From Podarcis tiliguerta (lineage: Eukaryota), in the NCBI GenBank assembly GCA_965153285.1, contig OZ229110.1: a stretch of DNA of 64,000 nucleotides; one strand, given 5' to 3'. Of this stretch, positions 1-64,000 are shown one piece after another. The first letter of the stretch is position 1; every line of letters starts with the position of its first letter. Under the pieces are notes generated by a model, which was not told the origin of the DNA, made no database searches, and saw only the letters and a program-made list of their open reading frames with translations. The translations under genes and the position numbers were made by a program.

Positions 1-1599
1 TCTGAAGAGTTCCCTTTCACACCAGAAGTTCAACTACATGCTATCTAAGGAGGGCAGGGGTTCATCCACTTTCTCATGCACACTACATCTTTAGCCCATG
101 ACCACAACAAGTTTCTGCCCTAATTGCATCAATTGGGGGGGGGGGCTATGCAGGAGTTTTAAACAGGCTCCTCAATAAAGCATTCAAGTGCCAACTTCCT
201 TTGAGGAATTTCCTAACATTTTAAAGAGAAACTCATCATGTCAGGCAACTCCCTGCAACACAGAGCACCACAAACCTATTTGGTTAGTACCATTTATTCT
301 ACTATACAATACTTGCTAATGCAAGTAGTTCCTATTACATGCAAACAGTTATTGCTACTAAAGTTCTATTGATTAAGTCATCTTATGGCTTTATTTGCAT
401 CAGGGATTCTTTCCCCCTACATACTGTGCTATTTTGCATTCCAGTTTCAGAGGTATTTTTCCATCAATTGATTCTCCCAAGCACTAAAAACTATTTCATT
501 CAATGGGAAAGATACATTTCTTTCCAACAGAACCTTGGCTGAGCTCAGGTCCTCACAGCTCATTTGTAAACAACCCACCTTCCCAAATTTCAAGGGAGAA
601 TAGGCAGAGACCTTTAAACATAGATCTCTTGTTTTGTGGTTAATTAAATGTTTCCTATGAATTTTTAGCCAATGGTAAACCAAAACCAGAAATATTTTTT
701 TCCTTACCAAAGTAGCCATTTACAGACAAGACCAAGAAAAAGATGCAGTATCCTCTTTAAGCTACAAGTAGTTGTTTTCTAAACAGAATCACAGCAGTCC
801 AGACGACAGGATCTGCACAGAAAAATCAGGTGCCTGAATTGCTGATCTCACTTATTTGAACTAAAAGCAAATTGATAATATAAGCAGGGAGACATCTTAG
901 TGACCCAAATAGTTGTACTGCAATGATTTAAAAAATTTTAAAACAGCAAACTCCTTCAGGTGCTTTCTATGGAAGTAGAAAAATGAGAATCATTTGCTTT
1001 CAAAAATGAATACTACCAATCTTGAATAGCAGTAGCAGTGTTATTATTTGTAATTTAGTCATTTTTTCAACTTGATAGATGATGTGCTGCTCTAACATAA
1101 GGGTACTTATGAGCAAATATGCAACTAGTGGGTAACTGAATAAAAGTTTATAGGCTCTTCTGAATGGAGAACAGAACATGTTGCGGCAAAGATTAGCCTT
1201 ATGCACACTTAAATCTGTGAAACTTCTTAGTCCAAGAGATCAGTGAATTTTCCCATTGAAGCAAAATATTATTTGCTCAAAAAAGGATTTGTTAAGGACT
1301 GTTTCAATTGTAGTTTCCTTGAAGTGCACTTCTACCTGCTTACAGATTCAAGATCCATGCACTCCTCATGCTACTGATTTTATTCACCAATATATGCTAT
1401 CATTGCCTAGAAAGGACACTGCATCCTTAGCCCATAACCATAATCTTGTCAGTTTCTTACGAATTACACCATCAGCCTTGTTAATTTGTCACTCTGAAAT
1501 TGTAAAAAAAGTACTACTAGGCTCATGCACTGATCCTAACATGGCACTACAGTTTTGCTACAAAGCACTAATGCTTATGGAACTATACACATCTCAAAA

Positions 1600-1625
1600 T
1601 GGAAGACATTGGTGATTTTGTTGTT
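1600..1625 (-). promoter_or_regulatory. Extended miR-7 binding site (TDMD trigger)
   Basis: Plus strand TGGAAGAC-ATTG-GTGATTTTGTTGTT versus miR-7 UGGAAGAC-UA-GUGAUUUUGUUGUU. Nucleotides 1-8 and 11-24 match, with a central 4x2 internal loop. Confidence 0.96.
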
Positions 1626-1688
1626 CTCAAACAACTTGTAACATTTTGTCCACAAGTATTAAAATATATTTATATGTATATATTATAC

Positions 1689-1704
1689 TATTGCACGTGC
1701 CCGG
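1689..1704 (-). promoter_or_regulatory. miR-25/32/92/363 family 8mer site with 3'-supplementary pairing
   Basis: Plus strand TATTGCAC-GTG-CCCGG versus miR-92a UAUUGCAC-UUGU-CCCGG. The transcript carries GTGCAATA (8mer) plus a match to miRNA nt 13-17. Confidence 0.85.
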
Positions 1705-4700
1705 TATTTGTTTTTCATAAGGGAAAGATTTCCTGCCAACATGAACAGATGCAGATCAAAATGTAAAATAAAAAGATTAAGGCAGTATTGCCTTGACACA
1801 GTACTTTTAAGATGCTACAGGAGAAGTACTACAAATGGGTTTCTTGGGCCATGTACAGCACTTGTTTCTCCAAGATTTTAAACTGAGTCCTCATGTAGTC
1901 AGGGGAGCTTGAGGGTAAGGAGATGGGGGAGTTGTTCTTTGCTGGAATTTTGTGCAACTGATATGGCCACTTTCTCTTATATCTATCCTGACAATTTAGG
2001 GAAACTAAACATTTTCACTGTGCCAGCATATTCTTTTACAAATTAAATCTGAGAGAAGTACGTAGGGAAGACAACATAAAGTCTACCGATAGAGAAGCAA
2101 ATCATCACTACACTTGATGTCTTCTGAATTTTCAGTTCCAGAATGAGAGAATGTTTCACTATGAAGCCTAACCCTATATCTAAAATCCCAATAAATTAAA
2201 CAGGAATTCCTGTTCAGAAGAACATAGAAGGAAATCCAACTACTTTTATTTCTGGACTTCTATTTGAATTAGGATTTAAGTATAGTTCAAAGCCAATCTA
2301 AATGATAACCATGACAATTTCCCCCCAGCAAGCTGACCCAAGTCATAAATCTGATTATGTTTAGCAGTTACAAATATTTACCTGTTTAATAATCTATTAA
2401 ACATTCCATTTTAAAAAACTGATTTGAATTAAGGAAAGCATCTGAATAAGCTTTCCTAAGTATTTATGTGAATCTTTTATTATATAAAAGGAACATAAGA
2501 TTAAGTGATGAGCAAATACCAGTATTTAGCTTGGGATGCTTCTTTCAAAACTATTAAATACCCCAAACAGCTGCTGTTTTCCATCACAGGAAATATTGCC
2601 ATTGCTACCTCACACCAGACATCAAGTAGCACTAAAAATGTTGAGAACCAAGACTGACCATTATAACATGCACTCCCATTTTTTTACCCAGATGGAAAAT
2701 ATTTTGAAGCCATTGGCAGATTTTAAACTCACATTTTCAGTAAGACTGAAGGTGCAGTGCTGAGGGCTTCAGCATAAGGAAGTGGGGGAGGCTTTTCTAA
2801 AACCAGGAATCAATCTACCCTCGCAAGGTGTGGCTAATAATCAGCTATTATTCCATGCTAAAGAAAATGTCCTATATGAATCATGTGCAATTGAGACAAA
2901 GCATTTTTTGTAAACATGTTAGAAACAGAATTTCCACCTTAACTTTCAGTGACCCACAGAATTAGTGAAGAAGCCCTTTCTGAGCATGTGTTGTCTTTGT
3001 TCATCCAACTGGTGGGAAATTTCACATATATTTTACACTATCAGTTGGTGCCTTTGGGTAAAAGCTTGGAGAAAGGTATTCTTCCTTTTGTTGCTGAATT
3101 CCCTAGGAAGACAGAGGATACCATGTAAAACCCATTGCTCCTGGGTTTGGTTTCAAGATTTCAACCCCTTGGGAAGGATCTTGCTAGAAAAGCAGCAACT
3201 CACAGGATCACCTCTCCTTTCCAGCAATTATGTAAATTTATATATGCAAGTTTTGTTTTTTAATAGTCTACTCAAAACAGTGAACAAAATTACTAAATGC
3301 TACTGTGCTTCAACTGCTTCACATAATGGCATCAAGATGGACACCTATAAATTGGCTTCTTTTAAAAGGAGAAAAATTCCAACAGGGCAATTTCGCAAGC
3401 TGTTTTTTTCCCTTCTTAAGAAGTTATTCCTCATTTTAAGTACACCTGTATATCCTTTTATTTCTGCACAATATTATCTTTAAAGGTTTGTGTAACAAGT
3501 TCCAAGGATATATCAATTTGCTCACTTCTCTAAATGCTATGTTGCGAGTAGGCAGTTATTTTACCAAGGTAGTTTGAAAGCGGGGAAATGCCAATCAAAT
3601 TAGGGTTGTGCCTCTATCTATATGCAAAATCATTTATAGAGTGCAAAAACTCTGAACAAAAAGTTTGCATGTTTCAGTGAAATGTCAGCCATTAATTTCA
3701 GTTGCTCTGAAAGGACAGTAGTATTTTTTCTATAATACAGGCTTTACATCTCCAATTCATGTTAAGGAGTGGAGCAGAAAATAAGCAGTGCTTCTTCATT
3801 TTCCCTCATGGAGATAAAGGAAGGCGTTTTCTTCACCAGAAGCCGTCAAAGCTCCTTTAGCAGCCTGTGTTGGGTCGACAGGAAAGGACCTGGAAACATA
3901 CACACACAAATTAGCTAATTAAAAGAGAAAATAATTTCACTCTAAATTAAGTTGAAACTGACTTCACATATACATTTTATGGGAACCTTGGAACTTTTAA
4001 AGATTTGGAGGAATTGTTTTACAGGTGAATTACAGTGCCTGTGACACCCCCCCCATGGTATTCCAAGCAGTTCTTATTCTGGGACCCCTCAGGTTTCACA
4101 CACCAAGAACAGATCCCGATTGCTGTGGCCAATGCTATATACAAGCAGTGCTAGAAGTCTACCTGGTACATCATTCAAGCTGTATGAAATAAGCCTTTTT
4201 CAGGGATAAATGCTAATTAATTCAAATATTGCAATGGAATAAAAAGATTGCCAGAGGAAGAAAACTTCAGAGAATAAACAGAAACTGTGAGCAGTTGGTG
4301 AGTGTTTCATAATTTCAATACAGCACACTTAGACTATGAGTCGGTTTCATGTCATGAGGGGAAATGGGAGACCCAGGTTCCTTCCCCCCTAGTTGGATGA
4401 CTCCAGAGAGGGTTGGCAGATTCATCCTCCTAAGATGGAGAAAGGGGGGAGCACAGAAAGGTAGACTGATGGAAGAAAAAAGAAAAAGAAAATCTGGGTT
4501 GCCATTGTCCCATGCATTCATCTAGTGAGAGAGAGTGATAACTGTCAACCTGCAGTCCAGCTGGCAGGAAGTGAATTTGGAGAGACGTTGCCGAGCCCAC
4601 TTAGGTAACCGAGCAGGGCAGTGTAAACACATCCAAGACTCCACTTCTCCTCTGCTGGAAAAACACTTTCAAGTGGGTAGTGGAAAACACCCAGATACTT

Positions 4701-5521
4701 TTATCCAACTTTATACATTTATAGATTTCTATCCAAGGACCTGAAATAATTTCTGTCAATTCAGCTTAACACCACCTTTCCGTATTTACTTACTGTTGCA
4801 TAAGACTACTGTAATTTTCTGACTCCTGATTCTTTGACTGCAACCACAAGAATGTTTTCCCCTGTGTAAGAAAAGATTGAGAGCTTTTAAAAATCATACA
4901 TCAGTCAAGCAATATCATAAAAAGCTAACTTTCATGTGTGGTGTCTTTATTTTGGAAGGGGTTATTTATAGTTATTGGTTTTATTTTTATTTTTTTAATA
5001 AATATTTTATTAGGTTTTACAATAAGTATAAAGCAACAAAAAGTGAAACATAACACACCAAACAGTAGAAAAATACAATAACATACAAACACAAAACAAC
5101 AAAAAATATGAAAAAGAAAAATAGAAAAAGAAATAAAAACAATTTTTATCCTCATTATATTCTTTGCATTAACTTGTTTCTCCGACCTCCCCAGACCTTC
5201 CTTCTCTGTATTCCAGATCATATATTCTATCAGCAAATTCCTTCCATCTGTCTTAATTTAATTTTGTCATAATTTTAATATCTTAATATAATTACATTTC
5301 CTTATATCTTGAAATATTTAATCTTTTTTGATCTTTAAACTTTTTACTAATAACTATAGTTATTGGTTTTAGAACTGCATGAGAAGGGAGTTGTCAACAA
5401 AACTACTAAGTTTCTTATTAAAACCCCAAATGGTATGCTCTCATCTGAACCAAGAACAGTAAGCCCGCAACTTACCTGGAGGTTATGTTCCAGGAATTGC
5501 GCCTAAAGTCAAAACCATGTA

Positions 5522-5877
5522 CAGTGGTGCCTCGCAAGACGGAAAACCCGCAAGACGAAAGGGTTTTCCGTTTGCAGAGGCGCTTCGCAAGACAAATTTC
5601 CCTATGGGCTTGCTTCGCAAGACGAAAATTGACGAAAAATTTTGATTTTTTTTTCCCCCCCGCTCCAAAACCCCTTTTTCTGAAGCGCTAAGCTGCTAAA
5701 AGCATTTTAACAGCAAAACCGCTAATCCCCTAAGCCTTAAAAAGCCGTTTTTAGCCCTTAAAATGTCAATAGCGCTAATAGCGCTAATCCGTCAATGGGC
5801 TTGCTTCGCAAGATGAAAAAACCGCAAGACGAAAAGACTCGCGGAACGGATTCTTTTCGTCTTGCGAGGCACCACTG
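5522..5877. mobile_element. Tc1/mariner (Tigger-like) MITE nested in an older MITE (~5458-6017)
   Basis: TIRs CAGTGGTGCCTCGCAAGACG / CGTCTTGCGAGGCACCACTG; TA target duplication; close copy at 45075-45432. Confidence 0.9.
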
Positions 5878-6097
5878 TATAGTCAAAACACATTGGGTGC
5901 AATTGCCAAAGTCTTTTTTCCTGGATGTGCACCTCCGTTTACTTATTTTTATTATTTTGCCAAGTGGTAAAGCTTAATGCGCAGTAGTTAAATGTGTGTA
6001 AGTTGCAGGCTTAACGTATAACATAAACACTATTCCTAGGATGCTAGGCAGCAAACGGCTTTCATATTATCCAAAGAAGGGTTAAACCAACACTTAC

Positions 6098-6200
6098 CTT
6101 TTGCTTTATGGCTGCATAAATTATAACCAGGAACTCTTGCCTTTAGCTTTCTGATAATTTTCTTATTCTGACTGCCAATCAAGATGGTGCATGCATGGAC
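6098..6200 (-). ncRNA. OIP5-AS1: Cyrano predicted exon 2 (103 nt)
   Basis: Polypyrimidine tract plus CTAG acceptor, and a consensus AG|GTAAGT donor, in non-repeat sequence between two transposons. Confidence 0.6.
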
Positions 6201-8584
6201 CTAGGCACACAACAGGAAAGGAACTCAAGTTCAGGCCACAGGAAAAAAATGTATCACATGTTGCTCTTCTTAGCCAAAGATACTGGGTTTCCTAGTATTG
6301 AAAAAAGTATCCACCCAGGGCTTTTCTTCCAGGAAGATGTGCTGGAACTTGTTGAGCTTTTCTTAGGGGAGTGCCCAGCCAAAGTTGGTGACCATTTGGG
6401 GGGTAGGGGCTCTCTTCTTTGCCCACTCACCCCACTGCCACTGCGCCGCACCGGAGACTGTGCCACTCACAGCCTCAGTTGCTCAACATGGAGTGCAGTG
6501 CTACCTGCAGCCTCTGGTGCGCAGCCCTGAGCAATGTGCCCCTGTGCTGCAATGCTACAGAGGTGCTGGAACGCACCAAAGAGGTGCCAGAACCCATATA
6601 AATCATGATGACAATGCACAGTCTGCTAGTATAACAGACAATGTCCTTTCAAGATGAGGCATGAAATTATCTCCTAAGTTTTGTCTTAAGGAATAAATAG
6701 AAGTGCTCATTGTAATCAATGGGATTATGTAGATGCAATGCTAACTATGCCACAAGAAGCTGACTTGCACACTCCTGTTCTCATCCTGCCCCTGGCAAAT
6801 GTGACACAACCAGAAGCTTCTAATCATGATTAGTGGCAAACCATGATTTACAACAGTCTCTAAAACCCAACAAGTATGCACACCACTTCTGAAATGTACA
6901 GCATCTAAAAGGTACAGGCGAATCCCAAACGCTTGGGGACATGTGCACAGGAGCTACCAATTGATTTTGCCTTCCTGGTACCTTTCCACTGTTTGCTTGG
7001 AGTTACAATTCCTTCTTTGGACCTTGTCTTGATTGCTCCATACAGTGGTAGCGGGCTGTGTATTGCATCAAAGAGCTCTTATCTTCAAGCCAATGCATTT
7101 AACATCAGGGTATAATTCATCAAGATCATATTTGCCTAGCCTTCACTGAGCAGTCAGAAATGCAATACTCAAATGAATACATTTTTCATTCAGAGCCTCT
7201 GCATTTCTTCAACAGCTTATAACAGTGCAGTCATAACTAAAGAAGCACAAAGGGTTACATTTCCCTCCAATTACTATCTAATCAAGTAATATGCAATTCT
7301 CGGGGAAAGGATGGAGTGTTTCAAATAGAGACGATCAGAAAATCTGCAGTTTCTAATTAAATTTCAAAGGGAAGGACTACACTCGGGTCTTAAGAATGCA
7401 AAGCTGACAAGTCTAGCAGTAGAATGATGGATCACCTGTGAGCAGGGGTGCTCATCATACAATTAAACACACACATATACCCGGTACACACAAACAGCAG
7501 CATTCTGGTGCTTATTCACTTTCTGCAATACACAATATTTTTAAAGGCAAAGAAGTGTGAGCACCTTTAGAAATTTCTAGCCATTTAAGATGGTCTTTAA
7601 ATTCTCATACCATCTTGCACTCTGAAATTTCATTTTAAAAATCAAACCGCATTAACTACTCAAGAAATTTTAAAAGCATATTTAAATTCTCTGACAATTC
7701 TCATGATAAATTACAGTAACTGAAATGCTGAGCTACTTAACTAATAAGAAAGTAGGAAGGGGAGAGTGGGAGAACTTGGCTGCTATATGTACTACTTTCA
7801 GTTCTACTCACCTCTCCACATATCTGAGAGTATTTTCATAACAAAATAATGCAAGATTTTCCAGTGACATGATGGAATTATACCCAACTCACATGAAAAC
7901 CCTTGGAAGGTGAAGATGCAAGTCAAGGTATTGAAACTGTAATGCAAGATTTAAAAATAGGTTTGTGTTTTTGAAATCACTGCTACATTCACAAAGCAGG
8001 TTGTCTACTCACCCAATTAATAATATAAATCCCCTTCACCCTGAACAGCAACACTCAAATGTTTAATGCATTAATACATTATCATGATGCTAACATGGCA
8101 TTATGTAAAGCTTGGAGGAAGGGGGTGCCCAGGACTATTTTGTGATGCAAATCAATTTCCCAGAACAGTGGTTCTTCATTTACAGAATTTTGTCATCAAT
8201 AAGACTAAGGCCAAAAAAGAATCTGAAACTCTATCTCCCTACTCCATTCAGCAAAATATAAACTGGAAGCTATGTTTTAAAATAATCACTTTGCACTGAG
8301 CAGAGCAGGGGAATAGGACACAGTTTAGTCAGCAGCTATAATGATTCTAGTACCAAGCAGTTTTAATCTGCTTTCTTAAAATAGTAAATAAAACCAATGA
8401 AGTGAATGATAGTAAAATGTAATTACTTATAACAGGTACTTTGGCAGTACTCAACAGTAAAGGGCTGTTACAGGAATTGAAATTTCTGTACTTCATCTAA
8501 TTTAAAGCAAGATCTAATAATGGAACAGCACCGCTGAGACTCAAGTGCAATGGCTGCAATATCAGTACAACGTAATATTCCATT

Positions 8585-8887
8585 CTTCTAGATTCAGGTA
8601 GGTAGCTGTGTTGGTCTGACGCAGTCAAAATATATATAAAAAAATTGTCCAGTAGCACCTTAGAGACCAACTAAGTATGTTCTTGGTATAAGCTTTCATG
8701 TGCATGCACACTTCTTCAGATACCTGTTCAAAGATTGTATTTTCCTCAGAAAGTTTGTGGTGTCACTTATGTAGCTAGGATCACTGATGGCATACAGTTT
8801 CAGAACAGAGTCCATATATCCAGAAGTGTGCATGCACATGAAAGCTTATACCAAGAACAAACCCAGTTGGTCTCTAAGGTGCTACTG

Positions 8888-8920
<33 letters not shown>
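8585..8920. mobile_element. Penelope-like element terminal-repeat remnant in inverted arrangement, followed by (TA)n
   Basis: 69-bp inverted arms at 8647-8715 and 8822-8890 (3 mismatches), containing gtagcaccttagagaccaac and a hammerhead-core motif. Confidence 0.75.
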
Positions 8921-8923
<3 letters not shown>

Positions 8924-9566
8924 CGTAATATCCCATTGCCTTGGATCAAGGCCCAATCTCAACGCAGCAACCACCAGCTCTGCAAAATGGTGTCTGTGTC
9001 ATGCCAGCAAAGATGACATGAAGATGGAGATAGACTTAGGAAGAGATCAGCAGTTTTAGAATTTTAGTCCCATTAGTGTCAGAAAGGCCATAAAAATGCA
9101 TTGCTTTGCTTTATAAAATGAATTAGCAATTATCTATCAAATAAGGCAGTTTCAAAGCTGGTATTAATTTTTTCCAGGGGAAATGTCTATATCACTAACA
9201 CCCAGGTTTTTGGGTTGGCAAAATAACAGTTTTTAGTGCTTTCATCTTTTCCATGTATTTCCCAGTGTCCTTGCCAGAAGCTGGGGTGTGTATTTGTGTT
9301 GAGTGCTGGAGCCCAAGGTGACACCCAAATCCAGGCATTCCAGAGCGCAGTGCGGACCAGGGCTGTGCTTGCAGGGCGCCAAGCTGCTGCATCCCCCACA
9401 GCCACCGGAGGGCAGCTGAGAAGGATGCAACTGGCACGAGCTGCCCCACGAGCAGTGCTGGGCCCACAGCGCACCTGAGCCATGGTGTCTTGGGTGCCTG
9501 CAGACACCGTGATGCCCCAAAAAGCACTGTGGAACTGGCCTCTGCCCACTGCCTCCCTCTCAATTA

Positions 9567-9804
9567 CCGTATTTTTTGCTCTATAAGACTTACTTTATAC
9601 CTCCTAAAAAGTAAGGGGGAATGTGTGTGCGTCTTATGGAGCAAATGCAGGCTGCGCAGCTATCCCAGAAGCCAGAACAGCAAGAGGGATTGCTGCTTTC
9701 ACTGCGCAGCGATCCCTCTTGCTGTTCTGGCTTCTGAGATTCAGAATATTTTTTTTCTTGTTTTCCTCCTCCAAAAGGTGTGTCTTATAGAGCAAAAAAT
9801 ACGA
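9567..9804. mobile_element. MITE with CCGTA-type TIRs, nested in a GC-rich DNA-transposon relic (~9280-9989)
   Basis: ccgtattttttgctctataagac ... gtcttatagagcaaaaaatacg, flanked by TA; related element at 38225-38391. Confidence 0.75.
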
Positions 9805-10979
9805 TACCCTCCAGCTGATGGGGAAGCATTGGGCAGACTTTCTGCAGGCTCTGCGCTGCTTGAAAGAGCAACGCGGGCCTGCAGGACGCCTGAGCGGAAC
9901 GTAACACCTCAGGCGCTGGGATTCTGGCTTTGTGCCCTGCTCACCCTGCCCTGCTATGCACGGCGCCCAAGTGGCTAGCTACGCCACTGGCCTGAAGGCA
10001 CTTGGGGGACCTTCAAACAGTGGCACCCAACTGGCTACTCTCCCCATCCACCCTTCTCTTGGGAAAGACAGGTGGAGTACGTTGTGTACCACTGTGTGAA
10101 AGGCTTGCATGCCTTGGCCACATTACCCTCAGGCCCTTCCCTTGGGAGGGTGCTTGATTTGTTGCTTGAAGGTTTGGGACATTTTCAAGCAGTGACAGCA
10201 ACCTGGCATTCTTTCCACTAGTTCTTCCCTTGGGAAAGGCTTGAAAGGGGCTTGGCTCATAGAGAAGGGGGCTGGCAACTACAGTTTTTGACTCTGCCAG
10301 TAAAGCTCGCCAAAAATGATAGACCCTTACTTGGGGCCGTTTGAATTAGACCTCCATTTCTTCACATCTGTCTCTTTTCCATTCAAAGACATTTTGGCAG
10401 CTGTATAAATAGAATCTCCTAAGTATGTAATTAAAAAAAATATATTTCTGCAGTATCTGCTTCAATATGATGCAGCTGCTCTTTGTCTATATAGTAATGG
10501 ATACAGTGCATACAAATTAATGCATTCAAAATGCACTCCAGCCATCTGCTGAAGCTCACCAGCAATTCTACATAAGATCTGCCAGCTTGTTCATAGTGTA
10601 TGTTTCAATGTTTTTTCCAAAGCTAGTCATAATTTATTTCTTTATTGCAGATGGGCTCCTATTTCTTAACTTCTTTAAGAAAACAGCTGATCTGTCACTC
10701 TTGCTTGTATGTGTTACTTATTAAACACAGAATTGTAAGAAGCAAATAAGACCCGGGGTTATTTTTCTTTTAAAAAAAGCAAAATTCACAGAAAAAGTAA
10801 ATAATAATGGAAATAAATATGTCCACTTATACGAGTATGGAAACAGGACAGCAAAAGCCTTCCTGATCCCCACAAAAACATATGGCTTGTTCTATTTCTG
10901 ATACACACAGACACATGAAAGCTGTGAAGTGCAAGACAAGGGAAAATGGGAGCTGAATCAACAAGAGATACAGCTCTCA

Positions 10980-11157
10980 CAGGAGCCAACTCCTGGGGGC
11001 TTCGGACCCCACAATAAAATATTTGAGGGGGCCGGGGCCCCACAAAGTTGACGGGCATCGCCATTCAAATAGCGTGTGGGAAATGCGTCATGTGATCGAT
11101 TATGTGGGGTGGGGCTTACCTGGTCCCCACGATATTTTATTCAAGTTGGAACCCCTG
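10980..11157. mobile_element. hAT-like MITE
   Basis: Imperfect TIRs caggagccaact / agttggaacccctg. Confidence 0.6.
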
Positions 11158-11199
11158 TCAGCTCAAGAAAGAAAATGGGACACATAATCGGCCCTGCGC

Positions 11200-12450
11200 A
11201 GTAACGATGACTAGAGGCCGGGCTAGTCGGCTGCAGGCACGACGAACTCCAGCTTTCCCTCGAAAAACACAGGCGCTACAGAGGACCCCCCTGGAAAATG
11301 CGCGCCGACCCCCAACCCACTTCTCAACACTGGGAAGAAGGCAGGCGATGGTTTCGCCACTGGGACGCCCAGTGAGGCCCAAGTATCCGCAGCCAATGCC
11401 TCGCCAACCCCACCCGCTCGAGAACTAGAGAGGCGGTGTGCCTTGTCTCTCTCTTTCTTGGCCGCTGCACAGCGCCGGGTGCCTGGAGCACCTCGCCCGT
11501 CCAGGGCCTCGCCAGAAGCCCTCGCTCACTGCCAGCTTTGGGGAGGAAGGGGAGAGGGGAAAGGGGGGGTCGCCCTGGCTTGGCCACCGAGGCCACGCAG
11601 CGATTCTCGACCCCCTCGTTCCAGGCGTAGCCGGCTCACAAGTTTGCGGCTCTGGAGGCAGAGAAAAGCGAGCTGCTTCCACCCTCACAAACCCCGGACG
11701 AGGAGGAGGAAGGAGGCCCCTTATGAGGTAAAAGGCCAGAACTGAGGTAATAAGAATAAGCTCCGGACCCCAGAACTTGTCTCTCTCCAGCGGCACAGAA
11801 CCGGGACGGGCACGTAAAGAGAGAGCAGGTTCCGGCCGGCTCAACCGACGGGCTTCACCAAGTGAGCTCCAAGCTCAAGGCTGGTTTTTTCTGTCCAGCA
11901 TGCCCTCGTGCCCACGAACCTTCCCCACCGAAGCCCCTGAGCCCGCCATGTCTTACCTCAGTTAAGGCCCCAGGGCCGCAGCCCACGGCGCTCTCCTTCC
12001 TTCCCCCTCACTCCGCCATCTTCCCCTCCTTACTTCGAGCGCCCAATGGGAGGCCGGCGCAGGGCGACGCAGCGGCCGTTCTACAGAACGCGGGTCCCAC
12101 CGAGTGGGCCGCTCTCCTGTCACTCACTTCTCCGCTTTGGGTTGCCATTGGGTAGGCTTTCCCCAAACGGCTGGACACGGAGAGGCGATTGGCCAACCGC
12201 GATGTGGTATACGCCTTCCTCCTCGCGAGTCCTATCGCCGCGTTGAAGAAGTGGGACGGGCGGGAGGCGGGGGTTAGGCGTTCGGTGTACTCAGTCGTTC
12301 AGGACGCCTCCTAAAGGAAGGAAGGGGTTGTGCGCGGTGGCGGGAATGCGCAAATTGGAAATTGTACTTTTGTTTATTCTGTTACATTTCCCCCCGCAGC
12401 TGCTCCTCCTCCTCGCTCAGTGCCCGCTGCCACTAATTTTCTCAAGTGAG
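11200..12450 (-). promoter_or_regulatory. CpG-island promoter and exon 1 of Cyrano
   Basis: High GC and CpG content; CCAAT boxes near 12043, 12147 and 12188; GC box near 12266; YY1 motif AAGATGGCGG on the minus strand (12013-12022); splice donor at 11956. Confidence 0.8.
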
Positions 12451-13447
12451 CGCGTCCAAACTGAATGGGGAATGTAGAGCTGGATCTTTCAGTGTACAAT
12501 AGGCGATCTTACTTGATGGGCCGATAGGGAACTATAACCGGGCTTCAATCCTAAACACACCAGGCCCACCCACAAGGCAAGGTGCTGCAACCGCCTCTGG
12601 CACAGAGACAGGCAAGCAGATTCCTCCCGTTTCTGGTCTAGATCTTCACTCACCCCTTCTTCACTGGCAGGGAGGGTGCCATTTTGTGGTTTGTCAAAAT
12701 GTCTTGGGTTGGCCCTGCCACTTACAAGCTAGACAGTTCTCTCAGCTTTAGTTCTGGGTGTCCTGCAAATTAAACTAGGGAGAATAAGCATTATATAAAG
12801 GGTGGTACATTCACGCCAGCTCTACTTAGGAAAGAGCTTCCTCAGCAGAAATAAGACTGCTTAGCATTTTGCTCTGGCAGGTTGGGAATGCTATCTTGAA
12901 ACCCAGTTGGAACAACTGCACAGAAAATGTAGACCAAAATCCTCATCAAAACTCAGATCACATTTGTCTCCACAGACCGAATCTTGCACTTCCTCGTTCC
13001 ACCATTATGCAAAAATAGATGTCAAAAAGAAACCCTCTGGGTTTTCAGAAGGGATTTGTCACCCACCACCATCAATAACGTGTGTAGGAATCATACATAT
13101 TCACATGGGATCTGTATGTCAGATTCTCCAGGTTTGCTCCTAGGTGGCGCTGTGAATGGTTAGCTCTCCCTTTTTTTCCTGGTGTGATCAGTGGGTACAG
13201 GTATGATCTGACAGTAATTTTCGGGGGGGGGGGCACTATAAAAATTCTGAAGTGTCATGTTGGAGCTCTATGACAGCACCCTAAAAGCTTAGTTTCATAA
13301 TGGTGTGGGTATTGTGACTATGCTTTAGGGGGAATATCCTGTAGGAAGCTATCCAGAGACCTGAACAAGGTTTCAGATACTGGTTGTTGCACCATAACAG
13401 AAGAGGTGTTTGCTATATGGGACAATTTTCTGTTGTGTCCTAGTCAC

Positions 13448-13590
13448 AGAATCATAGAACTGTCAAGTTGGAAGGGACCACGAAGGTCATCTAGTCTGAG
13501 CCCTGTAATGCAGAAATATTTCCCCCCAATGTGGGGCTCAAACCCACAACCCTGAGATTAAGAGTCTCATGTTCTGCCAACTGAGTACTA
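13448..13590 (-). mobile_element. tRNA-derived SINE with a CR1-type 3' tail
   Basis: Degenerate tRNA-Lys-like head plus (ATTCTRTG)-type CR1 tail; related copies at ~18980-19082 (+) and 49110-49255 (+). Confidence 0.65.
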
Positions 13591-13799
13591 ATTTAGCAGG
13601 TTTATTATGTTTGGATAACATAGCACACCAAAAGGTATGTCATGTTATGCATTCGTATTTTGTGTATGGGTGATAACCAACATTCATCATAATCTTGAGT
13701 TAGATCCATCATTTCAATTAACTTACGGTACTCTGTCTTTTAGGGGTGGGATCAAGGCAGACTGAAATTACTATTAGGGAAGCTTCACATTTACAATTA

Positions 13800-14025
13800 C
13801 AGTGGTACCTCAGGTTACGTACGCTTCAGGTTACATACTCCGCTAACCCAGAAATAGTGCTTTAGGTTAAGAACTTTGCTTCAGGTTGAGAACAGAAATC
13901 GTGCTCCGGCGGCGCGGCAGCAGCAGGAGGCCCCATTAGCTAAAGTGGTGCTTCAGGTTAAGAACAGTTTCAGGTTAATTACGGACCTCCAGAATGAATT
14001 AAGAACTTAACCCGAGGTACCACTG
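13800..14025. mobile_element. Tc1/mariner (Tigger-like) MITE
   Basis: TIRs CAGTGGTACCTC / GAGGTACCACTG; TA duplication; inverted copy at 59556-59786. Confidence 0.88.
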
Positions 14026-14959
14026 TATATTCTTTTAATATATAGATTAATACTAACATATATAACAATAATGGCTTGAGTGTTGTTTTTCTGACAAGAC
14101 ATGCCAGGAAATGAATAGTTGCAGTAACTCCATATTGATATTAGACTTTTTACAGTGCTTTATGTATTTTTTGTAGACGAATGGGAATTTGCATCCACCG
14201 TAACAGGAGAATCAACCTTTAGTCCCTTTAGTTAGGAACATGTTAAATGAGTCTTCAGGTTTCTACACTCTACAGTGAATTGTACAGCTACTGAAACCTA
14301 AGCAGAACCCATCAAGTTGAGAAGTTTATATGAGTTAAAATGCACAGCTGAACTAACAAGAGTTAAGAATACACATTACCTGGCATGTATTTCATCTCCT
14401 TTCCCCCTGTTATTTCTAATTTTATTTGAAGTTTTAAAATCTGTTCTGTCTTAACATATTCTGAGTAAAAAGCAGGCAACTCCTATTTATTCCCACCATT
14501 AAACTGATAAATAGCTAAGCCACAGATATAAGGGCAATAGGACCACACTCTCCTGGCCTAAGAGAAAGCAGGAAATTCCAGTTGATATATATTGCTTGTA
14601 AAACATTCTAAATGCCTGCAGGTTGAAAATTCAAAGCCATTTAAAACCTGAGTAATGAAAACAAGAGGTGAGATCCAAAGTTGCATGAGGAAACATCTGC
14701 TTATGCAGCTGGGTTTCTCTTTGCTCTCCAAAATCTTTTGAAGGTTGCAGGAGCCTGCAGAGCAGGTTTTTTGTTTCGTTTTCTTTTCTTTTGAGCAGGG
14801 AGGAAAAAGGCAAGTCCTGTTGTGCTAGCAGGTGTATGTTGTGCAAGTGGGTTGACAGCACTGGATGTCACCCAATCTCTTAAAAACTAGATTAGTATAT
14901 GAGAAAATAAAGTCTTTCAGCTGTAGCATTCTACAGGCACCTTGTGTTATTTAAAACCT

Positions 14960-14999
14960 CCATTCATTCACAGAACACAGTATGTTGAAGGATTTTATT
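14960..14999 (-). terminator. Probable CHP1 polyadenylation signal (3'UTR about 1.6 kb)
   Basis: AATAAA on the minus strand at 14999-14994, followed about 14 nt later by GU-rich CTGTGTTCTGTG. Confidence 0.5.
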
Positions 15000-16555
15000 C
15001 ATGGATAGTTGATGAATATAATAGATCTGACAAGGCACACCTGTGGATTACCGCTATAGCCAAAGGAAGATTGCTTATTTTCAAATAAGCACATTTCAAA
15101 CAATAACTCTAACAACTTGGTGTTACTTTCATTTTCCTTCTCTTTATAAAATTCCTATGTTTACATTGTGATCAAAAATTCTAAAGTGTTTGTAAGCAAT
15201 CACCCTTTAATCTTGTTCCCATCTTTATAATTTGTCTGAAGAAGGAATAGATTTTCTTCTGCAGTTTTTTAATGTAAAATAGTGTGCAATTCTTAAGGAT
15301 CATTGAATTGTGTCGCATTTAAGTAAACTAGATTAACTTGCACTCAATACTTATAGAAATGCTGACATATAGCAGGGGTCAGGAGCATTTGAACACTGAT
15401 TTTTACACAAAGTATTTTTCTGCATCTGGGAAGCCAACACTGCACAGTTAAAAACGGTTGTCAAAGTTCATTGATAATCAGTGCAACAGAATTGTTTACT
15501 AACAGCAAAGACAATTCAGCCTAAAAAGATCACCATATTCATTGCTTTTGAGCCCTCAGTTCTATATTGTGATGCTTACATCAAAATTCACAATGTTACT
15601 TGATCCTTGTGTGTGGTTAAAATAAAACTTTCAAAATATAATCTGAAGTAATAAATGTACACATGTGCTAAGAATTTTCCTAAAACCGTTAGTGTTCCCA
15701 CATAATTTGTAGGGACACAGTACTACTCAAATCTGGACTTTGACATGCATGTTGGAGACAAAAGGTCCAGTTGGCATAATTGGTATGAAAAGCCTTCCGC
15801 TATAAGCTGTGCAACAAAAATTATGTATTGCAAACATTCACTGAAAAACAATAAAAGCACAAGAAAGAAATTTGAGTAATTTAAGTATAATGCAAATCAA
15901 AATAGTCTACATAAACAAAGCTGGTGGCAGGGGGTGGGTAGCAGAGAGGCAATCAACTTTTTCCAGTTAAGAAACAGCTTGCTATGAAATAGTTTCATTC
16001 AAGTACCCAATTACTATGTTTTCAGAACTGCAAGTTACTCTCTTGGCAGACATCCCACATCTGTGGACAAATTCGTAACATTTGACACACTTGCAAGACG
16101 AAGCTCCGAAGCCTTAATTCCGAAAACAAAACCATTGGCCTTGCATTACTTTGTGAAGTTAAGAGTGGCAAACATCTATATTTAAACAAAACCAAGGACA
16201 GAAGAAAACAGTTTGTTAACCAGACAAACCGAAGAGAGAATACAAATACTACCAAGTCAGATTTTTGTTGTCATAGTTCATAAAATGGTAGAAGATTATA
16301 GTAACATGGGGAGAAATAATTTATAACAAGCAAAGCAAAGAGAAGTGTGAGGAAAAGGCCATTTCAAGGTTCCATTCCAAGCTGCACTGCAGCCACGTTC
16401 CTTTGTTCTGATGCAGAAGGAATGTTCACATCGATGGAACAAACTGAGGGGGGTTTGGAGATGTACCTCACACGCACCAGCAGGAATGCTCAGGAGAGGG
16501 TAAAACAAACTATATTCCTTAAATATCAGGACAACAAGGAATGGGCCTTGATCCA

Positions 16556-16609
16556 TCAGTGAAGAAATCGAATGCTCATTTTTTGCTCTACATCCACCTT
16601 CTCCAAAAC
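16556..16609 (-). CDS. CHP1: CHP1 exon 7, coding part
   Basis: [17 protein letters not shown] followed by TGA; ttttttgcag acceptor. Confidence 0.97.
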   Translation of the reverse strand, partial: VLEKVDVEQKMSIRFLH

Positions 16610-19600
16610 CTGCAAAAAAAGTAGAATTGTTAACCATTTGTCACAGGAATCGAATTCTCTCTCAACATTTAGACCTTAGTCTTTTCTTAGGAAGCCATTC
16701 TTGTCAGCTTTCCTACTGCATGTCCTCTTGTGCTGCACAACTATTTTTTGTAGATCTTGACCTAGAGGTCATCAGTAATATATTTTATGGAAAATGAAAG
16801 CTGTACTTAGCAACACTTGCATTTGGAGTGTATTTAATTGCATTTATGGAATTCAAGATGATCCCTGGGCAGTCTATCAAAGCACTAACCAAACTAAATC
16901 AGCTTAATTTCAAGAAAGGCTCCTGTATCATGTACCCACAGATCATGCCTTGGAACAGCATGCAAAGTTGTCACACACTAAAAATATTTAGAAAAACTAA
17001 CGTGTCTAACAAGAATCATTTAAGCAATTAAGATAAATTGCAATTGTTATGAAGCTGAAGAGCACACCTCTGCCAATTTATGTTCAGATATGGGAAATAG
17101 CAAAATAACTGAAAAAATTATGCACATAAGCCTTCTATTCATTTGATTGCCCATCTGATTCGGAAATCCAAGCACTTAATTAGGTTTGCCATAATAAACA
17201 TTGTTTCCTGACCTTAACAAACTCTGCAAAGGAGATTGCACTGTCACCATCTTGATCAGCCTCCTGGATTGTTCTGTCAGCAATGCTGCCCAACTGTTCA
17301 TCCGAGATGTTTACGCCAACCATCATCCGCAAAACCTGCAGTATACAGAAACCCCAAAAGAATGCAATGTTAGTGTTTAACAAAGAATATGCTGTAAGTG
17401 CTAAGAAGGCACCAGACAAGTAAAGCTATTATTTTAAGTCAACCAAGAGAAGTTCCAGGACCAGCCCAATCAGGCAGCTGGTTTTAAATATCACAAAACA
17501 GCAGCAATTATTGCTCCCAAGGAGAGGTGCTTGGGACATTTCCTGATTCAGGTGCCAAAATACCTTAGCTGTCCTTGGCTGCTAGGTACTATACACCTTG
17601 ACTTGTGGCACAAACCACCATTTACTACACTGCCTCAAATAAAATATATTGAGGCAGTTTAGGGAAACTTTCTAGAAATAAGGAGATCAGTCCAGGTTCA
17701 TTGAATAACGTCAAGTGCACCACTTAAAAATACAACTTTCATCTCAAGAATTCTCACACCAGCAAGTTAACAATTTTCAGAAAGTTCTCCGCTTTTTTCT
17801 CTGAGCCACCCTTTTAGAGTAAAAATTTGCTCACGCCACACCAATTTTTTTATTGATAAGAAATACACTGGAAAGCAAAAAGAAACAACCCCTAGCAGTG
17901 CTTGACTTATAACACAGAACACAACTATTTATAATGTGATTATGGGACATCCAGATAGTATAAAACAATACAGCAAGCCATTGTTACACAAATCAAGTAT
18001 GGTGTTCTTTGAATGAGCAGCACATTGGTGTGAAATGCTCAAATCATGCCCACCTTGCTCCTCAGTTTGTCAAACAAACCACACTAGGAGCTTAGCTTTG
18101 TGTGCAAACCAGTACTTGTAGGCTAGTTCTCTCTAGAACAACCAGAAGAGCTTCATGATAAGCCCTAATAGTTTGTTTGTAACTATGGCATACCATGGTG
18201 TACAAACCTTTAAGTACCTTCTCCAGTGCTACAAGATACTCCACAGGTTATTTCTGGGCTGTTCTGGGTTTCAGCATTTGTAGCAGTGTTTTGGGTTCAC
18301 AGAATACCTTTCCCCACCACCGAGAGCACAGCTTTATAGGATTGGAGCTGGCTGCTGGTTTTGAACCAGAGTATATTTTTCATTGTTATAGCAAGGAGAG
18401 TTTAGCCTCATGACATACATTGGGTGAGGAATGTTTGACCTGTGTGCCAATTTGAGCCGCCAAGCTGTTTTTCCAAAAGCACACCCATTTGCCCATGAGC
18501 TGACATCACTACTGAACAGGGTTTAATCCTGCACTGGCTACACAATCCTGTCCCCAGCATAGAACAGGGTCACACAGCCTAGGCAGACAAGAGGAGATTA
18601 AAGATTGAGCAATATCTGTGTGGGTGTGGGGATTTAAAATGGAGGGGAGAGATTCACAAAGTCTTTTCTTACCTCTGCTGCTACTATAGTTATATGTTAT
18701 ATAATGCCTATGTATTATAATAATTTAGTATTATCATTCAACCAGACTTTACCTTAAAGGCTAAATAAGACAGTCATCCGAAAAATTTGCATTAATTTAT
18801 GGGCTGCAAAAGCTAAACATACCTGAAGCAGCTCCTCTCGAGAAATCTTGTCATCTTTATCTAGATCATATAGCCGAAAAGCAACTAGAGGAAATAAATT
18901 CAAGATTATTTATTTATATACTGCCCTTCATAGGGTATTTTACAAAATCAAAACACCTAACATAATACCCTCTTCTACACAGCTCAGTCCACAGAGCATG
19001 AGACCCTTCATCTCAGGGTCATGGGTCTGAGCCCCACACTGGGTGAAATATTTCTGCACTGCAGGGGATTGGACTGTATGACTATTTTTCTATGAAGAAC
19101 AAAAACCAATAACCCCTTCCTACGAACACATTGGGACGCGGGTGGTGCTGTGGGTAAAAGCCTCAGTGCCTAGGGCTTGCTGATCAAAAGGTCGGCGGTT
19201 CGAATCCCAGCGGCGGGGTGCGCTCCCGTTGTTCGGTCCCAGCGCCTGCCAACCTAGCAGTTCGAAAGCACTCCCGGGTGCAAGTAGATAAATAGGGACC
19301 GCTTACTAGCGGGAAGGTAAACGGCGTTTCCGTGTGCGGCTCTGGCTCGCCAGAGCAGCGATGTCACGCTGGCCACGTGACCCGGAAGTGTCTCCGGACA
19401 GCGCTGGCCCCCGGCCTCTTGAGTGAGATGGGCACACAACCCTAGAGTCTGTCAAGACTGGCCCGTACGGGCAGGGGTACCTTTACCTTTACCTTACGAA
19501 CACATTAAAAAGCCACAGATTGTTGAACCAGTCGTGTTGCTTAGGAACTGCCATAAATGGCAGAATGTTGAATAAAAATACAAAAGAAAATAAAAAGTAA

Positions 19601-22600
19601 ACTGTCGCATTTTGGTAGGGAATTTCTGGATAAGGGGAAAAAATGATATATAGGGGAATCCCTGCTTACGCAGGGGGTCTGCTCTGGGACACATGCAAGT
19701 ATGTTCCAGCCTGCTCCACCCCCTTGGGCCCCAAAAAAGGCATGAGTGTGTCAGCAGTCGCACGCATGATCATGTGCGAATGGGAGGTGCCTGTACTAAA
19801 AATCCCCGCTTTCTTTCCCACTGCTGCCATATACAGAATACATTATCGAACCACTGTAGACCCAGAGCAATGTGTGCCCCCATACTACAAACACTCTTCC
19901 CTTATTCTTCATAGTCATTGACTACTGGCAACCACAAAGACACCAATCAGTTAAAACTTGACTGTTCCTTGAGGTGATCATTTTTAAGAATAGGAGAGTA
20001 ACTGTGCTGCATCTGACTAAAGGCCTATCTTAGGAGTATAGAGGGAACATAATGGACTCATTTCACTGACTGGAGAAGACATTTTCAGGTTCACTCTAAA
20101 TGCCCAAGAAAGGAAATTTTGCTGTCCCAAAATAGTTATGCTTAAATTCTTGGGTGTTTTTTTTCTTTGACCAGTTACTGATACATGCTAGCACATTAAA
20201 CAGATTTCTTTTTCCTATCAGGCAGTAATTTATAGAATGCTTATATAGAATGCCTATATTTACCAGGAGTCATGAAAAGTCAGCCTGCTTCTACAGTTTT
20301 ACCAATAATTTAAGATTTGTTGAGTATCTTATGTAAATCTAAGAATATTATAAAGTAAAATGTGAGGTCATGGAAGATATATTACGATGATTCATTTAAA
20401 GCAGCACCATCAATGTGCACAGCATTTTCCAAATACAATTATTTCAGTACCATGTACTTAGGCTTGGTTATAGGCTTTGTTACATTAGGACAGAAATAAA
20501 TGGCTGTGCCCAACACTGTAGCACCATGCACACAACAGACTTCCAGGCATGCAATGGAATTTCCTGTTCCTCTCCTGTCCCTGTGCATCCTCAAAAACAG
20601 CTGGGGGCGGTATTGAGGGACCATCCAGAGTAGATTTTGGGAGGAGGAAAGAAAATGGAAATTCCATTGGATGGCTGGGCTACAACTCCCATCAGCAACA
20701 GCCAGTAAAAGTGACAAAAATCCACTTTCACTTAGGTAACTTTCTACTCTTGTTTCCATAAGATTTGTATCCAGGTTTAAACTAAGTTTAAAAGAAGAGG
20801 AACAGATTCCAAGCTGCAGGATTACAAAGAAGAATACAAAGCAGTACAATTAGCCTGAATAGATGTCCAATTAAAAATGTCTTACAGTACAGCTTGTTGC
20901 TCCGACTATTAAGTGGTTCTGGCCCATTCTGGTCTTTGCTTTTCTCATTATCCTCAATGGGTCGGAAGTGTGCCAAAGTCCTCATGAATCCACGAAAATT
21001 CACCTGGTCTTCTCTAAACCAGAGAAGATACACACAATCATATTACATTTTGCAAATCCATCAAGCAATATACTTCAAACAAGAATATCCAAACAAATTT
21101 ACCAGAGTTTGGAGAATGCAGTTTCATATTTTGCTGTTATTTTTCTATAATTGTTCCATGTACACTGTTTTGGTCTCTCTTCTCAGCTGTTATTTTATTT
21201 TGCTGTTTAACTGAACGTTATTGAACTACCATCTCAAAACTATAACTTAAACTATAAAAATCAGTCAGCCTTCAACAAGTACCAACCATCCCAGATCCTT
21301 AGATTAGCAGGGGAAGTGCTTCTTACTATTTTTGCTGGTTCTTGTTGGCAGTTGTACATTGACATGGGATAGAATTCTCTCTGTTGTGGCTCCTCAACTG
21401 AGAAGTTCTCTCCCCCTGGAGGCAGTATTGGGCTTCTGGCACCAGGTACTCACTCACCTGTTCACACAGGCATTTGGAGATATGCTGCTATTCAAAGTCT
21501 CAGTGCAATTTGCTGCTCCAAACATAACTATGTTTTTCCTTCTGAAAAATTGGCTGACTTTGTAGCCTTGGGGCTCTGTGCTTCTTTGAAATGTGCTCTC
21601 CCTACCTCTTGTTGATGTAGGAGAGAAAGGTTGATGGAACTTCTTTATTACTGAGCAGAGGTGCTTGCCTCCACCCAATCAGCAGGGGGAAGGATCCTGG
21701 CAATTACAACTGGCCAAAAATTTCAGACCCCTGCTTAGAGCATCAACTGTGAAAGGTAGTCAAGGTTTTACTTCTCAGCTAGTGAAGGGAAATTGGGAAG
21801 TGAAGTAGATATTTTTGGTGCCATTTGATAAATGTGGCAGAATATAAACAGAACTAAAGCGTCTAACAAATACCTAATATTAATAAAGCTTTACTTTGAA
21901 TAGTTAGTAACTGATGCTCCAGTCCCCAATATTGTATCTGAAGTCCAGCACATTGTTTTACGGTGTCAAGAATAGAATACAAGAATCCACATCTTAAATT
22001 AGTCCTAGGAGCACTTCACACCAAGCAACGTATTATGAAGAAACACTGTGCAACTTACCCTTCTGGAAAAAAGGCATTGATAATCCGGTCCCCCAGTGGG
22101 TTGATGGCAAGTTCTGGAATGCGCTGGAAATCTTCACGGCTACAATTTCAATGAAATCTACATCAATCCTTTAATAGAATAAGATCTCTGAACACCCATG
22201 TTAAACATTCATTTTTTATAATAGGGCTGATTGAAATTTATGGTTCAGATATCACACAACAGCTATGAGGGGTTTTTTAAGGTGTTTTTTTTTTTAAGTA
22301 AAGATCCAGTATGTTAAGCTCATTGATCATGAAAATAGTAAACCTCAGATCAAGAAAATGAGTTTTGTGCTGCGTACTTTTATATTTTCAGTTCATGACA
22401 CCTATCACCAATAGAAAAATCCCAGTTGTGTAGTATTAATGTACAGCTATATAGATTTTTTAAAAAGAAGGTAAAGGACCCCTGGATGGTTAAGTCCAGT
22501 CAAAGGCAACTATGGGGTGTGGCGCTCATCTCGCTTCAGGCTGAGGAATCCAGCGTATGTCCACAGACAACTTTCAGGGTCATGTGGCCAACATGACTAA

Positions 22601-25600
22601 ACCATTTCTGGTGCAACGAAACACCGTGACGGAAGCAAAAGCACACGGAAACATTGTTTACCTTTGTGCCACAGCGGTACCTATTTATCTACTTGCACTA
22701 GTGTGCTTTCGAAGTGCTAGGTTGGCAGAAGCTGGAACAGAGCAACTGAACAATACTTTGCAGATAATTTGCAAGTGTCTTCAGCTTTGTTTGCTCTCCC
22801 TCCTCCGATAATAAATGACCAAAAGCCCTGCACAAACCAGCTTCACCTGTATCATTCCACTTAGAGGTCAGCTAATTATGCAAAGCCTAGAGGGACACCC
22901 CACGGCTAGACAATCAAAGAGGCAAAGTAAACAAATAACTGGTAAGCACTTTTCTTCCTTCCCTAACCAGTGAAAAAAAAGGGGGGGAGAGTTTTTTTTC
23001 TTTCTTTTCTGGTGGTGTTTATGTTGTTAGTTCTCCCTAAATAGCTTTCCTCCATATTAAAAACGAAGGGTGTTTTTTTTATAATTTAAAGGAGACTATC
23101 TTTTTGCTTGCTTTCCCTCCCTACCTCGCTTTGATAAAAAGGGAAAGATTGGTGGGATGAGGGCTTTTGGGGAGAGCTGGCTGTCTTATGCTGAAATGGG
23201 TACTGTATGAGAATGATGGGGAGGGTGTTTTTCAGTAAGTAGTGAAAGCAAATGTGTGTCTACTCACATGCAAGCCCTATTGGATTCAATGGGGCTTTCT
23301 CCAAGGAAAGTAGAAGTTACTTTAGTTGAAATCAGTGGGGCTTATGCATGCAGAGATTCCACTTAGACCTTTGAGTGGGGAAGCAGATGTCATGGGGAGG
23401 TACGACGGGACCCTCTGCTACTGTGGGGAAGCGTGGCACACCCTCCACTGCTGCAAGGAGGTATGGTGATACCTTCTGCCCCTGTGGGGAGGCCCAGCAA
23501 GGCTCTCTGCCACCACAGATACATAAGATTTATCAAGATATCATGATATTTGGCTGGTGATATTACTATGATGTTGAAAACCAGCTATCACCCAGCCCTA
23601 CTCACCACCGCTGAGTGGATTCGAACCACCAACCTTCCAACTGGCAAACCCAAGAGGCTCAGTAGTTTAGATCAGTGATTCCCAATCTTGGGTCTCCAGC
23701 TGTTTTTGGACTACAACTCCCACCATCCCTAGCAAGCAAGGCCAGGGGTCAGGGATGATGGGAATTGTAGTCCGAAAACAGCTGGAGTCCCAAGGTTGGG
23801 AAACACTGACTTAGACCACAGCATCACCCGCATCCCTGTACAGCTATATATAACCATCCTGAAAAAAGGCTGCCACTCAGTGCTGTGTTATGTATATCAA
23901 AATGTGTATCAGTTTAATTCCTGAGGCAGGTAACCAGGGCAAGCAATAGTTAACTTATTTTGTTTGGGTAATTTATCTGACACCAGCTTAACCTTGGCTG
24001 CTGAATGTCAGCCAAAAGAGGAACTTTTTACAGCTGTTCTGAAAGTGCTCAGGCTTACTCTGATAGATATCTAGGTGAAGGTTCATCTGCTCTCAAGGAC
24101 ATGGGAAGGAGTCAGCAAGAATGACTTTATGTATCTTTGTTTGGATTTGGCACACAGATGACATGGTCAAAGCATTGCTCTTAGTTAATCTTAGCTGTCA
24201 TGATGATATAAAAGTAGGTGTATGGTTTATTTAAGATCACACTTCTCCTCCCAAGTTTACATCACTCCACATCTATCTAGCAACTAAGACTACTATGCAC
24301 TACTACTATGCACTACTATGGGACTTGCTTCCCAGTCAACATGCACTGGATACTCTATCCTACTTATGATTTCTCAGTATCTGCAGTATGCAACAATAAA
24401 ATAAATATATCCATTTGTACTTACTTGCTGGATATATTCAGCATCTAATAGGAGTTTAAACTACTTAGATTCATTATTTAGCCATGATAGTGTTCTTTAG
24501 GCAATCTTAGTACCTGGACACTATTTATTGTTTGGAAGTATTATATATTTTTTCTTTTGCTTGAGTCAACCCACCTGATGTGATGCCCTTCATAATTACC
24601 CTTTGATTCACTATGATCTGTCTACGGTACACTTTTGTACTCCATGGTTCAAAAACTATAATCAAGGATTGCTGAAATAGTGGGTTGAATTAAAAGCAAT
24701 ACATTTCCTATATTTACCACTTTGTACCAAAGCTTGCAGTGTAGAAAGAGATCACTAGAATCCCCTCATTTTAAGAATGCTCACACTATGAATGGCCTCT
24801 GGAATGTGACAGAAGTCTCTGAAGTATTTTTTGCCCATAAAACTCAAAGGAGAAACCCCTCAACAATAGAATATATGCAGAATCTGGTGTGTTGATCCTA
24901 CAGTAGGCTTGAATCAATCTGACTCCAGCTACAGCCTTGATTTCATGGAATACTAACCTCTTAAGCATCATCTTCCATGTACATCTAGCACTGTCAAATG
25001 GCTCTTTCACTTTATATTTCAATAAAATAAATTCTATTTCCCAGTTCACATAGCAATTGTTCTTTCTTTATGCAGCCATAGTTGCCAGTTCCAATTTGCA
25101 ACAGGGAATTATTAGCTAAGGAAAATAATACTTCCAAAGCAGATGCATTGTTCCTTGGGAAGAATGGAGTAGCAAGTCCACTGTTCACACCACTGTTCAT
25201 TCAGGAGTGACCCAGTGGGAAAATTCAATGCTAATGGCCCTCAAGGCCTTTCTAAAATCTGTAAAGTCTTGTTTACAGACAGCTTCAGAGGATAGTAAAA
25301 AGCAATGGGGCAGAGAGAATATCATCTCTGCTTCTGCCTCAGCCACTATGAATTAGCATATCCCAAAAATTGTTTCCACCTATACATAAGGTATAGAATA
25401 TCCAAATTCACTATGCCAGTGGCTCCCAATTAGTGGTTTGCAGACCCCGGGGGGCCATGTATCCCACCCAGGGGGTCCGTTGTACTACTGACATAACAAA
25501 AACTACCATAGAGATATGAAGATATTCAAAAATAGGGAGTCCATGGCTTAGCTTTTAAAAAACATGTGTCTGCAGTACAGTATTTAGCTAATTGGGAACC

Positions 25601-28600
25601 TCTGTACTTCAGAAAATTTAAGCCTGATACAACCTTTGAGGCTGGGTTTTTTGTTTAGTTTTTAAAGAATCAAGTAAGGTGATTCTGTTTGCAGTTGATA
25701 AGAGCCAAGCAAGTCTAGTGACTTTGAACCAAACCAGATGTGACCCAGGAAATCTGAATAAGATTTTTCACTTCTCTCTCATATTAAAGACAACGGGGTG
25801 TGAAATAATTTGGATAGGGACTGGTGTGCTGGGGGAAGTGTTATTAATAATTTTACCTTGTGCCATTTTCCTGATTTAAACAGCACTCAACTTTAAACTG
25901 CTATTTACCCAGAAGGGGAAAAACAGCAATTTCCAATGAAACATTTAAACTGGAGAAATTGCAGTGGGGGAAAAGTTACCCCAAGTACTCCACCTCCCCT
26001 TGGGTCCAAACAGTTTGACAGATATATGAAAAGCAGCAAATCTCCTGTTACATGTATGTGTCAGACTCTCCAGTGTTCTAAAACATACCCTCCCTGTTTG
26101 TAAAGATTCAGCTTCTGAAATCTGAATACATCAGCTTCTAATTTCTATATTTTATGGCTTACCTTAAGGTTAAACATTAACCAACTGTAACTACTGAATT
26201 TAAAATCTATTACTGTCATTCCTACCAGCCACTGCGCTTATGAAGGGGACATTATCCAAGTAAGAACACTAACTGGAAAACACTACACACATCATAAAAG
26301 TAAATGAATACTGAAAAGCAAGCTGTGCTTTTTTTTTAAGCAAAACCCACTTCACCTGGCTTAGACTGGAACTTACAGGAAATATTTTCTTCTGGTCACA
26401 TGCCATAGAACACTATCCAACAGGATCTCCCATGAATTAATGCATTTTTGAAGCCTACTTGCATGCTTTCATTGTGCTTATTCTGAATCACAGAAATCCA
26501 AACATCTACTCAATAAGTTGCTCTGCCAAACCATATACTTTACACATATTGCAGCATATTTATAGAGTGGGGCATACCTTCAGCAACACTTCCACTTTCT
26601 GTAATGTCTGAACAGAGAGACTGCACCACAGAACTAGCTCATGTTTGTACTACTACTTCATTTTTATTTCAGTTTGACTCTTCCATCTTACTTTACAGTA
26701 CCATCAATACTTATTCAAACATTTCATCATAAGAGAAAGTGACAAAAAGTCAAGTTTATGAATTAATGAGTTGTCCTGCCTTGCTCAGGTGACATAAAAG
26801 TATATGGTTAATACTGTGATCAGCATTCCAATCTATTTACAAAGAGGTTTTTTAAATACTAAAAGTTATTGTTTCTAGACTTTTCTGTACTAAGTTGCTC
26901 CTAAGATTATATCTATTTCCAAATCCTCTTCACTTCATAATCCTCTCTTGTTTAAGGCAAGTGATTAACTCCAACTACAGGAGCCATATATTTTGTTGGA
27001 TTTAAGGGAGGATTTGTCAGCATGTTGGCGTGAGAACTGGGTCTGATCAGTGCCTAGATGTGTAATTGCCCAGGAACCACATATACACTGCCTTTGGTTC
27101 CATGACAGCAGACAGGCAGGATATAAATGTAAATATAAAATATATATATAAATATAAATATACATAGTGGGTTTCAGTTTAAAAAGAACACTTTGTTTTG
27201 ACATTAATATCTACATCAATCTGGTATAGGCTATAAGGATGGCATTTTAGCCATTCTGGAGAGTCCATAAGTTTGAGAAATAGCAGTCTGCCCTGAAATC
27301 AGTCAGGGATTAAAAGCCACACTGCAATTTGAATTTTTATTCCTACAGCCACTCCCAAATTAACCAACTCACTAGAAATTTTGCAGTTCCATACTTAACA
27401 TGAATTTATGATCTTTTCTCTTGCTTAAACTGTTTTGGCTCAAAATATAGGGAAGACAACTTGGCAGGAGGTAACAAAAATGATCTACCCTGTATTCTAA
27501 GCTGAAACAGTTTAAGTAAAACTCAGGAGTACTGTAGTACCTTAATGATTAGAAGATTCATTATTAAGGCACAATGAAGTGGGCTCTTGTCTATAAACAC
27601 TTATACCACAATAAAACTGTTAAGCCTTGATGGTGTCACATGATTCCTTCTTGTTTTTATAAGCTGTGTAGGCCAGATATGTGTCTCTTACAAATTTGGA
27701 AAATGATTTATGGAGGGTGGGAAAAGGAATAAATGTTCTCCCATATGGAAGCGGAGGTTTATTTCTGTTCTTATTTTCATCATGTATTTTGTTTTTTATA
27801 TTGTAATTTTATGTTGTGAACCACCCTGAGATCTACAGGTATAGGGCGGTATACAAATTTTAACAACAATAACAACTGCTTTGCTGTTCTCAATTCTGCT
27901 CCTCAGCACCTTTTAAATGGTGCTGCCTTGAAAGCTTTGCTGAATTGCAGGGGAAAGTTTTTAAAGGAAATGCTGTACTTCTACTGTGATGTGCATTGTT
28001 ACGTATGCAGCTCATTTCTCATCTCCACTAGTATTACCCAATTATGTATATGATTATGACAATTACGACAAGGCTTGATGTTCTAAATTCGACTATGTAT
28101 TACTGGCTCCGCTCTTTTGTTCCTTAAAACACAGCTTCAGACATGCATTTTGGAGGAAGGGGGCGTTGAACATGGGACCCTTGTACAAAGGCTCCTTACA
28201 CAATTTAGAACCCAGGGTTTGGGATTGCAAAGGGGAAAGTCTATGTATGTAGTAGACCTTCCTCCCAACATATACAGGGCAGGGGGGGCTGAACTGGCAA
28301 GTAATGCAACAGTGAGAGCTGGGCCGGTAAGTGCAGTCCCATTGTCCCTCACATGATTGTAACTGCATGAAGCATAAAACCTGAACAGGGATTATGGGCT
28401 GCACCCAATACACTCAAACAACAGGAATTCTCTGGTTCCTCCTTCCCCCACTGCATCCCAATGTGTGTCCCAAATAGCCTTCTGGGGATCAGAGGACTCT
28501 CAGGAAATGCATGGAATGGGAGGAAGAGGGCTGCAGCTAGAGGGGGTAAATCAAGGGAATCCTGGCAGAGGCAGTGAGCAAGTCAATACCGTAAAGAACT

Positions 28601-31600
28601 AAGCAAAAGCAGTGAGTCAGGACAATGAAGTTTGCTAAAGAGTACATACCTAAGAGTGCCATTCTCTCCTTTGTCTAGGCTGGTAAACCGACTGTAAAGA
28701 CGAGTAATCTGACTGTGGGAAACTGAAGCAAAAATAAATTAAAATTTACAATTGAACAGCAACATTTTAAAATCAATTAATCCACACTACTTAATACAGA
28801 GTAATTTCATTACATTTCAGGGGTCAGGACATTGATTTTGCTGGATGTTTACATTTTAAAATGACTTCCATTCAGATTTTAAGTCCTATTACCCCTCTAT
28901 TGGTAAAACATTTCACTCCTTTATTAGTAAAACCAGGGCTTTTTTTCAGCTGGAACTCGCTGCAATTTAGTTCCGCCACCTCTCAGATGGACGCCATTGC
29001 CATTCTAAGACAACGAGGGAGCCATTCATGGTGAGTTCCAGTACCTCTTTCTAGACAAATAGCATTTGGTAAAACATTTCACTAAACAGACATGTCTTAA
29101 GAAGAGGTATGACATAGGTAAATTTATTACAGCCTTGCAAGAAAGTCCACAAAACATTTCCAAGGTTGCATGATGTCTAGTGGCCTATAGCTAACGAATA
29201 CAGTAGGCCTGCAGGTGAGGAACAGATATATTTTCCTCTCCCATCAGACTACCACATTTTTTTGTTGGTTGTAGATGAAAGTGCTTCACTTTTTCTGTGA
29301 CCTGCACAGAAACCAAGTGGACAATCTGTCCTTCCTTCACCAGCTCACCAGGATGGATTCCATACACTTGTTTGCAACCAATTCCTTGTCACCTATGGCA
29401 ACCAGGCAAAGGCCAACTACAAGGCTGAAGTACTAACTAGTCCACTGACTTGGCTAAGAGTGAAGCCTGTTCCTAGTCTCTCTTTAAATGCAGACAGTTC
29501 TGGAGCCCTAGGATACCTCAGCTTCTGGATAAAATCTAGTTTCCTTTCCAGCTGAAAGTAGTTTAAAGTTTAAACCACTCAGCTGCCAACACTGCAAAAA
29601 ACTCAATTAAAGCAATTCCAAATGGTTTTAAAGCATGCTAAATTGAGGAAGGAACAACCTTGTTAACTCCACAGAACACGAATCAACTTGATCTCTCTTT
29701 AAAAAACTGTTCCCCAGGGCTCTGATAAAAGAATACGAATACAGTATTCTAAATTTTCTGATCTATCATACTGGTTTCAGTGACTAGCTTTACCTAGCAA
29801 AAAATACTGTAGATGGCAGGTTTCAATGAAAATATGGCACATCCTCTCCTCACTACCAATAGCCTTTTAAGTTGCTAAGGTAGATCTCCCTGGCTACAAA
29901 GCTCTCCCTGAAATAGTTATTTTTAATTTTGATGATTAAATTTGCAGGTTCCATTTGCATTATTCCCCAGCAAACTATAACTTTAAAACAAGAGTGTGTC
30001 TGAAACTTTAAGCAGCTAAGGTTACAAGACTAGGTTTGTCTTTTTCTCTTGATATTAACTAAGGAAACATCTGAAAAAGTGTTATGAAATGCAAACATTC
30101 CAGGCAGAAAGTTTAAAAAAATTATTGATACACATAATCTGGATATTGTTCTTGTCTGACTAACAATCACCACCATGTAATTTACATTTCAAAGTCCACA
30201 TGCAGTGGCCTATTTGCCAAATAGCTGAAAGAACCATTTTAATATTACACATGGTATTTATAGTTTTGTCATACTTTTTTTGTAATTATATGCAAAACCA
30301 CATATTTTTACTTTGAGTTATTTGCAATAAGACTCTTCTTTATAAGTTAACGGACATGGGGCTTTATGACACACAGTATGTAAGCCACATTTAATTAAGT
30401 GTTTGACAGCAAGTTGGGGGTTTCCGACATTGAGATGAGCTTGCAAAAATTCTTATTACAAAAACTGATGGTGTAATTAATTATGAGTGGGATCTAACTG
30501 GTGGCCTCGCACTCAGACTTTTGATTCAGTGAACACCTCTGTTAATGGAAGTGGAAGGAATAATAATAATAATAATAATAGGGACGCAGGTGGCGCTGTG
30601 GGTTAAATCACAGAGCCTAGGACTTGCCGATCAGAAGGTCGGTGGTTCGAATCCCCACAACGGAGTGAGCTCCCGTTGCTCAGTCCCTGCTCCTGCCAAT
30701 CTAGCAGTTCGAAAGCACGTCAAAGTGCAAGTAGATAAATAGGTACTGCTGCGGCGGGAAGGTAAATGGTGTTTCCGTGTGCTGCTCTGGTTCACCAGAA
30801 GCGGCTTAGTCATGCTGGCCACATGACCCGGAAGCTGTACGCCAGCTCCCTCGGCCAATAAAGCAAGATGAGCGCCGCAACCCCAGAGTCGGTCACGACT
30901 GGACCTAATGGTCAGGGGTCCCTTTACCTTTACTTTTTAATAATAATAATTTATTATTTATACCCCGCCCATCTGACTGGTCTTCCCCAGCCACTCTGGG
31001 CGGCTTCCAAAAAAATATTAAAATACTGTAATACATCAAACATTAAAAGCTTCCCTAAACAGGGCTGCCTTCCCAAAGTGGGCTTTCCCAGACAGTCCCC
31101 CAATCGTCTACCCTTTTCAAAAGGGTCCCCAAACCCTGGAGCCAATTTTTGGGGACACTGGGGGCTGCAGCAAGCAACCAGCTTTCGTCCATTAGCAGAG
31201 GCATTCAACTGATCAAATACCTATCCATGGGCACAAAGGTACCAACTGGATTGACCCCATGAATTTGATAATTATGATAAACAGCTACCTGATCTGTTTC
31301 TTAAATAAGCCTTGAGACAGTAACTGAAACGTATCCTTCACCAAAACAAAAACATAAATTTTTGCATAAATTATATGCAATGAGATTGCCATCTCTAACT
31401 TCTCTTGCCAGAGCAATAGCTGTGCTAGTCTCTTGCGATGAAGACTGTTGTGGTACCTTAAGGACTTTTAGCATAAGCTTCCATGGACTTTTCCATTAGA
31501 TGCTGTATCTGCTAAAGTAGACTGTAGTCCAAACAACTGCTTGTGCACAATGAATTTGTTAACAATGTTGTTTTTTGTAATGAATCTTGCTTACGATGAA

Positions 31601-34600
31601 AAACAGAATCACTGAATAAAGCACAAAATAGCAACACTTACATGCACATTAAAGTTTCTGATTTATAATGTATTTATGTGTAGCCTTGCCAAGACCATAA
31701 CTCGTCTGCAGTCTTCATGAAGTGTGATCTCAACTACAGCAAGGGCCTAATCTCAAAAAATAAATATCAAATTCAGCCAATGCCAAAGCCTGGCTTTGAA
31801 AAGCACACAATTAACATCATACACTTTGATGTAGTCTCTGAAGTCATTGTGTATCTTAGCAAGTACATGAGAAATGTCCCATAGCAAGACATTGTAGCTG
31901 GCATTACGAACTGCAGGTGTTAAGGATGAATGACTCCCAATCAGCACCTCACATAACTGCTCTTTCATTAAAACTAGGTACATAAGCATATGATAGACAT
32001 AAGCTATCCTTAGACACTGTTTCACAGCAATAGTATCTGGAATGCACACTTTTCTAGAAATTGCTGCTCTGACAGGCTGCCAAGATCATTTTCTATGATG
32101 GCTCATTCCTCTATAGTTGACTAAAAAGGTACTACATAATTTCCAATTTTGATTCAGATTTTTCAGTTGATGTCTCAATTCCAGTCTTCTGACCTTTTCT
32201 TAAATGTTTAGTGATCCAGACCTTTACTGAATAAACAGTATTCTTCAGGTACTATTTCTGCTTCTTGCCAGTAAATTTACTATTTTGGCTCATTTTTAAA
32301 AGCCTTCGCATTTCATACTAATATATAAGTAAATGTATATGTGATGTCCATACAATATTGTTGCTGCTGCTAACATCTTTCTCAAAAATATGCTGATCTG
32401 AGAAAGTTGTGCTAGTTTATTTTACCATAAGCCACATACAGACATCCAACAAGAAAATGTAAAAAGCAGGGATGCTTTTTGCTAGCCCCAAACCACTACT
32501 GAATATAAACCATTGGGCTGCTTCTATACACCTTATGCTCCCGCTAATAATTCTATTTATTAAGGGTCAAATAATTGCATAACATAAAATTTAGCTTTCC
32601 GAGAATAAAGCACTACTCAGAATAGTAGTATTAACCTAGGGGTAGGCAACCTAAGGTCCGTGGGCCGGATGCGGCCCAATCGCCTTCTCAATCCGGCCTG
32701 CGGACGGTCCAGGAATCAGCGTGTTTTTATGTGAGTAGAATGTGTGCTTTTATTTAAAATGCATCTCTGGGTTATTTGTGGGGCATAGGAATTTGTTTCC
32801 CCCCCCCCCAAAAAAAATATAGTCCGGCCCACCACATGGTCTGAGGGACGGTGGACTGGCTCACGGCTGAAAAAGGTTGCCGACCCCTATACTAAACTGA
32901 TAGCACTATGACGACAAAATCTAATTGAATTTGTTTTTCTTAGTGCCAAGTTTGTACCATTGAACCAGTAATGAAAAAAATCAGTAGCTACTAGAGCATT
33001 AAACTATGTAATATAGCATGTATCACAAGGAGCAATAATTAGTGACTGTAGCTTTTGCTTAGTTTCCTCTAGAATTCCTCCTTACTGTGTTACTCTCAGT
33101 AAGCCTATCAGTATAGACATGCTATATCCCTATGGTAAATACAGTAGTTGCTTACATACACAAAGTAATTATTGAAAATAATATATTATTAGCTTCTTTC
33201 ATTGCAATTAAACAATTGAAAAAGGTGAGCTCAATCATGCAATAAGGCAGTAATCCACAGATCACCTGGCACTACCAGGAACTGCATGTTGGCAATTTAG
33301 AAAATGGAATGTCCTGACTGAACTTTTGTACTTTCACGTTTCCTATTTTTTCAAGCGAACTAACTACATGCTACATACTAGGAATCAAATATCTGTAGAT
33401 GGATATATTGTCATTTGCTACTAGTCAAAACAGTAGACGGGATTTGCTAATACAGAACTGGGGTAGGAAAAATAATAGTCATCTGTAACTAGTCTGTAGC
33501 TATAACCTAATAGCACATTTGTTTTCTGTTGTATTTTTGCCCACTATATAACGTTCTGTTGGGCTATGGGAGATGTACGTTACTAAGCCATGGAGCCATC
33601 AAGAGGCCTTAGGCAAGTTGCTATCTGAGCCTCAGAAAACAAGCTCTAAAATGAGAATTCCAACAATATCATGTGGGTGTTCATCTTTGTAATAAGATAA
33701 AGGCTATAATGTTTTACATCAAAAGTGCCCTAAATAAAGTTGTGCTAAAGACTATCAGAACTGCTTACACAATTGCTTCAGGGTGTCTCATGGAAAGGAA
33801 TTTATAAATGAAATAAAAAATGTTAACTAGTCCTTTGAATGCTCCAGTGCATGTCAAGAGGAAATGCATTATCAATCTATACATAATGTGCCACCAATGT
33901 GCATGACACTTAGATTCATAGAATTGCAGGAGGGGCACCTTCAACACTTTGAAAGAAAATCTAGAATGCAGCAAGCAACACTTCTGATACAGGTTGGAGC
34001 ATTCACAACACAAAGAGGCTTGATTTAAGCTAGCACTTGTCCTGAATGCTTACCTCAGAAACAAGCGTAGCACTTGTAATTAAGAGGGCCTGTATAGAGT
34101 TATTTTCCCTTCTCTACTCTGCTACAACTCACATGGAAAGAGCTCCTACAAGGGCTTTACACTCACCATAATTATATGGGGCAAATTAAGCAGAATAATG
34201 ATTTTAAAAATCACTAAGGCAGGATAAAGTAGGATAAAAATGCTCATCCGACCCACTGTCAGGTTGAGCACTTGACTTTAAAACAGCACATAGCAAACTA
34301 ATGTTGCAACCATTTCGAAAGTTCAGATGTTGCCGATTCATCAAGGAGAGGGCAACTCACAGTAGTCAGACGTAAAAAAAACCCCTCTCTTTTCTTACAG
34401 AAGGCTACCACACACACAAGGTGTGTATTCGGTCGGAATAGTATCGACGCCTACCGGTAGGTGCCAAGTTTATCAGGTCGGTAACTATAGGCTGCGCCTC
34501 ACGCAGCATACCTTGTACCAGAAGAGCGAAGAATTTGGCAACCGGGCAACTTGAAGAGGAAGGAGACACGCCTTTGGGAACATGACCTTTCTCGTCACGC

Positions 34601-35105
34601 GGCAAAAGGTGGTGACCAGAGGCAACAGAATGTGGGGCTCCTGTGCTTTTAAGAGGTGCGCAGGAGGAGGAAAGTCGGCAGGTGCCACTTCTCACTCCCG
34701 AGTCCTGTGACAGGATAAGCGGCACCTGCCGAAGTTCCTTTCCTTTCCCACACAGCTCCCAGGCTGCGGGCGACCCCGCCTCAGGCCAAGCCACAGGCGC
34801 CTCAGTCAAGGGTCACCCAATGCCGCCGAAAAGGCTCCCAGGTATATCGGCGAGGAATGGCGGTTGACAAGTAGCGACGCCTCTTCCCTCAGCCCGGACA
34901 CTTTCGGCCCTGGAAGGTGAAAACCCGCAGGTGGCTCGCCCGCCCGCCTCGCGTTACGAGACCGTGAATGGTTTTCGGCCGCAGAAAGCAAGGCCAGCCC
35001 AGCGCCCCCGGTCTCCAGCTGCTTCTCTCGGTACTCACAGCCTGTCTCCTTCTTGATCTCCTCAATCTCCTCGTCCCGAAGCAGCGTGGAAGCCCGGGAG
35101 CCCAT
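16556..35105 (-). CDS. CHP1: Calcineurin B homologous protein 1 (EF-hand NHE1 cofactor), 195 aa. Exons 35105-35039, 28722-28650, 22139-22059, 21013-20886, 18884-18823, 17335-17213, 16609-16556
   Basis: Spliced translation [74 protein letters not shown]...[28 protein letters not shown]...[32 protein letters not shown]. Exon lengths 67+73+81+128+62+123+54 = 588 nt; all introns GT-AG; N-myristoylation motif MGxxxS. Confidence 0.98.
17213..17335 (-). CDS. CHP1: CHP1 exon 6 (EF-hand 4)
   Basis: [41 protein letters not shown]; gcag acceptor, gtcagg donor. Confidence 0.97.
18823..18884 (-). CDS. CHP1: CHP1 exon 5 (EF-hand 3)
   Basis: [21 protein letters not shown]; ctag acceptor, gtatgt donor. Confidence 0.97.
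19133..19494 (+). mobile_element. Sauria SINE, full length, young
   Basis: GGGACGCGGGTGG head with pol III B box, (ACCTTT)n tail, perfect 12-bp TSD TACGAACACATT (19121-19132 / 19495-19506). Confidence 0.93.
20886..21013 (-). CDS. CHP1: CHP1 exon 4
   Basis: [42 protein letters not shown]; ttag acceptor, gtaaga donor. Confidence 0.97.
22059..22139 (-). CDS. CHP1: CHP1 exon 3
   Basis: [27 protein letters not shown]; gtag acceptor, gtaagt donor. Confidence 0.97.
22468..23836 (-). mobile_element. Sauria SINE split by two nested insertions (~22750-23600 and MITE 23673-23808)
   Basis: Tail and body at 22468-22748; head resumes at 23601-23672 and 23809-23836. Confidence 0.75.
23673..23808. mobile_element. 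Palindromic hAT-like MITE
   Basis: About 58-bp inverted arms cagtgattcccaa...ttgggaaacactg; degenerate 8-bp TSD gtttagat/acttagac. Confidence 0.8.
28650..28722 (-). CDS. CHP1: CHP1 exon 2
   Basis: [25 protein letters not shown]; ttcag acceptor, gtatgt donor. Confidence 0.97.
30581..30935 (+). mobile_element. Sauria SINE inserted in the (AAT)n tail of a LINE 3' fragment (~30936-31070)
   Basis: Head gggacgcaggtggcgctgtg, tail cctttacctttac, (AAT)n on both sides. Confidence 0.9.
32637..32889. mobile_element. hAT-like MITE
   Basis: TIRs taggggtaggcaacc / ggttgccgaccccta; same family as 50570-50806 and 54411-54646. Confidence 0.8.
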
Positions 35106-35750
35106 CGCGGCTGCTGCCTCACGGCCGGACAACCGCCTCGACGAAGCACCAGAGGGACTGCTCTTGGCCTAAGGCCGGCGGTCCTCCGTGCGGCGAGTCG
35201 GCCAGCCAATCAGCCGCGCAGACGCTGCGCCAGCGACCGAGATTGCGAGGGACACAGAGGGCGAGAGCGCCGCCCCTCTTCTTATCGCCGCCGCGAGCTC
35301 CGCCCCCGTCCCGCCCCCGGCAGTTCGAGGGGGGCCACGGTAGCCCCGCCTACCGCGCGTTACGCCTGCGCAGAACGACCCTCCGACCTTCTCGGTTGCC
35401 CTGATCGGTATAATTCTGACGTCACCGTGGGCGGTTTCTAATCGTTCTCTGGGGGAAAAATACCAACTCCAGTCCACAACGGCGATTATATCTACCTTGT
35501 ATTTGATGAACTTGGCATAGGCATTTAAAAAATATTACACCATTCTATGCTGGTTAGCCTCGAAAGTGTTGAAAGGTAGCGGGTCGTCCCCCCCTCAATT
35601 ATTGTTTACTTTCCAGTCTGGCGAGGCGCAAAGGACTGTGGGAATTGTAGTCTGGCGCTTACGCCCTCCTAGTGGTTGCGCAGGCTTCGCGGTCTTTAAG
35701 CTAGTCATGCATTCATTTCTATGTGAAGTCCAGGAAGTCCTCGTGAGTGG
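34400..35750. promoter_or_regulatory. Bidirectional CpG-island promoter shared by CHP1 (-) and EXD1 (+)
   Basis: CpG-rich; CCAAT near 35206; GC boxes near 35300-35350; palindromic CRE TGACGTCA at 35417-35424; ZNF143/THAP11-type TGGGAATTGTAGT at 35639-35651; candidate donor C|GTGAGT at 35742/35743 for a non-coding EXD1 exon 1. Confidence 0.85.
35039..35105 (-). CDS. CHP1: CHP1 coding exon 1
   Basis: ATG at 35105, [22 protein letters not shown], donor T|GTGAGT. Confidence 0.97.
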
Positions 35751-38569
35751 AGGAGCTGTGAAATAATTTTACGTTGCTGGTTTTCAAAATGGCCTCAGCT
35801 TTCCTAGGCGAGAGGAAGCTGCCCCTTAGCTGTAGTGTATATTTTTATTTTATTTTATTATTCATTACATTTGTATACCGCCCTATACCCAATAGATCTC
35901 AGGGCGGTTCCCAACAATATAGAACTTAAGCTCTTTTTCCTCTGCTGACAGTGTTTTATTTCAGGGAAATGCACAAGAGTTCTCAGACAAAACGTAATAA
36001 ATAGTGGCTATTCTAATCTTGGTGTTGATAGTCAACAATGCCCATTGTCAAAATTGTTAATCTCCTGACTGAAGGGGCAATCCTTTCACATCAGTTTCTT
36101 TATGAGGTGCAGCTACTTTTAATAAGATCAAAGGCAGAGGAAGCAACCTGTTAACACCATCATGGCTCACTTCTAAGGCACCTTTTTGTAAATAAGACTA
36201 CAAAAAGCTCCTCGGCTTCAAGAGTATGGTATTTAAAAGCTTGCTGGAAGCCTGCAGAGGGGAAAAGGGAGAATTCTGGTTATCTTGCAAAAAGCCTGCT
36301 ATATTTGTGTGGTGAATGCGGAGCAGCAGGTTCCTATAATCTCGCAGTTTTCTTGGTTTCTGTGTTGGGTGTGGTTTCTCTGCCGGCCTGATCACTTGCA
36401 TTTGGCTACCAAGGCTGTGGTCCTATCCCCACTTGTTTGGGAGTAAGTTCCTATTTAACTCTATATGGTTTACTTTTGAATAGACGTATAAGATTGCAAT
36501 CTTATCAATATGTAGAAAGCAATTCTTATTGAACTTAACAGGCCTCATTTTTGAGTAAATCTGGTTGGGATTGTTCTGAGGTTGTGCTGAATACGGCCAA
36601 GAATCTCACATACATCTCAATGCCTTGGTATTTATTATTGGATTATTTTATCTTTCATGCTGTTTTATTGTAGCTTGCCCTGGAAGAGTGGGCTAAAAGC
36701 ACATTTTAGTAGAAAAAATTATAGACTTGAATTTGTCAGAAAAACCTAGATCAGTATGGCACACTCTTCCACCTTAATTTCTTTATATCTGCAGTTTTCT
36801 AGATTTTGGACAAGCTAATGTGTCTTCCTCCCACTTCCTTTTCATACCTTATTGTGATAAAGTTTCAAAAACTGTGACACTCAAGAGCTGGTTTATAATC
36901 CTTGTGGCACTAGTTTGTCTTAAATTTATTTTTAGAATTAAAATCGAATATGGATGTCATTTTATCCCTTGGTGCTATGAGATTAAATGAGTGCCTAAAG
37001 CATATTTCAAGTTCAGCAAAATGTAAGTTTAAGGAGTTGTAAAAACTATGTATGTGTGCATTTTATATGTAAGCAGCGTGTCAGTAATTTCCTCAGTTTG
37101 CTTTTATCTTCCTGCCTTTGAATTCTTCCTTCAAATTCTATACGTAATAGACCAATTGCTGGTATCAAAGTGGCAATCTTACAAGATTATTCTTCCTCAG
37201 AGATTTGCCAGACCCCAAAATAGAAAACAGTGTCTCTGTATTCTGAAATAGGGTGTGTCATTACTTACAAAACAGGTTTTAATGGAATAACAAACTTTTC
37301 AAATACATTCTTCAAAGTCACAAATTCCTTGCAGGCCTACCTGGGGGCTCGAGTGACTGATAATGCTGCTCTTTGTTTTTGCCTTAAACTGCAAAAAGTA
37401 AGCAAAACTTTAATTACATATGCACAAAACTTCAGTGATAGTGGTGGGAACTGATCTCTGGATAATGAAAAGTGATGTGATAAGCATTTGATTCTTTTAA
37501 ATGGGCAGACTTGCTAGTTCCCACACATTAAAACGCTGCAGCTGTGCATAAACACCTCTTTCCATTTTAAAAATATGCTGTAGTTTTGTTTGGCTGACCC
37601 CTGGGCAAAAGGTTTCAGATAGTTTCTCCCTTTAAAATTATATTTAGTGGTGGCTTCAAGCTGTATGGAGGATAAAGCTTATCATATTTTACTCTCCAAT
37701 ATCAAGGGATAACACATAGAGTTGGCTAGGGCCATGGTGAAGTGTATTAAATAACAGCATTTACAGGAAATCACCTTAATCCACTTTTAGAGAAGGTGTA
37801 TTAAAGATACAAATTTGCTCAATTTTAGTTTGCTCAAATTGTTTCCACAGCCCACTAAAGGTGCTAGCTGATTGCACTTTCCAGTATGTAGAATTGCATG
37901 TTGAACTGTTATTACTACAAATTGCAAATATCCAAAACAGCTGGATTTTATGACTAACAGAACTAACCATGTCTACTTTTAAGTAGGTCAAATTAACGTC
38001 AGTGGGGGTTACTTCTAGGTAAGTGGGTTTAGGATTGCAGCCTTCATGTTTTCTTTCTGATCACACTGGAGTAGTCTTGAATTGTTTAACTTTTCCTGCA
38101 ACATTAGCCACTTGTTTGACAAGCCTTTTTACATTTAATTTTTTACTGTGCTCTGCAATGTCACTTTGTAGGAAATTTCTCGGCCTGGATTTTTATGATA
38201 CCCTATTCCGTGGAAAGCCTATTACCGTATTTTTCTGTATAACACACCCCCATGTATAAGACGCCCCCTGTTTTTGGGGACTCAAAATTAAGAAAATGGG
38301 GGGAGATTGCCCCCGTGTATAAGACTACTCCCCATTTTTAACATTATTTTTTAGTAAAAAAAAAAACTAGTTTTATACACGGAAATGTACGGTAATTGAA
38401 ATACTTTTCTTGCTGCAGTTCTTGTTTACCTTACGCAGTTTATCGTTAGTGTCCCTGTTAACTGTAGAATAATTTTTATAATAGTACTAATGATAACTTA
38501 ACAGAAAGCTTTTCTGTTTAGTTTCTTATTTAGACTGAGCACCAGATTCCTTGAAGGATAAAAAACATA

Positions 38570-38702
38570 ATGGATCCTAGCAGCAATTACCACTTCCTTC
38601 ATGACATCCTGAGGAAAACTGTGAAAATCACACTGAAATGTGGCACATTCCAAGGGGTGCTTCAACATGTGGATTCCAGCCGAAGCATCTTTCTGAACAG
38701 AG
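38570..38702 (+). CDS. EXD1: EXD1 first coding exon (acceptor at 38533/38534)
   Basis: [44 protein letters not shown]; donor G|GTTCTG. Confidence 0.92.
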
Positions 38703-41700
38703 GTTCTGCATTTGTTTTGAACTAAATAATTTCCATTGGAAACTGTTTTTTCAACTATTATTAGGGGAGATCCTTGAATTTTCTAGAAGCAATGGTCTAT
38801 GGATTAGAAGTTTATGTTGGTCTCTCTAATGATTTTCAAATAATTCATTATAAAGCCTCTGAATAGCTATCACACAATGAGTTATTATACTCAAAATTTA
38901 CAAAAATCTTTAGCATCAGTCAGGCTATGGGCATCTCTCCACTCTTCACCCCAACGTTTCCAAATTTTAGATCTGGCCCGCAGGCCACCAGCTGGTCATC
39001 CCTTTTCAATACAGCCATCTGTCGATGTTAGTATTTGGGTGTAATAGTCAAAATAAATTTCTGCATTGAATATCCTTGGAATGCTTACCTACACAATTTG
39101 AAATGTTAAAAGCAAAAGGGTTACAAGGGGTGCTAAATAGAATTGCTCCTGTGTTCCAGGACTGCATGAAATACTAGCCCATACAGCTCTTGCTGTTCTT
39201 CCTTAGGTTATCTAGGTGATGGTTATTTAAGGTATTTGGATGTATGATGTTACGTGCATATGGGAAAATCCAAATAAAAGAACAAGTATATTGGTAGTAT
39301 TCCACTGATAGTAGTTCCCTATAAAAAGGTAAAGGACCCTGGATGGTTAAGTCCAGTCAAAGGCAACTATGGCATTGCGGCGCTCATCTCGCTTCAGGCT
39401 GGTGGAGCCAGCGTTTGTCCACAGTCAGCTTTCCTGACTGGTCATGTGGCCAGCATGACTAAATCGCTTCTGGCACAATGGAACACTGATGAGTGGCAGA
39501 GTGCACATAAATGCCATTTACCTTCCGTCGCAGAAGTACCTATTTATTTACTTGCACTAGCGTGCTTTCAAACTGCTAGGTTGGCAGAAGCTGGGACATG
39601 AGCCGATTCAAACCTCCAACCTTCCAATCGGCAAGCCCAAGATGCTCAGTGGTTTAGATCACAGCGCCACGTCCCACAGTTACCCTATATGAGCATGTAA
39701 AATGCAGCATAATCCTTTTAAAATTTACTCAAAGGTAAGCCCCACTGAGGCTCGCCAGAGCAGCTTCGTCACGCTGGCCACGTGACCCGGAAGTGTCTCC
39801 AGACAGCGCTGGCCCCCGGCCTCTTAAGTGAGATGGGCGCACAACCCTAGAGTCGGACACGACTGGCCCGTACGGGCAGGGGTACCTTTACCTTTACCTA
39901 AGCCCCACTGAGGTAATTTGACATATGACCAAATAAGGGTACATGGGATCACAGCTTAATTTCATAAATAGCCCAAATTCCCAGAATCTCTAGAAGCAAG
40001 GAAGGTATTGGATTACTCAGTGCTTGAGGTGTGTTCCTGGCAGACAGAGTAGCAGAACAGCATTCCTCTCTTCTGCCTTCAGTGGTATTTGCTGTCATTT
40101 CCTATTACTGCAAATATTTGATCCTGGATGAGCAGGAGGTAAGTTGGATTCTTAGTTGCTGGTATCCAAGCACCATGGTTTAGGGGATTTAGCTTCCTAA
40201 ATCAACACCCATCTGGAAATGATAGAAAGCTGTATTTTTTTTCTGCAACAGGCTAACACAGAGATCAGTTATACAAGACATTGGAAACTTCTCAGTGAAA
40301 AGCATTCCTGATTTTACAGCCTGAGTATAATAATGGTGCCTTTCTAGTACTCTTAACTGCACCAATCAGCAAATAATGTTTTTAGCAGGAGATTAATAAT
40401 AATAATAATAATTTTATTTATACCCGGGCCAGAGCCGGGCTCAGGGCTGCAATCCCCAATAAAATTACAATAAAACATAATAGGGGGGGGGGGGACAAAC
40501 AAACAAACCAGTTTATTAAAATACAGGTTAAAATACAATTTAAAATAGCCTCATTTTAATAGTAGCCCATAAATCAAAACCATAAGAGGAGGGAAATATA
40601 AGGGTCAGACTGAGTTCAAACCAAAGGCCAGGCGGAACAGCTCTGTCTTGCAGGCCCTCCAGAAAGATGTCAAATCCCACAGGGCCCTAGTCTCTTGTGA
40701 CAGAGCGTTCCACCAAGTTGGGGCCAGTACTAACTACCTTGCAGCTTGGGACCTCCAAAGTGTTGTTATTTGTGGACCTTAGGGTACTCTGCAGGGCATA
40801 CCAGGAGAGGCAGTCCCATAGGTACGAGGGTCCTAGGCCGCATAGGGCTTTAAAGGTCAAAACCAGCACCTTAAACCTGACCCAGTACTCCACCGGGAGC
40901 CAGTGCAGCTGGTAAAGCACTGCATGAATGTGATCCCATGGCAAGGACCCCGTAAGGAGCCTCGCCGTGGCATTCTGCACCCGCTGAAGTTTCTGGGTCA
41001 GCTTCAAGGGCATCCCCACGTAGAGCGAGTTACAATAATCAAGCCTGGAGGTGACCATTGCATGGATCACAGTGGCCAGATCAGGGCGAGAAAGGTAAGG
41101 GACCAACTGCTTGATACGGCGGAACTGGAAAAATGCCACCTTTGCTGTGGCTGCAACCTGTGCCTCCATGGAAAGGGAGGCATCGAAGGTTACACCCAAG
41201 TTCTTGACAGAAGGAGCTGGCACTAATTGAGCCCCCGCAAGAGATGGGAGTTGACCCCCCAACCCCATGTCGTCCCAACCCAGCCAGAGGACCTCTGTCT
41301 TTGAAGGATTTAACTTCAACCGGCTCCCACGCAGCCACAGCTTCCAAGCGTCTGGTTAGTGTGTCTGGGGCCAAGTCAGGGCAGCCGTCCATCAACAGAT
41401 AAAGCTGGGTGTCATCAGCATATTTATGACAACCCAGCCCCAAACTCCAGACAGTCTGGGCAAGGGGGCGCATAAAGATATTAGCAACATTCCATAGCCA
41501 CAAATAATTTCGTTGTCTTCGCTGGATGCGGGTGGTGCTGTGGTCTAAACCACTGAGCGTCTTGGGCTTGCCAATCAGAAGGTTGGTGGTTCGAATCCCC
41601 GTGACAGAGTGAGTTGCTGTTGCTCTGTCCCAGCTCCTAACCAACCTAGCAGTTTGAAAGCACACCAGTGCAAATAGATAAATAGATACCGCTGCGGTGG

Positions 41701-44700
41701 GAAGGTAAATGGTGTTTCCATGTGCTCTAGTTTCCATCACGGTGTTTCATTGCACCAGAAGCGGTTTAGTCATGCTGGCCACATGACCTGGAAAGCTGTC
41801 TGTGTACAAAGGCCGGTTCCCTCGGCCTGAAAGTGAGATAAGCGCTGCACCCCATAGTCGCCTTTGACTGGACTTAACCGTCTAGGGGTCCTTTATCACT
41901 GAAATGATAGGGGCCCTATCATTTTATCACTGAAACGATAGGGGCCCCATTATCACCGAAATGCTTTTGGCAGTAGCTATCCACTTTTCTCAAAATCTGC
42001 TAGCACGGCACATGGATCTATTATGCGGCATCTCAAGGAGATTGACTAGATTTCCAGAGTTGTTTACTTAATGCTAAATATGCAATATAATAACAAGATT
42101 TCATTTACTGTACTGAAAATTCCTTAGCAGCTGTCTGCAAGTTAAGCTTTTTAAATTTGTCCTACTAAATTCCTTGGAAGAACACTGGAATGCAAATGCT
42201 TTTAAGATTTATTTACTTGGATGAAATGCAGGTGTTTGTTCAACTTTTATCACATGCAAGAGAATTTCAACAGTGTTGGCATATAAGGCATTAAATATAT
42301 CCGTATTTTATATAGTCAAAAAAGGCTAATCTCAGCTGTGCTGTATAAATTTCTCAATAGTTGGCATCCTTTGATGAATTCCAAAGTAATACCTTAAGCA
42401 ACTGATAGGGTAAAATCATCTCTCACCGTTACATGTGCAGACATCTGCTGCATTTTCTGTACCAGTTACAGCAGAACATTATGTTTTTTGGCATGAATTT
42501 ATTCATTTGTTTGTTTAACAAAATCTATATACCACCTGATTGTAAGAAAACCTAAGTGGTTTCTAGCATTTTATTATGCTAAAAAGGATAAATATTCTAA
42601 GAATTTGATTCTTCACATAGCAGTCTGGATCCCTCATATTCACTTTTTCAAGGAACAAACAACTTTTTATTGTCTAGATTTCTGTCCTGCCTCGTTCCTG
42701 AACTTACAAAGTAGCTAACTGTAGTAAAAAGGAAAAAGAAATAAAAATAAAAAGCAAATAAAACAAAAATATAGATTAGCCAAGAAGATTAAGTTGAACA
42801 GGACAGAAAGAACCGAAACCATAACTAAACTAAATGCCATTAAAATAGGATAGGCCTTGCCAGGTGCCTAAAAGATAGGTAATAAGATGCTTGGCAAACA
42901 TTATTTAGGAGGGAGTTCCATAATTTAGGAGGCACCACAGAAAAGGCTGTTTTCTGGTGGTTACCCACAAACCTTAGATAGTGAAAACAGTCTAAGAACA
43001 GCTTCCAGCGAAGGCCTTGTCCTGACAAAAATGTAGGTTGCTCTGGAAGAATCACTTAATCACATTCTTGTCTATTGGAATAAGTATGACTACTCTGGCT
43101 CATTTGGTGTGCAGGTTGCAATCTGAAGCTGCAAACACCTACATAGGGTGTTAGGCCACACTGATTTGATTGATGATAATAATTTTATTATTTATATGCT
43201 GCCCATCTGACTGGGTTGCCCCAGCCATTCTGGGTGGCTCCCAACTAAGATTTAAAAACACAACAAAACACGAAACATTTAAAAACTTCCCTATACAGGG
43301 CTGCCTTCAGATGTCTTCTAAAAGTCAGATAGTTGTTTATTTCCTTGACATCTGACGGGAGGCAATTCCTGCCTGGTTCCCTGTAACTTCACTTCTCATA
43401 GTGAGGGAACCTGGAGACCCAAGGTTCTACTCCCTTGGTTTAGTTCCTCTTATTATTTTGAATGTGTCTTTATTTTATTATTATTTATGTGGAATACATT
43501 TTAATTCATACTCTTCTCTGAGATCCTTTGGAATGAAGGGCAGGCTGAAAATAATATAAATATACATACAGTGCTTGGCTTTTAAACTTCACCGTTTTAA
43601 ACAGGACAGTAAAGAAATATCATAAAACAGATTAGCTCAGTATAGTGCTACAAAGCACCTTAAGAAAATAGGATTGATGCACACAATTTAAAGAATCCTC
43701 AATGTACTGTACATTAGCTATACTAAAAGTATGGTGCCCACCTAATTATGAAGAAGCAAACTATACAGTGAGCAAACTGTTCAAAGGTTACAAGAAAGCT
43801 TGATGGTTGGATGATTTTCACAGAATTCCACTCTGCTATGTTCGCCAGTGATGTTTTATATCTCATGATTCTTAATAATAATTAAAATCATTATTTATTA
43901 TTTCTACTTCGCCCATCCGACTGGGTTTCCCCAGCCACTCTGGGTGGCTCCCAACAGATTAAAAACAGAATAAAACATCAAATATTAAAAACTTTTCTAA
44001 ATCCTTTTTGCTTTGGTTAAAGGCCACGACACTTACCTTACTGTATTTTGTTTACTTCAGTTAAGAACTTGGAAAGTGGCAGATCTGTACCAGGAATAAA
44101 GATGTTCTTTGGCCATGAAATTGTTAACGGTGAGAATATATATATTTAGTTATACTCAGAAATTCTTGATTGGGTTTAATGCCATCTGACAGTTCTTTTT
44201 GTCCCACCCCTTTTCAAATGAGGCTCCCTGCTCAAGGATGCATATGCATGAGCATAGCCAGGATTTTTGTTGGGGGGGAGGAACATGACTTTTGTGGGGA
44301 GGGCAAAATCAATGTGATTGGTCAGTTGGTTAAGTATTTCTATTGTTTTACTTGATCTGCCCCCCCCCCTGACTATCCCCATGTGCCTACATCCAGTTCA
44401 GTGAAACTGACAAATATATGTGCAATTTTATTACAGTGAGTAATACCACAGGATTCATAAAATGCTATGGAAAAGCTGTAATAAAGATCTGTTGGTCACA
44501 TTTCAACACATTACACAAGTTATTTCCAACATTTTACAAAAATGCATTTTCTATGAAAAGCTGCAAGTTCAAGTACCCATTAATGTTGTCTTTGCATATC
44601 CTTCAAGCCAATACATGCTCACGTATGATCTGAAGCTTTGATGGCAGTACAGTAGATAGTGGAATGATTTAAGCATTAAATAATGGATATTTCATGTTTG

Positions 44701-47700
44701 TGATCACTATAATTAGAATCATCAGCTTCAGTATATTTGTATGTCTCTTTGCTATGGTAGAACAGCAGCTCATAACATACAGAATAAAATATAACAACAT
44801 TTCAAGATAATGTATTAACACTTACAAAACACAACACAGTTTAAACAAAAAGCCACAGTACTATTAATAGGGCAAACAAACATATCACGTTAATAAACAC
44901 TGAAACAATGCCTAACAATAAAATACAAAGCATCCAAACAGCAGCAAAAACAATGCCCCCTGCAGGAAGGGTGGGGAAAGCAAGTGAAAAGACTTCCTTG
45001 TTGGTTCCAGCAGACTCTCCTCTGTAGCAAGGAATTGGTGGCTGCTAAGGTATTAAGTTGTAAATTAGGAAATACAGTGGTGCCCCGCAAGATGAATGCC
45101 TCGCAAGACGGAAAACCCGCAAGACGAAAGGGTTTTCCGTTTGCAGAGGCGCTTCGCAAGACGAATTTCCCTATGGGCTTGCTTCGCAAGACGAAAATTG
45201 ACGAAAATTTTTGAGGGTTTTTTTCGCTCCAAAACCCCTTTTTCTGAAGCGCTAAGCTGCTAAAAGCATTTTAGCAGCAAAACCACCAATCCCTTAAGCC
45301 TTTAATAGGCGTTAATAGCCCTTAAACTGCTAATAGCGCTAATCCGCTAATGGGCTTGCTTCGCAAGATGAAAAAACCGCAAGACGAAAAGACTCGCGGA
45401 ACGGATTCTTTTTGTCTTGCGAGGCACCACTGTAGCTTGCTCAGAGCTTGCCTCTTCCAAACGTCTCAATCTTAGGCTACAAACCTCTCCCCTTGGAGTA
45501 AGCCCCCTTGAACAGAATGGGATTTACTTTTGGGTAAACTGGATTATACAGTAAGTCTTCTGTTTGCAATATGGTTATAATAATAATAATAACTTAGCCT
45601 ACACAGTTATTGATAGATTACAGGCAAAGTTCAATAAAAGCATTTAGTAAAAGCTCTGAGAACTATATGGAGGAAGGGTTGACATAAGAGCATTTGAAGG
45701 TCATATTGTAAGCCTGTAGAACAGACATTTTCAGAAGCTTTTGCCCTGCTCTCTCTGAAATGTACCCCTTTTAAGTCTTACCTCAAAGCCTGTGTTTTAA
45801 AAGGACACTTTTATTCCTGTGGAGGCATCACACACCCGTTACCCTTGCCACCTTTCCCGCCCTTGTCTGCTGCTGAATGTCTCGCCTTTTGTCATGGGAA
45901 TGATTCTGCTCTATTTATTAATGGCTGCACTCAGCCTGCCTTACCAGGTCGGTCTGGCCCTCTTAGCATAGGCCAAGTCTAGGAATTTCCATGTTTGGCA
46001 CAGTTTAGTCAAACCTTCATTAATTCTAACTTTTGCTAACTCTGCCAAAATCTAAAATGTATGCATGGAAGTTGCAATTGTCATTTAGGGACATAATAGA
46101 AATCCTTCGTAACATTTTCAAACTTGCCCTTCATTGGTAAGATTCAAACCAAATTTGGGGTATGGGAGGAAAACGTACGTAGGGTTGTATCAAATGAATG
46201 GGCCGCCCAGCAGAGTCTTAGGGGCTGCATATTCTGCAGCCTTTCTCAATTCAGTGAGCCCTGTTTCCATTCTCTCCCCCTGGCCCCTTCCCTGTTTCAG
46301 TCTCAAATCCTTGTGCACTTCCCATTCTACCTTCTCAAGGACCTTGTTTTCAGATCCTGAATAGGCAGCCTGTTGTGGAGAGCATAATAGTACTGTAATA
46401 CTAGCTGCTTTTGTCAATAGAGCCAAAGTGTTTTTTGGAGAGATTCTATAGAATAGGCCAGTGTAACTTCTATCCTATTTCCTATTTCCATGACATGTTT
46501 GCATTTAATTTAACCCTCTTAAGAGTCATGCCATGCTTATTGTCCTGTAGAATGAGTGCCTCTTTTCTGATCCTGGTAGCTTCCTTTCTTCTTGGGAGTC
46601 ATGATTGCATTCTTCATTTGCCAGTAGCGTTTTTGGCCTATCTTCAACTTTCTAGGTATTGTGTAGTTCCTCATTGAAGGCAAAATCTGTAATTGGAGCT
46701 GTATATTCATTTTTCAGTGGAATTAATTGATGACTCGGAACAACACACTGCAGAAGGAAAGACAACTCCTATCAGGTACGTATGAAGAGTTTTATCATCA
46801 AAGATCACTGGTGAACTTGGATATTAGGATAAGTTAGGTGGAAAATCTTATATGTATACTGATTCAGCAAACTAAAGCAGTCCAGAAGCCTACTACTTGC
46901 AAGATGGCTGTAATCTATTGTCCCATAACCCATTACAGGATAGCCAGTGAACTTTGCACGTTGCCTCTGTAGTTCTTAATTTAAAATAACCTCTGTTTCT
47001 GGGTCCAGCTTCTCATTATTACCCTTCCTCCACAACTGAAATAATATTTTGTGTTGGGGGCGGGGTGAGGAGTGGCATGGTCCTATGTTATGTAATTTGA
47101 AAAAAATTGAGCTAAATTTCAGGGAATCTCCATTCAGAGGTAAACAAACGTTACTTCCGGAAACCACTACAAGCAATTCCAGTTAGGATTGCGATCTTAA
47201 CTCTAATTCTGCTTGCTTGCATTCTACTGTTTTTCTGCTGAGGATCTTCCCTTCCTTGCTTCTAGGGTAACCCAGAATAACCTCTCCTGACCTGAAGCCC
47301 ATGGGTGTAGGCAGATGTCCCCCCCCCCCATCAAGTAAATAAATAACAATTATTAACTAAAAGTAGAATTTGATAGATTTTTCTGAGCAAGTAATTTAAA
47401 ACGACTGTTGTTGAGACATTTCATTCCAAATTTGCTAGACAGAGCCAGATAGAGGATGATGACAGGTGGGTACATTGCCCCCCACTAACACAAATCCTGG
47501 TGATGCCCATGCTGAAGCCCCATTGCCTAAATCAATTGCCAGTTCTTTTGCAAGATGTGAATGTTTGCATAGGAAGTCCTTGCTTCATGTAGAATAAAAT
47601 GCCAAGAGTTTTTATGTTTACATTAGTTAAAATGTAAGATGTAGTCTGTCCACAGTTTTACCGTAGCTGATAATGAGAATTGATCAGGGCACCCTTAATA

Positions 47701-49732
47701 ATGTATTGCACAGGGAAGCTCCATCTACCCAAGTGTCTGCAGTGGACAAAGGAGAACCACGGAAGCAGAACACACAGAATCCTGATTCTCTTTCTCAGGA
47801 CACTCATCAGCTCAACCTGGGTAACTTCAGGTACAACTTTTCAGGTAGCTACCAGAAATTCAGCCTAATATCCAAGCAGCAAGTCATAATCCCATAATTT
47901 TTATGTCATCAACTTGGGGCTCTGTTTGTTTGTTTATAGGCTCCCCACACTTCACATTAAGGTCCCAGGGCAGATTACAGCAGTAAAAACAACTTTCAAC
48001 TATAAAAACAGAAAATACCCTCTTCCAGGCATACCTCTACCCATCTCCTGTCTGCTTGCCCAGGCACTTTTTCAACCATTAACATAGCCTAAGCCATGTG
48101 GAAGGTTAATCAGCCCTTGGGTGTATTCAGCAAGCACTTCAGCCCAGAAATCCAGTTCAGTAGTTTATTTACAGCTGTAGATAAGATAATGGGCAAAATG
48201 GAGCATTTGTGGTTAGTGCTGCAATTGATTGGGTGGAAGAGAATTCCTAGGACTCTAGATTCAACTGGAAATTGTGTGGAATGTAAAAATAATATGGTCG
48301 CTGTAATACAGAAAGCCTTAGCTTTTATTTCCTAGCCTTCAAATGCTTAATTTGGAAACTGTATCACTTTATATCGTTCTGTTCATGTCATGGAGCAGTA
48401 AGAAAAAAAGGCCTTTTAATTACAGTTGTTTCTTGACAAAAGAGGATCCAGAAACAACCTGCTTTTTAAGAGATTTATGTGTAACTTGCTGTTAACAAGC
48501 ATTATAACCAAATGTTTTGAAGAAAGGGTTACTGAGTTAATCAATTTATTTTATCTGTTTTCTAAGTATTGTTTCATGTCTCATCACAGCTTACCTTTTT
48601 TGTAAAGGAGAAAGCATAGTGTATTTTTGAATACATATTTTACAAACATATACTGTGAGCATAGGCAAGAGAAAATGTTTAGTATGGTATCTTTTTAACT
48701 GCAGATCAAGACAAAGGGGAGGACATAGAATATGTTGTTGTTGATCAATTTCAGAAGCAATTTGGTTCTGCAGTGAGTATAATATTGTTACTTTTACTTA
48801 AGGGTGTTTGTTTTGGTTGCTGTTCTGGGAAATTGTAGTTTGGCCAAGGATTTCTAATGGAATACCCAGCACCAAACTACTTTTCCCAAGGTTCATTGAA
48901 AACTCTGACCAATCACCAAGTGGTATAAATCTAATATAAATCTGAATGTCTAGAATTCATCATTTGTTAAATTTGTTTCCAATTTTTCCACTAAATGATA
49001 CAGCAGTGAGCAACAGTAAAATCCAAAATAATAATCAAATCAGAAAAGAGGTATGTAAAACATAAATCAATAAGAACAGCAGCCAGTTGAACAAATTGCA
49101 ATATTTACAGTGATTAGCTCAGTTTGTTAGAACACGGTGCTGATAATGCCAAAGTTGCAGGTTTGATCCCCATAAGAGACAGCTGCGTAATCATGCATTT
49201 CAGGGGGTTGGACTAGATGATTCTCAAGGTCACTTCCAACTCTACGATTCTATGAGAAAGTCAGATTGTGCTTGAATAAAAGCATCTTTGCCTGTCTGGC
49301 CAGAAGAAGGTAATCCAAGAAGATCCTCAGAGATTCTTCGCTGACAAGGAGTTTCAGAATTTCTCTCCTTTCTTGATCTTCTACATGCTTTAGAGGTTGA
49401 GAGGAAAAAGGGGCGCCTCTCCTGAGAATCTTGAAACACAGGCAGGCTCATATGATGGAATGCAGTATTTCTGATAATCAGACCCAAAGTTGTGTCGGAC
49501 TTTGTATGTCATAACCAACACTGAATTAATGCCTGGAAATTTCACCAGTAGCCATTGAAATTATTGCAACAGGCTTCTTGTAACTTGTCCTGGTCAATGG
49601 TATGGCTATAGTGTTCTGATATATGCCTTGAATGACCATGAATAAACGACTGGAAAATCTGGCCATAAATCAAAAGTACAACTGTTAATCACTTGTTCAG
49701 GCTTGTTGTTGGTGGCTCTTGCAGGTGTGGGT

Positions 49733-49781
<49 letters not shown>

Positions 49782-52700
49782 GTGTGTGTCAAAAATCTAA
49801 AATTTTATTACCAATTCTAAATTGAGTTTAATAATTTTTAGTGGATTACTTTAATTGTATAATTTGCCCATAGATGAAAGAACAGCATCTTAACATACCA
49901 CCTTGAGGTAACCACAATACAAAGGGTATATTGTTACATGAGAAAATAACATAGTAAACACCATCTAGGTGGGAAACTTTTGTTAGGCTGTAGAATGTCT
50001 TACACCTAAAACTTCGTATTTAATGGCACTGTCTGAATAAACACTAGTAATGCTCAAGGAATGGAAACCCTGGGTTATTTTTATCTTTACACTTTGCTGA
50101 TTATCCCTTGTTTCTCACTACCTCCGATGTATGCTGGGTGTGAATTTTTTGTTTGTCACAAATGAGGCATCATGTTTTCTGACCTGTCTTCTTCACTCTC
50201 CTTTACCTAGTAGTTTCTCCCCTTCTCACTAGATGGTGCACATCAAAAAGCAGAATGTTTGTAGTGTAGCAGCAGAGGGTGTCAATTTGTGTCGCCATGG
50301 AAAACTCTCTTGGTTACAGGTAAGAAGGAATATTTTATAAGCACTTAACATTGCTATTTGGAACCTTTGGGCTGAAACTTTTGATTTTTTGTTTCTTAAT
50401 CAGTGGTCTTCTTATAACCAAGAGATACCTAACAGGAACAAAGAATATGATGTATCTGGGGTCTTCAGTATAACTCCCCTTTTGCTTTATTGTGTTGTTA
50501 TGTAGCCCTTTGTTAACATACACAAATATATTCCTGGGGCCCTCTAGAGTCCTTTGGGACCTTCTAAGCCATGGGTAGGCAAACTAAGGCCCAATCGCCT
50601 TCTAAATCCGGCCCGCGGACGGTTCAGAAATCAGCGTGTTTTTACATGAGTGGAATGTGCCCTTTTATTTAAAATGCATCTCTGGGTTACTTGTGGGGCA
50701 TAGGAATTCGTTCATTTTTCCCCCCTTCCAAAATATAGTCTGCCCCCCCCCCAAGGTCTGAGGGACAGTGGACCAGCCCCCTGCTGAAAAAGTTTGCTGA
50801 CCCCTGTTCTAAGTGGTTCAGAAGAACAAACCCTCCAAGTAGATTTGTTTCCCCTACTGCTTGAAGGCAGGAATGCATTCTGGAAGGAAGGATTTTGGCT
50901 TTCTTCCTTTGAAGCGCCAGTTCTGTTCTTGCCTTCACTCAGAGCACATCATATGTATTCTATTTGTCTTCTCTTTTGTCTCAGGTGTGTGTGTTTGTTT
51001 GCGTTTGTGTGTGTGTGATTCTGTTAGGACAATAAGATTCATATTATGAAAATATTTTATTGCTAATATTTAAGTAAAACAGGTACGTATAATTTTTGTT
51101 TCTGTCCTGTATATTTATTATAGATTGCAACAAAGAGCAAGGTTTTCTTGTTTGACGTTTTCCTTCTGGGAGCTCGAGTGTTCAAGAATGGACTCCAAAT
51201 GATACTGGAAGATCAGAACATTTTGAAAGTAAGTATTTGTCTAGCACGGGGACGCGGGTGGCGCTGTGGGTAAAAGCCTCAGCGCCTAGGGCTTGCCGAT
51301 CGAAAGGTCGGTGGTTCAAATCCCCGCGGCGGGGTGTGCTCCCGTTGTTCGGTCCCAGCGCCTGCCAACCTAGCAGTTTGAAAGCACCCCCGGGTGCAAG
51401 TAGATAAATAGGGACCGCTTACTAGCGGGAAGGTAAACGGCGTTTCCGTGTGCGGCTCTGGCTTGCCAGAGCAGCGATGCCACGCTGGCCACGTGACCCG
51501 GAAGTGTCTCTGGACAGCGCTGGCCCCCGGCCTCTTAAGTGAGATGGGCGCACAACCCTAGAGTCTGTCAAGACTGGCCCGTACGGGGAGGGGTACCTTT
51601 ACCTTTACCTTTATTTGTCTAGCACAGGGCATCTGAGAACCTATGTAGAGAAAATGTGAAATAACGTAGACATGGCAACATCAAATTGCATTTATTTATA
51701 TATTACTTTTATCTCACCAACTACTACAGTACCTCTTCCTTATTTTCTTTAGGTTATCCATGACTGCCGGTGGCTTTCAGATTGTCTTTCTCACCAGTAT
51801 GGAGTTATGCTCTCCAATGTCTTTGATACACAGGTAGCTTGTTAGTTACTTGTTCTCTAACTAGATTTTTCAACACACTTCTCAGTGCTGCGTATCTATT
51901 GTTTGTTTTCATTACTTGTTATTACATTTTATATCTCACCTTTCCTCCAAGGAGCTAAAGTTGGCATATGTGCTTCTTCTCTCCCCCCCCACCCCCCGCT
52001 CCATTTTATTCTCCTCTGAGATGCAAATTGTTATATGATATTGAGTTTTTAATTACATTTTATCGTTTTATGGTGTAAATTGTCATCTTTCATAAACAAA
52101 TAAGTATAGCTGCAATCCTAACCCCACTTACCTAGGAGTAAGCCCCATTATATTCAGTAGGACTTATTTCTGAGTAGACATGGTAAAGAAATAAGTGGTT
52201 GGGACAGAAGAGCCACGGGTTCAATTCCCCGCTCCTCCACATGCAGCTGCTGGGTGACCTTGGGCTAGTCACACTTCTCTGAAGTCTCTCAGCCCCACTC
52301 ACCTCACAGAGTGTTTGTTGTGGGGGAGGAAGGGAGGAAGGGAAAGGAGATTGTTAGCCGCTTTGAGACTCCTTAGGGTAGTGATAAAGTGGGATATCAG
52401 ATCCAAACTCTTCTTCTTCATCATCATCATCTTCAAATTCATAAAGAAATATCTTACTTCAAGGGTGTTTGTCTTCAATTTCATGTGTACAATATTTCAC
52501 AGAATCCAGGGGAAAAAACTGAATTTGATAGATATCTGAAGTCTGCTTGATTAATTATATACTGCTATATCATAAGAAATATCAAAGCGGTTTACAATAA
52601 TATATGTAATAAAAACATGTTTTAAAAAATCAGCAATCAGTTAGCTATTATGGGAAGATGCTTTCTCAGTTGCCTGCATAAGCCTGACAGCAAAGAAAAG

Positions 52701-55700
52701 TTTTCTGCAGGCATTTAAAGGTTGAAACAAAAGACCCCTGCTGAATCTTCATTGGCAGAGCATTCCACAGGACTGGGCCAATGACATTAAAGGCTCGGGT
52801 TCTTGTTCCTGCCAGATGAACCTCGCCAACAACCCTCCTGGAGAAAGTCTCAGTGACCGATCTTGAATATAAGGGTTTAGGCAGTTGATGTTCTGTAGAG
52901 TTAGTATGCCGTTAGCCAGTAAAGTGTGGGCATGACATACTGATCCCTCGGCTTCCTTTCATAGGTTGCTGATGTCTTGCAGTTCTCAGTGGAAACAGGT
53001 GGCTTCCTTCCTCACCGTATCAGCTCTCTACAAGACTGCTTAATGCGATACTTGGGGATGCCCTACAGATGCATCTCTTTCATGGACCAAAGGCAGCGTG
53101 TGATTGAGGTAAGAGGGATGGAGCCATCCCATCCTTTTCTGGAAAATCTGTTCTGGTGTAGCCAGAATATATGTTATTAGCTATGATTATGGTCCTTTAG
53201 ATGCTACTTTTATGGCAGTTATGCAAACCTTGTCAAAGAGAGGGTATACTCCGTATTTGTTCATTAGTTTGGTTGCCGGCACAGGACAAGGTACTGCAAA
53301 CAGTAGAATAGTAGAATCATAAAATTGTAGAAAATCATAGAATCATAGAGTTGGAAGAGACCACAAGGGCCATCGAGTCCAACCCCCTGCCAAGCAGGAA
53401 ACACCATCAGAGCACTCCTGACATATGGTTGTCAAGCCTCTGCTTAAAGACCTCCAAAGAAGGAGACTCCACCACACTCCTTGGCAGCAAATTCCACTGT
53501 CGAACAGCTCTTACTGTCAGGAAGTTCTTCCTAATGTTTAGGTGGAATCTTCTTTCTTGTAGTTTGGATCCATTGCTCCGTGTCCGCCTCTCTGGAGCAG
53601 CAGAAAACAACCTTTCTCCCTCCTCTATGTGACATCCTTTTATATATTTGAACATGGCTATCATATCACCCCTTAACCTCCTCTTCTCCAGGCTAAACAT
53701 GCCCAGCTCCCTTAGCCGTTCCTCATAAGGCATCATTTCCAGGCCTTTGACCATTTTGGTTGCCCTCCTCTGGACACGTTACAGTTTGTCAGTGTCCTTC
53801 TTGAACTGTGGTGCCCAGAACTGGACACAGTACTCCAGGTGAGGTCTGACCAGAGTTGGAAGGGTCTCTCAGGGTCATCTAGTCCAACCCCCTACAGTGC
53901 AGGAATATCATCTAAAGTAAACCTGACAAATGGCTATCCAACCTCTGCTTAAAAACCTCCAAGGAAGGGAAGTCCACTTTCCGAGGGAGTCCATTCCACT
54001 GTCAGACAGCTCTTACTGTCAGAAAGTTATTGATGTTTAGTTGGAGTCTCCTTTCTTGTAACTTCATAGAATCACTGGGTCCAGGGGGCATTCACTGGTG
54101 AGTTCTTAAAATAACGCAAATGTGAAATAGTTGTTCTTATAAAAAGTAACTTGCCCCCAGTATCAGTACTAGAGGCCTGGAAAATGGCCAACGATACATC
54201 CGCTATTAAAAAGGAATCTGGGAAATTACATGCCAGATAGCTTAACATCTTTTCCAGGTAAATTGGTGAAAAGCATTCCTAAGGAAAAAAGTAACAACTG
54301 TATAAGACTCTTGCTTAAGTAGAATTAACACAGTTTCTGCAAAGACAAATCTTTCTTCTAAGCAAACTTAAAAGCCATGGATTAAGAGTTCTCTTATGGA
54401 CCCACTAGCTCAGGAGTCAGCAAACATTTTCAGCAGAGGGCCTGTCCACTGTCCCTCAGACCTTGTGAGTATATTCTGAAAAAAAATAATGAACGAATTC
54501 CTATGCCCCACAAATAACTGAGATGTATTTTAAATAAAAGCACACATTCTACTCATGTAAAAACACGCTGATTCCCGGACCATCCACGGGCCGGATTTAG
54601 AAGGCGATCCGGATCCGGCCCTTGGGCCTTAGTTGCCTAACCCATGCACTAGCTGGTTAAATGACAGGAAGCAGAGAATACAAATAAATTGATTGTTCTC
54701 ATAATGGAGAGATGTGAGAAGTGGGGTTCCCAAGGGTCGGTATTGTGATCTGTGCATACTATCCAACTAAGTCTTACTTGGAGTAGTCAGTGGGTTTAAG
54801 CAACTTAAGATCTCTCTGTTTTTAGGAGGAATAAAAGCCCATTTTTCTACGTAGGGCAGGAGATGGTTCTGAAAACACTTGGAATGCAAAGGTGTTATCA
54901 AGGAGTCCAGAAGCAAGTAGTTCTCTATAAACATGTTCTTGGGAGGAAAAGGGGTACAGGGAAAGCCTAGGGAAATCTCAGGAGTGGAAGGAAGATGAAG
55001 GTCTAAGAAGGGAATATTATAGAAAGAGTAAACAGGTAAAGGATAGAAGCAATGGGGAAACAAGAAACCAAAGTTCACAAATGGCTAATAGAGGCTTGGT
55101 ATGAAAGATGCAAGATTCTATCGGGTGCAGAATACTAGGTATTTGTGTGTTCTTACCTGGGAGTTCGTCTTACTGAATTTATTAGCGATTACATCTGAGT
55201 AAACTTGCATAATTTATTTATTTTTAAATCTGATATTGCTAATATGAATCATGTTTGTTTAGTGTGGTTATAATACTTAGCATTTATATAGTATATATGA
55301 CCAATCCTCAATACTGTCTTGGTAATTCTGTAAAGTAGGCCGGTATTCTCATACAGGAGATGGAGGGCTGCAGCTGAGAGTAAATTGCTAACCTAAAGTC
55401 ACGTGGTGAGTTCATAGGAGACGCAAAATTCAGCCCAGTGCTTCCTGATGCACAGCCAGGCATGTCCAAAGTCTGTATTTGCGGCCTAATCTGGCCCGCT
55501 GGTTGGTTTAATCTGGCCCTTGCGGCACTTTATCTCCTAAAAAAAGCTCAACAATTCTGGTTGGCCCTCACGCATGTTCACTTCATCAAATCTGGCCCTC
55601 TTTAAAAAAAGTTTGGGCACCCCTGAGAAAGTCTAAGCCAATAAGTTATACCAGCAATTGCATTTTGAACTCCAGTTTGGGAAGTCTTAGTATTACTATT

Positions 55701-57978
55701 TTTTTTCATTTTACATTTGGGGTATGTAGGAAAACCCTGAGATATGGTTTGTGCGACCCCTTCCACCTGCATTGCTGAAAGTGTTGGCTCTGGAGGCAGC
55801 ATACCTCCTCCCTCTCCGCATGTTGCTACTCGATGAAATCATGTCTGACTTAACAACTTTGGTGGATGGATATCTAAATGCCTTTCGGGAAGGATCTGCA
55901 GATCCACTGGGGAGCACAGAGGTAAGTGAAACTTCAATAACTTTCAACTGCCTTATTGCTGCCAGTCTTGTTTTTAGATTTCAGAACTGCACATTACTGA
56001 GGTTTGATACTTGTTTGTTTGTTTGAATCCTGTTCTGCTTTCATTTTCCAGGAGATTCCAAAGCAATTCACATTATAAATCACAAAAAATTAATTGGAAT
56101 TGTTTGTAACACCATCATAACTAAATGCAACAGGAACCAGCGCTAGTCAGAGAACGCCTGAGTGAAGAGTGTTTAGTTCAGGGGTTGGCAATTTTTGTGT
56201 GGCTTGGGCTGGTTCACGGTCCCACAGACGCCACGGTGGGCCAGAGTGTGTGCACGCACGCATGCGCAAACACTATTTCTGACGCTCCTTCTGGCACACA
56301 GGTATGCGCAGCTTCCCATTGGCTGCAGGAGCCAGCCAATGGGAAGCCGGCCAGCGTTGTGGAAGGTGGTCCCCACTCTGCTCAGTGCCGGGAGCTGGCC
56401 GAGTGGGTGGCAGGAGTCCCCAGGCAGGTGGCGGGGGGGCCATGAGCCAGTTAAACGACCCCCATGGGCCGCTTGTGGCCCATGGGTCTTAGGTTTCCGA
56501 CCCCTGGTTTAGTTGATGCTAGTGAAACCACCCATCATTGGTGCCTGCCTAGCCTCAGTGGGAAGAGCAATCCAAACCCAGTCAGATAACCTCAGTGTTG
56601 TCTACACTGACTGGCAGTGGTTTTCCAGGCATTCAAGCAGGAATCTTTTCTAGCCTTACCTGGAGATCCCAGGTATTGAAGATGTGACTTTTTGCATGCA
56701 AAGCCAATGCTCTTATCACTCAGGCACACCTCTTCCAATACCAGATCCTTAGTATTACGTTTGATTGTCTTATATCTCCTGCCAGTCCTCTTCATATGGA
56801 AAATGGGTATTTAAAGGACTTACCTGAGGAATGTGACCACAAAGAGCCAACACACACACCCTGCCCAGAGGGGAGCGAGCCTTGAAAAAGTTGAGCTGGT
56901 TCTCCTCCCAACGTCAGGGGACCCAGTTCCCTTCATCACAGTGGGTACCATGCAAGAGTAAATATTACTTGCAAAAATAAGAGTGAAATGCTAACACACA
57001 CACATCCAATAGTGTTGGGGTTAGGAGGATGCAGTGTTTGTGTCAGCTGAGAGGCACATCATTGGCGATGGTAGGGATTTATCACAACAGAGGCATCAGT
57101 AAGTGCCTGCCAGTGTTAGGCAGCAGATAGCCATTTAAATGGGTTGCTTCAGGGTGGGGATTTTCAGGCCCCTCATTGGCAGGGATCTAACACAGCTGTA
57201 TTGAGCCTTTCAGTGTTTTAGCTCCATCTGTAGATTTAACTATTCTTGAAACAGCAATAAAAAGTATATTACAGTTCTGATCTACATGCATGCGATTTTT
57301 AATTAGATGTCCTGTATGGAGCTACCACAAGAGCTTAGACAACTGGCAGATTTTTACAAGGAACGAAGAAAGAGGGCAATGCAGAACTTCCAGCTGAATG
57401 AGGAAGGTCTCCTCATCAGAAAGCAATTAGAAACTATGGGAAGAAGGGTAGCAAAAGCGAAAGAAAACCAGAGAGAGAGTACTGGCTTAGTTCTTTCTAG
57501 TAGGGCAGTATCCCCTAAAACTACCAGTCCTCTCCACCTCTTGGGTCAAGATGATCAGGACAACTCTGAAAAAGAAGACTGGCAGGCAAATAATTGTAAT
57601 AATCAATGGGCAACAGTTGGTGCGAGTAATGTTGAATCTGAAGCAGAAGCAAGACGTCCCGTTTGCTGTAAATCAGTAGTGGGAGCATCTGAGGTGAAAG
57701 GAAGAAAACCATCTCCAGCGTTCAGACCGCAAACAAAGGTAGATTTGACTTTAGAAGAGGAAATAAAGGAATTGTTGACAGAAGGCAAGAATGAAGACAA
57801 CAAATCTGTTTCTGCCCTTTCACCTCCAAAAGCAAACAATTCTAGGATCCCATTTCAAGCTGTAAAGCAATCTAGCCAAACTCTGTCTAATGCTGCCATG
57901 AGTAGAAATCCCTCTTCTCAAACAACTCGTGATTACTGTCTCCAGGTTCCCACAAGACAGAAGAATAGGGGGAAGTGA
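38570..57978 (+). CDS. EXD1: piRNA biogenesis protein EXD1 (LSm-like N-terminus plus inactive DEDD exonuclease domain), 579 aa. Exons 38570-38702, 44061-44129, 46718-46775, 47714-47844, 48705-48772, 50233-50319, 51124-51228, 51753-51833, 52965-53108, 55730-55921, 57307-57978
   Basis: Spliced translation [35 protein letters not shown]...[15 protein letters not shown]...[38 protein letters not shown]...[18 protein letters not shown]...FDTQVAD...EIWFVRPLP...[15 protein letters not shown]...CMELPQEL. Total 1740 nt, phases consistent, GT-AG introns, head-to-head with CHP1 as in mammals. Confidence 0.95.
39325..39676 (-). mobile_element. Sauria SINE (older subfamily)
   Basis: Reverse-complement tail aaaggtaaagg and head cacagcgccacgtccc. 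Confidence 0.85.
39751..39898 (+). mobile_element. 5'-truncated young Sauria SINE
   Basis: 3' half closely matches 19133-19494; perfect 15-bp TSD TAAGCCCCACTGAGG (39736-39750 / 39899-39913). Confidence 0.92.
40394..41483 (-). mobile_element. L2/CR1-group LINE 3' fragment (degenerate reverse transcriptase)
   Basis: YADDTQLY motif in ORF 41081-41740; LNPSKTE...[11 protein letters not shown]...LQRVQNA...LHWLPV in ORF 40687-41319, frameshifted; (ATT)n tail. Confidence 0.9.
41524..41894 (+). mobile_element. Sauria SINE (older subfamily), followed by three imperfect ~25-30 bp tandem copies (41894-41963)
   Basis: Head ggatgcgggtggtgctgtgg, conserved core aacctagcagtttgaaagcac, tail ggggtccttta. 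Confidence 0.85.
44061..44129 (+). CDS. EXD1: EXD1 coding exon 2
   Basis: [23 protein letters not shown]. Confidence 0.95.
45075..45432. mobile_element. Tc1/mariner MITE, same family as 5522-5877
   Basis: Same TIRs and internal sequence; TA duplication. Confidence 0.9.
46718..46775 (+). CDS. EXD1: EXD1 coding exon 3
   Basis: [19 protein letters not shown]; ttttcag acceptor, gtacgt donor. Confidence 0.88.
47714..47844 (+). CDS. EXD1: EXD1 coding exon 4 (poorly conserved linker)
   Basis: [17 protein letters not shown]...[11 protein letters not shown]; the phase fits both neighbouring exons. Confidence 0.75.
48705..48772 (+). CDS. EXD1: EXD1 coding exon 5
   Basis: [23 protein letters not shown]; gtgagt donor. 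Confidence 0.92.
49725..49789. repeat. Compound (GT)n(GA)n microsatellite
   Basis: Read directly from the sequence. Confidence 0.95.
50233..50319 (+). CDS. EXD1: EXD1 coding exon 6
   Basis: [29 protein letters not shown]. Confidence 0.96.
50570..50806. mobile_element. hAT-like MITE
   Basis: 8-bp TSD ttctaagc/ttctaagt; TIRs catgggtaggcaaac / gtttgctgacccctg. Confidence 0.85.
51124..51228 (+). CDS. EXD1: EXD1 coding exon 7
   Basis: [35 protein letters not shown]. Confidence 0.96.
51248..51611 (+). mobile_element. Sauria SINE, full length, young
   Basis: Perfect 14-bp TSD TATTTGTCTAGCAC (51234-51247 / 51612-51625); closely matches 19133-19494. Confidence 0.94.
51753..51833 (+). CDS. EXD1: EXD1 coding exon 8
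   Basis: [27 protein letters not shown]. Confidence 0.96.
52195..52420 (+). mobile_element. Squam3-like tRNA SINE
   Basis: B box gggttcaattccc, core tgggtgaccttgggctagtcac, L2-like 3' end, (CTT)n tail. Confidence 0.7.
52965..53108 (+). CDS. EXD1: EXD1 coding exon 9
   Basis: [48 protein letters not shown]. Confidence 0.96.
53303..54064 (-). mobile_element. CR1 LINE 3' ends (two adjacent fragments, ~53303-53852 and ~53853-54064)
   Basis: (ATTCTATG)n tail; ORF 53407-53754 [23 protein letters not shown]...VRQWNLLP is typical of the CR1 ORF2 C-terminus. Confidence 0.93.
54411..54646. mobile_element. hAT-like MITE, inverted relative to 50570-50806
   Basis: Perfect 8-bp TSD CACTAGCT (54403-54410 / 54647-54654). 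Confidence 0.88.
55730..55921 (+). CDS. EXD1: EXD1 coding exon 10
   Basis: [64 protein letters not shown]. Confidence 0.96.
56179..56506. mobile_element. hAT-like MITE
   Basis: TIRs caggggttggcaa / ttccgacccctg; perfect 8-bp TSD GTTTAGTT. Confidence 0.85.
57307..57978 (+). CDS. EXD1: EXD1 last coding exon
   Basis: ttttaattag acceptor, phase 0, [38 protein letters not shown], then a low-complexity tail to TGA. Confidence 0.92.
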   Translation: MSCMELPQELRQLADFYKERRKRAMQNFQLNEEGLLIRKQLETMGRRVAKAKENQRESTGLVLSSRAVSPKTTSPLHLLGQDDQDNSEKEDWQANNCNNQWATVGASNVESEAEARRPVCCKSVVGASEVKGRKPSPAFRPQTKVDLTLEEEIKELLTEGKNEDNKSVSALSPPKANNSRIPFQAVKQSSQTLSNAAMSRNPSSQTTRDYCLQVPTRQKNRGK

Positions 57979-58687
57979 TTTGGCAGTTCACTTTGTCTTG
58001 CCTTGGGGCTGCCAGCCCCAAGCCCTGGAGGCAAGCAGCAGAAATCGTTTCCTTTTCAAATTTGTTATTGGAAGACTTCCATTAATGGAGCAAATTCTGG
58101 AGGCAGCTGGACACAATACCCTTCATGTTGTATGGCAGTTTCCTGCTCCTATAAACAAAATTGATGTTACTGGTGTTAATTCTACCACTGTAGTCTTGAG
58201 TCCAGTATTTTTCCAGATTATTCCAAAGAACCATTGATTTTCATTCTATTTGAATGTTCCAATTATCCAACTAAACCTAAAGTTCATGTGTGTGCTTCCT
58301 GTATTGTTAACTTCATGACAAAGGGGGAAGGAGTCCCCAACCCTTTCATGATGATTTCAAAAAAAACCAAACCACCCAACAACATAGAAACACAAATCAT
58401 CTGCAGAATTGTTAGCTGTTCCCCACTGCTCCCCAATACAGTATTTGCAGTAATATCTTTGGAACAGGTTTTCCATTCTGGATCGCAAAATTCTCCCTGG
58501 AGCAATATAGAAAGTTATTTATTGCACCAGGTACCCATAAATAATAGCATTATTTGTGCAACATAGTCTACAAAGGGAACAGCAAACATTTTTAAGCAGC
58601 TCAATCATACCCATGTTTACTCCGAAGTTCAATTATCAATTGGACATGTGATGCAGTACTGTATAACTGTGTTCTAGGTTTCAAAAG

Positions 58688-58972
58688 GTTGTTGTTGTTG
58701 TTGTTCAGTCGTTTAGTTGTGTCCGACTCTTCGTGACCCCATGGACCAGAGCACGTCAGGCACTCCTGTCTTCCACTGCTTCCACAGTTTGGTCAAACTC
58801 ATGCTGGTAGCTTCAAGAACACTGTCCAACCATCTCGTCCTCTGTCGTCCCCTTCTCCTAGTGCCCTCCATCTTTCCCAACATCAGGGTCTTTTCCAGGG
58901 AGTCTTCTCTTCTCATGAGGTGGCCAAAGTATTGGAGCCTCAGCTTCACGATCTGTCCTTCCAGTGAGCACT
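58688..58972 (-). mobile_element. RTE-BovB LINE 3' fragment
   Basis: ORF KLRLQYFGHLMRREDSLEKTLMLGKMEGTRRRGRQRTRWLDSV; BovB-type 3' end gagtcggacac and (CAA)n tail. Confidence 0.92.
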
Positions 58973-59555
58973 CATCACGATCTGTCCTGGCTTCCTTTTT
59001 TTTGTGGGGAAAACAATTACATGGTAAAAGGCCTTTAGCTGGGCAGCATTACAGCAGCGGAACTGCAAGGAAAAGATCCTAAGCATGCTTAATTAAAAAT
59101 AGGTATGAGTTGTTCATTTTCAAAATAGAAGGGCAAAGCTGTATATTGTTTGTTGGAATTTGAACAGATGTTTCTTAAAATGCAAGTGTGTACATTTCAG
59201 ATATAAACCTAATATGCTGGGTTTTTTGGTAGATGGTTTTCCCAAGAAAACTCTTCACAAGGCAGTTAGAATGTTTTTCTCTAAAATAAAAGTCGTGTTT
59301 CTTCTTTGTGGTCTTTTTGCATTCACGTATATAGGTCCTGTATCTGCACAGAGCAACATCTTTTAGAGCTTCAAAATGGAATCCAGCAATCATCCTTCAA
59401 ACAGGTGGCCCCTGCACTGTATACAGGCCTTGAGGAATAGGCAACCAACTTAGCACCACCCCATTCACTTTCATGCACTACAGAATTAATGTTTTGCAGC
59501 TTTCCTCAACATTTTTTATTCTAATTTGCTGGACGTACCTGTTACGTTATATATA

Positions 59556-59786
59556 CAGTGGTACCTCAGGTTAAGAATTTAATTCGTTCTGGAGGTCTCT
59601 TCTTAACCTGAAACTGTTCTTAACCTGAAGCACCACTTTAGCTAATGTGGCCTCCTGCTGCCGCTGCATAATTTCTGTTCTCATCCTGAAGCAAAGTTCT
59701 TAACCCGATGTAATATTTCTGGGTTAGCGGAGTCTGTAACCTGAAGCGTATGTAACCTGAAGCATATGTAACCGGAGGTACCACTA
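59556..59786. mobile_element. Tc1/mariner MITE, same family as 13800-14025
   Basis: Same TIRs and body, opposite orientation. Confidence 0.85.
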
Positions 59787-61149
59787 TACTAAGTCCCCCC
59801 CCCCCGCCCGATGGATTTGGACACTGCGGCCTAGATTACCCCTTTAGCTGCCTGAAAATACAATTCCTCAGATATAAGTAGAATAACAACTTAAAAGGAG
59901 CCCTGCTGAATCAGACTAAAGGTCTATTTAGCCTACCATCCTATTTTTCCACATACTTACTGGTCTATTTCTCTACTATTGAGAGCAAAAGCTTCCTTCT
60001 CCCATTCACGGGTGGCTGGTGTCCACTAGACTTGGTGGGGCAATTAAGAAGTCTTAAGGTGTGTGGCCAAGTTCTTCCCCCTACATTATACTGTGGACAC
60101 TTTAGGAATTGCTGTTCTATAGATAGCACCTAACTAAATGGAAAAAATAGCCTAGTTTTAAGAAGGGTTTCCTGCTCTCCCAAACACTTCTTCTGGGGGG
60201 GAAAGTTCTGTGGCCACTTGAACACTGCAATTGTATTAATACCTGGCACCTAAGTGTCTCATTATGGCTCAGAAGGGGTGGATTCATACAACAAATACTA
60301 GACTACTCAGAACTAAGCCCCACTGAATTCCATGTGGATCACTCCCTGGTATGAACAGGATTGCAGCCTGGTTAGACTTAAAAGGTGTCACACGGGACTG
60401 TTAACAAGGAAAGAAAAGGATTCCATAACTTTCCAGACCTACTGGAAAAGATTATGCCCCTGGCTCAGTGTATTCATTTCTACATCTTTCCCTCCAGAAC
60501 GCTGAATAAAGTGCAGGGATATTTCATGGACTAGGACCTGCGTTAAAATCACCACTCAGCCATAAAACTTACTGTGACCTTTGAGCAGTCTCAGCATAAC
60601 CAGCTATTCTCTGGTACCTGGTATTCAGTAGCAGCTTATAGTCATCACAACTAGGAATAGTCAGATCTACGGATGAGGTTAATCTGCTCTTTCAAGTTGG
60701 TGTCCATCTTTCCAGTTGTAAATGCAGCACGAAAAAACTTAAATTTTGTCTAAAATGTGTCCTTAGGTTTTAGAGATATAAGTAGGAAAGTCCTGGCCAG
60801 ATATATATACATGCACACATACAGTGTTACATATAATTTATATCCTTTTACCAAAAGAAATACATTGCAAGAACAAAATACACTGCAGCACCTTAGAGCT
60901 ATCACAATTTTCCTTGCAAGGCAGTTACAAAAATAGCTCAATTATTTTCCACAGTGGCAAACCTTTTACAGTAATACTGAAGTGGTAAGACAAGAAATGT
61001 GCGGGGGGTGGGGAGGTGAATTGAAAGAGAAATTGATACCAGGTTATATCAAATTAATGCACGGGGCATTTGATTAAAGGGATCCAGTTCTCAATTTTAT
61101 TTCATTCACTGTAAGAGATTTATGTGCCGTCTTTCGGGCTTTAATAAAA

Positions 61150-62400
61150 AAAACAGCCGTGGCAAAAGCATGCTGGAGAAACCGCGTGGAGACGAACTGC
61201 GAACAGAGAATTCGATTACTGCATGTGAAAATACTTTCAATCAAAAGAAAGGCTCTCAGTTGATCGCAGGCCTACCAAGGTCTGCACAGCCCCACCCCTA
61301 AACACAGGAGCAAGGTTAGCCAAACGCTACGTCACTTCCAAGGAGCTCCCGTTGGAATCTTACCCTCGCGAACCTTTAGCTGGCGCCTCGCGCGAGAATT
61401 GCTAACTCACGCCAGTCTCTTCGGCCGAAAGCGTTCGGTAATTTCCGTCACCGCCAGACTCAACCAGTCGAACGATGAACGAATCGATGCTACAGGGGTC
61501 CTTGTGGGTTCTATGTGGGGGGAAGAGCACGGGATGTGGGCTCGGGGACAGTGTGGCGGTTGCGGCAAAGCACGCCGCCGAGTATTTCTAGGTGGGGGCT
61601 CCGAGGGCCAGCTAGGGGTGCCGAGTTCGATTGTTCTGGCCTGGCCATGGCGCCTCTCCTCCCCCCCGCCATGGCTCCCCGTGTCCCTGCTCCTCTCCTC
61701 TCAGTGAGCGAAAGTGGCCGCCGCCGCCGTCCCAGCGCCCGCAGCCGCCGCCTCCTCAGCAGCAATAGCGCGGCCGCCATCTTGGCGAGGCAGAAGCCGA
61801 GAGGCACCGCGGCAGGGCACAGGCAGCGCCAGCGCAGCGCGGGGCGAGAGGCCGGCGCCAGAGAGCGGGGCGGGCAGCTCGCAAGCCACCCCCGGCCCAA
61901 GCCGGGCCACACACCAGGTAAGACGCTGGGGCTCCCGGGCCGAGGCAGGGGGCAGCGCCGGAGGGACCCGCTAGGCCAGGTTCCGGCTTCCCCCCCGAAC
62001 CCAACCCCTCCTTCCCGCTCCCTCCGCAGCGGCCCCGGCAGCCGGGCCTTCTCTTAAAGCGACAGGCCCTGCCGCTCCTCTGGGGCGGAGGGAAGGGAGA
62101 GCAGGCACACGCGCGCCCCCCACTGCGGAGGGGGCGGGACCCCGGCAACCTCCCCTCGCCCGCAAAACGCTCGCGCGGAAGGAGGGAAGGCGCCCTTGGC
62201 GGGGCCCGTGCCGCCCCTCGGCAGCGTGCGGCGCCGGGGTGAGGGTGTGTCGGTCGCACCCAGCCCACGTGCGCGCCCCGCGCTTTGCATGAAGGCGGCG
62301 GACGAGGAAACGGGAGCTCAGCGTATGCGCTTGACAGCCCCGCCTTAAGCAGCGTCCCGGTTTAGCCTATAGGATTGCCAACCGCACTGCTTCCTATGCG
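61150..62400 (+). promoter_or_regulatory. INO80: CpG-island promoter and non-coding exon 1 (ending 61917) of the next gene, inferred to be INO80
   Basis: Strong CpG island; consensus donor CAG|GTAAGA at 61917/61918; YY1 motif GCCGCCATCTTG at 61773-61784. Gene identity rests on synteny only (CHP1-EXD1-INO80); no INO80 coding exon is in the window. Confidence 0.7.
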
Positions 62401-63040
62401 GTCTGTTAACCATTGGAACGTGCGGTTCGACTCTTTATTCGGTGTTATTTTGGTATGGTTTGTGGGGTTCAGGATCGTGCTTGCAGATTCCAAGACCCCA
62501 GCATACTTGAGCGTCAAGCGTAAAACAGAAAATAAAAGTGCATATCGGTTTCGCAATTTTAATCTGAAAATTTCTGTTCGCATGGATTATGTAGAACACG
62601 TGCTCAAAAGCTGTAAATGACTTACTGGTCACATGGTAAGTGTGATTTGGTAGTTTGATCTGGGATGCATATAGTGCAACCTGATCACACTCCAAAGCGT
62701 TTGGCTGCTGGGCTGTCCTCGGTAACTAGAATGGCAATTATGGAGGGCTGTTGGTTAAGATTGTGCTGTTGCATGTTTAAACTGGAAGGTCTGGCTAGCT
62801 TGTAGCATAACATGATGACTATCACTTCCTTTGCCCCCTGGTTGCAAGCAAACTTACCTTTCACAAGTGTATTTGTGACAGGTCATTATGCCTGTGTTCC
62901 ATATATACTACTAATAGGAGTGAGTGTTTCTGTTATTTAAAAGACTTCAGTACACATCTTAATCTTGACTTCTATGCAATCTCCTGCAAGGTTTCTTGGG
63001 TAGATGTAGTGTTTTGACAGAGGAGAGGTAAATACCAGTA

Positions 63041-63281
63041 CAGTCAAACCACGCTTGTTGAATGGCTCCGTTTTCGAACATTTCGGCTCCCAAGCGCCAA
63101 AAACCCAGAAGTAAATGCTCTGGTTTTTTAATAGCTTTTGGAAGCCAAACGTCCTACGTGGCTTCTGCTTGAGTGCAAGAAGCTCTTGCAACCAATCAGA
63201 AGTCTCGCCTTGGTTGCTGAACATTTCAGAAGCCCATCAGGCTTCTGGAACCGATAATGTTCGACAACCAAGGTTTGACTG
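63041..63281. mobile_element. Tc1/mariner-type MITE
   Basis: TIRs CAGTCAAACC / GGTTTGACTG; TA duplication. Confidence 0.8.
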
Positions 63282-64000
63282 TACTTATTAGTGTACTAAG
63301 GGGTGTGATGGTCTGCTTGTAATTAGACCATCACAGTGTATTATTTCCAAATTTTGGATATAAATTGTTTGATTCAGAGCAGCTAAATTGGTTCCTCTAC
63401 TGCAGGGGTAGCTAATCTGCAGCTCTTTAAATGTTGTTGAACTGCAACTCCCATCATCCTCAGCCATCATGGCCAATGGTCAAGGATAATGGGACATGTA
63501 GTTCAGCAGTATCTGGAGGGCCATTCATAAGTTAGCCACCTCTGCTCTGCTGCATCAAAACCAACATGGGGCTGTTTTGACTGGAGCTTGGTTGTTTTTC
63601 TTCATGCTTTTTAGTGCTCCAGGATTAGAAATGTTATGTTGTTAACATCTTAATTATAGAAGCCAAAAGCAGTCGTTCAACTAGAATATCTTGTACTGCT
63701 ACTTGAAAAATTAGAATGAGAAAGAACATGTGGCATAGGTTAAAACTTATCACTGCTAAACATTTACTTAGTACTTCAGATTTGCAAAGTATACGTTTGC
63801 CTTCAAAACAGTTCTGTAGTTGGTTGCTAGTATTACCATTTCACAGATGAGTAATGGAAATGTATGGCCAGATCCTACCCATCTTTTAACTGAAAGTAAG
63901 CCCCACCAAGTTTAATAAACACCAAAGTAAGTGTTCATAGCAGTATAACTTCAGTATAGTTTTATCCTTTCACATAAGTCTTTGAAAAAGGTGGAACTTA

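Follow-up and report, generated by a model that had tools for sequence, protein, structure and literature searches.

The locus and its neighbours

The window (the whole 64-kb stretch of lizard DNA that was analysed) carries on its minus strand the coding region of CHP1 and, lying so that CHP1 is directly upstream of it on the same strand, a predicted gene for the lncRNA Cyrano (alternatively called OIP5-AS1), whose predicted last exon contains a site extensively complementary to the microRNA miR-7 (Table 1). The seven coding pieces of CHP1 are found at approximately 35.1, 28.6, 22.1, 20.9, 18.8, 17.3 and 16.6 kb. Two of them were compared with solved structures, the top PDB matches being CHP1/p22, and exon 6 is identical to human CHP1 at 47 of 48 positions (E 4.9e-22), with CHP2 scoring behind. 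A position next to CHP1 had been claimed in the initial annotation of this DNA, and both the coding pieces at 16.6-35.1 kb and the PDB matches bear it out. Human OIP5-AS1 presumably has CHP1 in the same place, directly upstream and on the same strand. The conserved surroundings of Cyrano are CHP1, which in tetrapods lies upstream on its strand, and OIP5 at the 3' end. The other neighbour of Cyrano, in zebrafish too, is OIP5 (PMC6347452), which is not in the window, its expected position being beyond the window start.

The remainder of the neighbourhood can be described briefly. An AATAAA at 12373-12378 (-), approximately 350 nt upstream of the TISU start of Cyrano, is a possible poly(A) signal of CHP1; if it is used as such, the 3' end of CHP1 abuts the Cyrano promoter and the CHP1 3'UTR is approximately 4.2 kb long. 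The only Rfam hit in the window, with no lncRNA family matched, lies after the stop codon of CHP1 and ahead of the Cyrano promoter: a tRNA-like match (13523-13597 (-), 34.6 bits, gathering score 29) that ARAGORN did not call and that is probably a fragment of a tRNA-derived SINE. The CHP1 promoter has its own CpG island at 34-36 kb and a third island is seen at 61-62.4 kb (GC 0.64, observed/expected 0.90), with an ATG-started ORF of 223 aa between the two (57307-57978 (+)) that has no Pfam match. The human gene order would lead one to expect EXD1, followed by the INO80 promoter, around this ORF and the third island. ORF fragments on the minus strand (40687-41740, 53407-53754 and 58713-58949) resemble the tails of LINE retrotransposons, for example in the motif RRGRQRTRWLDSV, and are without a Pfam match; a Pfam search of five ORFs at 40-59 kb gave no match.

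Table 1. Features of the CHP1-Cyrano locus in the window; exons are predicted from sequence only, and a slash marks a splice boundary.
Feature	Position	Strand	Remarks
Extensively complementary miR-7 site, TDMD-trigger architecture	1600..1625	-	14-nt pairing, CAAU loop, 8-nt match; architecture defined in 10.1101/279687
UGCAUGA Rbfox motif, LncLOOM WGCAUGA element	1523..1529	-	PMC7798263
UGUAUAG Pumilio-type element, LncLOOM element 6	1583..1589	-	10 nt downstream of the miR-7 seed match; PMC7798263
GUGCAAUA, miR-25/92 8mer seed match, LncLOOM element 2	1689..1696	-	PMC7798263
Predicted terminal (third) exon, truncated by the window start	1..3889	-	Acceptor tttccag/G at 3889
Predicted exon 2, 103 nt	6098..6200	-	Pyrimidine tract and AG before, AAG/GTAAGT after
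Predicted exon 1	11957..12030	-	Start set just upstream of the TISU; donor GAG/GTAAGA after 11957
AUGGCG in TISU/YY1-type context (GAAGATGGCGGA), LncLOOM element 1	12008..12019	-	AUGGCG itself at 12019-12014
CpG island with predicted Cyrano promoter	~11.0-12.7 kb (11000..12700)		GC 0.61, observed/expected 0.76
CHP1 coding region	16556..35105	-	Seven coding pieces

The miR-7 site and its pairing

Read directly from the window, the minus strand from 1625 to 1600 is AACAACAAAATCAC-CAAT-GTCTTCCA (as a whole, AACAACAAAATCACCAATGTCTTCCA), and this re-reading of the letters agrees exactly with the site sequence first reported. The duplex with miR-7-5p, for which we used what we take to be the miRBase sequence, was computed with a local script and comprises stretches of 8 bp and 14 bp separated by a 2x4-nt internal loop, with an energy of -29.6 kcal/mol. 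Nucleotides 1-8 and 11-24 of the microRNA are all Watson-Crick paired to the site, giving 22 pairs, while the target CAAU faces nucleotides 9-10 (UA); the 8mer seed match, the loop opposite nucleotides 9-10 and the 14 contiguous 3' pairs that had been described for the site are thereby reproduced. What defines the miR-7 site of Cyrano is that only nucleotides 9 and 10 of miR-7 are left without a Watson-Crick partner (10.1101/279687), and the lizard site pairs in exactly this manner. When the site was searched for as a gapped pattern, with the four central bases free and three mismatches tolerated, there was a single match in the 64-kb window.

The surroundings of the site were also folded. The 1500-1720 fold is no more stable than those of shuffled sequences (z = -0.87), on which ground a structured element around the miR-7 site was rejected. 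Both the MFE and the centroid folds of this interval contain a mini-hairpin, GUUGUU-UGAG-AACAAC, at 1620-1657 (-), which covers those bases of the site to which the 3' end of miR-7 pairs.

Elsewhere in the predicted terminal exon there are two more miR-7 seeds of the 7mer-m8 type (GTCTTCC, at 2066-2072 and 3106-3112 (-)), both without an A opposite nucleotide 1 and without 3' pairing. With the main site, the terminal-exon part contains three miR-7 seeds, where a first-order model gives an expectation of 0.16 (P about 6e-4). For mammalian Cyrano, a single miR-7 site is described.

Cyrano signature elements around the site

Nine short elements, with their order and approximate distances, are conserved in the Cyrano of 17-18 vertebrates (Ross et al., PMC7798263). 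The lizard sequence was compared with the published motifs only; of the four elements inside the constrained 67-nt block, which BLAST can align between vertebrates, the comparison covers the three whose letters are given in the text of PMC7798263. Seven of the nine LncLOOM elements were found on the minus strand, with the published order and spacing kept, the two halves of the miR-7 site being among them. The miR-25/92 element precedes the miR-7 site by 63 nt, where the published distance is approximately 60 (PMC7798263), and it retains eight of the nine bases of the published 9-mer (CGUGCAAUA vs UGUGCAAUA), the first base being C and not U and the seed match being intact. UGCAUGA follows the Pumilio element at 53 nt downstream, against a published distance of approximately 55 (PMC7798263). 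At the other end of the predicted transcript, the AUGGCG at 12019-12008 (-) opens a three-codon ORF, ATG GCG GAG TGA (ATGGCGGAGTGA); published Cyrano has an ORF of 2-3 codons at its very 5' end (PMC7798263).

The last two of the nine are the 3'-end elements of published Cyrano: CUAUGCA, a miR-153 seed, and a GCAAUAAA poly(A) signal that follows it after approximately 100 nt (PMC7798263). Within the window, neither CUAUGCA nor the GCAAUAAA poly(A) signal is present on the minus strand below 1600, and the gene therefore probably continues beyond the window start, its terminal exon running past position 1. A 3' end lying beyond the window start explains, though it does not prove, both the missing 3'-end elements and the absence of OIP5 from the window.

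Gene model, promoter and coding potential

Published Cyrano is a three-exon gene with the miR-7 site in exon 3 (PMC13125240). For the lizard, the initial annotation had proposed a spliced, ORF-less transcript that starts at the CpG island near 12 kb, uses the junctions 11957>6200 and 6098>3889 and has the site 2.26 kb into its terminal exon, and each part of this proposal fits what we found in the sequence. Consensus splice signals are present at all the predicted sites; the site lies 2264 nt inside the predicted last exon, counted from the predicted acceptor at 3889; and the predicted TISU start sits within the CpG island of approximately 11.0-12.7 kb. Internal-exon candidates numbered only two in a strict scan of the interval, at 6200-6098 and 8295-8013. 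From these signals we infer that the locus is probably transcribed, with the exon structure predicted in Table 1.

The coding potential was considered exon by exon. There is no credible ORF in the terminal-exon part (1-3889), where the longest ATG-started ORF on the minus strand encodes 90 aa, and the predicted exons show no long ORF, only the three-codon one at the 5' end. Two ORFs were rejected for their junk-like translations, namely the 90-aa ORF itself (447-719, minus strand) and a GTG-started ORF of 172 aa on the plus strand (2965-3483).

Identity of the transcript and competing explanations

The architecture of the miR-7 site, seven of the nine conserved elements, a TISU within a CpG island and CHP1 upstream all agree with the Cyrano/OIP5-AS1 identity that had been assigned to this locus. 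As judged from these sequence features, orthology with Cyrano can be held with great confidence, while a TDMD function of the site in lizards, which is argued by analogy, appears likely. We consider it very probable that the window from 1 to approximately 12,030 (-) represents the 5' and central part of a squamate Cyrano/OIP5-AS1 orthologue, with the miR-7 decay site as modelled.

That the site might have arisen by chance, or be a relic that is neither transcribed nor functional, is scarcely credible, given that none of 100 dinucleotide-preserving shuffles contained a match to the site pattern at up to three mismatches (chance expectation 0), that six further independent short elements stand at their published distances, and that 26 of 26 positions kept over the lizard-mammal divergence are not expected of unselected sequence. 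The site could instead be transcribed within a different transcript model, with other internal exons, another start or read-through from CHP1, for which one may point to exon calls made from splice consensus only, to the second internal-exon candidate at 8295-8013 in the strict scan, and to the AATAAA at 12378, which may be the poly(A) signal of CHP1 and is only approximately 350 nt upstream of the TISU. However, the TISU/AUGGCG with its three-codon ORF is located in a CpG island at the place of the published Cyrano 5' end (PMC7798263), and the published structure likewise has three exons with the site in the third (PMC13125240), which together make such a model very unlikely.

A subtler alternative accepts the Cyrano orthologue but holds that the lizard site serves mainly for high-affinity binding of miR-7, as a sponge or in the regulation of Cyrano, and not as a decay trigger. 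Three seeds against 0.16 expected would suit titration or repression, and the fall of Cyrano itself in Zswim8-null mice implies that, with TDMD switched off, repression can act through the site (PMC10620050). Against this, the same Cyrano-type architecture causes miR-7 to be destroyed with multiple turnover in mouse (10.1101/279687), seed-type binding alone hardly explains 22 kept pairs and a central loop, and ZSWIM8 orthologues are found broadly across animals, including flies and worms (PMC10620050); binding as the main role is an improbable account, and we retain the decay trigger as the preferred reading. With two extra canonical seeds beside the TDMD site in the same exon, the RNA could both destroy miR-7 and be targeted by it or buffer it. 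That Cyrano acts in both capacities in squamates, which should have neither miR-671 nor Cdr1as, within a simpler, ancestral circuit whose output is unlike the mammalian one, is a speculative proposal that we regard as unlikely.

Proposed mechanism of miR-7 decay

To our knowledge, genetic demonstration of TDMD has come from mouse and cultured cells only. If the lizard transcript is a Cyrano with a decay trigger, its transcription would start within the CpG island, at the TISU/YY1-type element of approximately 12.0 kb, and the RNA would be spliced from 11957 to 6200 and from 6098 to 3889. By analogy with mouse, AGO-bound miR-7 would dock on the site in the last exon, where the central loop would prevent slicing and the extensive 3' pairing would bring AGO into a conformation to which the ZSWIM8 cullin-RING ligase responds; AGO would then be degraded and miR-7 lost. 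The Cyrano lncRNA itself would be tuned by the miR-25/92, Pumilio and Rbfox elements on either side of the site. The dependence of Cyrano-directed miR-7 decay on ZSWIM8 has been shown for mouse (10.1101/279687; PMC10620050), and it is a decay of this ZSWIM8-dependent kind that we infer for lizards.

What is already known and what is added

Cyrano has been reported as conserved throughout bony vertebrates, in a curated set that includes chicken and Xenopus (PMC7798263). These two bracket the squamates, which are not represented in that study's 18 curated species, and a lizard Cyrano is accordingly real but expected; the novelty claimed for it in the initial annotation was overstated. The description of the transcript as a 'hidden' lncRNA may mean only that it is not named: in the literature searched we found no paper naming a lizard Cyrano, which is a gap in naming and not in knowledge. 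The downstream circuit outside mammals had also been presented as uncharacterised, but PMC13125240 already states that Cyrano is older than both miR-671, which occurs in marsupials and placentals, and Cdr1as, which is confined to placentals; that the circuit should differ outside mammals is consequently no new point. Zebrafish and mouse mutants of Cyrano have no overt phenotype (PMC6347452; 10.1101/279687).

The present analysis assigns a hitherto unnamed part of a lizard genome its proper name and supplies a working model for it, and so extends to a squamate the record of a gene that fish, frog, chicken and mammals are known to have. It could also provide material for asking what role Cyrano-directed miR-7 decay plays in an amniote that has neither Cdr1as nor miR-671, a question that has already been posed (PMC13125240) and that may be asked just as well of chicken, frog and fish. 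A lizard Cyrano will be no surprise to the specialist; the observation is genuine and its interpretation correct, and both are of an ordinary kind.

Comparison with known systems

The closest known system is Cyrano/OIP5-AS1 itself (Oip5os1 in mouse, cyrano in zebrafish), with which the lizard locus has in common the architecture of the miR-7 site, paired at all but nucleotides 9-10; the miR-25/92, Pumilio and Rbfox elements at their published distances; a TISU/AUGGCG start with an ORF of 2-3 codons and no long ORF; and three exons, predicted in the lizard, with the site in the last. It differs in the miR-25/92 9-mer, which begins with C and not U, in the two extra miR-7 7mer-m8 seeds of the lizard exon part, and in that the lizard window is without the 3'-end elements and OIP5. 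The mammalian partners of Cyrano, miR-671 and Cdr1as, should both be absent from lizards (PMC13125240). A second point of comparison is the libra/Nrep trigger for TDMD of miR-29b, which differs from Cyrano in its microRNA, its locus and its flanking elements and has no sequence relation to it, but which is likewise an endogenous vertebrate transcript whose deeply conserved, extensively complementary site directs the decay of one microRNA (PMC7798263, PMC10620050).
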